Below are positions 1-51,809 of a stretch of 51,809 nucleotides of DNA, piece by piece (position 1 is the stretch's first letter; every line of letters begins with the position of its first letter). The translations under genes were made by a program, and so were the position numbers. Origin of the DNA: a virus. Taxonomy: Duplodnaviria > Caudoviricetes. The notes under the pieces were generated by a model. The model was not told the DNA's origin, did no database searches, and saw only the letters and a list, made by a program, of their open reading frames with translations. Location of the stretch: positions 1 through 51,809 of the IMG/VR virus record IMGVR_UViG_3300025374_000001; one strand, 5' to 3'.

Positions 1-120
1 GTACAGCATAATGTGTGGGGGAGAGTTGAAAGGAATATAATATAAAAAATATAATATTATATAATATTATATTTTTTATATTATATTCCTTTCAACTCTC
101 CCCCACACATTATGCTGTAC
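1..120. repeat. Left hairpin telomere (perfect 120-nt palindrome, axis 60/61)
   Basis: 1-60 is the exact reverse complement of 61-120; AT-only centre ATAATATTAT|ATAATATTAT; same sequence at the right end. Confidence 0.9.
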
Positions 121-127
121 ATTATAT

Positions 128-345
128 CGGCGAGTGTCGGCGTCACTATAGGGCGCCGTGTCGGCGTTATTATTATTATCTTCTGTACGCTGGCCCGGCG
201 TATCGAATATACGGCGTGACATGTGTCATATTATGTGCGCCGTGCGTCGCATTATTTTGTTCGGCGTGCGTCTTGTCTCTATGTATGTCGCGTCGGCGTG
301 TCGAATATACGGCGTGTCTCGAGACCAGTGTAGGTGCGCCGTGTT
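128..345. repeat. Subtelomeric CGGCG(TG) motif array
   Basis: About 11 CGGCG/CGCCG copies; CGGCGT(A/G)TCGAATATACGGCGTG at 196-218 and 294-316. Confidence 0.7.
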
Positions 346-408
346 AAAAATAGTCAGGTAAAAAGACAGGGAAAAAGGCGTAGATATAGACAGGAGAAAA
401 AAGTTGTA

Positions 409-705
409 TTATTCCTCAAACCGTGCGTTGTAATAGTTATATGCGTCGTCTATTAGATACGTAAATCGCGTCGGATAAAAGTCCCAACCTGTGATAACGT
501 AGTCCTCATTGTCGCTCTTTTTGTATATGTCTCTAATCAAGTCGGTTGCGTTGTTGAACATAATAACAGTTTGTCCGTCTTCAGACACGTACAACCACTT
601 GCCATATGCGTCGGTGTAAACCATATTACCGTCTAGATATAGGACCCCTTGTTTTAATATAGTCACAGGAGTAAACCGTATCTTACTATTCGCGACGTTT
701 TTCAT
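409..705 (-). CDS. Hypothetical protein (98 aa), ITR copy 1
   Basis: GGAGGTGG Shine-Dalgarno, ATGA overlap with upstream small ORF, T-rich tract downstream. Confidence 0.8.
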   Translation of the reverse strand: MKNVANSKIRFTPVTILKQGVLYLDGNMVYTDAYGKWLYVSEDGQTVIMFNNATDLIRDIYKKSDNEDYVITGWDFYPTRFTYLIDDAYNYYNARFEE

Positions 706-860
706 GGCACCACCTCCACGATTATCTCTTGATTAGTTGTTAGCATGTATTCAACGTATTGCCTAATCCATGTCATTGGCGCAAGAATTTCTATTCCGTC
801 GTGTTTCCTGGTTATGTACGCGCCGTTTTTTGAGATTTTTATGTACATAGGTGCTGTCAT
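702..860 (-). CDS. Small hypothetical protein (52 aa, MTAPMYIKISKNG...), ITR copy 1
   Basis: Hand translation; fills the gap between neighbouring genes, stop overlaps the next ATG; below ORF-track cutoff. Confidence 0.7.
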   Translation of the reverse strand: MTAPMYIKISKNGAYITRKHDGIEILAPMTWIRQYVEYMLTTNQEIIVEVVP

Positions 861-863
861 AGC

Positions 864-1148
864 CTAAGTTGTTGTCAACTCCGTGGCGTACTTGATTAAC
901 CTTATCGCCAATGCAATTGCCTCCGACGGTGTTAATGCTATGTCAACATAACCCTCACTGTCGCAATCTACTGGACCTATTGTCATGATTATTTCCTCTC
1001 CCTCCGTGTTCATGGTAAATCTGTCGTCGCGCAAGCTTTCGTATATGTACGTCGTCGTCTTGGGGTCCAGTTTTAGCATGTCCTTTATCGTTTGTATTAT
1101 TTGTTCCGTGGGGATTTTTTGGGGGATTTTGGTTGCCATGGTTGCCAT
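864..1148 (-). CDS. Hypothetical protein (94 aa; probable leaderless start at 1139), ITR copy 1
   Basis: BRE/TATA GCGAAAAGTTTTTAAA about 22 nt upstream of the second ATG. Confidence 0.8.
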   Translation of the reverse strand: MATMATKIPQKIPTEQIIQTIKDMLKLDPKTTTYIYESLRDDRFTMNTEGEEIIMTIGPVDCDSEGYVDIALTPSEAIALAIRLIKYATELTTT

Positions 1149-1210
1149 GGAAACACGGATTTAAAAACTTTTCGCTCCCATTGCTCTTGACGAACGTAAA
1201 GAACACGGCG
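1140..1210 (-). promoter_or_regulatory. Promoter cassette A (BRE-TATA plus conserved upstream element)
   Basis: CGCCGTG..GTCAAGAGCAA..GCGAAAAGTTTTTAAA; paralogous to 2917..2990. Confidence 0.75.
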
Positions 1211-1239
1211 AGGTCTTTTAAGCAGGGAATTAAAAAGCG

Positions 1240-1461
1240 TTATTTGTAATGCTGTCCCTCTTGTGGGCCCGTCGCGCGTTTTTCCTCTTTACGTTTAGCA
1301 ACTTCTTTTAAAATGTATATATAGAGAAAAAATAATGGATATAAAAGCATTAGGGCCGTGATAAACGCCTTTAGGGGCCTATCAGACAACGCAACTATTA
1401 TTGCGAATACAGTAATCGCAATTCCTGCTGCACCTAAAAAGGCGATTAATTCGATTAGCAT
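1240..1461 (-). CDS. Small membrane protein (2 predicted TM helices), ITR copy 1
   Basis: Two long hydrophobic segments and a basic C-terminal tail. Confidence 0.8.
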   Translation of the reverse strand: MLIELIAFLGAAGIAITVFAIIVALSDRPLKAFITALMLLYPLFFLYIYILKEVAKRKEEKRATGPQEGQHYK

Positions 1462-1477
1462 GGTGGTGCGCTCTATA

Positions 1478-2758
1478 CTATAGTCTATACGGCTCTATAC
1501 GCGATAATATAACTTTGTTGCGTTGCGACGCGTCGTGTCTATGCACGTCATTATGCGTTATTCTGATTACGTATTTGTCAGCAAACTTGACTTTACGTAT
1601 TCCGTGCTCTTTATGGTTAAACTCTATTACACTCTCTTGATTAACTATATAGGTATTAGGCACGACTATATAGAGTATCAGTGGGTCCAGCACTAGAGGC
1701 TTTATAGGTGGTGTATACGCCACGGATACAGGTATCACGTTTTTCAACGTGATGCGGTGGTTGCCAATTTGTCTAACCATGTCAAGAGACTCTAATTTGT
1801 CTAGTTGTCTGATTACGTCGTCTACTAGCATGCGCCTTTTTTCGTAAGCAAATTCTCCCATTGTGCGTATTATAGTATCACCGACCAAGTCTAAGTAATA
1901 TGCTCTTGAAATTATGTCTACTGTAATTTGTGTGTCTCCGTCGCGCATTTTTACCGTCGTCGTCGTGTTGTCGTCTACAACGTTGCTAGGAGACTCTATA
2001 GTAAAGTATTCACTTAACAATTTCACAATTCTTAACCTATTCCTCCGTGCATATTTGGACCACCTACTGCTGTCTGTGCCTCCAGGTATCACTATTTCAT
2101 AATGAGTGCTGTTGCCTTTTCTGACTTGATAAGATATACCATAATCATTTAGTAGAGCCGCGATTTTGTCAGCTATTAGATACTCCCTGTATTCCATTAT
2201 CTGTCTGTCAATTGCGCCAATGACATTAAAGTCATTGGGATACTTATGCACGACTATCTGTAAGTCTCCCTGGACTCTATATGTTGTAAAGTCAGCATTG
2301 CCTATATCCACGACGTATTCGTCGTCTAGAATATCCGTCGTGTATTCAAACACGCGCTCTCTAAAGAAACTCTCCTTTACGCGTATAATAAGTGAACCGT
2401 TTTCTGTTATTCGTGCATTTATCAGGTATCCCCCTATGTTTGCATAGTTGACTCTATTGATAAACAGTTTATTAACGTCGGTGTCAATTCCGACGACGTA
2501 ATATTTTTCATTATACTCCCTGTCTGTCATGTTTATCTTTAAGTATATATAATTGTCGGAGTAAACAACCTCTCTTACTCCCTTACGTTGCAACGCCACA
2601 TAACGCAGGTAATATTCGTCGTGGACAGGCAGGAAGTGCTCTTTAGCAAACATTTTGTGCGCCTTATAAGGCACCATGTCTCTTTTTGCTAGCATGTCAA
2701 CTAATACACTTATACGCATGTCCACGTCGGCTTTTTGTCTAGACGTCGTGACTAGCAT
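1478..2758 (-). CDS. Hypothetical protein (426 aa) with RxQGD...HxEH motifs, ITR copy 1
   Basis: Long ORF in operon; motifs YRVQGD, IGNH, HKEH. Confidence 0.85.
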   Translation of the reverse strand: MLVTTSRQKADVDMRISVLVDMLAKRDMVPYKAHKMFAKEHFLPVHDEYYLRYVALQRKGVREVVYSDNYIYLKINMTDREYNEKYYVVGIDTDVNKLFINRVNYANIGGYLINARITENGSLIIRVKESFFRERVFEYTTDILDDEYVVDIGNADFTTYRVQGDLQIVVHKYPNDFNVIGAIDRQIMEYREYLIADKIAALLNDYGISYQVRKGNSTHYEIVIPGGTDSSRWSKYARRNRLRIVKLLSEYFTIESPSNVVDDNTTTTVKMRDGDTQITVDIISRAYYLDLVGDTIIRTMGEFAYEKRRMLVDDVIRQLDKLESLDMVRQIGNHRITLKNVIPVSVAYTPPIKPLVLDPLILYIVVPNTYIVNQESVIEFNHKEHGIRKVKFADKYVIRITHNDVHRHDASQRNKVILSRIEPYRL

Positions 2759-2760
2759 AT

Positions 2761-2916
2761 TTAATCCGCGCGTTGTCTTCTTATTTCCTGCTCTTGTTGT
2801 GGCGCGTTGTTGACTATTTTAACGCGCGCGCCTTTTTCTAGTGCGTTTATGGAAAAAAGGGTTTCTTTTTGGGGGGCGTACGCCCCCATTGTTTGGTTTT
2901 TGTTTTTGGTTGCCAT
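2761..2916 (-). CDS. Small hypothetical protein (51 aa, MATKNKNQ...), ITR copy 1
   Basis: Hand translation; leaderless ATG after promoter cassette B, stop 2 nt before the next ATG. Confidence 0.65.
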   Translation of the reverse strand: MATKNKNQTMGAYAPQKETLFSINALEKGARVKIVNNAPQQEQEIRRQRAD

Positions 2917-2990
2917 GGTTGTAAGAATTTCCCATGTTTATAAAGCTTTCGCCCGCCGTTGCCCTTGACAAACATAAAACCATGGCGTGG
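2917..2990 (-). promoter_or_regulatory. Promoter cassette B
   Basis: CGCCATG..GTCAAGGGCAA..GCGAAAGCTTTATAAA; paralogous to cassette A. Confidence 0.75.
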
Positions 2991-3019
2991 TATCCCCCTT
3001 ATCTTGTCGCCGTTTTTTC

Positions 3020-3605
3020 CTCTTTACATGTGTCTTCCTCGAGGAAATAAGTATCCAGAGACAATTTGACAATGTATAAAGGGGCCATTGGAAAAAGGTA
3101 TAATACTGTCCTCCGTTGGAAAAGCATATGTAAAGGGGAGAGACACGGCGGGCCCCCTTTTTTTGTAATATTCTATTTATTATAGAAAAAAATAAGAATA
3201 TAAAAGAAAAATAGAAATATGTTAAGTGCTACATTCGACATGTGTAAAGCGTAGATTAGATATATATCGATACATATACGTCGTTGGAAAATTCTATGTA
3301 AAGGGGAGACGCGCGACATGCGTATCGCATATTTACTATAGCAAATACACGCGCGCCTTATACACCTTGACATATATTGAACGTCGCATTAGAGGCATGT
3401 AAACTCCGTATTCGATATATATCGCTACATATTCGGCTTTAGAATTTTCCATGTAAAGGGTGGTGTTTACAAAATGTGGAGGCACATAATGCGCGCCTTT
3501 TTCCTGCGCCGTGTTTTTGTGTAAACATTGTGCTTTACTAGTGTAAACACGTTAGGTGATACATAAAATATGTACCGCAATATGCGTTAGATACATGTAA
3601 AAAAT
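3020..3605. repeat. Iteron-like motif field 1 (TGTAAA/TTTACA, TGTAAAGGGGAGA)
   Basis: Non-coding; repeated motifs at about 3023, 3129, 3243, 3297, 3398, 3452, 3520, 3542, 3596. Confidence 0.6.
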
Positions 3606-3659
3606 AGGATTGATATATAGCATGCGAAAAATTTTTAAATAAGCAAAATCCTAATTGCC

Positions 3660-4031
3660 ATGGCAAAAACAACAACCCAAACAACGACGCAAATCCCCGA
3701 CGACGTGAGACAGTATATCCCCGAAATATTAGACGCGCTAAAACGCGCATTAGCGACAGGAGATTTTGAAATTACAATAGTATATGATAACGTGACAATT
3801 AAAATCCCCGACATAAAAGTCTACCTATACGATAACTTAATGCGCGTTATATATAAGGATATCCACATTATATACAGCAATTATTCCGCAACAGTAAAAG
3901 TGTATAAGGACCCATATGGCGACCCTGAAGTTTATCATGCACATGACTATTGGGTTCAATTAGACGAAATACATGGACTGGCTATAGAAAAAGTAAAGAG
4001 TCGGCTAGAAAAAATATTAAACCAGTTTTAA
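3660..4031 (+). CDS. Hypothetical protein (123 aa), ITR copy 1
   Basis: GCGAAAAATTTTTAAA promoter about 20 nt upstream, leaderless ATG, T-tract downstream. Confidence 0.85.
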   Translation: MAKTTTQTTTQIPDDVRQYIPEILDALKRALATGDFEITIVYDNVTIKIPDIKVYLYDNLMRVIYKDIHIIYSNYSATVKVYKDPYGDPEVYHAHDYWVQLDEIHGLAIEKVKSRLEKILNQF

Positions 4032-4044
4032 AAAGGACCTCTTT

Positions 4045-4590
4045 TTTCCTATTTACATATAAAGTTGTGGGTTTTTTCGTGTCCAGAGACAATATTATAA
4101 TTGTAAAAAAAGGGTGATTAGGGCAAGAAAAAAGGTGTTGATATAGACACGCAGATATATCGCACTCTACAATATGGTGCGCACTTTATCTCACCCTTTA
4201 CATATATGTTACTCGAGGAAATACGTATAAAGGCTAATGTTTATATTGTGTCGGAGAGGCCATTGATATATGTGCATGTGTAGTTGAATATGATGGCGAA
4301 GTGGGTTTATTGTGTGTAAAGGGGAGACGGTCGTGGGGACTGTGTTTTTTGCACTATTCTATTTATTATAGCAATTTGGGTCCCGACGTGGATTAAGGGG
4401 TCCCCCCTCTTTACATATGTAAAATGTTGGATAGGGTCCAGATTTTCCCACGTTTTTTGTGTAAATGTCTTGCCGTGGTTTTTGCAAATTCCTGCTTTTT
4501 GTATTGAAAATATTCCGTGGAGGCATGGCAAATTGTTGTTTTTTCCGTGTCCAGAGACCTCTTTGTTGTTGTAAAGAAGGGGAGACAAAA
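4045..4590. repeat. Iteron-like motif field 2
   Basis: TTTACATATGTAAA palindrome 4410-4423, TGTAAAGGGGAGAC 4315, GTCCAGAGAC 4081 and 4549, CTCGAGGAAATA 4212. Confidence 0.6.
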
Positions 4591-4919
4591 AGCATGGCCT
4601 TCTACGTGATGTCTTGAGACTTGACGCTGGCGATGGAAAGCCGGGTCCTCGACAGCTAGTCTTAAAGCTTGAGACATTTGAAACCATTATATAATATATG
4701 GGGCTGTGTCTGAAGGCCTTGTCCTTCGACTGCGACGCGACGCACCTCTTGGCAGGCGTGCGGGGCCTGGGTGCTGGACCTGCCCCTGTGTGCGTGCGCG
4801 CGCGTCTGGCGGGGGTCTCGCGACTGGCGGGTCGGTGGGCGCCAGGGCGGGTGGGGCGTGCACGCCAGGTGCCGGTCTTAAAGCTGGAGACAGCTGGAGA
4901 CGACATGTACGTATCAATA

Positions 4920-5040
4920 CTGCGCAGATGAGGATGAGCCCCCGGGGGCCCCCGACGGCCCCCTGCCCCGCCCACCCGCTTGGCGCTGGCGGGTCGGGCC
5001 TGGCAGGCAGAGGAACCCATCCGCCGGGACCGCGGTACTG
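4920..5040 (-). ncRNA. Candidate small structured RNA, ITR copy 1
   Basis: GC-rich long hairpin with G-U pairs on this strand, downstream of BRE-TATA GCGAAAAGCTTTTAAG (5075-5060); no credible ORF. Confidence 0.45.
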
Positions 5041-5307
5041 AGGTGGGAGGAGTCCCCAGCTTAAAAGCTTTTCGCCTGGCGTCGGGACGGGGCCGGGCGT
5101 GAGCCTGCGCGTCGCGCATGTCGCTGGCTGGCGCCTGGACCAGGCCCCCGCCCCTTGGTTGAGAAACGCGCATATTTTTAAGCTTTGGGTCGGTTTTGTG
5201 GGACGGCTGTTGCAGGTCTGCGTGTGTGGCGCTGTGCAGGAGGTTCGGCGGGGGCTTTTTCATTAAATTTAGTGGAAAGGCATAAAAGGCGGTGATATCT
5301 GCGTGTC

Positions 5308-6297
5308 GTGAAGGTTGCATGTCCGCGTTGCGGGAAACCTGGCTATCTGACTAAGGTAAGGGTCCGCGACAGATACTACATGAGAGTTGACCACCATGAA
5401 GGCGGGAGGAGGACCGCCTGCTATCTTGGCAGGGACGTCGAGGAGTTGCGACGTTACGTCGAGCAGTTGGCAGACGGAAGTAGCGCGTTTAAGGTGGTTA
5501 AGGTTCCCGGTAGCGACTTCCACATTGCAGACTTGTTGCACCCGAGGATCGAGAGACTGTGTCCCAAGAGGTGCACATTTGTCGAGGTATTCGGTGGTAG
5601 TGGCTACATGTCGCAGACGGTGAGTAGACAGAAGTTCGGCAACGTCGTCTACAACGACATAAACAACATGCTGGTCGCCCTTTACAGACACGTGAAGGAA
5701 AGCCCGGAGCGTCTGGCCTTCGTGGCGTCGCTCCTGCCCTACTCTCGCGTCTTCCATGGAATCATCAAGGAGCTGTTGCGGGAAGGCAAAGACCTTGCAC
5801 CGTTTGTGGTTGCAGCTCTGGCGTTTTATGCGCTTAATGCGTCGTTCTTCGGTACATACGACATGCGCGGTTTCGCCTACTCCGTCAACCCGCACAATAA
5901 CGAAGCCAGGGCGTATAGGTCGAGAGTCGCGTCTATACTGAAGTACGCTGAGAGGTGGAAGGACGTGGTGATAGAGAATTTGGACTTCAGAGACGTCATT
6001 AAGAAGTACGACTCCGAAAATACAGTGTTTTATCTCGACCCTCCGTTTGTCGGTCGCGACGCAGAAACCTACGACATTAAATTCACAGTAAGCGACCTGC
6101 GCGAAATGGCGCTGATACTGACTCAGATAAGAGGCGCATTTCTCCTCAAGCTGGACCGCGAGACGTACGAGCTGATAAGCGACGTGCTGACCAGAGACAG
6201 ATACGTCGTGGAGACGTTTGAGCGCACGTTGCATATGGGGAGAGTAAGAGACAGACGGAGAGACAAGTGGCTCCTCACGCTGGTGAGCTCCAGGTGA
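5308..6297 (+). CDS. Dam/D12-class N6-adenine DNA methyltransferase with N-terminal Zn-finger-like domain, ITR copy 1
   Basis: Motif I VEVFGGSG, YNDIN, IENLDF, catalytic YLDPPF; N-terminal CPRC..H..CYLG; GGCGGTGA SD before GTG start. Confidence 0.9.
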   Translation: MKVACPRCGKPGYLTKVRVRDRYYMRVDHHEGGRRTACYLGRDVEELRRYVEQLADGSSAFKVVKVPGSDFHIADLLHPRIERLCPKRCTFVEVFGGSGYMSQTVSRQKFGNVVYNDINNMLVALYRHVKESPERLAFVASLLPYSRVFHGIIKELLREGKDLAPFVVAALAFYALNASFFGTYDMRGFAYSVNPHNNEARAYRSRVASILKYAERWKDVVIENLDFRDVIKKYDSENTVFYLDPPFVGRDAETYDIKFTVSDLREMALILTQIRGAFLLKLDRETYELISDVLTRDRYVVETFERTLHMGRVRDRRRDKWLLTLVSSR

Positions 6298-6353
6298 CGC
6301 GCAACCGCTGGCTCCACAGGCCCCCGCCCCGGGGCTGAAAAACACGCATGTTT

Positions 6354-6809
6354 TTAGGGGGTGTGCGCGACGCAGGACAACGGCATCCACTGTATTCCGT
6401 TTCGCGCAACGTCTGGATACGCCAGCCTTATGCTGAGCAACAGCTTGCTGAGCGACAGAGACATACCGTAGGCGACTGCCAGTTTCATAAGGCGTGCGAC
6501 GTAGGGATCCCTTTCCTCGATCTTTCTGTACACCTCAGCGCCTCTCTCCATCAGCTGTCTAGATGCGACGTACGTCTTCACCCCTGCTACTTCATCTACC
6601 TCAGTGGAGAGGAGCCCCCCGCGTATGAGCTCCTCCACTGCCTGCTCCACCTCCTCGCTCCACGGCACAGCCCACCACGTCTCGAAGTATGTATTGACGA
6701 GCGACGTCTCCCTGTGTAGCATGTACATCACCGCCTGAAGTCTAGCAAGCCCCTCGACGCGACCGCCAGCGAGGTAGAACGCCATAGCGACCACGTCTTT
6801 TAAATTCAT
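6354..6809 (-). CDS. Panacea/DUF4065 (SocA/YwgA-like) domain protein, ITR copy 1
   Basis: True start MNLKDVV with TTAAATA upstream; pattern GRVEGxxRLQxxxY..F..PWSEEV..L..GLL..LL.SI..YP. Confidence 0.65.
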   Translation of the reverse strand: MNLKDVVAMAFYLAGGRVEGLARLQAVMYMLHRETSLVNTYFETWWAVPWSEEVEQAVEELIRGGLLSTEVDEVAGVKTYVASRQLMERGAEVYRKIEERDPYVARLMKLAVAYGMSLSLSKLLLSIRLAYPDVARNGIQWMPLSCVAHTP

Positions 6810-6942
6810 CGGCAACAGCTCCACCGAGGTATTTAAGCACATCTGCGTATATAAACATTCAGTTCGGCGTCTTCGCGCTCCACCGCAACCAGACAAAGAC
6901 GCGACGACAACTGTTATAAACACCTTCGTACAGATGAACATC

Positions 6943-7376
6943 GCCCCCCGGGGCCGCTGGCTAAGGGAAGAAAGAGGGCCGCCCCGAGCCCGCGAGGGCC
7001 ATGACGGGGGCACCCCCGGCGGGTTCCCCACAGATGCGGGCTGTGGGGGACAAGCCTGGCGGGGCGATACGCCCACCTGGCGTGCCCACCGCGGTCTCTG
7101 CGACCGCCGTGGGATGGGACCCACACCCAAGACGCCGGGACCGGGCCCCGCGCGGATCCACCTCGTCGGTGCCGTATGGGGCGCCGGGGGAGGGATCCGC
7201 GCCTTCCCCGCAGTCGCCGAATAGGGCGTCGCGGGGCCGGGGCGACAGACGGCCAAGGGCGGGGGCTGGTTGGCGGCGGGGTGCCGTCAGGCTGCCCGCC
7301 CCGTGAGGCGCGCCGGCCCGACTCTGCCCCAAGGCGGGGTGGGGCTAGAGCCCCCGACTGCCCACACGGCGGCTAG
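6943..7376 (+). ncRNA. Candidate large structured RNA with kink-turn, ITR copy 1
   Basis: Very GC-rich; at least 7 hairpins with G-U pairs on the + strand; K-turn 6981-7011; TTATAAA at 6914-6920; 5'/3' closing stem. Confidence 0.6.
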
Positions 7377-7698
7377 CGTGAAGTATGTTAATTAAAAAAC
7401 CAATACGAAAAAAAAGAGAGAAAAACACGAAACCCCCTAAACTCCGTCAAGAAGAAACTATACATTCCACCCCGCCGAAAAACAATTTTTTTACAAGTTT
7501 CACCCACCCCCCTCATCCAGCATAAAAACCAGACGTTGGACAACGCCACATCCAACATATATACATTCACCCCAAACACACACCAGTAGATATATAAACA
7601 CTACAACAGAGACACGACAACCAAACCAAAACAAAAAACGACACGTGTTCGGCAGAAGTCGGAGTGAATTGTTATATTTTGCTCTCTTTTTTCAGTGT

Positions 7699-8061
7699 AT
7701 GGGAGGTATTGTGAATAGACACATATTGGCGGTACATCTCGACAAAGACGAAGTGTGTGTCTTGGCTAGGGAGGTGACTGACGACCGTGTGTATGTCGAG
7801 TATATGAAACACGTGTTGTATACGTCGTTTGTTTTGATAAGGAGGATAGAGCTGGAAGGTCGCCGATTGCGTGTGCTTGAACGTCGGCTTGAATTCACCG
7901 CGCTTGAACGCGAGGTGTATGCAACAACCAAGGTATATGTTGACAAGGCGCTAAGCGAAGAGGAGACGAAAGACCTATACGAAAGTCTCACTACATTTTT
8001 GCAATATCCAGGCGATTTTGGCTATCTGTTTAACCGTCTCACATCGGAGAAGAGAGAATAG
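7699..8061 (+). CDS. Hypothetical protein (about 120 aa)
   Basis: ATG at 7699 follows a TTATATTTT box; first gene of the unique region. Confidence 0.75.
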   Translation: MGGIVNRHILAVHLDKDEVCVLAREVTDDRVYVEYMKHVLYTSFVLIRRIELEGRRLRVLERRLEFTALEREVYATTKVYVDKALSEEETKDLYESLTTFLQYPGDFGYLFNRLTSEKRE

Positions 8062-8226
8062 TCAACCAAAAAACTGGAAATAGAAAATGGCAACTTTTTT
8101 GTGAGTCATTTGAGCAACATTGCAAAGCCCAGTTTTTCATTCTTTTACAATTTTTTGGCTAATCAAGCCGATAGACAATGACATATCTAGTATAGATATA
8201 CAAGTACAGAAAAAGTATAAATATGT

Positions 8227-8898
8227 GTGTATTGCAATTTTCGTATGGCAATAAGACAACAAGTGCTTAGACAACTGCATAGGGTGCTCAACAATTGCAT
8301 GATACCCGACATCGCAAGCGTAAACATTGCCATGATACAAGCACTGAATATGTTGTTTACCCAGCATTGTAGGAGAGTGGATCCAGCCGGTGACTGTCTT
8401 GTGGTACCAGCTTTTCCTGCATCGGATTTCAAGTCTGGGGACAAATACGTTGATGTGGTATATGCAAATGCGTTCATTAATGACGAATTCGAGATTACTC
8501 TCAGTTATCCAAAAACTGACATACTTGTCGCGAGACTTAAACCAGGTGTGGCCATTCCGATTGTGGGGTTCTACATTAACATTGGATGGTACCACATGTT
8601 GATTGCGCGACTAAACATATACCGCGATGTAACTAAGCGGGAACTGTGGAAGTCTGTGTTGTTGTTGCCATCAAACATCATCACGGCGTCGGCAGGAGGA
8701 TTTATAGTAACATTGTCTGAACCAATCATCGTTGGTCCAGGTGGCGATATCGCCATAGAAGCTGTAATAGGTTCTTCATACAATAGAGAATTTGTCTCCA
8801 ATATGCGTGTAACAGTCGCTTGGTTGCCACCCGTTGTGTTTACGAGCAAATCGCTGTTCCTTACATCTCCTGTTACAGAGTCAAACACTGAGTCGTAA
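8227..8898 (+). CDS. Hypothetical beta-rich protein (start uncertain)
   Basis: Long ORF with alternating hydrophobic strands. Confidence 0.75.
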   Translation: MYCNFRMAIRQQVLRQLHRVLNNCMIPDIASVNIAMIQALNMLFTQHCRRVDPAGDCLVVPAFPASDFKSGDKYVDVVYANAFINDEFEITLSYPKTDILVARLKPGVAIPIVGFYINIGWYHMLIARLNIYRDVTKRELWKSVLLLPSNIITASAGGFIVTLSEPIIVGPGGDIAIEAVIGSSYNREFVSNMRVTVAWLPPVVFTSKSLFLTSPVTESNTES

Positions 8899-8945
8899 AG
8901 ATTAGATTTATCGTCTGAAGTCAAAAAAAATCGTTTTTCTGTTTG

Positions 8946-9416
8946 TTATCTGTCTGGCATTATAAGGTCTAGTTCTTCATCTTCTGGCGATTCCTGTTGT
9001 TTGTGTTCTGGTTGACCATTTTGTCCATTCCTACCGTTATAACCATCTATCAAGTACGTCAGCGCTTGTCTTATTACACTGCTACGCGATTCGCCTGTGC
9101 TCTTCACAATTTTGTCAATGGTTTCTATCATGTCGATGGGTAATGTGATACAGATCATCCCATGTTTGCTTGAACGTGCATTATGCCCGTACAGCCGGTC
9201 GCCCACCTCTGGAATGCAAAACATTCTTTCACGACCTACCTGAAACTTGTATGGCAATACTAGTCTTCTGGTAATCAATGACCGTATTGCTAGGTATGCT
9301 CTTCTAGGCGAAGTATCGACTGCACGAGCAATTTCCTCAATTGTTGCGCAACCGCGCGCTTTTATAAACTTATATATCTTCTGAGTCAGCGCAACCCGTT
9401 CGTCTCCGTTTGGCAT
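8946..9416 (-). CDS. Transcriptional regulator, wHTH plus ribbon-helix-helix
   Basis: ATIEEIARAV..RAYLAIRSL (HTH); ITLPIDMIETID..SRSSVIRQAL (CopG/RHH). Confidence 0.85.
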   Translation of the reverse strand: MPNGDERVALTQKIYKFIKARGCATIEEIARAVDTSPRRAYLAIRSLITRRLVLPYKFQVGRERMFCIPEVGDRLYGHNARSSKHGMICITLPIDMIETIDKIVKSTGESRSSVIRQALTYLIDGYNGRNGQNGQPEHKQQESPEDEELDLIMPDR

Positions 9417-9459
9417 ATATAGCGATAATATTTTAATATTAATATTTTTCTGTTAGAGC

Positions 9460-10266
9460 ATGAATCGCGAACAAAAATTTGTGGCGTACGTCCGCGACGT
9501 GCCGAAAATCGAGTTTAAAAATTTCAGATGGGGTCTGCTGGCAAGCATGGCGTTTAGACCGCTAGAGTTGCCAGTAGTGCAACATGTCATGGTGGACATT
9601 GGCCTTAAAAATGCCAAAAGCGATGACTTCTACCCCCGACAGTTGCCCAAATATGTAGAGTTTATACACTCTATATTAGACGTCTACTGTTGCAAACATG
9701 TACAGGTAGTGGCCCCCGACAAGCTCTGCAACTTCGAGGAGACTGTGCACCGTTATGAGCACTTCCGGAAGGTAGCAGAGCGGGAGTTCGGCGACGCAAT
9801 TAAGCTTATGTTTGTTGTACAGGAGTATGTGCGTAGAGACGTGTTCAGTCGTCTAGACACGCTGTTGCGCGACTACGAGATACTTGCGTTGCCAACTAGA
9901 GTTGTGTGTCGCACACGCAACGAGCTGATACGTTGTTCTGAGCACTATCAACTATGTGCGTCGTATTTGGCACATGTACTAGACAGATACGGCGATATCG
10001 CCCATAAAATACACCTACTAGGGCCGCCACTCAAGACATTGAAACGTCTAGGAGCAAACAACGTGCTTAGGTTTAGGTCTCTTGACACAATGTCCTACAG
10101 ACGCGCGCCAAATGAGACCGCAAAGAAACTTGCGTTTGGCGACGACGACAAGAGATGGCAAGTAACGACAGACGACGTGGCTAAGATGTGGGCAGTGTTG
10201 TGGTTTGCGTCTGCCAGCTTAATAACAAAAGGCGAAATATCGGCACTTGGTATCAAATATGGCTAA
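9460..10266 (+). CDS. TGT/DpdA-like (guanine transglycosylase-fold) protein 1, divergent
   Basis: Ordered motifs MVDIG, VAPD, FVVQ, IHLLG, SLDT match the TGT barrel pattern. Confidence 0.65.
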   Translation: MNREQKFVAYVRDVPKIEFKNFRWGLLASMAFRPLELPVVQHVMVDIGLKNAKSDDFYPRQLPKYVEFIHSILDVYCCKHVQVVAPDKLCNFEETVHRYEHFRKVAEREFGDAIKLMFVVQEYVRRDVFSRLDTLLRDYEILALPTRVVCRTRNELIRCSEHYQLCASYLAHVLDRYGDIAHKIHLLGPPLKTLKRLGANNVLRFRSLDTMSYRRAPNETAKKLAFGDDDKRWQVTTDDVAKMWAVLWFASASLITKGEISALGIKYG

Positions 10267-10816
10267 GGGCTTAACAGATAAGATAATCGCCCGACAACGT
10301 CGCATACTTGAATTCATTGAAAGCGAGATATGTGCCAACACGAAACAAGTAATCAATGCGTTTGGTTTGACACACAGCCAGGCGTTTTACGTCCTTCGGC
10401 AACTGAGAAACCAGGGACTGATAGAAGAGTACGTAATCGGAAAGATTTCACTGTGGTGCATCGCAGGTCATATACTCAATGATGTGTATGTAGACGATAC
10501 ATTCATATCTGCTTTGGACTTAGAGCAAGCTATATGTAGGATACTTGAAAATGTAAGGGGACATAAGGCGACTATGCGAAGTTCGTGGGTTGCAGATAAA
10601 ATTGCTGAGAAGGTGCAAGTGAATCCGCGACAAGTATTGTTGCTTGCTTACATATCGGAAATGTTGCCGATAATGCTGAGCAACGTCAAAAAGTCGGTGT
10701 TCAGAGATGCCAAGGCTATCGAGTTCTACGTAGTAGACACGTGTTCAATATGTGAACATTTCATCGAGTGTCCAACATGTGAAACGTTGAGAAAAAAGCT
10801 GAATTGTTTAGACTAG
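10259..10816 (+). CDS. Winged-helix DNA-binding protein with Cys-rich C-terminus
   Basis: ILEFI..NTKQVINAFGLTHSQAFYVLRQLRNQGLI; two CxxC motifs. Confidence 0.8.
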   Translation: MAKGLTDKIIARQRRILEFIESEICANTKQVINAFGLTHSQAFYVLRQLRNQGLIEEYVIGKISLWCIAGHILNDVYVDDTFISALDLEQAICRILENVRGHKATMRSSWVADKIAEKVQVNPRQVLLLAYISEMLPIMLSNVKKSVFRDAKAIEFYVVDTCSICEHFIECPTCETLRKKLNCLD

Positions 10817-11140
10817 TTAAGAACTCGTCTTTTTCAGCTCAACCATCAGTGTTTTGTATGTAGCGTAGTTGACACGTATCTCGAATATTGCGCTCAGAAA
10901 CACAATAGCAACCGCTATAGGCACAAGAAATACGCCGACCCAGAACAACACGTACGTCGTGAGATACACAGGCTCAGGTAACTGAGGCAAGATGTCCTTA
11001 GCCTGCGAGTAGACGAGTCCCGTGTAATTCCGCATGAATGTGTAGCCCCACGCGATGAAGTACGTCATCATAAGCAGAAACGCAATTCCAAACAGTCGCC
11101 AGCCGTAACCCATTGTCTTGTCTGTGACTCTCTCTGTCAT
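10817..11140 (-). CDS. Membrane protein (2 TM)
   Basis: Two hydrophobic helices; last gene of the protease operon. Confidence 0.8.
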   Translation of the reverse strand: MTERVTDKTMGYGWRLFGIAFLLMMTYFIAWGYTFMRNYTGLVYSQAKDILPQLPEPVYLTTYVLFWVGVFLVPIAVAIVFLSAIFEIRVNYATYKTLMVELKKTSS

Positions 11141-11165
11141 GTTTCAATAAGGACAAACTAGATAT

Positions 11166-11882
11166 TTAAGCATTGTTGCCCTTGACAACAAACACGCCTG
11201 AGCCTGAGAACCCAGGCAGTGCAATGACCTTGTCGTCTTTAGCTATATATGCCTTCATCTTGTAGAGCTGATTGTTGGGCCCATACACATAAGCATCGCC
11301 ATAGCCTATGATCCGCGTCTCTATAGTTACGAACTTGCCATTGAAGTAGTCATATGCTATATATCTAACAGTTCGACCAATTGGGTGTTCTCGGTAATAC
11401 GGCGCAGGCGTGTAACCAGCTACTCTGCCCGTCGGGTTGCCAAACGACAACACAAGATCTGGCATCTTATAATCAACACCCCTAGAAATTACGGCATAGT
11501 CATAATAGTTCGTGCAGTCTCGGTAAAAACAGCGCCACGACATAGGAACCATCTTAATCTTTTCGACTACCTCAACTTTGGTTATTTTTGGCCCACTTGA
11601 ACAGTTTTCCGAGCACTCGACGAACAGTGGCGTAAGCTCCAGACAGTGCGCAGCAGTGACGTATCTGCCGTCCTTCCCCATGGGCGGGCTGCACCTGTCC
11701 AGAGTCCCGAAAGGGCGGGGCATGTCTGGTTCCGCAGTCATGAAACGTAACTCGCCGACCTCCTCGACGATCCAGCCCTCCATCATCATCTTCATTGCGT
11801 ACTTATCCAGCTTTGTTACAAACAATATCTTGCGTTCCTTGTCTTCAAAAACGATACTTTTCTTCCGGAAAAATATGTTCAT
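11166..11882 (-). CDS. Trypsin-like serine protease
   Basis: Catalytic triad motifs VTAAHC, DYAVI, GFSGSGVF. Confidence 0.85.
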   Translation of the reverse strand: MNIFFRKKSIVFEDKERKILFVTKLDKYAMKMMMEGWIVEEVGELRFMTAEPDMPRPFGTLDRCSPPMGKDGRYVTAAHCLELTPLFVECSENCSSGPKITKVEVVEKIKMVPMSWRCFYRDCTNYYDYAVISRGVDYKMPDLVLSFGNPTGRVAGYTPAPYYREHPIGRTVRYIAYDYFNGKFVTIETRIIGYGDAYVYGPNNQLYKMKAYIAKDDKVIALPGFSGSGVFVVKGNNA

Positions 11883-13114
11883 GTATATACCGTAGATCCG
11901 TACCTATTAAATCTTTTTTTGTTATTTGAAGCCGTATTCCTGTAACGCGCCAGACACACAAGTAAGAGTATTACGGCGACTAATGTCCCATATAAACACC
12001 ACGTACACGTTTCTGATTCTTGTGCTGTGTACGTAACCGTATGATACGTAGTGGTCATGTAGATGACCGTCTCTGTGGCTGTTGTTGTGTATGTTACAGG
12101 CAGAGTTACAGTAGTCGTGTAGGTGACCGGCACAGTCGATATGTGTGTCATGTGCATAGTCGTCGTATACGTCTCAGTCACTGTATGTGTGGCGGTCACC
12201 GTAGTTGTTACAGTGATTGTCGTCGTTGTTTGTTCGGGACAGTAAGAAACCGTCACGGAGGTGTCGGCGGTTGTTTGGCGGGTTGCGACCAGGGCAATCA
12301 GTATTTTGTCTTGTAACCCAGTGGCGTTTGTCAAGAGCGACGACGAGAATGTGTACACTCGGTTGGGCAACACGGGCCGGTAGATACAGTACATCGCTGA
12401 GTTTGGCTCCATGTATCCAGCGCACTCGTCAAAATCTACGTATACCGGATCGCGCCCCCACGTCCACGGCGACAACAGGAAGTTCCAATATGCCTGTCTG
12501 AGATTGTAGCTGGGAAACGCATATGTAAGTGTGGCATTAAGCGGTGAATACCGCCAAGCTAACCAAGCGAAAAAGGCGCCGTATTGATAGGCGCACAAGT
12601 TAGGCGCTTCACAAGACCACGGGTCTTGTCTATACAGTCTTCTATCCCAGAAATCCTGCACATATCCGTATCTCTGCCACTGTCTTGACTGGTAAACTCT
12701 GACTGCCATGTAGTAGCTGGCTAAGCCATCTGCATGGGCTTCACTCCACCAGCCGTAACCCTTTCCGCCGTCTCCAACCGCATATTGTAAAGCATGAGCC
12801 ATCTCGTGGTATGCCAAATGTTGTAACCATGTACGCGATATGTCGCAACGGAACTCCATCTTGTATGCACATACGCCAAATGGCCCTATCCGACCATACG
12901 TCACTGCAGGGTATCTAATATCGCTTTTCAACTCGACGCGGAAATCTGGACATAATGCAGGCGCCCTTATGTCTCGCGTGTATGAGTCGTAAGCCTGTTG
13001 TAGATAGGTGCGCAACGCGTCTACGTAGTCCTGTGGTGCGTTGCACATGTTGATAATCGTGAAGGAGTATGCAACTGTGGCTAACAGCGCCACGAGGAAA
13101 AAAATACGTATCAT
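11879..13114 (-). CDS. Exported, membrane-anchored zinc metalloprotease
   Basis: N-terminal signal peptide, HEMAH plus downstream WWSEA, Thr-rich linker, C-terminal TM helix and basic tail. Confidence 0.85.
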   Translation of the reverse strand: MIRIFFLVALLATVAYSFTIINMCNAPQDYVDALRTYLQQAYDSYTRDIRAPALCPDFRVELKSDIRYPAVTYGRIGPFGVCAYKMEFRCDISRTWLQHLAYHEMAHALQYAVGDGGKGYGWWSEAHADGLASYYMAVRVYQSRQWQRYGYVQDFWDRRLYRQDPWSCEAPNLCAYQYGAFFAWLAWRYSPLNATLTYAFPSYNLRQAYWNFLLSPWTWGRDPVYVDFDECAGYMEPNSAMYCIYRPVLPNRVYTFSSSLLTNATGLQDKILIALVATRQTTADTSVTVSYCPEQTTTTITVTTTVTATHTVTETYTTTMHMTHISTVPVTYTTTVTLPVTYTTTATETVIYMTTTYHTVTYTAQESETCTWCLYGTLVAVILLLVCLARYRNTASNNKKRFNRYGSTVYT

Positions 13115-13120
13115 GTTCTA

Positions 13121-13438
13121 TCAACGCGTCTCGACCATAAGTCTCAATATCTCTAGTTCCTCCCGCATGGCGCGCAACTCCAACTCGATAAGTCTAACCC
13201 ACGTCGCAACCAGATTAGCCAAGCTTGCGGTTCCAAAGAACACAGACAACAACCACGATACAGAGACAAATATGTTGAACATCATGCCGAAAAGCGACGC
13301 CGTTGCATATATGCCAAAAATAGACGCCAACACGGCAAAGACTCTGTATAACCGCGACCTTACCCACGCCCCAAACAGCGCACCAAGCACCATTGTGATA
13401 ACAACCCACGGCGTAACGTCAACAGTTAACACCATCAC
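13121..13438 (-). CDS. Small membrane protein (about 3 TM, charged coiled C-terminus; holin-like topology)
   Basis: Hydrophobicity pattern; translationally coupled to neighbours. Confidence 0.75.
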   Translation of the reverse strand: MMVLTVDVTPWVVITMVLGALFGAWVRSRLYRVFAVLASIFGIYATASLFGMMFNIFVSVSWLLSVFFGTASLANLVATWVRLIELELRAMREELEILRLMVETR

Positions 13439-13740
13439 AGCCCAACTACCGATATGCTGAACTTAGTAGCAATAACTGTCGCAAAGGCCCCTGTATACAC
13501 GGCTATGTCCTTGGGACTTTTGTCTTGCCACCACTGGTATATGACATACAGCGCTGTGAGCATCACTGATGCCAGTGCGCCGTATGGCGATATCGTAAGC
13601 GAGTTAGCTGCAACCACCGCAAGCGCTACGTGACCTAGATCTGTATACTTAACATTTACAGACTTCATCTTCATAGATACATATGTACGCATAAGATACA
13701 AGACAAACGCCGTTCCGTATAGGAACAGATCTATGAACAC
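13435..13740 (-). CDS. Small membrane protein (3-4 TM)
   Basis: Hydrophobicity pattern; TTATAAA box about 20 nt upstream. Confidence 0.75.
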   Translation of the reverse strand: MFIDLFLYGTAFVLYLMRTYVSMKMKSVNVKYTDLGHVALAVVAANSLTISPYGALASVMLTALYVIYQWWQDKSPKDIAVYTGAFATVIATKFSISVVGL

Positions 13741-13824
13741 GGTATATTAATTATTCCCCTTTATAATTTTTTAGGTCAATCATACTACGGCGACATCTGT
13801 TGATGTATGGGGCATAAAATTGTT

Positions 13825-15090
13825 TTAAGGATGATGTTTGCGCAAATCGAACACAGGCCACCCGCTCAAGTCTGACAACTTTCTTATACAGTGCTCCACG
13901 CTACTACAACTATATTCATCGTCATACCACGAGGGCGAACGTGTACCATAATTAGCCATCCATATAATTCTATTAAGTTTGGTGGCTTGGTAGGCTAAGA
14001 AACAACTGACAGGCTCTCTGATCAGCATGTAGGCAATCACTCCAATATACCATTCTAGTCGAATTAAATCATACCAAACGTCATCATACGGCGCTTCGAT
14101 TATTCCGCCCTTTTCATACTTTACATATACATAACCACAATTTTTGACCGGATCATGTGGTATCGCATATCTAATGTACTCAACAGCGTTTGGCACCTTT
14201 TGTGTATTGTCTACTATATCATCATCTATGGGTCTAGGCCACCAAGATCCGAAACATTCGACAAAACCACCTATATAGTGGTGCGATCGATCAAGCTCCA
14301 CATAATCAGCTCGGCGACAACGACTGGGATTTGGGTGCGTGTAAAGCACTCCGTAAAACGCGCCAGCTGATACTCCACGACGTGGTTGTGTATCTATCAT
14401 TACTACAAATGCAACTGCCCTATTATTTACGATGTTGTATACTTCGTCTGGGGTCATTGTGGTGATACCATAATTTACGAAGATGATTGTGCCGTCTGTT
14501 ATCCACTTCGAGGCGGTTTCCCAATCATCTGGATCTACTAATATGATTAATGGAAGAAGTCTGCCCATCTCTAAACTCGTCGCCACATCTACCTCGTTGT
14601 GTTTGACTATTGCTTTTCTGAGCAACAGCCTAACTGCTAGATCTAGACACTTCGCCACATCGATCAGCGTATTTGTGTGCTCTGGCATTATAACGTTGCC
14701 CGTCTTCAGGTATTTGTACGTCGAAAGTATGCGGTGACATTCAAGCAACATATCGTATGCACGCACGTATCTCCTGTTCCCTCTCGCAATTAACCTGTTG
14801 AGTTGGTCAACTAAGACGTTGATTATAGCCTTGGCGTAGTCCGCCAAGACGTTCCAGTCCTGCGCATAGGCGTAGCGACCCTTCTGAAGTGTCGAGAGCT
14901 GTTGAGATGCGCGTTGATATGCATTTATCAAGTCTTGTAGTGGCGTCTCGAATACCGGGTAGCCTACAGTGGAAAACTCGTGATCAACTGTGTCATACTT
15001 GACGGTTGCAGTGTCAGACAGTTTCTTAATCAGTAATGTCACATATTCGTGACCAGTTGCAACGTCTGTGAAATCAGGGCCAGAACTCAC
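13825..15090 (-). CDS. Putative minor virion/terminal-structure protein
   Basis: End of the structural operon; repeated G..(DWN/HTN) helical motifs as in neighbouring structural genes. Confidence 0.6.
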   Translation of the reverse strand: MSSGPDFTDVATGHEYVTLLIKKLSDTATVKYDTVDHEFSTVGYPVFETPLQDLINAYQRASQQLSTLQKGRYAYAQDWNVLADYAKAIINVLVDQLNRLIARGNRRYVRAYDMLLECHRILSTYKYLKTGNVIMPEHTNTLIDVAKCLDLAVRLLLRKAIVKHNEVDVATSLEMGRLLPLIILVDPDDWETASKWITDGTIIFVNYGITTMTPDEVYNIVNNRAVAFVVMIDTQPRRGVSAGAFYGVLYTHPNPSRCRRADYVELDRSHHYIGGFVECFGSWWPRPIDDDIVDNTQKVPNAVEYIRYAIPHDPVKNCGYVYVKYEKGGIIEAPYDDVWYDLIRLEWYIGVIAYMLIREPVSCFLAYQATKLNRIIWMANYGTRSPSWYDDEYSCSSVEHCIRKLSDLSGWPVFDLRKHHP

Positions 15091-15698
15091 GACAACTCAA
15101 ACAAAATCCTATTAATAATATCTGGCAACCTCTCATTGACAAGATCTAGCCACGCCCTCACCCTGTCGTCTATATGCTTGAATGTGATGAGGAGATCTTG
15201 AAGCGTTTCCCAATCTAATGTATCGCCAATTTTTTTGTAACACAGTACGACTCTGCCGACAACAACGCAACCGCTAACGCCGCCAATGCCTATGAACACC
15301 GACTGTGGCGTAGGCGTCGTCGTGATCTTCCCAGTCTCCAAATCGAGATATTTCGGAGCTAGCGAGGCAAAGCCGGGTTCATTACCTGTGTCGCTGTCGG
15401 TATCTAATACACGAATGAGAGACGTCTCGACCGCCCTCAACAGGTCATGCATGGCTGTTAACCTGCGCAGTCTTTCTGACGCAAATGCTCTATCCAGCTG
15501 GGGTAACAATACGGCAATTGTCTCTAGACCGGTAGCAAAATCTATGTTTGACAATTTTAGAATTTCTCCATCCGTGCCAATTGCATAATCAGGTACGTAT
15601 ATAGCACGTACATACCGTTCATATCCCTTGGCAACATCCCACGTAGGCCAAAATCCATACTTAGGCAGATTCGCAGGCAGAGAGGAGGTGAAACTCAT
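15087..15698 (-). CDS. Putative minor structural protein
   Basis: Gene context; NEPGFA motif recalls rudiviral minor proteins (from memory). Confidence 0.55.
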   Translation of the reverse strand: MSFTSSLPANLPKYGFWPTWDVAKGYERYVRAIYVPDYAIGTDGEILKLSNIDFATGLETIAVLLPQLDRAFASERLRRLTAMHDLLRAVETSLIRVLDTDSDTGNEPGFASLAPKYLDLETGKITTTPTPQSVFIGIGGVSGCVVVGRVVLCYKKIGDTLDWETLQDLLITFKHIDDRVRAWLDLVNERLPDIINRILFELS

Positions 15699-15727
15699 GC
15701 AAACTTTTTCTCCTAATTAAAAAAATA

Positions 15728-16261
15728 TTACGAAATGGATAAGGTCACTTCAAGCACCCACGTCGTGTCTGCAGTCTTTACGCCTAGGTTGGTCACCTTA
15801 CGGTTTAAGTTCACAGCATTGTCGCTACAGTCGTTCGCCACAGTCCACTCTTGCCACGCGTGGACAGCCTCGTTAGGTCCGAACGTCGCTCTGAAAGTGA
15901 CTTGCGTCCCGGACAACATTGGGTACCCGGAATCAACTTGTTTATACGTCTTGTTTGTCCCAGTCAGTCCCGTTTGCGACGGATCCTCTTCATCGGTGCC
16001 GTCGCCGACGCCGATACACGAATTATTTCTAAAGTACGTAAGGCCGGATTGTCCAGTTACGGCGCGCCATATGAAACTTATGCCCTCTTGCAGAAAGATG
16101 TTGCCTTCGACGCGTTGTGTCCCAATCAGCAAGTCCTTAAACAACTTCACAACATCTTCTACTGACACGCCAGACTCAAGCAATTCAGCCACACGCCCCG
16201 ACGGATCTATGAACTTGACGACGTTTGCGACCGACGTACCTTTTGACAAGTCTTTACGCAT
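15728..16261 (-). CDS. Tail-collar/fibre-base-like structural protein
   Basis: N..EG, IGVGDG..QTGL, FRATF..EA..WQE, NRKV..K..W pattern. Confidence 0.65.
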   Translation of the reverse strand: MRKDLSKGTSVANVVKFIDPSGRVAELLESGVSVEDVVKLFKDLLIGTQRVEGNIFLQEGISFIWRAVTGQSGLTYFRNNSCIGVGDGTDEEDPSQTGLTGTNKTYKQVDSGYPMLSGTQVTFRATFGPNEAVHAWQEWTVANDCSDNAVNLNRKVTNLGVKTADTTWVLEVTLSIS

Positions 16262-16297
16262 GTATATTAAAAAAACCGAAATATTAAAAATATTAGG

Positions 16298-16669
16298 TTA
16301 CACCGTGCCCAACACTTCGACTATAAACGCATATGGTACGGTCTTAGGTACGGAGCCAGTCACAAGACGAACTGTGACTCTGTAGGTCATAGATCTGTAG
16401 AGAGTCTTGGTGTGGAACCTGTAGATGGGGGCAGGCAGAGGTCCGCTGAACGAGTATTGCGCAAACGGCTTGAGATTTGCGCCGTCTACAGACATGTACT
16501 CTGTGACTATCAACACGTCGTCTTGTTGAAGAGACGACAGGTCTACATACCCCTCTACCATATAATCGTCTTCGTTGCCCGGGATATCCACCACAGTCAC
16601 CTCCTGGTCCAGTTGGCTTACATTTACCGAACCCACGTAGTTGATCTTTCGTGATATGATTACCGGCAC
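16298..16669 (-). CDS. Putative beta-sandwich structural protein
   Basis: Beta-rich; lies in the structural operon. Confidence 0.65.
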   Translation of the reverse strand: MPVIISRKINYVGSVNVSQLDQEVTVVDIPGNEDDYMVEGYVDLSSLQQDDVLIVTEYMSVDGANLKPFAQYSFSGPLPAPIYRFHTKTLYRSMTYRVTVRLVTGSVPKTVPYAFIVEVLGTV

Positions 16670-16675
16670 GGCGTC

Positions 16676-17761
16676 TTATGTGAACTTCAGCACTATGCCA
16701 AGCGTGTATGTAGTTCCAGCGTCTAGTGTGACCGGTGTGGATAGTGCGACTCTAACCAGAAGAGTCCTCCTGGCGGCCACAGTTGCGCCGACAAAGCCGT
16801 TGATATTAGCAAACAAGCCGATTTCTCCAAGCGTAACAGTTGTAGACGGCGTGTATATGCCAGTCCTAACTATGCGCACCTCGTTGAGTGCCGTATCGAC
16901 TTCAACAGTCTGTGTCTGAGTACCCAACGAAACTATCGGAGACCTGAGATTTGTAAACGTCGGCGATGCGGGGGTGTTGTCTGTGCCAATTACGACGTCT
17001 GGAGAGCCAACAAAAACGTTTGCAGACTGTATCGCGTAGTCTGAGCCGTCTGGCATCTTTGAATTCAAACATAAGGAGGGTCTCCTGCGGTGCCCAACCA
17101 TGGCGCAGAACAGCGCCCTGACGAACCAACGCGTGAATTCCGCCGGGAAGGTCAGCTGGTACCCATCGAAATACGGCGTATACGCTGACCTGCTCACCGC
17201 AGACGGGAACCTTGTGCGCGACAGCAAAGTTACGTGGTTATTAGCAGTATCGACAAACAACTTTAAGCCCATTTCAGTTGCGTTGAGCAGGGAAGACGGG
17301 CTGTAGCGCGCAGCTATCAGCAGATTAGTACTGTTTGTATCTTCTACGATGTCGATATATGACGTAGGCAATATTAAGGACGGGCTTGCCAAGTTGTTGT
17401 CGTTTACAGTAGGCGCAGTAGTGCCAGTTCCAAACTGTGCAAAAATTGTCAAACCTTGCTCAAACGGGGGTGACCAAGATTGTAACAAACTGCCAGTAGA
17501 CGTCGCAATTGACCTACTGATGCCACCTTCGTCGAAGACGTTTACATCGACCCTTCGAAGAAGGCCATCAACTATGTATCCCATGTTGCGCGTAAACTTG
17601 TTTTTGATGAACAAACCGCCGTCCAGTCTGAAGAATCCACTTATTGGAACTTCTGCAATTATCTGCTTTCTGTCTACCAATACACGTGCGACGGACATAC
17701 TACGCAATGCGCACGCTTGCTGATGTTCTTTCCGTGACTGCGACAGGCACAGACGGCGCAA
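16676..17761 (-). CDS. Structural protein with two tail-collar-like domains (probable start about 17698, MSVARV)
   Basis: Two copies of G[T]..T.P...NL.SP ... E[MI]GL ... L.R. Confidence 0.65.
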   Translation of the reverse strand: MRRLCLSQSRKEHQQACALRSMSVARVLVDRKQIIAEVPISGFFRLDGGLFIKNKFTRNMGYIVDGLLRRVDVNVFDEGGISRSIATSTGSLLQSWSPPFEQGLTIFAQFGTGTTAPTVNDNNLASPSLILPTSYIDIVEDTNSTNLLIAARYSPSSLLNATEMGLKLFVDTANNHVTLLSRTRFPSAVSRSAYTPYFDGYQLTFPAEFTRWFVRALFCAMVGHRRRPSLCLNSKMPDGSDYAIQSANVFVGSPDVVIGTDNTPASPTFTNLRSPIVSLGTQTQTVEVDTALNEVRIVRTGIYTPSTTVTLGEIGLFANINGFVGATVAARRTLLVRVALSTPVTLDAGTTYTLGIVLKFT

Positions 17762-18113
17762 CTAAGTCTTGAGCAAGCTGGTCGTCTGGCCCAGAACGTG
17801 CTACTTCAGTTGCACTGGCGTATGAAGACATGCCCGTCTCAGTTGTTGCTCCTGGCACAGACGGCGCAACTAAGTCTTGAGCAAGCTGGTCGCTTGGTCT
17901 AGCTACAGGCAAGTCGATGAGTGGCACAATTGCATGCAAGCCTGTCTCTGTAACGGGGGACGTCACAACTGGGGTCTGGCTCACCACGACTGTCTGAACG
18001 CTTACGAGTCTGGCGACAGACCTCCTTCCGTCGATTGGATACCCGGCAGGGAGCTCAGGCGTAATTGCGAAATCCGGCATGTTTATACATTTACATAAGT
18101 AGTATTTAAACAT
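17700..18113 (-). CDS. Hypothetical protein with internal repeat (probable start MPDFAI)
   Basis: DQLAQDLVAPSVP occurs twice, 36 aa apart. Confidence 0.65.
   Translation of the reverse strand: MFKYYLCKCINMPDFAITPELPAGYPIDGRRSVARLVSVQTVVVSQTPVVTSPVTETGLHAIVPLIDLPVARPSDQLAQDLVAPSVPGATTETGMSSYASATEVARSGPDDQLAQDLVAPSVPVAVTERTSASVRIA
17746..17892. repeat. Perfect 39-bp direct repeat (17746-17784, 17854-17892)
   Basis: GGCACAGACGGCGCAACTAAGTCTTGAGCAAGCTGGTCG twice. Confidence 0.95.
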
Positions 18114-19209
18114 TAACCGAAATGACAGAAACCAGCTGTTTCGCTACTATGTCCCACCTGTACTGAGGATACAGCACCTTACGTCGCCACTCGTCCACCT
18201 TAGCTCTATATTCTTCATAATTATCTAGAATATCTTCAACCTTAGCAACCGCATCTTCCACGTCTACCGCATAGCCGTAGCCGACGTGAACGTTGCTGTC
18301 CGGCAGGGGTTTCACCCTCTCGCCGGGCCTAACCCTCAGAAACGGCGGGATGTACTCAGTCCACGGGCCCCAGTCCACCGCGATTGTGGGCACGCCCCGC
18401 GCCAAAGATTCAAGCCCGTTCAGCTCAAACGCCCCGCCGACGCTGAACATCAGCGCCACATCTGCAATGTCATAGAGTGCCATCTTCTCTACATCTCTAA
18501 GCCAGCCGTAGACCTGCACTATGCCGAAGGGGACGAGCTCTGCCAGTTCAGACACGTCTGCCATGCTCGTCTTCACTACAAGCTTAACGTCGCTCCTCAT
18601 TTTGCTGAGTCTCTCGTAGACTGCCTTCACCCACGGGCCGCCTTTGCGTATCCACGAATGCCAGTACCACCACAGCAACAGCTTTTTGCCCGTCCTCTGC
18701 TTGTATTGATACAGTTGTATAAGCGACGCTGACAAGCCTCTGGCGCCCTGCGCAGTCCAGACATTCTGCGCCGTATACCAGTGTTCGTCTACGCCGTGGG
18801 GCACTCTGTAGACTGGTTTCTTAACCCCGCTCATCCTAAACACATCCACGCAAAACATCGACGGTACGACCAACACGTCTGTCTCATTGAGCGCATTGAC
18901 TGCTTCTCTCGACATTCTGTCTGTATCGCAGACGTAGACGCCAACAATTTTTTCATACCGGTTCATGACTTCGACAATATCTACGACGTCGCTCATTTCG
19001 CTACTTATAACACTCCAGACATATACAAATGGATGCACAACAACTACATATCTGCCGTCCGGCTTAAACAGCGGAAATGCGTATACCGGCATCTCTTTGA
19101 CGCTTACTGTGCCCAACTTCCGCATATACTCTATGTGTTTCTGCGCCACAAGCGTAAACGAAGTGGTCCGCACCCTATCATACACGTACAAAACATTCAT
19201 TGAAGACAT
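18106..19209 (-). CDS. Glycosyltransferase, GT-B/GT4 family
   Basis: VVPS, VPHGVD, RKG, GAFELNGLESLARGVPTI. Confidence 0.92.
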   Translation of the reverse strand: MSSMNVLYVYDRVRTTSFTLVAQKHIEYMRKLGTVSVKEMPVYAFPLFKPDGRYVVVVHPFVYVWSVISSEMSDVVDIVEVMNRYEKIVGVYVCDTDRMSREAVNALNETDVLVVPSMFCVDVFRMSGVKKPVYRVPHGVDEHWYTAQNVWTAQGARGLSASLIQLYQYKQRTGKKLLLWWYWHSWIRKGGPWVKAVYERLSKMRSDVKLVVKTSMADVSELAELVPFGIVQVYGWLRDVEKMALYDIADVALMFSVGGAFELNGLESLARGVPTIAVDWGPWTEYIPPFLRVRPGERVKPLPDSNVHVGYGYAVDVEDAVAKVEDILDNYEEYRAKVDEWRRKVLYPQYRWDIVAKQLVSVISVNV

Positions 19210-19294
19210 AGTACCTACTGAATAGCAACTTATTAATAACTACTCTGACTGTACCCACCTTGTTGCAAGCAGAAAAAAGAGAGGATTGTTTAGA

Positions 19295-19987
19295 CTAGCG
19301 CGATGCAACTATCTCAAACGCCACGTCCGCCCCGGTGAGAGCGGTCCGCACTCTGACGTATGGATACGCAACGCCTTGGTATATCTTTACTCCATTCCCA
19401 GGCAAAGACAGGGTTATTGTGTCCAGCAGGCGCCACGTGGAGCCGTCTAGCGACACCTCGACATACACTGTGCCTGGACCCCCCAGCGCATAGTAGACAT
19501 TGACGTGTGGGCGCCCCCCCTTATTGAGTTGCACAGTCAGGCCAGACGTATTTGACGAAACTGACACCGAACCCGTCGCGGATACTGGAGAGAGTTCAAA
19601 CATCAATTCAACAGGCGCTGCCACGACAACTCTCCCTTCAGTATCTACAGGCTCGTATATCCTTACGCCAACCCGCCCGTACTCGTCTACCGCCCTGCGC
19701 CATATGTTATAGAGTTGCGACGCGTCAACAGCTTCAGTTATCTGTCGCTTAGCCATGTCGTAGAAACTCGCTATGTGAACTGGGTCGTCGTCAAGAAGCA
19801 CGGGCCTGCCCCCCACCCTCGGTCGCTCTCTGAACCGCGCCGTGCGGGCGTTTAGCTCATCTACAGTTAAATCGCTCTGTCCCGACGTAAACATCCCGTA
19901 GAGGTCGTTCAACGCATCAACTACTGCGTTCCACTCCGTACTCCTCAGGACCTCCGTGCCTTTGTAACGCAGACCGCGCCAGCTCAT
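19295..19987 (-). CDS. Rudivirus-like minor structural protein
   Basis: Start MSWRG; EWNAVV..LY and RPVLLDDDPVHIASF resemble a conserved rudiviral gene (from memory). Confidence 0.65.
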   Translation of the reverse strand: MSWRGLRYKGTEVLRSTEWNAVVDALNDLYGMFTSGQSDLTVDELNARTARFRERPRVGGRPVLLDDDPVHIASFYDMAKRQITEAVDASQLYNIWRRAVDEYGRVGVRIYEPVDTEGRVVVAAPVELMFELSPVSATGSVSVSSNTSGLTVQLNKGGRPHVNVYYALGGPGTVYVEVSLDGSTWRLLDTITLSLPGNGVKIYQGVAYPYVRVRTALTGADVAFEIVASR

Positions 19988-19988
19988 C

Positions 19989-20201
19989 CTACCTTCTGCC
20001 CTGCTGTTGCTGTGTCTGTTGCTGTATCGGCTTAGACAACTCCTGAGCCATCTTCTTAAGCTCATCGCTCAATTTAGCGAGCTGTTGTGCCGACTGTTGC
20101 AGAGTTGCAATATGTTTCTCTGTATCCTTAACGTGTTTGTTCAACATTTCGTTTAGTTCTCTGACTATGTCATCGGTAGATTTAGGCTGATTCGAAGACA
20201 T
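19989..20201 (-). CDS. Small coiled-coil protein
   Basis: Heptad Q/L/K-rich; TTAAATA box upstream. Confidence 0.75.
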   Translation of the reverse strand: MSSNQPKSTDDIVRELNEMLNKHVKDTEKHIATLQQSAQQLAKLSDELKKMAQELSKPIQQQTQQQQGRR

Positions 20202-20231
20202 GTGGAAAAATGTATTGGAACATATTTAAGC

Positions 20232-23200
20232 TTACCGACGCGACTGTCTAGTCGCGACGATCCTTAGACGTCTCAGTCGCGCCCTACGCCTTATCAATGA
20301 CAAGGTCAGCTCAGGGATGCCCAACTGTTTCAAGTATTGTAATTCTCTTTCAAATGTGGTATCATCAATAACGCCATAGGCGTAACTCATCACAAGCTCA
20401 GACACATACCCCCTTATTTCAGGGTAGTTCTGATAGTGTATTATGTACTGTTTCCACATAGTCTTAATCACTTCTTTAGTCGCGTTGTCAACTGGAAGTG
20501 CGTCAACGATTTTCGTTACGCGGGTCCATGCCATGTCTGCTGCTACATCGCTGTAGCGCGACATAGTCGCCAAGCTCCTTGTTACGCCTAATAACTCAGT
20601 CCAAGCATGTCTGGCCCTGTTTGCCAACACTGTACGCGTAATTATTTCGCGTTCAAGCGGTTCATATCCATACGTAGACAACGTACTGAGTACGTCACTA
20701 AGCGCGTCAATGGGTAATATGTTGCGCTCCACTAGCGCAACCATTGCGCTAAGCCACCTCTTAACCTCGTCTATGACAGGTCTCAGGTAGATGTACTTAG
20801 TCCACAGCTCAGCCCATACCCCTCTCACTCTCCTAGTTTCAAACACCTCCCTAATGAAAAAGCGCACCTCGGGCAAGACCTCAGCCATGGTGGCAAGCAT
20901 GGTCGGCGTTGGGATGTACTCCTTAGCCGAATCAACGGCGAGGTCCAGCTCGGCCCTCAACTGTATCAGCGCAATCTCGGGCTCCGTGAAACCGTAGTTC
21001 AGCGCATTCTGTAATATGTTGTTGAAGACGTCTCTGCTTATTGTGCCGTATCGAAGCGCCCTAAGCGCGCTGGAAATGACTTGCCTGTAATCAGCCTTTA
21101 ATGGCTTGACAGCTATATACCTGGCGACGAATTCTGCGAAGTCGCTGTCTATGTTATATTCAGCTATGGACTTAGCGACAAGCGACTGAGGTATCGACAT
21201 GTACTCAGCCAGCGTCGCCAGTTGCCATGGCGTCGGCACCCTAACGCTTTTGCTCTCGATATTCTCATATATCATCGAGAGGAACTCACCACGCATCTTC
21301 AGTATAGCAATCTCAGGCTCGGTGAAACCATAATCTCTTGCACGTTCCACTATCTGTTCAAATACGTCCTTAGTTATCCTCCTTGCTCTAAGCGCGCGTA
21401 TAGCATCTATGATCAGCTCTCTGTAGTCCAGCTTTATCGGGCGCAATTTTACATATCGGTATAAGAACTCGCGATATTGTTCATCAACGTTGTATGCAAT
21501 TATGGACCTTACGATAAGGGCGTCGGGCACCATCATATACTCAGCTAGCGTAGCCATCTGCCACGGCGTCGGTATCCGTTCCTTTCCGATAATGTTGTAT
21601 ATCGCATCAACAATGGTGAGATAAGCATTCATCTCGATATCAGACAGTTTCAACAGGTCCTTGAGTTTCTGCAACATCTGCACGATTTTATCAACGTCTA
21701 CATAGCCATAGGCTACCCTATACAACAGCCAACCCGAAACACGTTGCCACCATAACCTAGCTCTCTCCATCGCTTCGAATTGACCCAGTTGCGCGAACAT
21801 GTTCAACCACACGTCCAAGTACTCAATATCATGGTTGAGAGACGTCTCGTGTCCAGTAATCTCGTATGCAATCTTAGAGTAGTGTGCATTGAGTAGTTTG
21901 ACGAAATCTACCAACACCTCCTTCGCCTCTTCGGGCGTCAGCACTAATGTCTTCACCGCCGACTTCATATATCCATAGAACTCGCGGTACAAGTCCATTA
22001 TTCTGTCAATCAATGCGCGGTACTCCAGCAACCTCCTTTCATGAGGCAACCAACGTATGGGCAGATTAATCCAACCTGTCATCCACTGCTTTTTCTCTGG
22101 ATCCCAATATCCAACTTTGTATGAGACAGTAAACAAGCCGCTTAGAGCTTTGTCCATTACATCAAACGTCAGCAAGCCCTCCTTGAAGAGGTTGATCCAG
22201 CCTGTACGGAGTAGCGTCATCTCGTCGGCAATCACCATGATGTTTTCCGCAACCGTCGTAACTGGAACCCACGCTGGATGCAGGCCAGTTGCTTGCAATA
22301 GTTTAGAGAACCACTGCAGTTCAACAGTTAGTTTTGACGCTGGCGCATTGTCGAGCACTTTATATATGATTTTAACCATCGGTGTATATTTGACGAATTC
22401 CCCCTCACCTATCCTAGAAGCCATGTGTTGGAATATGCCGTACCTCGACATCCAGCGCATATCTATCTTCGTTGGGATATCTGCAGCTACGTCCCACATC
22501 AACCACGAATCAGCGACCCAGCCGCCTAAGGTGCTGTGCACAAACTGGCCGACGTTGACACCTTGTAATTTTGTGTCGGGGGTTATCCAGGAGAAGTTTG
22601 AATATTCAAGCCACTTGAGATATAGGTTTAACGCCGTTTCAAATGCTTGTATTGCCTGTGCTCCTTTTTCTGCTAGCTCTTGTTGCACCTTAAGCGGACT
22701 AATCGGCTTGCCTGCCCTAAGTTGATCGGCCTCGCTTTCAAAGATTGCTTTGGCATATTCGGGCGGGCTGAACCAAAGCATGCCAGCCGTGGCACGCATG
22801 TAGAACTCCCAAAGCTTTTCAAATGACGGGTACTTGAACGTCAGGAGATACATCAAGGTGCTTATGTCCTCGCTCCAGCCGCGTATCCACGTCACCGCTT
22901 TCATTGTCTTTACGCTGGGGAATATGTCGCGTTGGGTCATCCTAGCTAGCTCTGAATGTGTCGGGAGCTCGTAGAGCGGACTCAGCGGAATCTTCCTTGG
23001 GGCGCCGAAACGGTCCTCAAAGGTGATATAGAATTTGTCGGGATCCTGTGCAACGAATTCAACGTACCACTTTGGCAATCCAAAGTAGTGCATATGCAAC
23101 TTGATTGTATCGAGTATGTTTGCCATGCTCTTAGGCGTTACGTCGCCAGGTACTGCTATTTTAGTCTCTCTGATCTCTTCCCCATACTGGGTCGCTTTAA

Positions 23201-26126
23201 TTGTCGCTATCCACCTCCTTGCCCACTCCATCATTTCATGCTCAGACGGTATCCTGACAAACGCGTTGTATATTGCGCCAGGAGCTCCTAAGGTCCGGGC
23301 AACGGGACCAATCAGTTTGTCCTTAATCTTTTCATAGTATTCAACCACCCTTGGCACGTACCACGACTGTATGTTCTGGAGGTAGAGTTGCGCAATCGCA
23401 AACGATGAGCCTATCGCGAAGGCGTGGGCATAAGACGGCAGAGTCTCAGCGATACTGGTCAGCAACTCTCCGACGTTGATACGGAAGTCAAAACCAATCA
23501 TCTTCGTGCCAGCGACTTGCGGTTCAAAACGCACCTCCATGTGACCAAACACGTTGGCAAGCCCGCGCAACGCATACGCCAAAACTGTGGACTGCCAGTA
23601 CGGCATCATTAGCTGTGCGCCTATCCACCACATCTGATTACCAATACCTTCGGCGCGCTCAAAGCCCAACTGTAGTATGTCTTCCACTTTCTTTGCAGTC
23701 TTGACCCAGCGTTCAGTCAATGCGTTGTCAAGAGCCTTTGTTATTTCGTCATACAACGGCGAGAACGAGATGGCTATTACTGATATCATCGGCAACAGCA
23801 CACCAATCAGAGCTGGCGATTGTGGCTTGACAAAGTTCAGCAACGCATTAATTACGGTGTCAACAAACGACCTCATCGCTGAGACCACAGCAGACACCGC
23901 CTTGCCTACGACCTCCATAGTTATCTTGAGACCATGCGCTATAGTCTCACCTATTCTATTTGCAAGCTCTAGGAGAGGTTTGTAGACACGCTCAGCCAGC
24001 CACTTCCAGGGATCCTTCCAGAATTCCGTAAACCAGTCGTACAACTGTCTCCCAATTTTATTAAATAAATCAGAAATATACTGTAAAGCACCCTTAACGC
24101 TACTAGGCAATATATCCCAAGCCTTTTTCAATAAATTCATGAGAGGCTCAACTACATTTTTCCAAAGCCAGTTCGTCGGGTCTTTGATGAATTCACTGAC
24201 TTGTGTGACAAACGTTTCTATACCCTTAGGCAAAGTTTCGGTGAAGAACTTCCACGTGCCTTCGATGAAACGCCTGAGACCCTCAGGCAACGCATTCCAT
24301 ATAGCCTGGCCGATGAACGTAAGTGCTTCCTTAACCTTGTTAACAAATGGCGTGATTACATTATCCGTAATCCATTTGAGCGGGTCTCTGCTGAACTCAC
24401 TCCACCATGCTTGAACCGACTTGATGAAGTTTATAATCGTCTCAGGCACCGTCTTCGTGAAGAAGTCGTATATGGCTTGCAGAATTGCCTTTATCTCATT
24501 TGGAAGCACGTTCCAAACAGCTGTTGCGAACTCGACAAGTTTGTCATACAGAGGTTGCGCGATATTTCTGCGTATCCAGTCAAGCGGGTCTCTGCTGAAC
24601 TCACTCCACCATGCTTGAACCGACTTGATGAAGTTTATAATCGTCTCAGGCACCGTCTTCGTGAAGAAGTCGTATATGGCTTGAAAAGCGGCCTTGATCT
24701 CGTTTGGCAGTAAGTTCCAGAGCTCCCCTGGCAACCTCTGCAACATGTTGACGAATCCCATCAATGCTCCTGCGACTTGGTGCAATAACGTGGTCGCCTT
24801 CTGTATCCAGTCGCCGATTTGCTTAAACGCATTCAGCACAATCCCTGATGCAACATCCGCCGCGCCTATGATCTGCCTGACGACGTCGTTGAACACGCCA
24901 GGTATCTGTCTAGCCTGGTCAATGATACGATTAAACCCGTCCTGTATCGCGTTTACAATGTTGTTAAACGCGCCGACTATCTGATCTGCAACTTGTCTAA
25001 TTGTGTTAGGAATGTTCTGGATGTTCTGTATTATTACGCCGACCGCGTTTGATATTGTTTCTCTTGTCTTATTCAAGAAGTCTCCTACTGCAGACCCCGC
25101 TTGTTGTAGCGCATTAATTATGGTGCCGAATCCTTGCTGAATTCTGTTTACCATTTCCCCGAAAAAGCTCTGCAACCTATTTGCAAGGTCTCCCACGGCG
25201 CTGGTTATCCTCCCAACGACATCGCTGACTACCCCAGGTATCTGCAGAATTCTGTTGACAAGTTCCACAAATACCGACTGGATTCTGCCCGCTATGTCGC
25301 TCACGGCAGACGCCAACCTAGAGAGTATGTCTGATATTACTGAAGGTATTTGCGAAATCCTCTGAGTGATTTCTCCAAGGACGTTCTGGATCCTGCTGAT
25401 GATGTCGCTAGCAAATGAAGCTATTCTCGACAACACTTCTGATATCACCGACGGTATCTGAGAAATTCTGTTTACCAACTCGCTAAACACGCCTTGTATC
25501 CTGCTTGCAACGTCCCCCACTATGGTGCCAATACGAGAAACGACGTTGTTTATTACATTCGGCAAATTGGCTATTGTATTAGCTATGCTATTTATCACAT
25601 TCCTTATGTTATCTACAGCACCACTGAAGGCGTTTGCGATTTGTGAAACTATATTTGACACGTGACCAGGTATAGACTGAATTGCCTGGACAAACGTGTT
25701 GTATAAGTTCATAAACAAATCTCTCAACCTGCCAAGCGCATCTGATATGAACTGTATAGCGTTGTAGATAGGCGTCAGCACTACGTTCTGCATGTTGCTC
25801 GCCAGCTGAGAAAGCATGTTAGACATGCCCGACAGCGTGCTCCACATCCTGTTCAACACGTCAGCCATCGGAGAAATCAACGCGTTGAGCAAATTCCTGA
25901 TAGAATCGAAGAAACCTGTCAGCAGAGACGCCAAGAAGTCGCGGAGCTGGCCAATGGGATCCGTTATGCCAAGGACGTAAGACGCCGCGTTTTCCCAGTC
26001 AATATTTTCCAAGTCTTCAAGACGCAGTACAGGCTTAATTGTATTATCTAAGTTTATGTTCAACAGTACGCTTAAGTCTAGGTTGCGTAATTCATCAAAG
26101 TTTATGCTGAACTTATCGTCATCCAT
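20232..26126 (-). CDS. Giant virion protein (terminal-fibre/tape-measure-like, 1964 aa)
   Basis: N-terminal amphipathic and Trp-periodic repeats; C-terminal PTP..ATLAE and YGFTEPEI repeats recall the large rudiviral fibre protein. Confidence 0.75.
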   Translation of the reverse strand: MDDDKFSINFDELRNLDLSVLLNINLDNTIKPVLRLEDLENIDWENAASYVLGITDPIGQLRDFLASLLTGFFDSIRNLLNALISPMADVLNRMWSTLSGMSNMLSQLASNMQNVVLTPIYNAIQFISDALGRLRDLFMNLYNTFVQAIQSIPGHVSNIVSQIANAFSGAVDNIRNVINSIANTIANLPNVINNVVSRIGTIVGDVASRIQGVFSELVNRISQIPSVISEVLSRIASFASDIISRIQNVLGEITQRISQIPSVISDILSRLASAVSDIAGRIQSVFVELVNRILQIPGVVSDVVGRITSAVGDLANRLQSFFGEMVNRIQQGFGTIINALQQAGSAVGDFLNKTRETISNAVGVIIQNIQNIPNTIRQVADQIVGAFNNIVNAIQDGFNRIIDQARQIPGVFNDVVRQIIGAADVASGIVLNAFKQIGDWIQKATTLLHQVAGALMGFVNMLQRLPGELWNLLPNEIKAAFQAIYDFFTKTVPETIINFIKSVQAWWSEFSRDPLDWIRRNIAQPLYDKLVEFATAVWNVLPNEIKAILQAIYDFFTKTVPETIINFIKSVQAWWSEFSRDPLKWITDNVITPFVNKVKEALTFIGQAIWNALPEGLRRFIEGTWKFFTETLPKGIETFVTQVSEFIKDPTNWLWKNVVEPLMNLLKKAWDILPSSVKGALQYISDLFNKIGRQLYDWFTEFWKDPWKWLAERVYKPLLELANRIGETIAHGLKITMEVVGKAVSAVVSAMRSFVDTVINALLNFVKPQSPALIGVLLPMISVIAISFSPLYDEITKALDNALTERWVKTAKKVEDILQLGFERAEGIGNQMWWIGAQLMMPYWQSTVLAYALRGLANVFGHMEVRFEPQVAGTKMIGFDFRINVGELLTSIAETLPSYAHAFAIGSSFAIAQLYLQNIQSWYVPRVVEYYEKIKDKLIGPVARTLGAPGAIYNAFVRIPSEHEMMEWARRWIATIKATQYGEEIRETKIAVPGDVTPKSMANILDTIKLHMHYFGLPKWYVEFVAQDPDKFYITFEDRFGAPRKIPLSPLYELPTHSELARMTQRDIFPSVKTMKAVTWIRGWSEDISTLMYLLTFKYPSFEKLWEFYMRATAGMLWFSPPEYAKAIFESEADQLRAGKPISPLKVQQELAEKGAQAIQAFETALNLYLKWLEYSNFSWITPDTKLQGVNVGQFVHSTLGGWVADSWLMWDVAADIPTKIDMRWMSRYGIFQHMASRIGEGEFVKYTPMVKIIYKVLDNAPASKLTVELQWFSKLLQATGLHPAWVPVTTVAENIMVIADEMTLLRTGWINLFKEGLLTFDVMDKALSGLFTVSYKVGYWDPEKKQWMTGWINLPIRWLPHERRLLEYRALIDRIMDLYREFYGYMKSAVKTLVLTPEEAKEVLVDFVKLLNAHYSKIAYEITGHETSLNHDIEYLDVWLNMFAQLGQFEAMERARLWWQRVSGWLLYRVAYGYVDVDKIVQMLQKLKDLLKLSDIEMNAYLTIVDAIYNIIGKERIPTPWQMATLAEYMMVPDALIVRSIIAYNVDEQYREFLYRYVKLRPIKLDYRELIIDAIRALRARRITKDVFEQIVERARDYGFTEPEIAILKMRGEFLSMIYENIESKSVRVPTPWQLATLAEYMSIPQSLVAKSIAEYNIDSDFAEFVARYIAVKPLKADYRQVISSALRALRYGTISRDVFNNILQNALNYGFTEPEIALIQLRAELDLAVDSAKEYIPTPTMLATMAEVLPEVRFFIREVFETRRVRGVWAELWTKYIYLRPVIDEVKRWLSAMVALVERNILPIDALSDVLSTLSTYGYEPLEREIITRTVLANRARHAWTELLGVTRSLATMSRYSDVAADMAWTRVTKIVDALPVDNATKEVIKTMWKQYIIHYQNYPEIRGYVSELVMSYAYGVIDDTTFERELQYLKQLGIPELTLSLIRRRARLRRLRIVATRQSRR
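24379..24683. repeat. Perfect 101-bp direct repeat (24379-24479, 24583-24683)
   Basis: Identical copies 204 bp apart within the giant gene. Confidence 0.95.
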
Positions 26127-26130
26127 GCCA

Positions 26131-26442
26131 CTATGTAAAACCAGTCTCGTCTCTGTGTATTGCCATCAACTCATACTTCAGTCGCTCCACTCTCAGAACA
26201 CTGACAAATTTGTCCACCCACTCAAGCGCCCGCTTTCTCAGCTCATCGATGTTCAGATCGGGGTACTGCATAGTCAGCGCATCCATCACAAGCTCATGTA
26301 TGTACCCGCGCATCTTGTCCTCACTTATCTTCCCCGCCCTGTAGGCCTCCACGATAAGCCCAAACGACGCGAAGAAGTCCACCCTAACGTTGGGCTCATG
26401 TATCTTCTCAATCAGTTTCTCAAGCAAATTCCTGTAGGACAT
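26131..26442 (-). CDS. Hypothetical helical protein
   Basis: Co-oriented directly upstream of the giant gene. Confidence 0.8.
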   Translation of the reverse strand: MSYRNLLEKLIEKIHEPNVRVDFFASFGLIVEAYRAGKISEDKMRGYIHELVMDALTMQYPDLNIDELRKRALEWVDKFVSVLRVERLKYELMAIHRDETGFT

Positions 26443-26482
26443 GTGATGTATGAGCTGTATAAGAATAAAAAATTTTTTTGGT

Positions 26483-27049
26483 TTATTCTACGCGTTCCTC
26501 TACAGCCCCAACTCTTCGTGTATTATCTTTACTATTGTCCTGATTATCAAATCTTCCTTCTTGATCCCCGTCTTCTGCTCCACCTCTTCCAGCTTTATCA
26601 GCAGTTTCTGCGGCACCTGCAAGCAGATCTGGTATGCCATATGTTGAAGATTTCAACTCGTTTATAATTAATTTGCGCAGAATGCTAGCTTTCAGTGTGG
26701 TGTCTGCACGCTTGGCGTAGACCTCCTTCCTGATTCTGTTCCTTATGCGTTCAAAAACCTCTGCAGACAACGTAAGCGTAACTGTTATCCTAGCCACGTA
26801 ACCGCCATCCTTATGGTATTCATCCACGCTGATGTTTATGAGAGGTCTCGTGCCGTATTTGATGGCGAAGTTTTCGACACCAGCCTTAAAGTAGTTTGTC
26901 ACAAACGACGTAAGCGACCTCGACAACAACACCATCGCCTTCTCAAAGAGGTAGTCAACAATTTGCTCAAGAGCTGGCTCCTTTTTCATTTCGCCGACTG
27001 ACGTCGTAGGCGACAATCCGACTTGTTCTGCGTTTGTCTCACCGCTCAT
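26483..27049 (-). CDS. Hypothetical protein
   Basis: TTTATATA box about 20 nt upstream; divergent from MCP. Confidence 0.8.
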   Translation of the reverse strand: MSGETNAEQVGLSPTTSVGEMKKEPALEQIVDYLFEKAMVLLSRSLTSFVTNYFKAGVENFAIKYGTRPLINISVDEYHKDGGYVARITVTLTLSAEVFERIRNRIRKEVYAKRADTTLKASILRKLIINELKSSTYGIPDLLAGAAETADKAGRGGAEDGDQEGRFDNQDNSKDNTRRVGAVEERVE

Positions 27050-27159
27050 CAGCCAAAACGGTTCATCTATATAAAAGCTTTACAGACATATGACACAAAT
27101 CCGGATTAATTTATTTTTCGATATCGAAATCGATTTTTTTGTTTTAAACAATGACTTTT

Positions 27160-27257
27160 TAAAGCGCGCCGTTTTCGGGTAAAGCGCACCGTCGCTTTCT
27201 ATTTATAAATACAAATCAATATTCATATTTATAACCCCCTTTAAAAATTGTGGTTCG
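27160..27257 (+). promoter_or_regulatory. MCP promoter with tandem TAAAGCGC(G/A)CCGT repeats
   Basis: Repeats at 27160 and 27180; TTTATAA at about 27228, roughly 24 nt before the ATG. Confidence 0.6.
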
Positions 27258-27629
27258 ATGAAGTTCAGAACAGGTCTAGACAGATACAACAAGTACGCAG
27301 CTAAGTTCGACCCAGCGACAATACAGGCCAGATTCACGCAAGTAAGAGACGTAGCGCTTCAGAGAGCGCAGGAAGCGCTGATCAAGTACGCCACAATCGA
27401 CGAGCTGGTTAGACCGATCCTCGACAAGTACGGTGTCGCTGGCCCCATGCGCGGCGTGTACCTCGGTTTCGCCAAGAAGTTGACGAAACACCTAGAGAGG
27501 GTGTCTGGCGCCTCCGCTACGAAGATCGCCGACGGTCTCAAGAGTTACTACGTGACTTCGTTCGAAGCCGACCCTGACGTGGTTGACGCAATAATTGCCG
27601 TCGTTGCTGGCGCCGTTGCTGGCTACTAA
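27258..27629 (+). CDS. Major capsid protein, SIRV2/rudivirus fold
   Basis: RY.KY.AKF, YGVAGPMRGVYLGFAKKL and GLKSYYVTSFEADPDVVDAII align with SIRV2 MCP YGITGPNRAIYQGFGLKV / GLKGYYISAFNANPQVLDAVV (recalled). Confidence 0.93.
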   Translation: MKFRTGLDRYNKYAAKFDPATIQARFTQVRDVALQRAQEALIKYATIDELVRPILDKYGVAGPMRGVYLGFAKKLTKHLERVSGASATKIADGLKSYYVTSFEADPDVVDAIIAVVAGAVAGY

Positions 27630-27657
27630 TCGTCTAAATCGCGACGGTAAACCAAAC

Positions 27658-27692
27658 CCCTCTTTTTTTCTTCTCCTCTATCTTTTTTTAAT
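27658..27692 (+). terminator. Archaeal U-rich terminator after MCP
   Basis: Pyrimidine tract containing two T7 runs. Confidence 0.6.
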
Positions 27693-27710
27693 TTCTAGTT
27701 ATTCATAATC

Positions 27711-28760
27711 ATGCTTGCAATAGTCACGTCTAACCGGGCGGTTTCTCTTCAGAACGTAGCTACGCACATAGCTAAGGTTGCAAAACTAATGGGAATAGAT
27801 GTTACCGTGTATGAAAGACTGGTGAGTATAGCGGATTTGAAACGTCTTGGGCGGTTCGCAATAATAGTCCAACAAGTGGATCCAGTAGTCACTCCCAACT
27901 ATATGTTGCTTAACAGAAATTGTGTAAAGTATGGAGTACCGTGTGTGTTTTACGCAACGACCGAGGGCCTATTAGATGTAAAACACATCCACGCCTGGAT
28001 GGCCGAAGGGAGATACATAGCGGTCAGCAACTATGTCAGGGAGAAACTTGAGGAGAGCGGTATACCAGTCGAAGATGTGATACACCACGGAGTCGATATG
28101 GAGGAGGTCGAACATGCGCGTAAAAATATACACCTAGGCGAAAAATATATACTTAATGCCGGGATTGACCACTCTAAATATATAGTTGTTTCAACAATTG
28201 CGCGTTCACTGCCGCGTAAGGGGCTGTGGTGGCTTGCCAAGATCGCGAAGGAGGTCGCGAAGATGGATTCGCAGATTAAGTTTTTAGTCGTGACAGATGA
28301 CCACGGTCTGGAGCACTTCAGAGGTTTAGACAACGTAGTGGCTAAGCAGGACTTTGGTAAGTTGTACAGGGCGCTAGAGCTTGCAATAATTGGTGCGTCT
28401 CACATACACGCCGTGCCGTCGCTTGGGGAGGGTTTTGGTTTGTTGTTATTAGAAAGCATGGTACTTGGCGTGCCTGTCATACATGCAGATCTACCACCGA
28501 CGAGAGAGTTCTCAACTGGCTGGCGCGTCCCGGTGGTAGACGTCGTCAAATTCATCCAGACGCTCCCATATCGCTCCGGAGTAATATATGAGCATCACCT
28601 ATACAGAGTCGAGGAATTTGCAAAGACCATCGTTGAAGTGGCGGAAATGGTGCGGAACAATGACGAAACGGTTAAGCAGTACCGTCAGAAGGCTGTCGAG
28701 AGGGCGTCTGAGATGGACATACGCAACATGTACCCAAAGCTGATTAAGAAAGTGCTGTAG
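27711..28760 (+). CDS. Glycosyltransferase, GT-B/GT4 family
   Basis: AVSNY, IHHGVD, RKG, PSLGEGFGLLLLESMVLGVPVI; next to MCP as in rudiviruses. Confidence 0.93.
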   Translation: MLAIVTSNRAVSLQNVATHIAKVAKLMGIDVTVYERLVSIADLKRLGRFAIIVQQVDPVVTPNYMLLNRNCVKYGVPCVFYATTEGLLDVKHIHAWMAEGRYIAVSNYVREKLEESGIPVEDVIHHGVDMEEVEHARKNIHLGEKYILNAGIDHSKYIVVSTIARSLPRKGLWWLAKIAKEVAKMDSQIKFLVVTDDHGLEHFRGLDNVVAKQDFGKLYRALELAIIGASHIHAVPSLGEGFGLLLLESMVLGVPVIHADLPPTREFSTGWRVPVVDVVKFIQTLPYRSGVIYEHHLYRVEEFAKTIVEVAEMVRNNDETVKQYRQKAVERASEMDIRNMYPKLIKKVL

Positions 28761-28761
28761 T

Positions 28762-30114
28762 ATGGCCACTACAGCGTTCATCCTCAGCGAGTTTCTTAAG
28801 GAAATAGACGTGATGAAGCGCAAGTATCACGAAAGTACCATGACTGCAGATGCTGAGTGGACTAACTACCTCAGGTTCTTGAACATGTATGACATGTTCA
28901 TCCAGTGGTCGTCCTTCATCATCCCGGAGTTCGCCATCGACGTCGTTGCGATCATCACCACGTTCGGCATAAGTCCGTTTGAGTTTGACGTGTTCACTTT
29001 GGTGTTTGACGTCAAGTTGCCGTCGCTAGACGAATACCTCAAGGGCGTCAACATAGTGATCGACAAGATACCGATAGAGATAGCCCTGAGCAAGCTGGGG
29101 ATACCTCTAGATCTTCTGAATTTCCTAGATCTGAACTTCAATATAGGAATCCCCGAGATTCCTATTGAAAAAGTGCCTCAGAAGTGCGTATATGGTGAGG
29201 GCACATATGGCAACTGTTACGTAGACCCCGACACAATGCGTGAATTTATACGCAACACCATATTGGCAATCTTCAAAAAACATAGAGACATTGAATCCGC
29301 AAGGCGTGAGACCGAGAGTTTGGCTGACGCGTTGGGCATATCCCGCGATGTCATTGCCACACTGTTCAACAGGATTGTGATGTTGAGGAGCTACTACAGA
29401 AATGCCTTTACGTTGAACGTGTCTTCGCTGAACATCGCTACTTTGAGCAACGATGAGACTAAGGTGTCTGTTTACACCTTTGACGCCGAAGTTAAGGAGG
29501 TGGAGGTGAGGTATCTAACAGACGCGTTGATGGGTTGCATGCTCGACTTAAATGCACTTGATCTGTGTTACGTCATGCGTGAAGGCTCTGCATTTAAGGC
29601 TGATCTAGACCCGACGCGACAAGTACCACCGATACTAGACTCTATACAGAACATGGTTAGGGACAACGTCTCGCGGTATTTATATACGCCGATGGCTCTC
29701 GCTAACTACGCCACTGGGAGAGAGCGCGCGGACTACAGGTTCTCGCAACGCACTGAGACGTGGGCTCAACAGATGGCCTTGAGGTTTGCATTAGATGCAT
29801 ATGTGGAGTCTGTATTGCCGAAACTGTTGCCCGATACAAACAAATTCATGATAAATGTATACGCGACCGCAGTGCGCCAGCTCTTCGGTCATTTGTACAA
29901 GCGCCACAAGTGGGGCATGGACTTGTGGACGATGCTCAGCGATGAGGAGCTTAAGACGTATTGGGTAAGTTACTGGACCAGCCAAGGTCTTGACCCAGAC
30001 GTGTTGAACAAGATATACGACAAAATCAAAGACATATTACCACACCTAGCTCGTCGCAAATATGAGCTTGGAAGAAGTGTCAGGTGGAGTCGCCTGCTTA
30101 GAACCATCGATTAA
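28762..30114 (+). CDS. Rudivirus-like minor structural protein (SIRV2 ORF488-like)
   Basis: VYGEGTYGNCYVDP and YATAV..LSDEE..YW..YW..GL patterns (recalled similarity); gene context. Confidence 0.65.
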   Translation: MATTAFILSEFLKEIDVMKRKYHESTMTADAEWTNYLRFLNMYDMFIQWSSFIIPEFAIDVVAIITTFGISPFEFDVFTLVFDVKLPSLDEYLKGVNIVIDKIPIEIALSKLGIPLDLLNFLDLNFNIGIPEIPIEKVPQKCVYGEGTYGNCYVDPDTMREFIRNTILAIFKKHRDIESARRETESLADALGISRDVIATLFNRIVMLRSYYRNAFTLNVSSLNIATLSNDETKVSVYTFDAEVKEVEVRYLTDALMGCMLDLNALDLCYVMREGSAFKADLDPTRQVPPILDSIQNMVRDNVSRYLYTPMALANYATGRERADYRFSQRTETWAQQMALRFALDAYVESVLPKLLPDTNKFMINVYATAVRQLFGHLYKRHKWGMDLWTMLSDEELKTYWVSYWTSQGLDPDVLNKIYDKIKDILPHLARRKYELGRSVRWSRLLRTID

Positions 30115-30131
30115 GACTAAAGCTTATATAG

Positions 30132-30401
30132 TTGTCTCAGCTGAGGTTAAACATGACAGAGAGTGAAAACGTCCAAGCAACACAACAAGTCGCGGTTGAC
30201 AAGGTGGCTAGCGAGTTGCAGAACATCTTCCTTGACTTGCTGACGGCAGCACAAGAGTTGGCGTATGAACTCGCGACGCTGGAAAGCAAAGACACATACA
30301 GCGCTGAAGATATCCAGCCTTTTAGAAACGCCGCCAGAAACGTTGTAACACAAGTAAAGCGCATGCATAGATTCCTTAAGCAATACGGCAGGAGACAGTA
30401 A
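30132..30401 (+). CDS. Small helical hypothetical protein (probable start 30153)
   Basis: ORF in the structural cluster with a TATA-like element upstream. Confidence 0.7.
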   Translation: MSQLRLNMTESENVQATQQVAVDKVASELQNIFLDLLTAAQELAYELATLESKDTYSAEDIQPFRNAARNVVTQVKRMHRFLKQYGRRQ

Positions 30402-30441
30402 CAAAAAACAAATTTTTATTTTTCTTTTCCGAGTCTTTCTG

Positions 30442-30753
30442 ATGTCTGTTCAACCTACTGGCCCGCGTAGAATTGACATAACTGTTCTGCCTGTAGATGT
30501 GGAAATCGACGGCTGTACTGTAACAATTCTAGAGGCAAGCAAATTGAAACTGCCGTGGGACGAGTTCCAAGTGTCGTGTCAAGTCAGATGCGGGAACTTA
30601 CAAAGCCAGATTTTTCACATCACATACAAAACGCCTAAGGAGTTGGCTCAGAAACTCAAGACTGAGGTAGCTAAGCTGAAATATATGTTATGGTTGATGG
30701 GAGAAAGCGAATTGATTAGGAGGGGGATTGTGACCAGAATACAGAGCAGGTAG
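30442..30753 (+). CDS. Conserved rudivirus-like small protein
   Basis: EIDG..VTILE and EL.QKLKTEV.K.K pattern (recalled similarity). Confidence 0.7.
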   Translation: MSVQPTGPRRIDITVLPVDVEIDGCTVTILEASKLKLPWDEFQVSCQVRCGNLQSQIFHITYKTPKELAQKLKTEVAKLKYMLWLMGESELIRRGIVTRIQSR

Positions 30754-30760
30754 GAAAAAA

Positions 30761-31243
30761 CTACTTGTTTTGTTTCTCTGTGTTTTGCTTGGCAAGCGTG
30801 TTGTATAGTATATCAAGCACGGTAAGCTTAAGCGCGTTTGTCAGCTCAATCTCCACATCTCTCTGTAAGTCTGGATTGGTTTTTTCACCATCACTATTTA
30901 GCTTTGTCTGTATGTAGTCGTACACCGCGCGCTCCAGGAGTGATGTGTCTACTCCGAGTCTATCCCTTACCTGCTTAATCGCTTTCTGCAACAACTCAGC
31001 ACGTTGTGGACTGGTATCTGCCTTAATCGCACCTACGGCCATAGACAACTTCACAACATACCACACAGCCTTAGCCAAATCTGGAAACTTTGTTTCACCT
31101 GTCTTGTCCTCCAGCTTGCCTTTGTAAAACATTTCATAGAATGTCATGGCGTCCATCACAACGCGCCACTGCGCTTTGCCGTGGATCCGGCTGTAGAATT
31201 CTATACGCTCTTTAAGCTCATCAGGCACGTAGATGGAACTCAT
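30761..31243 (-). CDS. RHH-containing rudivirus core-like protein
   Basis: SIYVPDELKERI..QWRVV.DA..FY; KAVWYVVKL; QV.DRLGVD. Confidence 0.75.
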   Translation of the reverse strand: MSSIYVPDELKERIEFYSRIHGKAQWRVVMDAMTFYEMFYKGKLEDKTGETKFPDLAKAVWYVVKLSMAVGAIKADTSPQRAELLQKAIKQVRDRLGVDTSLLERAVYDYIQTKLNSDGEKTNPDLQRDVEIELTNALKLTVLDILYNTLAKQNTEKQNK

Positions 31244-31452
31244 GGTCCAAGCTTAATGCGTTGTCTTGGCTCCAATATCGGCATACATATCTTTGTCAGT
31301 TTTTTTCTGCATTTAGGGCACTTGCCAGGCAGTTGTGGTATCTTGTCAAACACGTATCCACAGTATGAACAGTAAAATTCTGCGCCATGCTCAACTAGCC
31401 ACTTAATTGTCATTTCGCTCCTAACTTCGTTACAGTCTGTTGACGACATCAT
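31240..31452 (-). CDS. Zinc-ribbon protein
   Basis: CSYC..CPKC; ATGA overlaps on both sides. Confidence 0.75.
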   Translation of the reverse strand: MMSSTDCNEVRSEMTIKWLVEHGAEFYCSYCGYVFDKIPQLPGKCPKCRKKLTKICMPILEPRQRIKLGP

Positions 31453-31703
31453 CGACGACATATTACTCTCTTGAGACGCCATTCTCCGTTTTTGTCTACG
31501 AATATGCTGATGGTGCACCTGGCGTTTCGGCTGTATATATTCAGTATTATTGTGTTGTTTATTCGGCGGATAACCATGTCGTAATCAGCAGATGGGTCAA
31601 ATACGTATTCAACTTCTGTATTGTTGTACTGGACAGTTATGCCGTCTTTAAGTCTTTCCAAGAACTGAAGCGCCCTCACCCTAAGGGAGTTTGTGTTTGT
31701 CAT
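31449..31703 (-). CDS. Hypothetical protein
   Basis: Part of a tightly packed minus-strand operon. Confidence 0.7.
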   Translation of the reverse strand: MTNTNSLRVRALQFLERLKDGITVQYNNTEVEYVFDPSADYDMVIRRINNTIILNIYSRNARCTISIFVDKNGEWRLKRVICRR

Positions 31704-31706
31704 GAC

Positions 31707-31859
31707 CTACTCCCAATCAATTCTGGACATGATCTCTGTGACTTGTTCATAGAAGTCAATGAACGTCGCGTAGTCTTCATGTATTGCGAGTTTCCACTCT
31801 CCATATTCTTCAAACGTCCACCGCAGTTCATCATATGTGTTAAGGACATTCTGCGACAT
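31707..31859 (-). CDS. Small acidic hypothetical protein (MSQNVL...)
   Basis: Operon packing; GGAG SD upstream. Confidence 0.55.
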   Translation of the reverse strand: MSQNVLNTYDELRWTFEEYGEWKLAIHEDYATFIDFYEQVTEIMSRIDWE

Positions 31860-32061
31860 GGCTCTCCACGTCTGTCTTTTCCTGTTTGACGAATTCAAGC
31901 AGTTCAGATACGCTAAAGAATACATAAGCTTCGCTGTCGTCAAAGTCGATCAATATGTACTTGACGTGACCGTTGCACGGCACTTCAAGCACCCGTAGAT
32001 TTGGAACCATCCGTCTCCTCGCGGTCGCAACACATTTAACGCTAATCTCGTAGTCCAGCAT
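31840..32061 (-). CDS. Hypothetical protein
   Basis: Operon packing. Confidence 0.65.
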   Translation of the reverse strand: MLDYEISVKCVATARRRMVPNLRVLEVPCNGHVKYILIDFDDSEAYVFFSVSELLEFVKQEKTDVESHVAECP

Positions 32062-32064
32062 AGC

Positions 32065-32517
32065 CTACCTTGCGCTATCAACGTCTTGTGGCGTTACGCC
32101 TTCTGGCAGACATACTAGATATTCCACTTCGTAGCCTTCTATACCGCGAAACATGCCACGTCTCTGTATCTCTTCGCCGTTCTCTTTCTCAATTGCTATA
32201 ATGGCGCATTTGGGGATGTTGCACGTGGTCATCTTCCCGTCAAGCGCCACAATGGCAAGCAAACCGAGCCCCCCAACCCTATAGGTGCCGTTGCATTCTT
32301 TTTTGTTCGGCTCTACAAACCTTGTTTTCTTCCCCTTGAAACTGAGTACTGTACCTTCATCCATCTCGCCTACGTCAAGCTCATATTGAGCGTAGATCTT
32401 GCGCACGCCGACCAGATGTGCTGGCACCGCCATGGCCTTCCCGTCCTTCAGTCTAATTGTAATGTCTGTAACCAGCGGTGGCGTCTCTTTAAACGTCTTA
32501 ACTACGTAGAGACTCAT
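32065..32517 (-). CDS. Hypothetical protein
   Basis: Operon packing with 3-nt gaps. Confidence 0.75.
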   Translation of the reverse strand: MSLYVVKTFKETPPLVTDITIRLKDGKAMAVPAHLVGVRKIYAQYELDVGEMDEGTVLSFKGKKTRFVEPNKKECNGTYRVGGLGLLAIVALDGKMTTCNIPKCAIIAIEKENGEEIQRRGMFRGIEGYEVEYLVCLPEGVTPQDVDSAR

Positions 32518-32520
32518 AGC

Positions 32521-32811
32521 CTATTCGCCTGCTACTTCAATTCCTTGTATTTTGTCGGCGTGTGGGTATACTTCTTTCGCGTCTGCAGCTACCAGGTCGT
32601 AATATGCGTAGTTGTTGTATGCGCTTACGAGGACAGCCTCAGCCGTCTTCGTCGTTCCGTCGTTGAACAGTATGTTCACCTTGACCCGCCTAGGTGGCGG
32701 CATTTTAATGCCGTCAACCTTGAATCTTACTATTATTTTTTTACTACAGATCTGTCTTTCGTACACATTTAGGAGTGTTGTCTTTTGGGTTATTTGTTCC
32801 ATGTATACCAA
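32521..32811 (-). CDS. Hypothetical protein
   Basis: TTTAAATA box upstream; operon packing. Confidence 0.7.
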   Translation of the reverse strand: MVYMEQITQKTTLLNVYERQICSKKIIVRFKVDGIKMPPPRRVKVNILFNDGTTKTAEAVLVSAYNNYAYYDLVAADAKEVYPHADKIQGIEVAGE

Positions 32812-32825
32812 GAAATTGCTTGTAT

Positions 32826-33083
32826 TTAAACTTTTTGCTCCACTACAAGGCGACAGTCGTCGTGCTCAAACAAAATCGGCACATATTTGTCGTACACGCG
32901 GAAACGCACCATTGAGCTAGTCATCATGTTGAACCGCGCCCGAATTTCGCGCTCCCCGCACAGCAACGTTATGAATTCAGGAATTGAGTTGTTAAACCGC
33001 TTTCTTATATAGTCGGTGGGGAAGTAGATGTATACACCGTTTCGCGTCTTGGTGACTTTTACCTCCACCATACGATCTTCCAC
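32826..33083 (-). CDS. AbrB-like (swapped-hairpin) protein
   Basis: VKVTKTRNGVYIYFPTDY pattern. Confidence 0.55.
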   Translation of the reverse strand: MEDRMVEVKVTKTRNGVYIYFPTDYIRKRFNNSIPEFITLLCGEREIRARFNMMTSSMVRFRVYDKYVPILFEHDDCRLVVEQKV

Positions 33084-34723
33084 TCCGGCTCAGTTTTATA
33101 TATTTCGAGCCTTTGCTGGAAGTGATCGTCAAAAAACGGCACGTCTTCGTCGTAGATGTCATAAACAACCGCGATTGACTTGTCAGGTGCTGGTCTGACG
33201 AACCTGCCGACGCGCTGTCTAATCCGCGTACGCGACTTGCCCGACAACAGGAATATCCCAGTTTTGAGCTCCGGTATGTCCAAGCCCTCATCGGCAAGCT
33301 GTGTCGCAATTATGCCGTCAAGACGGCCGTTGCGTACGAATCTGTACACTTCTTGTCTAGTCTCCCCCTTAACGGTCCCGGTGACCACCTCTACGTTTAG
33401 ACCAGCGACCTTCATCATCTTACCTACCAACTTGGCATGTTCCACGAGTTGAGTAATGAGGAGAAACGGCTTGTCTGCCATCTGTGCTAGTTGTACCGCC
33501 AGTTTATTCCTCTCTTCACATTCAGCGAGAGCCTTACGTATACATGCATATTCGCCTGCGCCAGACGTCCCACGACATTTTTCTTTGAAGTTGCACTTGG
33601 GAGCCGTAACTACACGTATTTCCACCGGCACGGCGAACCCCCAGCGTATCAAGTCGGATGATTTGACTGCTGGAGGAACGACGTCGCCGAAGGCGGCGAA
33701 TATCTTGAGGTCGTGGCCGTCCTCTCTTTCAGGCGTGGCGGTTGCGCCGATGCGCAGAGCCGCGCCATAGCCTATCCTCTGGGCTAGTTTCCACACGGTT
33801 TCGGCGGGGGCGTGGTGCGCCTCGTCGAGGAAGAACGCCACGTCGCTACGGTCAAGCAGTTCCCAGACCATCTCGTTGACGTGTGGCGTCTCGTCGGCGT
33901 AGTACTTGTAGTACTGTTTCTCTTCGCTGTCGTGAACTGTCTCCTCAATGCGTCTCTTAAACAGTCGAGAATAAAGCGTCTGAATCGTGACGCCGTGTAT
34001 GCGTCTAAGCAGATCTGTATCTTTGGCGTAGATCTTGGCGAAGTCAAGCATCTGATACACAAGGTCAAGTTGAAGAGCCGACATGACTACGGTATAGCCG
34101 TTCTTGGCTAGTTCGGCGGCAAGTTTTCCCATTATCCTGCTTTTTCCCGCGCCCGTAGCTGCCTGCCATAGAGCAACGCCGACGTCCTCAAGTCTTTTCC
34201 ACGCGTTCTTAATCATCTCTACCTGGTAGTGTCTGAGGTCCTCGAAGTCGTTAATCGGTTTAAGCGTCTCCACGTACTTCGGATATTTGTTGGTCAGACG
34301 CTGGACCAAGCCGCGAGGCACCGCCCAGTCTCCCCGGTCAGTTTTTTTCCCCAGACAAATTGTTTCTTCTACCTGCGCCACCGGACTCCAGCCCTCTTCT
34401 ATGCAACGCTTTATACACGTCTGTGTCTGGCAATAGCTTTCGCATGATACGGGTCTCCAAGTCTTTACTTTGTAACATGTATGTCTTTGAACTATGTCGT
34501 CTGGCATGGATACATACGCGTAGAATTTGTGCCACTTCACCTCCACGCAATCCACCGGTAGCGAAAGCGCCTTGGCCGCCCAACAGGGCACGCTTGATGT
34601 ATACCAAGTCCTGTTGTTTGGATCGAATATAGCGAATTTTTTAAGCGTGTCAACTACGTCACGACTCCACGGGAATTTGAATTGCCTGTCCCTAACGAGG
34701 AGCCGGATTGCCATATGTTTCAA
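33059..34723 (-). CDS. Superfamily 2 helicase (XPB/Rad25/ResIII-like)
   Basis: LRHYQ, AATGAGKS, DEAHH, GATATP, DEGLDIP, QRVGR. Confidence 0.95.
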   Translation of the reverse strand: MKHMAIRLLVRDRQFKFPWSRDVVDTLKKFAIFDPNNRTWYTSSVPCWAAKALSLPVDCVEVKWHKFYAYVSMPDDIVQRHTCYKVKTWRPVSCESYCQTQTCIKRCIEEGWSPVAQVEETICLGKKTDRGDWAVPRGLVQRLTNKYPKYVETLKPINDFEDLRHYQVEMIKNAWKRLEDVGVALWQAATGAGKSRIMGKLAAELAKNGYTVVMSALQLDLVYQMLDFAKIYAKDTDLLRRIHGVTIQTLYSRLFKRRIEETVHDSEEKQYYKYYADETPHVNEMVWELLDRSDVAFFLDEAHHAPAETVWKLAQRIGYGAALRIGATATPEREDGHDLKIFAAFGDVVPPAVKSSDLIRWGFAVPVEIRVVTAPKCNFKEKCRGTSGAGEYACIRKALAECEERNKLAVQLAQMADKPFLLITQLVEHAKLVGKMMKVAGLNVEVVTGTVKGETRQEVYRFVRNGRLDGIIATQLADEGLDIPELKTGIFLLSGKSRTRIRQRVGRFVRPAPDKSIAVVYDIYDEDVPFFDDHFQQRLEIYKTEPEWKIVWWR

Positions 34724-35051
34724 GTATTTTTGTTACAGTTAATTTTGGACTTCCGGTTGTCTGCCACACAATTTCGGCCAACTCTTTCAGCTGGTGACAC
34801 AGATCCTTGTCTGTTTTGCAGAGATATATGGTGACGTAGCGGTAACGTGTGATGTTGGTTTGTTCAAGCAACAGTATTATGTCTGCGTCGGTATATATGT
34901 ACTGTCCATGCGTCCCGCCATGTGACTCAGTTTTTTCCGCAGGTTTTACATATTCTACGTAACTCGATACGCGTCTGAACCCGAGTGGTATCGTGAGACC
35001 TCCCATATACGTTGTCCTCCAGGTCACCTTTAGGGGGGTTTTGGTGTTCAT
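34692..35051 (-). CDS. Hypothetical protein
   Basis: Strong BRE-TATA (GAAAAAAATTTTTAAA), leaderless ATG; S.GGTHG.Y motif. Confidence 0.8.
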   Translation of the reverse strand: MNTKTPLKVTWRTTYMGGLTIPLGFRRVSSYVEYVKPAEKTESHGGTHGQYIYTDADIILLLEQTNITRYRYVTIYLCKTDKDLCHQLKELAEIVWQTTGSPKLTVTKILETYGNPAPR

Positions 35052-35091
35052 GGATGAATAGGAAAAAACTGGTTTAAAAATTTTTTTCTGG

Positions 35092-35586
35092 TTAAAACTT
35101 GCGTAACAGCTCGTCCAGCAAGCTCTGAGGTTTTCTCTTATTCATCTCCATGGGACTTGCGATGTGTTTTACGATGACAAACCAGTATATGAGGTCGTCA
35201 GCGCTTACCGCCACGTCTGGTGTTGCATTTGGGCCAACGTTGCGTGAACCATGCTTAAGCGTTGCTACAATTAAGACGTCGCCTGGCGCATATTTGTAGA
35301 CCATGCCAGTGGGTTGTTCAGGAAACTCAGGGAACACCATGCGAAGCACGTCGAGCGTCGGCTTGTGTCTGATGTAATGGACCCATGTGACGTTTCTCAA
35401 ATCAATCATGACCTCAAGCGTGTATTTGTTGAAAATGTTTCGCAACTCGTCAAGCGACTCCGTAGGTATAACACGTAGAACATACTGCCCACTGGGCGTA
35501 AACATTGACGGCGAAATCGCGTTTAAACCGACTACGCGCAACCGAGGTTGTATGGGGGTCCCGATTACGGTTTGTGTCACCGTCAT
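35092..35586 (-). CDS. DUF1874/AcrIII-1-like protein (divergent)
   Basis: LNAISPSM, HYIRHKPT, PGDVLIVATL align with the family pattern NAFSxxM, SIGHxST, GDxxxVxxL. Confidence 0.6.
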   Translation of the reverse strand: MTVTQTVIGTPIQPRLRVVGLNAISPSMFTPSGQYVLRVIPTESLDELRNIFNKYTLEVMIDLRNVTWVHYIRHKPTLDVLRMVFPEFPEQPTGMVYKYAPGDVLIVATLKHGSRNVGPNATPDVAVSADDLIYWFVIVKHIASPMEMNKRKPQSLLDELLRKF

Positions 35587-36032
35587 ATCACCTCATTGCC
35601 AGCCCACACCTCCTTTATAACATTATAGACATCTTCAACTGCATTTCCACACACCACTGGCGGCAATTTATTGCATTTCTCTGCGCCTGCATTACAGAAC
35701 ACTCTCTTTGCTCCCCGTGTAGATACCACATACAAGACGTTAAATGGCTCTGTGTAGGCAACATATCGATACGGTGGTATCTGGACATAATATGGTGCTT
35801 TTTCCACGACTATCAAGCGGTTACCGTTTATCTTCAACGGTAGATCCACTATGTGGGCATCCATACACAATCGCAATGCAGGCGTGTACATGTCGTTGAG
35901 ATACAGTCTACCGTATACGACATCACATCCCACATACTTGAATACAGCCGACGACTCGAACCGTATTTTTATTTCGTCTTTACCAGACATGGTGATAAGG
36001 AAAGTATGAATATTTAAGCTTTTAGTCACCAC
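35583..36032 (-). CDS. Hypothetical protein (probable start MSGKDE)
   Basis: ATGA-coupled to the downstream gene. Confidence 0.7.
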   Translation of the reverse strand: MVTKSLNIHTFLITMSGKDEIKIRFESSAVFKYVGCDVVYGRLYLNDMYTPALRLCMDAHIVDLPLKINGNRLIVVEKAPYYVQIPPYRYVAYTEPFNVLYVVSTRGAKRVFCNAGAEKCNKLPPVVCGNAVEDVYNVIKEVWAGNEVI

Positions 36033-36640
36033 TGTTTCTTAATCTTGTTCAGCGTCTCAACGGGGCCGACGAGCAAGACTTCACATCTAATTTTTTGTGA
36101 TGTCTTGTCACACTGAGCCCAATACACAATTCCGAGTCTCTTGAGGAATTCCGTCACGACTTTTGTCTTGTCTATGACTAGCTTGTCGAGACGTTCCACA
36201 ACTGACTCGCGGTTGTAGTTGTAATCCGGATCCTCATCGTATCTCGCCTCAAGCTTGAGACGTCTAGGAGTGCCGACCATTTCCATGTAACTGAGCCACA
36301 TTATAGCATCTGCAATGAACTCAAAGTCGTCATAATTGGTGTCGGGGTAGACGCAGACAACATAATCGCCGAAGGACCTGTGGTAAAACCACCTCATTGC
36401 GGGGGAAAGCCCCGCCCTGGAGAGCAACGCAAACACGGCAAGGCCAACTTTTTTCGCCAGAGCCTTGTTGCGGTTGTTTATAAAGCGACTGTTGCGGTGC
36501 CTGCGCCTGGGTATCTTGTCTGTGTGTATCTCCACCGCCCGTGTGCACGACTCATCTGTCGTTATGTATACATTGTCAGCGAGCACAATCGTCGCTATAG
36601 ACCTCAAGATGGTGCCATATGGAATAAGCATATTGACCAT
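36026..36640 (-). CDS. Hypothetical protein
   Basis: 204-aa ORF downstream of the primase-helicase; basic internal patch. Confidence 0.75.
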   Translation of the reverse strand: MVNMLIPYGTILRSIATIVLADNVYITTDESCTRAVEIHTDKIPRRRHRNSRFINNRNKALAKKVGLAVFALLSRAGLSPAMRWFYHRSFGDYVVCVYPDTNYDDFEFIADAIMWLSYMEMVGTPRRLKLEARYDEDPDYNYNRESVVERLDKLVIDKTKVVTEFLKRLGIVYWAQCDKTSQKIRCEVLLVGPVETLNKIKKQW

Positions 36641-36675
36641 GACGTACTAAATCAATAAATTTTTAACAACTACGC

Positions 36676-39372
36676 TTACCTCTCTTCCTCGCCTGCATGT
36701 GTCTTGACTTCAGTAAGCATGTCTAGGATTCTGTCTTTATCCACGACACATGCGCCGTAGAGAGTTGGACGCGTGTCGCTGGTTATGACTTCGCCGCCTA
36801 GCTCTTCGCATAGGGTGCGTATGTTTACGTTTATTTCTGCCTGTATGGACTTGAATACCACGATCTTGTTATCTATCGTCATCCTGTGGTGAGGCAACAA
36901 GTTCTTCTCAATTGCCGTGTCGAGGAGTCTCCATGCCGCATATGAGTTACCATCCCGCAACGGACCGGCGAACCTGACTATGTAGTTGTACAGCCACGAT
37001 ATGTAGCGGTCGGTGGCTGACAACACGACTAGAGCCGACTCCTGCGGTCTCTCCATATCTATTGATATGCCAAGCACATCTGCTATTATCCTGGCGTACT
37101 CCTCAGCGCCGCGACGCATGTCGGGGTCGAGAACCACCTCTTTTACATCTTGCCAACGCTCCTCAGCATACTTCAGGTAATACGCGCCGAACTTGATCAA
37201 GTTCTGGCTAACAGACAACAACTCCCTGGCAAACACAGAGCGCCTATCTAGGTCGGGCAAGTCGCGGAACTGTATGACGTAGATTTTGTCAGCCAGTTCC
37301 GGGTCCTCCACCGTGAATGCGTTCGCCGTAAGTATCAGACCGGCTCTGGCGGGCCATTCCTCCCCCGTCGCAGTTTTCCACGCCGATGGGTTTGATATGT
37401 AACTCTTCAGCACGGCGTATACATCTTCTTTCTTGGAGACCCTCTCCACCTCGTCAAGGACGGCGAGAGTGGCTACTACGTCGTCCTGCAGGCGACCGAT
37501 ACGTGCGGGGTATATCACCGACGCCGCGCCTCTGAACAGTTTGTGAGTCGCCTTGGGGAAGAACGTCTGCAATAGCGTCTGCGCAATCGTGGTCTTGCCT
37601 GTCCCCTTAGGCCCAATGAAGGCAACTATCTGTGGACGCACGCGCCAGAGCTTGTGTGTGAAGAAGAAGTTTTGAAAGGCGCCATGGAAATATGCAGCTG
37701 AGGCGATTTTGTACCAGCGGTCCGAGGGCTGATATTTGCCGAACACCTCCAGCAAGTCTTCAAGTGCGCGTTTGGCGTCTCCTGGCGACGTTTCTGCGAC
37801 GACGCCTGTATCGAAGTAATCCCTCACCCCGCATGGGTATTTCTCATAATATGGCGAACAGACAAACCCACTTACAATATAGTCCACGCGTCGCGGGTAG
37901 TAGTCTATTATCACTTCCCAATTCGGCGAAACGCTTACCTGTCTCCTGGACAAGAGACGCTCAAGGACGTTTGGACGCGCCATGCTCAGCACCTCCTCTA
38001 TGTCTGCGCCAGGTATCTCCACCTTCGCCGATATGTACTCTGTGTCCAACTCTGCGTCTCTATATATCGTAAGCTCTTTGATGAACGCGTTTACGACTTT
38101 AGAGACGTTGTAGACGGAGTCTCCGTTTTCTGTCTGTTGTTCATTCCTCTTAACTTCTTTTTTCTCCACCTTGACAATCCCTTCCCGCGTGTTGCACAGT
38201 CTGACAAGTGGTTTGTTGACCACCTTCCTGTTCCTAACCATGCGCTTGTTTTTTATGACGACGCATACAGGTCTGCTGAATTCGTCGTGTGTAGACACCC
38301 CCAACGCGCTTAATATGTCGTCAAGTATTGTGGTGGATTCCTGCTCAGACATGCCCAACGCGCGACACGTCTTCGAGATGACTTCCTCAAGCTTTATTAT
38401 TCCCCAAACCTTCTGCGCCTTACCGCCGTAAATATAGTTAAACGTCTGTCGCCAATGCTCATCAATCGTCTTATCGCTGTCTAAGCCCTGCTGTTTAGCC
38501 CACTTAAAAAGTTGCGCAAGCACTTGTCTCAGTTGTTCGCCATCTATACAGCGCCTATATGCAGTGCCGACTACGGCATAGAGTATTTCGTCGTGGTAAT
38601 GTGAGCCGTCCTCTCGCTGAGCAGTCCACAGGACCTTGAGAGTCTCAAGCAAGAGTTCGGGATCAGCCATCTTGCGGAACTCCTTACATGTAACTACCGA
38701 GACTTCGCCAGGGGTGGCTGTCGCTGGACGTTTCACATTTGACAGGAGTTTTTTGAACTCTTCACACGACAAGATGACGCTATAGCCTGGGTAGTCGGTT
38801 TCTTTCCACCGCTCTCCGTCCCAGGCGACAAATACATATTTTACACCGCTTGGGTGCTGGCCGTATACTAATTGATAATTAGAATATAACAACTCGACCG
38901 CGCCTGCTCGAACCGTCGCGAATTCGCCTACACAGTCTCTCGGTACGCGCGTCACTATGTATAAGCCGCGCTTAACCTTGTCAAGTGGGATTGTCTCGTT
39001 TGTTTCCGTATTGATACACCTATTACCGTCGCATTTTACGACATGTTTGGGACGAGGCCCCGTTAACCCACAGAATGCGTCGGGTCCACTGCAGAGATAC
39101 TTCCGCCAATCACCGAAGATGTTGTTCAACTGCTTGTCAGTTTCGTCTGGGTCGTCAATGTCAAGTATGACGACAGCGTATTCTGGATTGGCATACCAAT
39201 TGCCAGTGATTGCAACAGCCCCTACTTTGTTGCCCAATTTCTTGATGTCGTCGGACGTGTATATTTTTTCCCGCGAATCCCACTTGCCAAGCGGCTGTTT
39301 ATTATTTCCTATAGGTACTATGTTGTACCCAAGCGTTTCAAGCACCTTAGCTACTTCCGCTATGTTGCTCAT
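36676..39372 (-). CDS. Primase-polymerase/helicase fusion (replication protein)
   Basis: N-terminal GYNIVPI..KQP..W, ILDIDD, HPSG..Y (prim-pol); C-terminal GPKGTGKTT, VLDE, ILTAN (SF3-like P-loop). Confidence 0.88.
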   Translation of the reverse strand: MSNIAEVAKVLETLGYNIVPIGNNKQPLGKWDSREKIYTSDDIKKLGNKVGAVAITGNWYANPEYAVVILDIDDPDETDKQLNNIFGDWRKYLCSGPDAFCGLTGPRPKHVVKCDGNRCINTETNETIPLDKVKRGLYIVTRVPRDCVGEFATVRAGAVELLYSNYQLVYGQHPSGVKYVFVAWDGERWKETDYPGYSVILSCEEFKKLLSNVKRPATATPGEVSVVTCKEFRKMADPELLLETLKVLWTAQREDGSHYHDEILYAVVGTAYRRCIDGEQLRQVLAQLFKWAKQQGLDSDKTIDEHWRQTFNYIYGGKAQKVWGIIKLEEVISKTCRALGMSEQESTTILDDILSALGVSTHDEFSRPVCVVIKNKRMVRNRKVVNKPLVRLCNTREGIVKVEKKEVKRNEQQTENGDSVYNVSKVVNAFIKELTIYRDAELDTEYISAKVEIPGADIEEVLSMARPNVLERLLSRRQVSVSPNWEVIIDYYPRRVDYIVSGFVCSPYYEKYPCGVRDYFDTGVVAETSPGDAKRALEDLLEVFGKYQPSDRWYKIASAAYFHGAFQNFFFTHKLWRVRPQIVAFIGPKGTGKTTIAQTLLQTFFPKATHKLFRGAASVIYPARIGRLQDDVVATLAVLDEVERVSKKEDVYAVLKSYISNPSAWKTATGEEWPARAGLILTANAFTVEDPELADKIYVIQFRDLPDLDRRSVFARELLSVSQNLIKFGAYYLKYAEERWQDVKEVVLDPDMRRGAEEYARIIADVLGISIDMERPQESALVVLSATDRYISWLYNYIVRFAGPLRDGNSYAAWRLLDTAIEKNLLPHHRMTIDNKIVVFKSIQAEINVNIRTLCEELGGEVITSDTRPTLYGACVVDKDRILDMLTEVKTHAGEEER

Positions 39373-39380
39373 ACCGTAGG

Positions 39381-39596
39381 TCAGTCGTCAGCTATGTCGA
39401 GCACAATAAGCTTGACCTTGCGACCGACGAAGTCGGCGATGCGTTTGGCATATCTGTCGTAGATGTAAATGCCGATGCGCTGGCCCGCAACTTTTGTAAC
39501 TGTCCCCTCCACGTATATCATCCCAACGACGTCGCGCAATTTTTGGGCAATTTCATCCTGGGCCATATGTGTCAGAAACCACATGTTTTTAACCAT
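39381..39596 (-). CDS. AbrB-like small protein
   Basis: GTVTKVAG.RIGIYI...GRKVKLIV. Confidence 0.6.
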   Translation of the reverse strand: MVKNMWFLTHMAQDEIAQKLRDVVGMIYVEGTVTKVAGQRIGIYIYDRYAKRIADFVGRKVKLIVLDIADD

Positions 39597-39690
39597 TACG
39601 TATGCATATCACGTTCTGTTACGTAATTCGAAATACAACTTAACGTATTTTGGCACTAAAAATTTAAGTACATCATGGATAAACAGATTT

Positions 39691-39960
39691 ATGCGTTACA
39701 AGGTTCGTTACAACTATAGAGTTGTGACATCGGCATTTTTTGCTAAAGTACTGTGTGAATCTGTTAAGCGTCTCGCTAAACTTGCCCCGGTTAAGTATAA
39801 ATGCAACGGCAACCGCGTCGTTATTTACGCCGACACTAGGGATAAAGCCGATATACTTGCAAAACTTATACAACAATATTTCTGTATCGTGTTGACCTAC
39901 AAATACCTAATACCGCACACCTTCTGTGAAATGTCTGTAGTCATCGAGGAGAACAAGTAA
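39691..39960 (+). CDS. Hypothetical protein (MRYKVRY...)
   Basis: 3' part of the 39469..39960 frame; first gene of the rightward cluster. Confidence 0.6.
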   Translation: MRYKVRYNYRVVTSAFFAKVLCESVKRLAKLAPVKYKCNGNRVVIYADTRDKADILAKLIQQYFCIVLTYKYLIPHTFCEMSVVIEENK

Positions 39961-39963
39961 CAA

Positions 39964-40221
39964 ATGTATGTAGTAAAGGCGCGGTCGCCGTTTGTGAAAA
40001 CGCTAGAAGACGTAGTCTCTAAGATATGTCGCGAGACCGGTGCCGAATGCGCCAAGGAGGGGGAGTGGTTCGTCATACCTGTCGCCAACGAGGAATATGC
40101 AAAGTACGTCGCATACGTAGTCACGCGGGCATTCCAGCGCAAGATGCTCTATTCATATGGAGTGCCATACCAAGTTATGCTAATTGATATTAGGGTAGAA
40201 CAGTTAAATAGCAACACCTAA
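39964..40221 (+). CDS. Hypothetical protein
   Basis: Operon packing; GAGG SD. Confidence 0.75.
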   Translation: MYVVKARSPFVKTLEDVVSKICRETGAECAKEGEWFVIPVANEEYAKYVAYVVTRAFQRKMLYSYGVPYQVMLIDIRVEQLNSNT

Positions 40222-40229
40222 CCGGGGAT

Positions 40230-40688
40230 GTGCGGATTGAGATAGAAGACGCGATGAAACCGTGGTTCTTTAGACACTATGACGTTGATCTAATACGTTA
40301 CACCTTGAGGATAAGGCCGCTTTGTCGCCCCACATTGATGCACTTGCTCTATTTGATAGACAGAGAGGTCTGTTTGAAATATGGTAGATATATGTACAAT
40401 TGGGAGATGACGTATACTGGCCCGTCGTCAAGCGATGTCTTAGACATCATCAACCACATGGTCAAGTACCGCTCAGTGGTGCCAAACATAGAGCTTGGTT
40501 TTGTCATCTACGAGTTGAAGTCTAATGCTCCGATAGAGTTGCCCGACGAGTTACGAACCATTGCAGACAAAGTGCTAGACACATGGGACCACAGGAAACT
40601 TGACGAACTAATGGAGTATGTACGGAGTCTAGACGAGGTAGGGGATTCAAAGTTGGGGGACCGTCTGTACTGTAAATCGAAAAAATAA
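40230..40688 (+). CDS. Panacea/DUF4065 (SocA-like) domain protein
   Basis: LMHLLYLIDRE..Y.W..YTGPSS.DV..DKVL..W..L.EL.EYV. Confidence 0.75.
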   Translation: MRIEIEDAMKPWFFRHYDVDLIRYTLRIRPLCRPTLMHLLYLIDREVCLKYGRYMYNWEMTYTGPSSSDVLDIINHMVKYRSVVPNIELGFVIYELKSNAPIELPDELRTIADKVLDTWDHRKLDELMEYVRSLDEVGDSKLGDRLYCKSKK

Positions 40689-40704
40689 AAAACATGGTTT
40701 TTCT

Positions 40705-41601
40705 GTGCTGTTAATGACAACAAAAAATGAACGTGTTCAACTCCTGGCTAAATACTCCCTCTTCAGGGGGCAACTGCCTCCAACGATAATCGATGCCTTG
40801 TGGCACAGCGCGTTTTCACACAAACGCAATCCATTTGCGCTCTGTTATCTACCACGCCTTGTCAGGGCGGACGAAAGCGAAAAAGTTGTTGCTTGTGAAT
40901 ATCTGAAACAGTTTGGACATACTAGAGAAGAGCAAGCGCGTAATTACTACTTGTGGGCGCAGACGGTGCCGACGACATTGTGGAGACACTTCAACATGCT
41001 TTCGCTCAGCGCGTTTACTGAAATCGTTTCGGATATGGTTCCACCGCTGTCGATTGCAAATATCATAATACATCTAGATGTCTACAAACACTTCAAAGAT
41101 GTCGTTATCCTTGACTTGTTTTCAGGCGTTTGTGGTTGGCTTATGGCTTTTGAGTTCATCCCTGACCACTACAAACCAAGGCGCTGGATAGCTGTAGATA
41201 TAGATGCTAAGCGTCTTCAAATATGTAGAGCCATATCACGTGACTTGGGCGTTGACGTCATAACTGTCAGGCGTGACTTATCTACTCCATTCATGTTCCA
41301 CGGTCGTGTTGATGTAGTCGTTGGTAGCCCACCATGTCATGAGTTTACTCGGTCAAAAGTTTCAACCATGCGTGACGTAGACAGCGGTTTGGTCTTGGTG
41401 AAGAGTTATCTAGAATCTGTTAACATGATTAATCCAACGTTGTCGCTCATGGAGGAATCTGCAACAACTGTAGAGGCAGAAAACACGCTTTCAAAACTAG
41501 CGTCACAATACGGCTTTAAACATGAGTTCTTCTCTCTGCGCGACTTCGGTGCAATACAGGCAAACAGGAGACGCCTAATAGCATGGCGGATAGCACAATA
41601 A
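40705..41601 (+). CDS. C5-cytosine DNA methyltransferase, circularly permuted
   Basis: LDLFSG.CG (I), GSPPC (IV), MEES (VI), QANRRR (VIII) at the C-terminus; motif X-like SDMVPP precedes motif I. Confidence 0.85.
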   Translation: MLLMTTKNERVQLLAKYSLFRGQLPPTIIDALWHSAFSHKRNPFALCYLPRLVRADESEKVVACEYLKQFGHTREEQARNYYLWAQTVPTTLWRHFNMLSLSAFTEIVSDMVPPLSIANIIIHLDVYKHFKDVVILDLFSGVCGWLMAFEFIPDHYKPRRWIAVDIDAKRLQICRAISRDLGVDVITVRRDLSTPFMFHGRVDVVVGSPPCHEFTRSKVSTMRDVDSGLVLVKSYLESVNMINPTLSLMEESATTVEAENTLSKLASQYGFKHEFFSLRDFGAIQANRRRLIAWRIAQ

Positions 41602-41602
41602 C

Positions 41603-42382
41603 ATGATAATCTATACCCGCCCACCGTATCCATCGTATATGACGCGCCCCGAGACAGCGTATCCATACATCTTAATCAACGCATACGATGAATCCACGTT
41701 ACGCTACGTAACACAACAGTCTGCGCCGTACATACGTTCTGTACTGCTTGATTCAGGTGTGCACAGCATATTCCACCGCCTTGAGCTTAAGGAGTATCCT
41801 GGAGACTACCAGGCATGGATAAACCGCGTCTACAACATGTGGAGACGCGTGACAACGCTTGTCACAGAAAGCTATGTTGTGATACCAGACTATCCTGCGG
41901 ACTACGAAAACAACCCAATCGAAGACAACGTCGAGAGGACGTTTCGGAATATAGAATACGCCGTTAAGAAGTATCCAAATACAAAATGGATAATCCCAAT
42001 CCAAGGCAAAAAAGACGACGTAGTGTCTGTAATTCGTTCTTTTGAATACATTAGAGATTTAGGCCTGATTGGGCGGTATAGGTACATAGCAATTGCGCCT
42101 ACATGTACCAAAAACTGCTCTCGTTTCTTACGAGACATAGGCGTCATCATATGGAGACGGGTTAAACAGATGAATGTATCGGTTAGGGTACACATGTTTG
42201 GTGTCACCATGAAGGCATGGCCTTACGTTGTTCAGTACATAGACTCAACTGATATTATAGTCGGCAACATCCAATGTAAGCCAATCATAGGAAAGATGTG
42301 TAGCAAAAAAAAGGAGAAAGATATGGTGTGGCGTCTCTTTCTATCAAAAGCGTCTAAGTTTATGGAGATCAATCGTCTCTAA
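41603..42382 (+). CDS. TGT/DpdA-like (guanine transglycosylase) protein 2
   Basis: LLDSG, IPDYP, PIQG, HMFG, DSTD. Confidence 0.82.
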   Translation: MIIYTRPPYPSYMTRPETAYPYILINAYDESTLRYVTQQSAPYIRSVLLDSGVHSIFHRLELKEYPGDYQAWINRVYNMWRRVTTLVTESYVVIPDYPADYENNPIEDNVERTFRNIEYAVKKYPNTKWIIPIQGKKDDVVSVIRSFEYIRDLGLIGRYRYIAIAPTCTKNCSRFLRDIGVIIWRRVKQMNVSVRVHMFGVTMKAWPYVVQYIDSTDIIVGNIQCKPIIGKMCSKKKEKDMVWRLFLSKASKFMEINRL

Positions 42383-42427
42383 CAACTTCGGTAACAATAC
42401 TTAAAAACCCGAAAAATCTTGTCTGTC

Positions 42428-42724
42428 ATGGAAACCAAAACTCAAATCAAACAATGTGAACAAAACCGGCTAGATTTGCGAGAGCTGATGGACAAAGTAC
42501 GTGAGAAACTACGGCTTGGAGTCGAGTTGGCTGACGGTAGTGTAGTTGCGGTGAATCTAAGCGTGTATCACTTCTCATACGCAAAGGTGTATGGGAACAA
42601 AGCTGAAGTGGTTTATGTTACTGGATGCGCTGACGTACACGTCGATGCTGTTATTAACGGCAGAGATGTTGAAATAGGTGACGTAAGACTATACAACTTG
42701 TGTAGCGATAAGTATGGCGTCTGA
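42428..42724 (+). CDS. Hypothetical protein (METKTQ...)
   Basis: CTTAAAAA box about 20 nt upstream, leaderless ATG. Confidence 0.75.
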   Translation: METKTQIKQCEQNRLDLRELMDKVREKLRLGVELADGSVVAVNLSVYHFSYAKVYGNKAEVVYVTGCADVHVDAVINGRDVEIGDVRLYNLCSDKYGV

Positions 42725-43097
42725 CCAGCTGTACAACACGTGCATATATGCGACTCAAGGAGATAAGCACTACTGCACTCAGGTGCTGAACACGCTCTCA
42801 AAACTGTCGCGTGAGAGAGCAGTGACGTACAGAAATGAACGTGGCGTACAACATGTAGTTGTGTTGCCTGACGACGATCAACCCGTCGTAGACATCGTCG
42901 CCGGGAAAGACAGAAACTTGATCGTCAAAATCAAAAGCAGGAGATATGTCGCATTGATAAGATATGTTTACGATGGACAATTCCGGCCCGTGCATGCGGT
43001 GGTTTCAAACCTAGAGGTCCTCAACATGTTGAATATGTACGTGTCGTTTGAAAATATTCTAAACGAATTCTTAGCTCGGTGGAGAGGATATGAATAG
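42714..43097 (+). CDS. Hypothetical protein
   Basis: Overlaps both neighbours in frame-coupled fashion. Confidence 0.75.
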   Translation: MASDQLYNTCIYATQGDKHYCTQVLNTLSKLSRERAVTYRNERGVQHVVVLPDDDQPVVDIVAGKDRNLIVKIKSRRYVALIRYVYDGQFRPVHAVVSNLEVLNMLNMYVSFENILNEFLARWRGYE

Positions 43098-44094
43098 TGA
43101 GTGTACCAGCTTACACGAAGCGGTTAAGCGTGGAGATGCGCGTTGCGTAGCTGATTTGTTGGAGAGCGGTTGGAGTCCCGACTACTTCGACGAGGACTAT
43201 GAAACGTCGCTACACTGGGTCGCGTACAAGGGCTATATCGACATTGCCGAACTACTGATTAAGCGCGGAGCCAGCGTCAATATGCGTAACAAACACGGTA
43301 TGACGCCGCTACACATAGTCGCTTACTTCGGAAATGTCAAGATGGCTGAGTTGCTGATCAAAAACGGAGCCGAGATAAACACCAGGGACGTGTTCGGAAT
43401 GACGCCGTTGCACAGAGCATGTTTGACAAACAAGCCAGAGGTTGTAAAGTTGTTAGCTGAAAACGGCGCGGACGTCAATATCGGCGACAAGGAGAACATG
43501 ACCCCCTTGCACTACGCCACGTATCACGGCTGTGTGGAATGCGCCAAAATATTGATAGGCTATGGGGCATACATCTACACAAAAGACAACCACGGGAGGA
43601 TGCCGATCCACGATGCTGCGGAAGGCGGGCATGTTGAAGTCATAAAGCTGTTAGTAGGCCTAGGCGTAAGTGTAAACGAGCGCACCAGCTACGGCGACAC
43701 GCCCTTGCACTTCGCCGTGATGCGTCGCAACACAGGCGCTGTTGAGCTACTGTTGAAACTCAAAGCAGACGTAAATGCGAAGAACAACAGGGGCTTGACT
43801 CCTCTCCACTACGCAACTGAGCGTGGGGCATTTGAGATAGCAAAAATGTTGATTGAACATGGCGCACGCGTAAACGAACAAGACCGTTTCGGAAGAACGT
43901 CGTTGCACATAGCAGTCGCCAACAACGACGACTTAATGATACGGCTGTTGATTGAAAACGGCGCCGATCCATGCATAAAGAACGACAGTGGCGAAACCCC
44001 ACTTGACGTGGCGTTTAAGTTGAAAAACTGCCACGCCGTGTTGGCGTTGCTAGAAACAAAATCCACATACAAGTGTATCCCCTCGAAAAACTAA
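43090..44094 (+). CDS. Ankyrin-repeat protein (about 10 repeats)
   Basis: 33-aa periodic G.TPLH.A...G....V.LL...GA.VN. Confidence 0.97.
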   Translation: MNSECTSLHEAVKRGDARCVADLLESGWSPDYFDEDYETSLHWVAYKGYIDIAELLIKRGASVNMRNKHGMTPLHIVAYFGNVKMAELLIKNGAEINTRDVFGMTPLHRACLTNKPEVVKLLAENGADVNIGDKENMTPLHYATYHGCVECAKILIGYGAYIYTKDNHGRMPIHDAAEGGHVEVIKLLVGLGVSVNERTSYGDTPLHFAVMRRNTGAVELLLKLKADVNAKNNRGLTPLHYATERGAFEIAKMLIEHGARVNEQDRFGRTSLHIAVANNDDLMIRLLIENGADPCIKNDSGETPLDVAFKLKNCHAVLALLETKSTYKCIPSKN

Positions 44095-44433
44095 ACTTTT
44101 TCCTTGGTTTTAATGTCGCTTTTTCATTATCTAAATATTCTTACAGCTTAGCGCTTTCTGTTTCCACGCCGTTTTTTGTTTTGGTTTGGTTGTCGTGTCT
44201 CTGTTGTAGTGTTTATATATCTACTGGTGTGTGTTTGGGGTGAATGTATATATGTTGGATGTGGCGTTGTCCAACGTCTGGTTTTTATGCTGGATGAGGG
44301 GGGTGGGTGAAACTTGTAAAAAAATTGTTTTTCGGCGGGGTGGAATGTATAGTTTCTTCTTGACGGAGTTTAGGGGGTTTCGTGTTTTTCTCTCTTTTTT
44401 TTCGTATTGGTTTTTTAATTAACATACTTCACG

Positions 44434-44867
44434 CTAGCCGCCGTGTGGGCAGTCGGGGGCTCTAGCCCCACCCCGCCTTGGGGCAGAGTCGGGCCGGCGC
44501 GCCTCACGGGGCGGGCAGCCTGACGGCACCCCGCCGCCAACCAGCCCCCGCCCTTGGCCGTCTGTCGCCCCGGCCCCGCGACGCCCTATTCGGCGACTGC
44601 GGGGAAGGCGCGGATCCCTCCCCCGGCGCCCCATACGGCACCGACGAGGTGGATCCGCGCGGGGCCCGGTCCCGGCGTCTTGGGTGTGGGTCCCATCCCA
44701 CGGCGGTCGCAGAGACCGCGGTGGGCACGCCAGGTGGGCGTATCGCCCCGCCAGGCTTGTCCCCCACAGCCCGCATCTGTGGGGAACCCGCCGGGGGTGC
44801 CCCCGTCATGGCCCTCGCGGGCTCGGGGCGGCCCTCTTTCTTCCCTTAGCCAGCGGCCCCGGGGGGC
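44434..44867 (-). ncRNA. Candidate large structured RNA, ITR copy 2
   Basis: Mirror of 6943..7376. Confidence 0.6.
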
Positions 44868-45000
44868 GATGTTCATCTGTACGAAGGTGTTTATAACAGT
44901 TGTCGTCGCGTCTTTGTCTGGTTGCGGTGGAGCGCGAAGACGCCGAACTGAATGTTTATATACGCAGATGTGCTTAAATACCTCGGTGGAGCTGTTGCCG

Positions 45001-45456
45001 ATGAATTTAAAAGACGTGGTCGCTATGGCGTTCTACCTCGCTGGCGGTCGCGTCGAGGGGCTTGCTAGACTTCAGGCGGTGATGTACATGCTACACAGGG
45101 AGACGTCGCTCGTCAATACATACTTCGAGACGTGGTGGGCTGTGCCGTGGAGCGAGGAGGTGGAGCAGGCAGTGGAGGAGCTCATACGCGGGGGGCTCCT
45201 CTCCACTGAGGTAGATGAAGTAGCAGGGGTGAAGACGTACGTCGCATCTAGACAGCTGATGGAGAGAGGCGCTGAGGTGTACAGAAAGATCGAGGAAAGG
45301 GATCCCTACGTCGCACGCCTTATGAAACTGGCAGTCGCCTACGGTATGTCTCTGTCGCTCAGCAAGCTGTTGCTCAGCATAAGGCTGGCGTATCCAGACG
45401 TTGCGCGAAACGGAATACAGTGGATGCCGTTGTCCTGCGTCGCGCACACCCCCTAA
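45001..45456 (+). CDS. Panacea/DUF4065-like protein, ITR copy 2
   Basis: Mirror of 6354..6809. Confidence 0.65.
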   Translation: MNLKDVVAMAFYLAGGRVEGLARLQAVMYMLHRETSLVNTYFETWWAVPWSEEVEQAVEELIRGGLLSTEVDEVAGVKTYVASRQLMERGAEVYRKIEERDPYVARLMKLAVAYGMSLSLSKLLLSIRLAYPDVARNGIQWMPLSCVAHTP

Positions 45457-45512
45457 AAACATGCGTGTTTTTCAGCCCCGGGGCGGGGGCCTGTGGAGCC
45501 AGCGGTTGCGCG

Positions 45513-46502
45513 TCACCTGGAGCTCACCAGCGTGAGGAGCCACTTGTCTCTCCGTCTGTCTCTTACTCTCCCCATATGCAACGTGCGCTCAAACGTCTCC
45601 ACGACGTATCTGTCTCTGGTCAGCACGTCGCTTATCAGCTCGTACGTCTCGCGGTCCAGCTTGAGGAGAAATGCGCCTCTTATCTGAGTCAGTATCAGCG
45701 CCATTTCGCGCAGGTCGCTTACTGTGAATTTAATGTCGTAGGTTTCTGCGTCGCGACCGACAAACGGAGGGTCGAGATAAAACACTGTATTTTCGGAGTC
45801 GTACTTCTTAATGACGTCTCTGAAGTCCAAATTCTCTATCACCACGTCCTTCCACCTCTCAGCGTACTTCAGTATAGACGCGACTCTCGACCTATACGCC
45901 CTGGCTTCGTTATTGTGCGGGTTGACGGAGTAGGCGAAACCGCGCATGTCGTATGTACCGAAGAACGACGCATTAAGCGCATAAAACGCCAGAGCTGCAA
46001 CCACAAACGGTGCAAGGTCTTTGCCTTCCCGCAACAGCTCCTTGATGATTCCATGGAAGACGCGAGAGTAGGGCAGGAGCGACGCCACGAAGGCCAGACG
46101 CTCCGGGCTTTCCTTCACGTGTCTGTAAAGGGCGACCAGCATGTTGTTTATGTCGTTGTAGACGACGTTGCCGAACTTCTGTCTACTCACCGTCTGCGAC
46201 ATGTAGCCACTACCACCGAATACCTCGACAAATGTGCACCTCTTGGGACACAGTCTCTCGATCCTCGGGTGCAACAAGTCTGCAATGTGGAAGTCGCTAC
46301 CGGGAACCTTAACCACCTTAAACGCGCTACTTCCGTCTGCCAACTGCTCGACGTAACGTCGCAACTCCTCGACGTCCCTGCCAAGATAGCAGGCGGTCCT
46401 CCTCCCGCCTTCATGGTGGTCAACTCTCATGTAGTATCTGTCGCGGACCCTTACCTTAGTCAGATAGCCAGGTTTCCCGCAACGCGGACATGCAACCTTC
46501 AC
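45513..46502 (-). CDS. Dam/D12-class adenine methyltransferase, ITR copy 2
   Basis: Mirror of 5308..6297. Confidence 0.9.
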   Translation of the reverse strand: MKVACPRCGKPGYLTKVRVRDRYYMRVDHHEGGRRTACYLGRDVEELRRYVEQLADGSSAFKVVKVPGSDFHIADLLHPRIERLCPKRCTFVEVFGGSGYMSQTVSRQKFGNVVYNDINNMLVALYRHVKESPERLAFVASLLPYSRVFHGIIKELLREGKDLAPFVVAALAFYALNASFFGTYDMRGFAYSVNPHNNEARAYRSRVASILKYAERWKDVVIENLDFRDVIKKYDSENTVFYLDPPFVGRDAETYDIKFTVSDLREMALILTQIRGAFLLKLDRETYELISDVLTRDRYVVETFERTLHMGRVRDRRRDKWLLTLVSSR

Positions 46503-46769
46503 GACACGCAGATATCACCGCCTTTTATGCCTTTCCACTAAATTTAATGAAAAAGCCCCCGCCGAACCTCCTGCACAGCGCCACACACGCAGACCTGCAA
46601 CAGCCGTCCCACAAAACCGACCCAAAGCTTAAAAATATGCGCGTTTCTCAACCAAGGGGCGGGGGCCTGGTCCAGGCGCCAGCCAGCGACATGCGCGACG
46701 CGCAGGCTCACGCCCGGCCCCGTCCCGACGCCAGGCGAAAAGCTTTTAAGCTGGGGACTCCTCCCACCT

Positions 46770-46890
46770 CAGTACCGCGGTCCCGGCGGATGGGTTCCTC
46801 TGCCTGCCAGGCCCGACCCGCCAGCGCCAAGCGGGTGGGCGGGGCAGGGGGCCGTCGGGGGCCCCCGGGGGCTCATCCTCATCTGCGCAG
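46770..46890 (+). ncRNA. Candidate small structured RNA, ITR copy 2
   Basis: Mirror of 4920..5040; promoter at 46735-46750. Confidence 0.45.
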
Positions 46891-47778
46891 TATTGATACG
46901 TACATGTCGTCTCCAGCTGTCTCCAGCTTTAAGACCGGCACCTGGCGTGCACGCCCCACCCGCCCTGGCGCCCACCGACCCGCCAGTCGCGAGACCCCCG
47001 CCAGACGCGCGCGCACGCACACAGGGGCAGGTCCAGCACCCAGGCCCCGCACGCCTGCCAAGAGGTGCGTCGCGTCGCAGTCGAAGGACAAGGCCTTCAG
47101 ACACAGCCCCATATATTATATAATGGTTTCAAATGTCTCAAGCTTTAAGACTAGCTGTCGAGGACCCGGCTTTCCATCGCCAGCGTCAAGTCTCAAGACA
47201 TCACGTAGAAGGCCATGCTTTTTGTCTCCCCTTCTTTACAACAACAAAGAGGTCTCTGGACACGGAAAAAACAACAATTTGCCATGCCTCCACGGAATAT
47301 TTTCAATACAAAAAGCAGGAATTTGCAAAAACCACGGCAAGACATTTACACAAAAAACGTGGGAAAATCTGGACCCTATCCAACATTTTACATATGTAAA
47401 GAGGGGGGACCCCTTAATCCACGTCGGGACCCAAATTGCTATAATAAATAGAATAGTGCAAAAAACACAGTCCCCACGACCGTCTCCCCTTTACACACAA
47501 TAAACCCACTTCGCCATCATATTCAACTACACATGCACATATATCAATGGCCTCTCCGACACAATATAAACATTAGCCTTTATACGTATTTCCTCGAGTA
47601 ACATATATGTAAAGGGTGAGATAAAGTGCGCACCATATTGTAGAGTGCGATATATCTGCGTGTCTATATCAACACCTTTTTTCTTGCCCTAATCACCCTT
47701 TTTTTACAATTATAATATTGTCTCTGGACACGAAAAAACCCACAACTTTATATGTAAATAGGAAAAAAGAGGTCCTTT

Positions 47779-48150
47779 TTAAAACTGGTTTAATATTTTT
47801 TCTAGCCGACTCTTTACTTTTTCTATAGCCAGTCCATGTATTTCGTCTAATTGAACCCAATAGTCATGTGCATGATAAACTTCAGGGTCGCCATATGGGT
47901 CCTTATACACTTTTACTGTTGCGGAATAATTGCTGTATATAATGTGGATATCCTTATATATAACGCGCATTAAGTTATCGTATAGGTAGACTTTTATGTC
48001 GGGGATTTTAATTGTCACGTTATCATATACTATTGTAATTTCAAAATCTCCTGTCGCTAATGCGCGTTTTAGCGCGTCTAATATTTCGGGGATATACTGT
48101 CTCACGTCGTCGGGGATTTGCGTCGTTGTTTGGGTTGTTGTTTTTGCCAT
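47779..48150 (-). CDS. Hypothetical protein (123 aa), ITR copy 2
   Basis: Mirror of 3660..4031. Confidence 0.85.
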   Translation of the reverse strand: MAKTTTQTTTQIPDDVRQYIPEILDALKRALATGDFEITIVYDNVTIKIPDIKVYLYDNLMRVIYKDIHIIYSNYSATVKVYKDPYGDPEVYHAHDYWVQLDEIHGLAIEKVKSRLEKILNQF

Positions 48151-48893
48151 GGCAATTAGGATTTTGCTTATTTAAAAATTTTTCGCATGCTATATATCAA
48201 TCCTATTTTTTACATGTATCTAACGCATATTGCGGTACATATTTTATGTATCACCTAACGTGTTTACACTAGTAAAGCACAATGTTTACACAAAAACACG
48301 GCGCAGGAAAAAGGCGCGCATTATGTGCCTCCACATTTTGTAAACACCACCCTTTACATGGAAAATTCTAAAGCCGAATATGTAGCGATATATATCGAAT
48401 ACGGAGTTTACATGCCTCTAATGCGACGTTCAATATATGTCAAGGTGTATAAGGCGCGCGTGTATTTGCTATAGTAAATATGCGATACGCATGTCGCGCG
48501 TCTCCCCTTTACATAGAATTTTCCAACGACGTATATGTATCGATATATATCTAATCTACGCTTTACACATGTCGAATGTAGCACTTAACATATTTCTATT
48601 TTTCTTTTATATTCTTATTTTTTTCTATAATAAATAGAATATTACAAAAAAAGGGGGCCCGCCGTGTCTCTCCCCTTTACATATGCTTTTCCAACGGAGG
48701 ACAGTATTATACCTTTTTCCAATGGCCCCTTTATACATTGTCAAATTGTCTCTGGATACTTATTTCCTCGAGGAAGACACATGTAAAGAGGAAAAAACGG
48801 CGACAAGATAAGGGGGATACCACGCCATGGTTTTATGTTTGTCAAGGGCAACGGCGGGCGAAAGCTTTATAAACATGGGAAATTCTTACAACC

Positions 48894-49049
48894 ATGGCAA
48901 CCAAAAACAAAAACCAAACAATGGGGGCGTACGCCCCCCAAAAAGAAACCCTTTTTTCCATAAACGCACTAGAAAAAGGCGCGCGCGTTAAAATAGTCAA
49001 CAACGCGCCACAACAAGAGCAGGAAATAAGAAGACAACGCGCGGATTAA
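48894..49049 (+). CDS. Small hypothetical protein (51 aa), ITR copy 2
   Basis: Mirror of 2761..2916. Confidence 0.65.
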   Translation: MATKNKNQTMGAYAPQKETLFSINALEKGARVKIVNNAPQQEQEIRRQRAD

Positions 49050-49051
49050 AT

Positions 49052-50332
49052 ATGCTAGTCACGACGTCTAGACAAAAAGCCGACGTGGACATGCGTATAA
49101 GTGTATTAGTTGACATGCTAGCAAAAAGAGACATGGTGCCTTATAAGGCGCACAAAATGTTTGCTAAAGAGCACTTCCTGCCTGTCCACGACGAATATTA
49201 CCTGCGTTATGTGGCGTTGCAACGTAAGGGAGTAAGAGAGGTTGTTTACTCCGACAATTATATATACTTAAAGATAAACATGACAGACAGGGAGTATAAT
49301 GAAAAATATTACGTCGTCGGAATTGACACCGACGTTAATAAACTGTTTATCAATAGAGTCAACTATGCAAACATAGGGGGATACCTGATAAATGCACGAA
49401 TAACAGAAAACGGTTCACTTATTATACGCGTAAAGGAGAGTTTCTTTAGAGAGCGCGTGTTTGAATACACGACGGATATTCTAGACGACGAATACGTCGT
49501 GGATATAGGCAATGCTGACTTTACAACATATAGAGTCCAGGGAGACTTACAGATAGTCGTGCATAAGTATCCCAATGACTTTAATGTCATTGGCGCAATT
49601 GACAGACAGATAATGGAATACAGGGAGTATCTAATAGCTGACAAAATCGCGGCTCTACTAAATGATTATGGTATATCTTATCAAGTCAGAAAAGGCAACA
49701 GCACTCATTATGAAATAGTGATACCTGGAGGCACAGACAGCAGTAGGTGGTCCAAATATGCACGGAGGAATAGGTTAAGAATTGTGAAATTGTTAAGTGA
49801 ATACTTTACTATAGAGTCTCCTAGCAACGTTGTAGACGACAACACGACGACGACGGTAAAAATGCGCGACGGAGACACACAAATTACAGTAGACATAATT
49901 TCAAGAGCATATTACTTAGACTTGGTCGGTGATACTATAATACGCACAATGGGAGAATTTGCTTACGAAAAAAGGCGCATGCTAGTAGACGACGTAATCA
50001 GACAACTAGACAAATTAGAGTCTCTTGACATGGTTAGACAAATTGGCAACCACCGCATCACGTTGAAAAACGTGATACCTGTATCCGTGGCGTATACACC
50101 ACCTATAAAGCCTCTAGTGCTGGACCCACTGATACTCTATATAGTCGTGCCTAATACCTATATAGTTAATCAAGAGAGTGTAATAGAGTTTAACCATAAA
50201 GAGCACGGAATACGTAAAGTCAAGTTTGCTGACAAATACGTAATCAGAATAACGCATAATGACGTGCATAGACACGACGCGTCGCAACGCAACAAAGTTA
50301 TATTATCGCGTATAGAGCCGTATAGACTATAG
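49052..50332 (+). CDS. Hypothetical protein (426 aa), ITR copy 2
   Basis: Mirror of 1478..2758. Confidence 0.85.
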   Translation: MLVTTSRQKADVDMRISVLVDMLAKRDMVPYKAHKMFAKEHFLPVHDEYYLRYVALQRKGVREVVYSDNYIYLKINMTDREYNEKYYVVGIDTDVNKLFINRVNYANIGGYLINARITENGSLIIRVKESFFRERVFEYTTDILDDEYVVDIGNADFTTYRVQGDLQIVVHKYPNDFNVIGAIDRQIMEYREYLIADKIAALLNDYGISYQVRKGNSTHYEIVIPGGTDSSRWSKYARRNRLRIVKLLSEYFTIESPSNVVDDNTTTTVKMRDGDTQITVDIISRAYYLDLVGDTIIRTMGEFAYEKRRMLVDDVIRQLDKLESLDMVRQIGNHRITLKNVIPVSVAYTPPIKPLVLDPLILYIVVPNTYIVNQESVIEFNHKEHGIRKVKFADKYVIRITHNDVHRHDASQRNKVILSRIEPYRL

Positions 50333-50348
50333 TATAGAGCGCACCACC

Positions 50349-50570
50349 ATGCTAATCGAATTAATCGCCTTTTTAGGTGCAGCAGGAATTGCGATTACTG
50401 TATTCGCAATAATAGTTGCGTTGTCTGATAGGCCCCTAAAGGCGTTTATCACGGCCCTAATGCTTTTATATCCATTATTTTTTCTCTATATATACATTTT
50501 AAAAGAAGTTGCTAAACGTAAAGAGGAAAAACGCGCGACGGGCCCACAAGAGGGACAGCATTACAAATAA
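50349..50570 (+). CDS. Small membrane protein, ITR copy 2
   Basis: Mirror of 1240..1461. Confidence 0.8.
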   Translation: MLIELIAFLGAAGIAITVFAIIVALSDRPLKAFITALMLLYPLFFLYIYILKEVAKRKEEKRATGPQEGQHYK

Positions 50571-50661
50571 CGCTTTTTAATTCCCTGCTTAAAAGACCTC
50601 GCCGTGTTCTTTACGTTCGTCAAGAGCAATGGGAGCGAAAAGTTTTTAAATCCGTGTTTCC

Positions 50662-50946
50662 ATGGCAACCATGGCAACCAAAATCCCCCAAAAAATCCCC
50701 ACGGAACAAATAATACAAACGATAAAGGACATGCTAAAACTGGACCCCAAGACGACGACGTACATATACGAAAGCTTGCGCGACGACAGATTTACCATGA
50801 ACACGGAGGGAGAGGAAATAATCATGACAATAGGTCCAGTAGATTGCGACAGTGAGGGTTATGTTGACATAGCATTAACACCGTCGGAGGCAATTGCATT
50901 GGCGATAAGGTTAATCAAGTACGCCACGGAGTTGACAACAACTTAG
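50662..50946 (+). CDS. Hypothetical protein (94 aa), ITR copy 2
   Basis: Mirror of 864..1148. Confidence 0.8.
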   Translation: MATMATKIPQKIPTEQIIQTIKDMLKLDPKTTTYIYESLRDDRFTMNTEGEEIIMTIGPVDCDSEGYVDIALTPSEAIALAIRLIKYATELTTT

Positions 50947-50949
50947 GCT

Positions 50950-51108
50950 ATGACAGCACCTATGTACATAAAAATCTCAAAAAACGGCGCGTACATAACC
51001 AGGAAACACGACGGAATAGAAATTCTTGCGCCAATGACATGGATTAGGCAATACGTTGAATACATGCTAACAACTAATCAAGAGATAATCGTGGAGGTGG
51101 TGCCATGA
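50950..51108 (+). CDS. Small hypothetical protein (52 aa), ITR copy 2
   Basis: Mirror of 702..860. Confidence 0.7.
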   Translation: MTAPMYIKISKNGAYITRKHDGIEILAPMTWIRQYVEYMLTTNQEIIVEVVP

Positions 51109-51401
51109 AAAACGTCGCGAATAGTAAGATACGGTTTACTCCTGTGACTATATTAAAACAAGGGGTCCTATATCTAGACGGTAATATGGTTTACACCGAC
51201 GCATATGGCAAGTGGTTGTACGTGTCTGAAGACGGACAAACTGTTATTATGTTCAACAACGCAACCGACTTGATTAGAGACATATACAAAAAGAGCGACA
51301 ATGAGGACTACGTTATCACAGGTTGGGACTTTTATCCGACGCGATTTACGTATCTAATAGACGACGCATATAACTATTACAACGCACGGTTTGAGGAATA
51401 A
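51105..51401 (+). CDS. Hypothetical protein (98 aa), ITR copy 2
   Basis: Mirror of 409..705. Confidence 0.8.
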   Translation: MKNVANSKIRFTPVTILKQGVLYLDGNMVYTDAYGKWLYVSEDGQTVIMFNNATDLIRDIYKKSDNEDYVITGWDFYPTRFTYLIDDAYNYYNARFEE

Positions 51402-51689
51402 TACAACTTTTTTCTCCTGTCTATATCTACGCCTTTTTCCCTGTCTTTTTACCTGACTATTTTTAACACGGCGCACCTACACTGGTCTCGAGACACGCCG
51501 TATATTCGACACGCCGACGCGACATACATAGAGACAAGACGCACGCCGAACAAAATAATGCGACGCACGGCGCACATAATATGACACATGTCACGCCGTA
51601 TATTCGATACGCCGGGCCAGCGTACAGAAGATAATAATAATAACGCCGACACGGCGCCCTATAGTGACGCCGACACTCGCCGATATAAT

Positions 51690-51809
51690 GTACAGCATAA
51701 TGTGTGGGGGAGAGTTGAAAGGAATATAATATAAAAAATATAATATTATATAATATTATATTTTTTATATTATATTCCTTTCAACTCTCCCCCACACATT
51801 ATGCTGTAC
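51690..51809. repeat. Right hairpin telomere (perfect palindrome, axis 51749/51750)
   Basis: Identical to 1..120. Confidence 0.9.

Follow-up and report, generated by a model that had tools for sequence, protein, structure and literature searches.

Bacterial phages are known to carry large structured noncoding RNAs (GOLLD, ROOL). These two occur in viruses and can reach high abundance, and OLE has a protein-binding kink-turn, or K-turn (bioRxiv 10.1101/2024.12.08.627333). In archaea, L7Ae binds K-turns in many RNAs (PMC5539422), and the C/D and H/ACA sRNAs, RNase P and SRP share the standard form of this motif (PMC5539422; PMC8191799). A full-text literature search, with subscription journals largely outside its coverage, found no large structured RNA from an archaeal virus.

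The window analysed here is a stretch of 51,809 nt and a complete linear viral genome. It carries a gene-free element of 77 per cent G+C (window, 47 per cent) that belongs to an undescribed family of viral structured noncoding RNA, known from four partial sequences. Its position, parts and surroundings are given in Table 1.

Table 1. Positions of the element, its structural parts and adjoining features in the window
Feature	Position	Strand	Basis or remark
Predicted noncoding RNA, ~444 nt, four side-by-side domains	6940..7383	+	fold z, pair probabilities, covariation, RNA contigs
Identical second copy, right terminal repeat	44427..44870	-	sequence comparison
Archaeal TATA box (TTATAAA + 3 nt)	6914..6923	+	26 nt before 6940
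First downstream T7 run, possible terminator	7486..7492	+	~100 nt past fold
Domain 1	6940..7068	+	closing helix 6940-6952/7055-7068, K-turn 1 arm, purine-rich linker 6961-6975, hairpin 7023-7051
Domain 2, length-variable	7071..7146	+	three-way junction 7076-83/7132-39, 7085-7113, 7115-7129
Domain 3	7150..7202	+	long hairpin, strongest covariation
Domain 4	7203..7383	+	rod 7203-7237/7350-7383, junction with K-turn 2 arm (7248-7314) and hairpin 7316-7345
K-turn 1, standard	6982..7009	+	sequence, descriptor, shuffles
K-turn 2 candidate	7248..7314	+	AA 7255-56 opposite bulge CGU 7302-04, GA 7305-06
Protospacer, 32 nt, 2 differences	7344..7375		flanking CRISPR repeat in contigs of 3/3 runs
Second protospacer	ends at 7174		same sense as RNA; run X3
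Left inverted terminal repeat, 7,640 bp	1..7640		100% complementary to 44170-51809
D12 adenine methylase gene, inside left terminal repeat	5308-6297		Pfam scan
Divergent neighbour, 151-aa protein, outside RNA	6357..6809	-	weak SocA/Panacea- or PadR-like lead

The carrier virus and its likely host

The carrier is rudivirus-like in that its genome is linear, has inverted terminal repeats, forms a 120-nt palindrome at each end and encodes a SIRV-type capsid protein. The capsid gene is ORF 27258-27629, which matches the Sulfolobus-virus coat protein (PF12193, E 2.5e-24); its product is 33-38 per cent identical to rudivirus capsids among the 40 of 42 GenBank records listed and 50-93 per cent identical to 54 metagenomic relatives, whose contigs reach 49 kb. 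These rod-shaped-type viruses form a clade that has no close GenBank record, and a full-text search, again largely outside subscription journals, found no paper on it. The element is present twice because it lies inside the inverted terminal repeats, and each copy, placed near the inner edge of its repeat, faces inward. An initial annotation of this DNA had placed the element at both genome ends, and the identical copy in the other repeat agrees with this.

Since the three genome-contig stretches that hold a 22-mer of the CRISPR repeat are all titled Pyrobaculum, there is good reason to take that genus as the host. The inference reaches the genus and not strain WP30, none of whose 80 array spacers matches the window beyond 16 nt. 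The spacer for 7344-7375 continues for a further 10 letters, which disagree with the window at 7376-7381 and match it at 7382-7385, and because of the disagreement it is likely to derive from another variant of the RNA gene; its depth in run X2 is 401, against 75 for the virus. Judged by the repeat direction, its sense is presumably opposite to the + strand RNA. Because the spacers occur in both orientations, and also match elsewhere (5289), they are uninformative between the readings weighed below.

Several features of the surrounding genome may be described here. The adenine methylase gene is bracketed by 40-nt direct repeats (5141-5180 and 6317-6356, 85 per cent alike) with which it looks like a swappable cassette, and the N-terminus of its product has a weak PSV ORF131-like match. 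The 151-aa neighbour has no match in Pfam or PHROG, and in the atlas it matches (0.93) a cluster in which 21 per cent of the members carry PF13274; it is possibly antitoxin-like. As its 13 homologs span 95-156 aa, the 300-aa frame 6354-7256 that enters the element is not the real protein.

The Pfam scan took in 55 ORFs chosen as likely genes from 262 mechanical ORFs of the window. At 43090-44094 this archaeal virus encodes a protein of 334 aa with 9 ankyrin repeats (E 1e-80), whose gene stops just short of the right terminal repeat, convergent with the right RNA copy. The cluster 39469-42382 suggests DNA modification, with a C5 cytosine methylase-like gene at 40705-41601 and a queuine tRNA-ribosyltransferase-like gene at 41603-42382 (PHROG E 1.4e-4); 40230-40688, which has no significant match, resembles by eye, in its motif, a second SocA/Panacea-type protein. 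A second G+C island (up to 75 per cent) spans 4640-5200, mirrored at 46610-47170. It holds no credible gene, is interrupted by a repeated AT-rich word, CTTAAAGCT, which stands at both 4661 and 4877 and in a variant form at 5061, shows many run X2 differences (4792-5080) and does not fold significantly over 4720-5170 (z -1.2 and -0.8); it is possibly an origin or a set of small promoters. In the AT-rich stretch 3000-4600 several motifs are duplicated at ~1,180-bp spacing, with copies of GTAAAGGGG at 3130, 3298 and 4316 and of TCCAGAGAC at 3054, 4082 and 4550, possible sites of protein binding or cassettes for recombination.

Probable transcript, fold and covariation

The TTATAAA word at 6914-6920, which the initial annotation had noticed 23 nt ahead of a G+C-rich block, is present as described, and the full 10-mer occurs only once in 1-44170. 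In Pyrobaculum WP30 the same 10-mer precedes the SRP RNA gene, 26 nt ahead of the point where G+C-rich sequence sets in, and 26-nt TATA spacing has been reported for Thermoproteus SRP RNA (PMC4731332). In the window this distance leads to 6940, where the 5' helix begins. The + strand folds better (z -3.91, a value reached by 0/100 shuffles) than the - strand (z -1.98, 4/100). Together with the SRP-gene-like spacing of the TATA word, this agrees with the + orientation proposed earlier, and both that strand and a 5' end near 6940 are very probable. The ends are drawn from the TATA spacing (5') and the last helix (3'), and the 3' end moves from 7376 to near 7383. By analogy with archaeal terminators, the downstream T7 run may be where transcription stops.

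Contigs of run X3, a hot-spring metatranscriptome from one study, cover 6930-7395 without a break at a depth of 24-49, a cover from which strand, ends and level are not readable and to which DNA in the library may contribute. They begin 10 nt ahead of the start predicted for the RNA and run 12 nt past the fold; none lies at 6885-6929 or 7396-7430, while both DNA runs (X1 and X2) continue there. Run X1, and perhaps X2, may be the source of the window itself. Flanking X3 contigs reach a depth of 2.7-4.2, with one nearby gene (8254-8955) at 18.5. The second G+C island, over 4700-5165, and the longer stretch 4200-5165 have no X3 RNA contigs, and the missing cover at 4200-5165 and 7420-7580 is a weak hint. 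The element is probably an independent and abundant transcript.

The favoured model of the RNA is a predicted series of four side-by-side domains (6940-7068, 7071-7146, 7150-7202 and 7203-7383). Of the six hairpins initially proposed, five hold, with 7023-7051, 7085-7113, 7150-7202, 7257-7301 and 7321-7340 all pairing with probabilities of 0.85-1.0 at 37 C. Pairing is weaker at 70 C, and of these hairpins few besides 7150-7202 survive in the 85 C model. The 5' helix pairs 6940-47/7061-68 have a probability of 0.97 at 37 C and 0.65 at 70 C, and the rod pairs 7212-19/7367-74 of 1.0 and 0.92, the rod being predicted by folding and lying outside the covariation data. The sixth hairpin, 7206-7236, is not favoured and would cost +5.3 kcal/mol (+6.6 at 70 C). 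Neither is the proposed 5'/3' closing stem 6952-6959/7367-7374 (+9.1, and +5.3 at 70 C) nor the long-range GCAGUCG/CGACUGC pairing (+11.7, and +6.3 at 70 C), and the overall architecture built on that closing stem gives way to the four-domain fold. All three compete with the rod 7203-7237/7350-7383 and are possible alternative conformers, outside the coverage of the variant letters. Two features had escaped the initial annotation, namely the 5' helix 6940-6952/7055-7068 and the candidate second K-turn, formed by 7255-7256 and 7302-7306. The variant sequences support no pseudoknot.

Variants were sought among contigs of runs X1-X3 compared with 6885-7430, which gave three divergent pieces from X2 and X3 whose viral membership is putative. 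Covariation rests on four partial sequences and is expressed as random-placement counts, not R-scape. Matching base changes, which the initial annotation had named as the check to make, were found in these three partial variants, and they are strongest in the stem 7150-7202. In X3 record 8 (7093-7229, depth 24; 16 differences, 15 listed) 4/4 double-sided changes of this stem keep a Watson-Crick pair (7153/7199, 7155/7197, 7156/7196 and 7157/7195), a result reached by 0/100,000 random placements. The same record converts U.G to U-A in domain 2 (7137 G>A) and breaks the end pair 7150/7202 at 7150, the state of 7202 not being among the listed differences; five listed changes fall in loops or unpaired places, three of them loop changes of domain 3.

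Three further stems also covary. X2 record 5 (7200-7356, depth 2.6; 26 differences, 19 listed) has 2/2 pair-keeping double-sided changes in the predicted stem 7257-7301 (7259/7299 and 7260/7298), reached by 1,328/100,000 placements, and among its listed differences one G.U becomes G-C and no model pair is broken. Two more double-sided changes (7253/7308 and 7251/7311) lie in the stem 7248-7254/7307-7314 and are reached by 7/100,000 placements, but this stem was drawn after the variant had been seen. X2 record 4 (898 nt, depth 5.4) keeps the hairpin 7023-7051 at its loose end with two double-sided and two wobble exchanges, as judged by eye. One-sided swaps between G.U and Watson-Crick pairs fit the + strand at 7137, 7254 and 7282 and at three places by eye, while one at 7249 fits the - strand better.

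These data bear on the reading of the locus as a G+C-rich coding or chance stretch that has no functional structure. Open frames of 66-300 aa do overlap the element on both strands, but each frame in it has 1-4 stops and 60-66 per cent Gly/Ala/Arg/Pro, the 35 listed variant places fall on the three codon positions as 13/12/10, with no codon periodicity, and the homologs of the neighbour gene lack an extension into it. With covariation and a 124-nt expansion in one variant (see below) also against it, this reading is scarcely credible and already largely refuted.

Kink-turns and family membership

K-turn 1 is as the initial annotation had written it, a canonical K-turn with a GNRA loop, and all standard elements are present. 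GA at 6986-87 precedes a C stem (6988-91/6996-99) capped by a GCGA loop, and the bulge CAU (7000-02) is followed by GA at 7003-04, with C.C at 3b.3n and C:G at -1b:-1n. C helix, 3-nt bulge, tandem G.A and A.G and NC helix correspond to the standard definition in PMC8191799, which also gives ion-folding rules. Under these rules the C:G at -1b:-1n and C.C at 3b.3n predict folding in Mg2+ and the N1 form (PMC8191799). A strict descriptor matches 10/1000 dinucleotide shuffles and three places genome-wide on both strands, two of which are the repeat copies. K-turn 1 has no variant cover because X2 record 4, over the 579 letters at its 5' end, fails to match domain 1 at 80 per cent.

The candidate K-turn 2 departs from the standard form in the window, where A stands at 7255 in place of the standard G at 2n. 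X2 record 5 has G there, and thus GA opposite CAU-GA as in K-turn 1, against AA opposite CGU-GA in the window. With A at 2n and a Watson-Crick 3b.3n, the window form would be expected to fold poorly in ions alone (PMC8191799). At least two matches to a loosened descriptor occur in 14/1000 shuffles, and the NC stems of both K-turns carry a penalty of 2.7-4.4 kcal/mol in plain energy folding. On this modelled structure, the element is likely to bind host L7Ae.

In the whole window Rfam 15 has no match at the gathering threshold; below it, the best E is 3.5 on the element alone and 7.6 on 4500-7700. RNase P (RF02357) is not matched in the window or in the complete relative G001 described below, while the same model scores 192.7 bits in Pyrobaculum WP30, and the CR-I/CR-V words that form P4 (type T, type A) are absent from both element strands. 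Archaeal SRP (RF01857) is likewise unmatched in the window and the relative, and partially matched in WP30. Its hallmarks are the SRP54 site of helix 8 and the GNAR loop of helix 6 (PMC4731332), and the element has neither, permuted forms included. Aligned to the WP30 SRP RNA, the element obtains a score reached by 46/500 shuffles; a likeness based on a longest shared word of 13 nt was rejected, 110/2000 shuffles reaching that length. The WP30 SRP RNA (L095:1401-1720) itself fits only model positions 99-273 at 78.5 bits, against an Rfam cut-off of 96.5, and G+C-rich sequence starts ~100 nt earlier; it has an unusual Alu domain or arrangement. ARAGORN found no tRNA or tmRNA gene in the window. 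The lack of RNase P, SRP and tRNA signatures noted at the outset is borne out. An alternative raised with it, TnpB-associated RNA, has no Rfam match, and Pfam finds no TnpB/IscB nuclease gene for an omega RNA among the 55 ORFs scanned.

Another reading is that the element is a multi-hairpin modification guide, which hijacks host H/ACA(-like) or C/D machinery to modify host rRNA or tRNA. H/ACA(-like) guides are marked by a free ACA at 14-16 nt from the upper stem and by two-part pairing around a target U (PMC4652768). K-turn 1 resembles the apex of the Pyrobaculum sR206 consensus, and an ACA (7030-7032) sits 14-15 nt past its arm. This ACA, however, is paired within a stem of 11 bp and is missing from X2 record 4, and K-turn 2 has no suitably spaced ACA. 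C/D sRNAs, including MITE-like ones, are defined by terminal boxes C (RUGAUGA) and D (CUGA) and a length of ~50 nt (PMC6009581); in the element no box C occurs on either strand within 1 mismatch, and CUGA occurs once, on the - strand. Guide tests covered host 16S and 23S targets. The best C/D duplex with rRNA was 9 bp (shuffled mean 8.7), all 6/6 definitions of H/ACA-like pockets were at chance on WP30 16S/23S (30-200 of 200 shuffles reach the observed value), and seven single-stranded segments paired with host 16S/23S no better than shuffles. A guide role is very unlikely on these results. The letters 7154-7164 resemble the 16S 3' end, and this likeness was dropped as a variant alters them.

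Homologs of the element were scarce. Blastn gave 8 short matches in GenBank phages (E 6) and 6 in plasmids (E 0.4), three RNA patterns had no match in IMG/VR viral contigs, and scans of viral contigs for the neighbour genes had none; records very near the window may lie outside the collections searched. A 17-nt pattern met 68 loci in JGI metagenome contigs, which are put down to chance because the best extend only to 21-25 nt; the capsid alignment retained 0/222 candidates in genome contigs. Among 62 Thermoproteales genomes, 0/62 match model R3 and 2/62 have a 30-nt DNA match, which in WP30 is flanked by sequence that has no G+C-rich structure; the neighbour protein has weak matches in 4/62, and window 1-20000 and the G001 island only short ones (12/62 and 11/62). 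With covariation, RNA contig cover and no Rfam match, the undescribed K-turn-bearing viral noncoding RNA of the initial annotation is upheld.

Possible roles and comparison with known systems

The other complete relative, G001 (33.3 kb, 2,645-bp terminal repeats, capsid 73 per cent identical), has a G+C island of ~300 nt (2101-2405, up to 83 per cent) in the same relative place and orientation as the element. It follows a TATA-like word by 27 nt and begins with an AUC-closed helix, as the element does. Its fold z is -1.4, it has no K-turn, its alignment score with the element is reached by 149/500 shuffles, and three window-built models match nothing in it; it is therefore a positional analogue only, and may be a second RNA type. 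The best-conserved parts of the two terminal repeats are the terminal palindromes (window 1-120, G001 1-79), which are 79 per cent alike over 63 nt.

One alternative is that the element serves replication, with the inward transcript acting as R-loop or primer for strand displacement, or with hairpins forming in displaced ssDNA. ColE1 RNA II offers a parallel for a primer. The symmetric, inward-pointing copies near the inner edge of each repeat and the placing of the G001 island, TATA-like word included, fit this; covariation alone cannot tell RNA from ssDNA, and both DNA strands fold (-143.7 and -136.1 kcal/mol). However, K-turns, a GNRA loop and G.U exchanges belong to RNA, pairing is predicted for the 3' end, an 898-aa primase-like protein is encoded by the virus (weak PHROG match, E 0.0017), and the island shares neither homology nor K-turn with the element. 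A replication role is improbable. An idea less probable still is that the element is a selfish passenger, MITE-like or a captured RNA, in a variable terminal region and of no service to the virus. It is patchy and absent from G001, and MITE-like sRNA elements are expressed at high level in Pyrobaculum calidifontis (PMC6009581), but the longest flanking repeat, terminal inverted repeat or target duplication is 6 nt, there is one copy per terminal repeat and only two in all, C and D boxes are wanting, and no Thermoproteales genome in the set of 62 gave more than the two short DNA matches.

X2 record 4 has 1 difference in 39 at 7045-7083 and 6 in 81 at 7158-7238, and between these blocks 198 letters replace 74 at 7084-7157, an expansion of 124 nt. 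Conserved blocks that flank a replaced, longer arm are a pattern of large structured RNAs, and the element may be a scaffold or catalytic RNA, either an RNA-only multimer or RNP like OLE, ROOL and GOLLD or a new ribozyme, with the K-turns as bends and with peripheral arms that vary about a conserved core. ROOL and GOLLD are phage-borne, abundant and unexplained in function, and a title cited in the same preprint reports a needed kink-turn in OLE (bioRxiv 2024.12.08.627333). Against this stand its length, below the 659 nt of ROOL and the more than 800 nt of GOLLD, and a lack of signatures, for neither a hammerhead core (CUGANGA, GAAA), nor a CR-I/CR-V word, nor a match to the Rfam small-ribozyme models, nor a variant-supported pseudoknot was found in it. 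A scaffold or catalytic role is a real but rather unlikely alternative.

The explanation we tentatively prefer is that the RNA acts on the host. The TATA box at 6914-6923 would drive an abundant ~440-nt + strand RNA of its own, host L7Ae would coat it at the two predicted K-turns, and the L7Ae-bound RNA would serve as a stable decoy or inhibitor of a host defence or RNA-handling factor. Taken as a whole, from covarying four-domain RNA and own transcript to L7Ae coat and decoy, this chain is a possibility to be held with reserve, and the decoy role and its target are a guess. The dose is doubled in the terminal repeats, where the neighbours are the adenine methylase gene and the gene that may be antitoxin-like, and strong promoters have been described on archaeal viral anti-defence genes, with phage pseudo-ToxI RNA as a precedent (PMC11065993). 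Conversely, the fold is more elaborate than a simple sponge requires, L7Ae autoregulation would buffer a sponge effect (PMC5539422), and the complete relative G001 has no detectable homolog of the element.

On the most ambitious reading, whose chances we put a little below even, no large structured RNA would have been described before from a hyperthermophilic archaeal virus, and this one would carry two K-turns and recruit L7Ae into an RNP with a conserved core and swappable arms, which disarms host defence or does chemistry at ~80 C and is a recurring CRISPR target. Should the RNA act on the host, archaeal viruses would have an RNA among their means of countering defence; should it be a scaffold or a catalyst, it would represent a new fold that withstands heat.

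Among known systems, the element is most like GOLLD, ROOL and OLE in being a large multi-hairpin noncoding RNA of unexplained function (bioRxiv 10.1101/2024.12.08.627333). It differs from them in having no Rfam match, in its source (an archaeal hot-spring virus), its 77 per cent G+C and its 444 nt, in the absence of a tRNA island (0 tRNAs) and in its two copies in terminal repeats. With the archaeal L7Ae-bound RNAs it has the standard K-turn in common, but it is virus-encoded and lacks their boxes, guides and conserved cores; the promoter word is common to it and the Pyrobaculum SRP RNA gene. Adenovirus VA RNA, a viral decoy RNA, is similar in proposed action. In Pyrobaculum sR201-210 a K-turn closes a short GC stem-loop at the arm tip and a purine-rich strand adjoins it (PMC4652768), an arrangement to which K-turn 1 and its linker are similar; the element is ~7 times longer than these RNAs (RF02804, which has no match to it at E 10), its ACA is buried and unconserved, and it has no rRNA target above chance. 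Finally, the pseudo-ToxI of phiTE is a short repeat in which we see no sequence or structural likeness to the element, and what the two may share is the proposed action, an abundant viral RNA that occupies a defence protein (PMC11065993).
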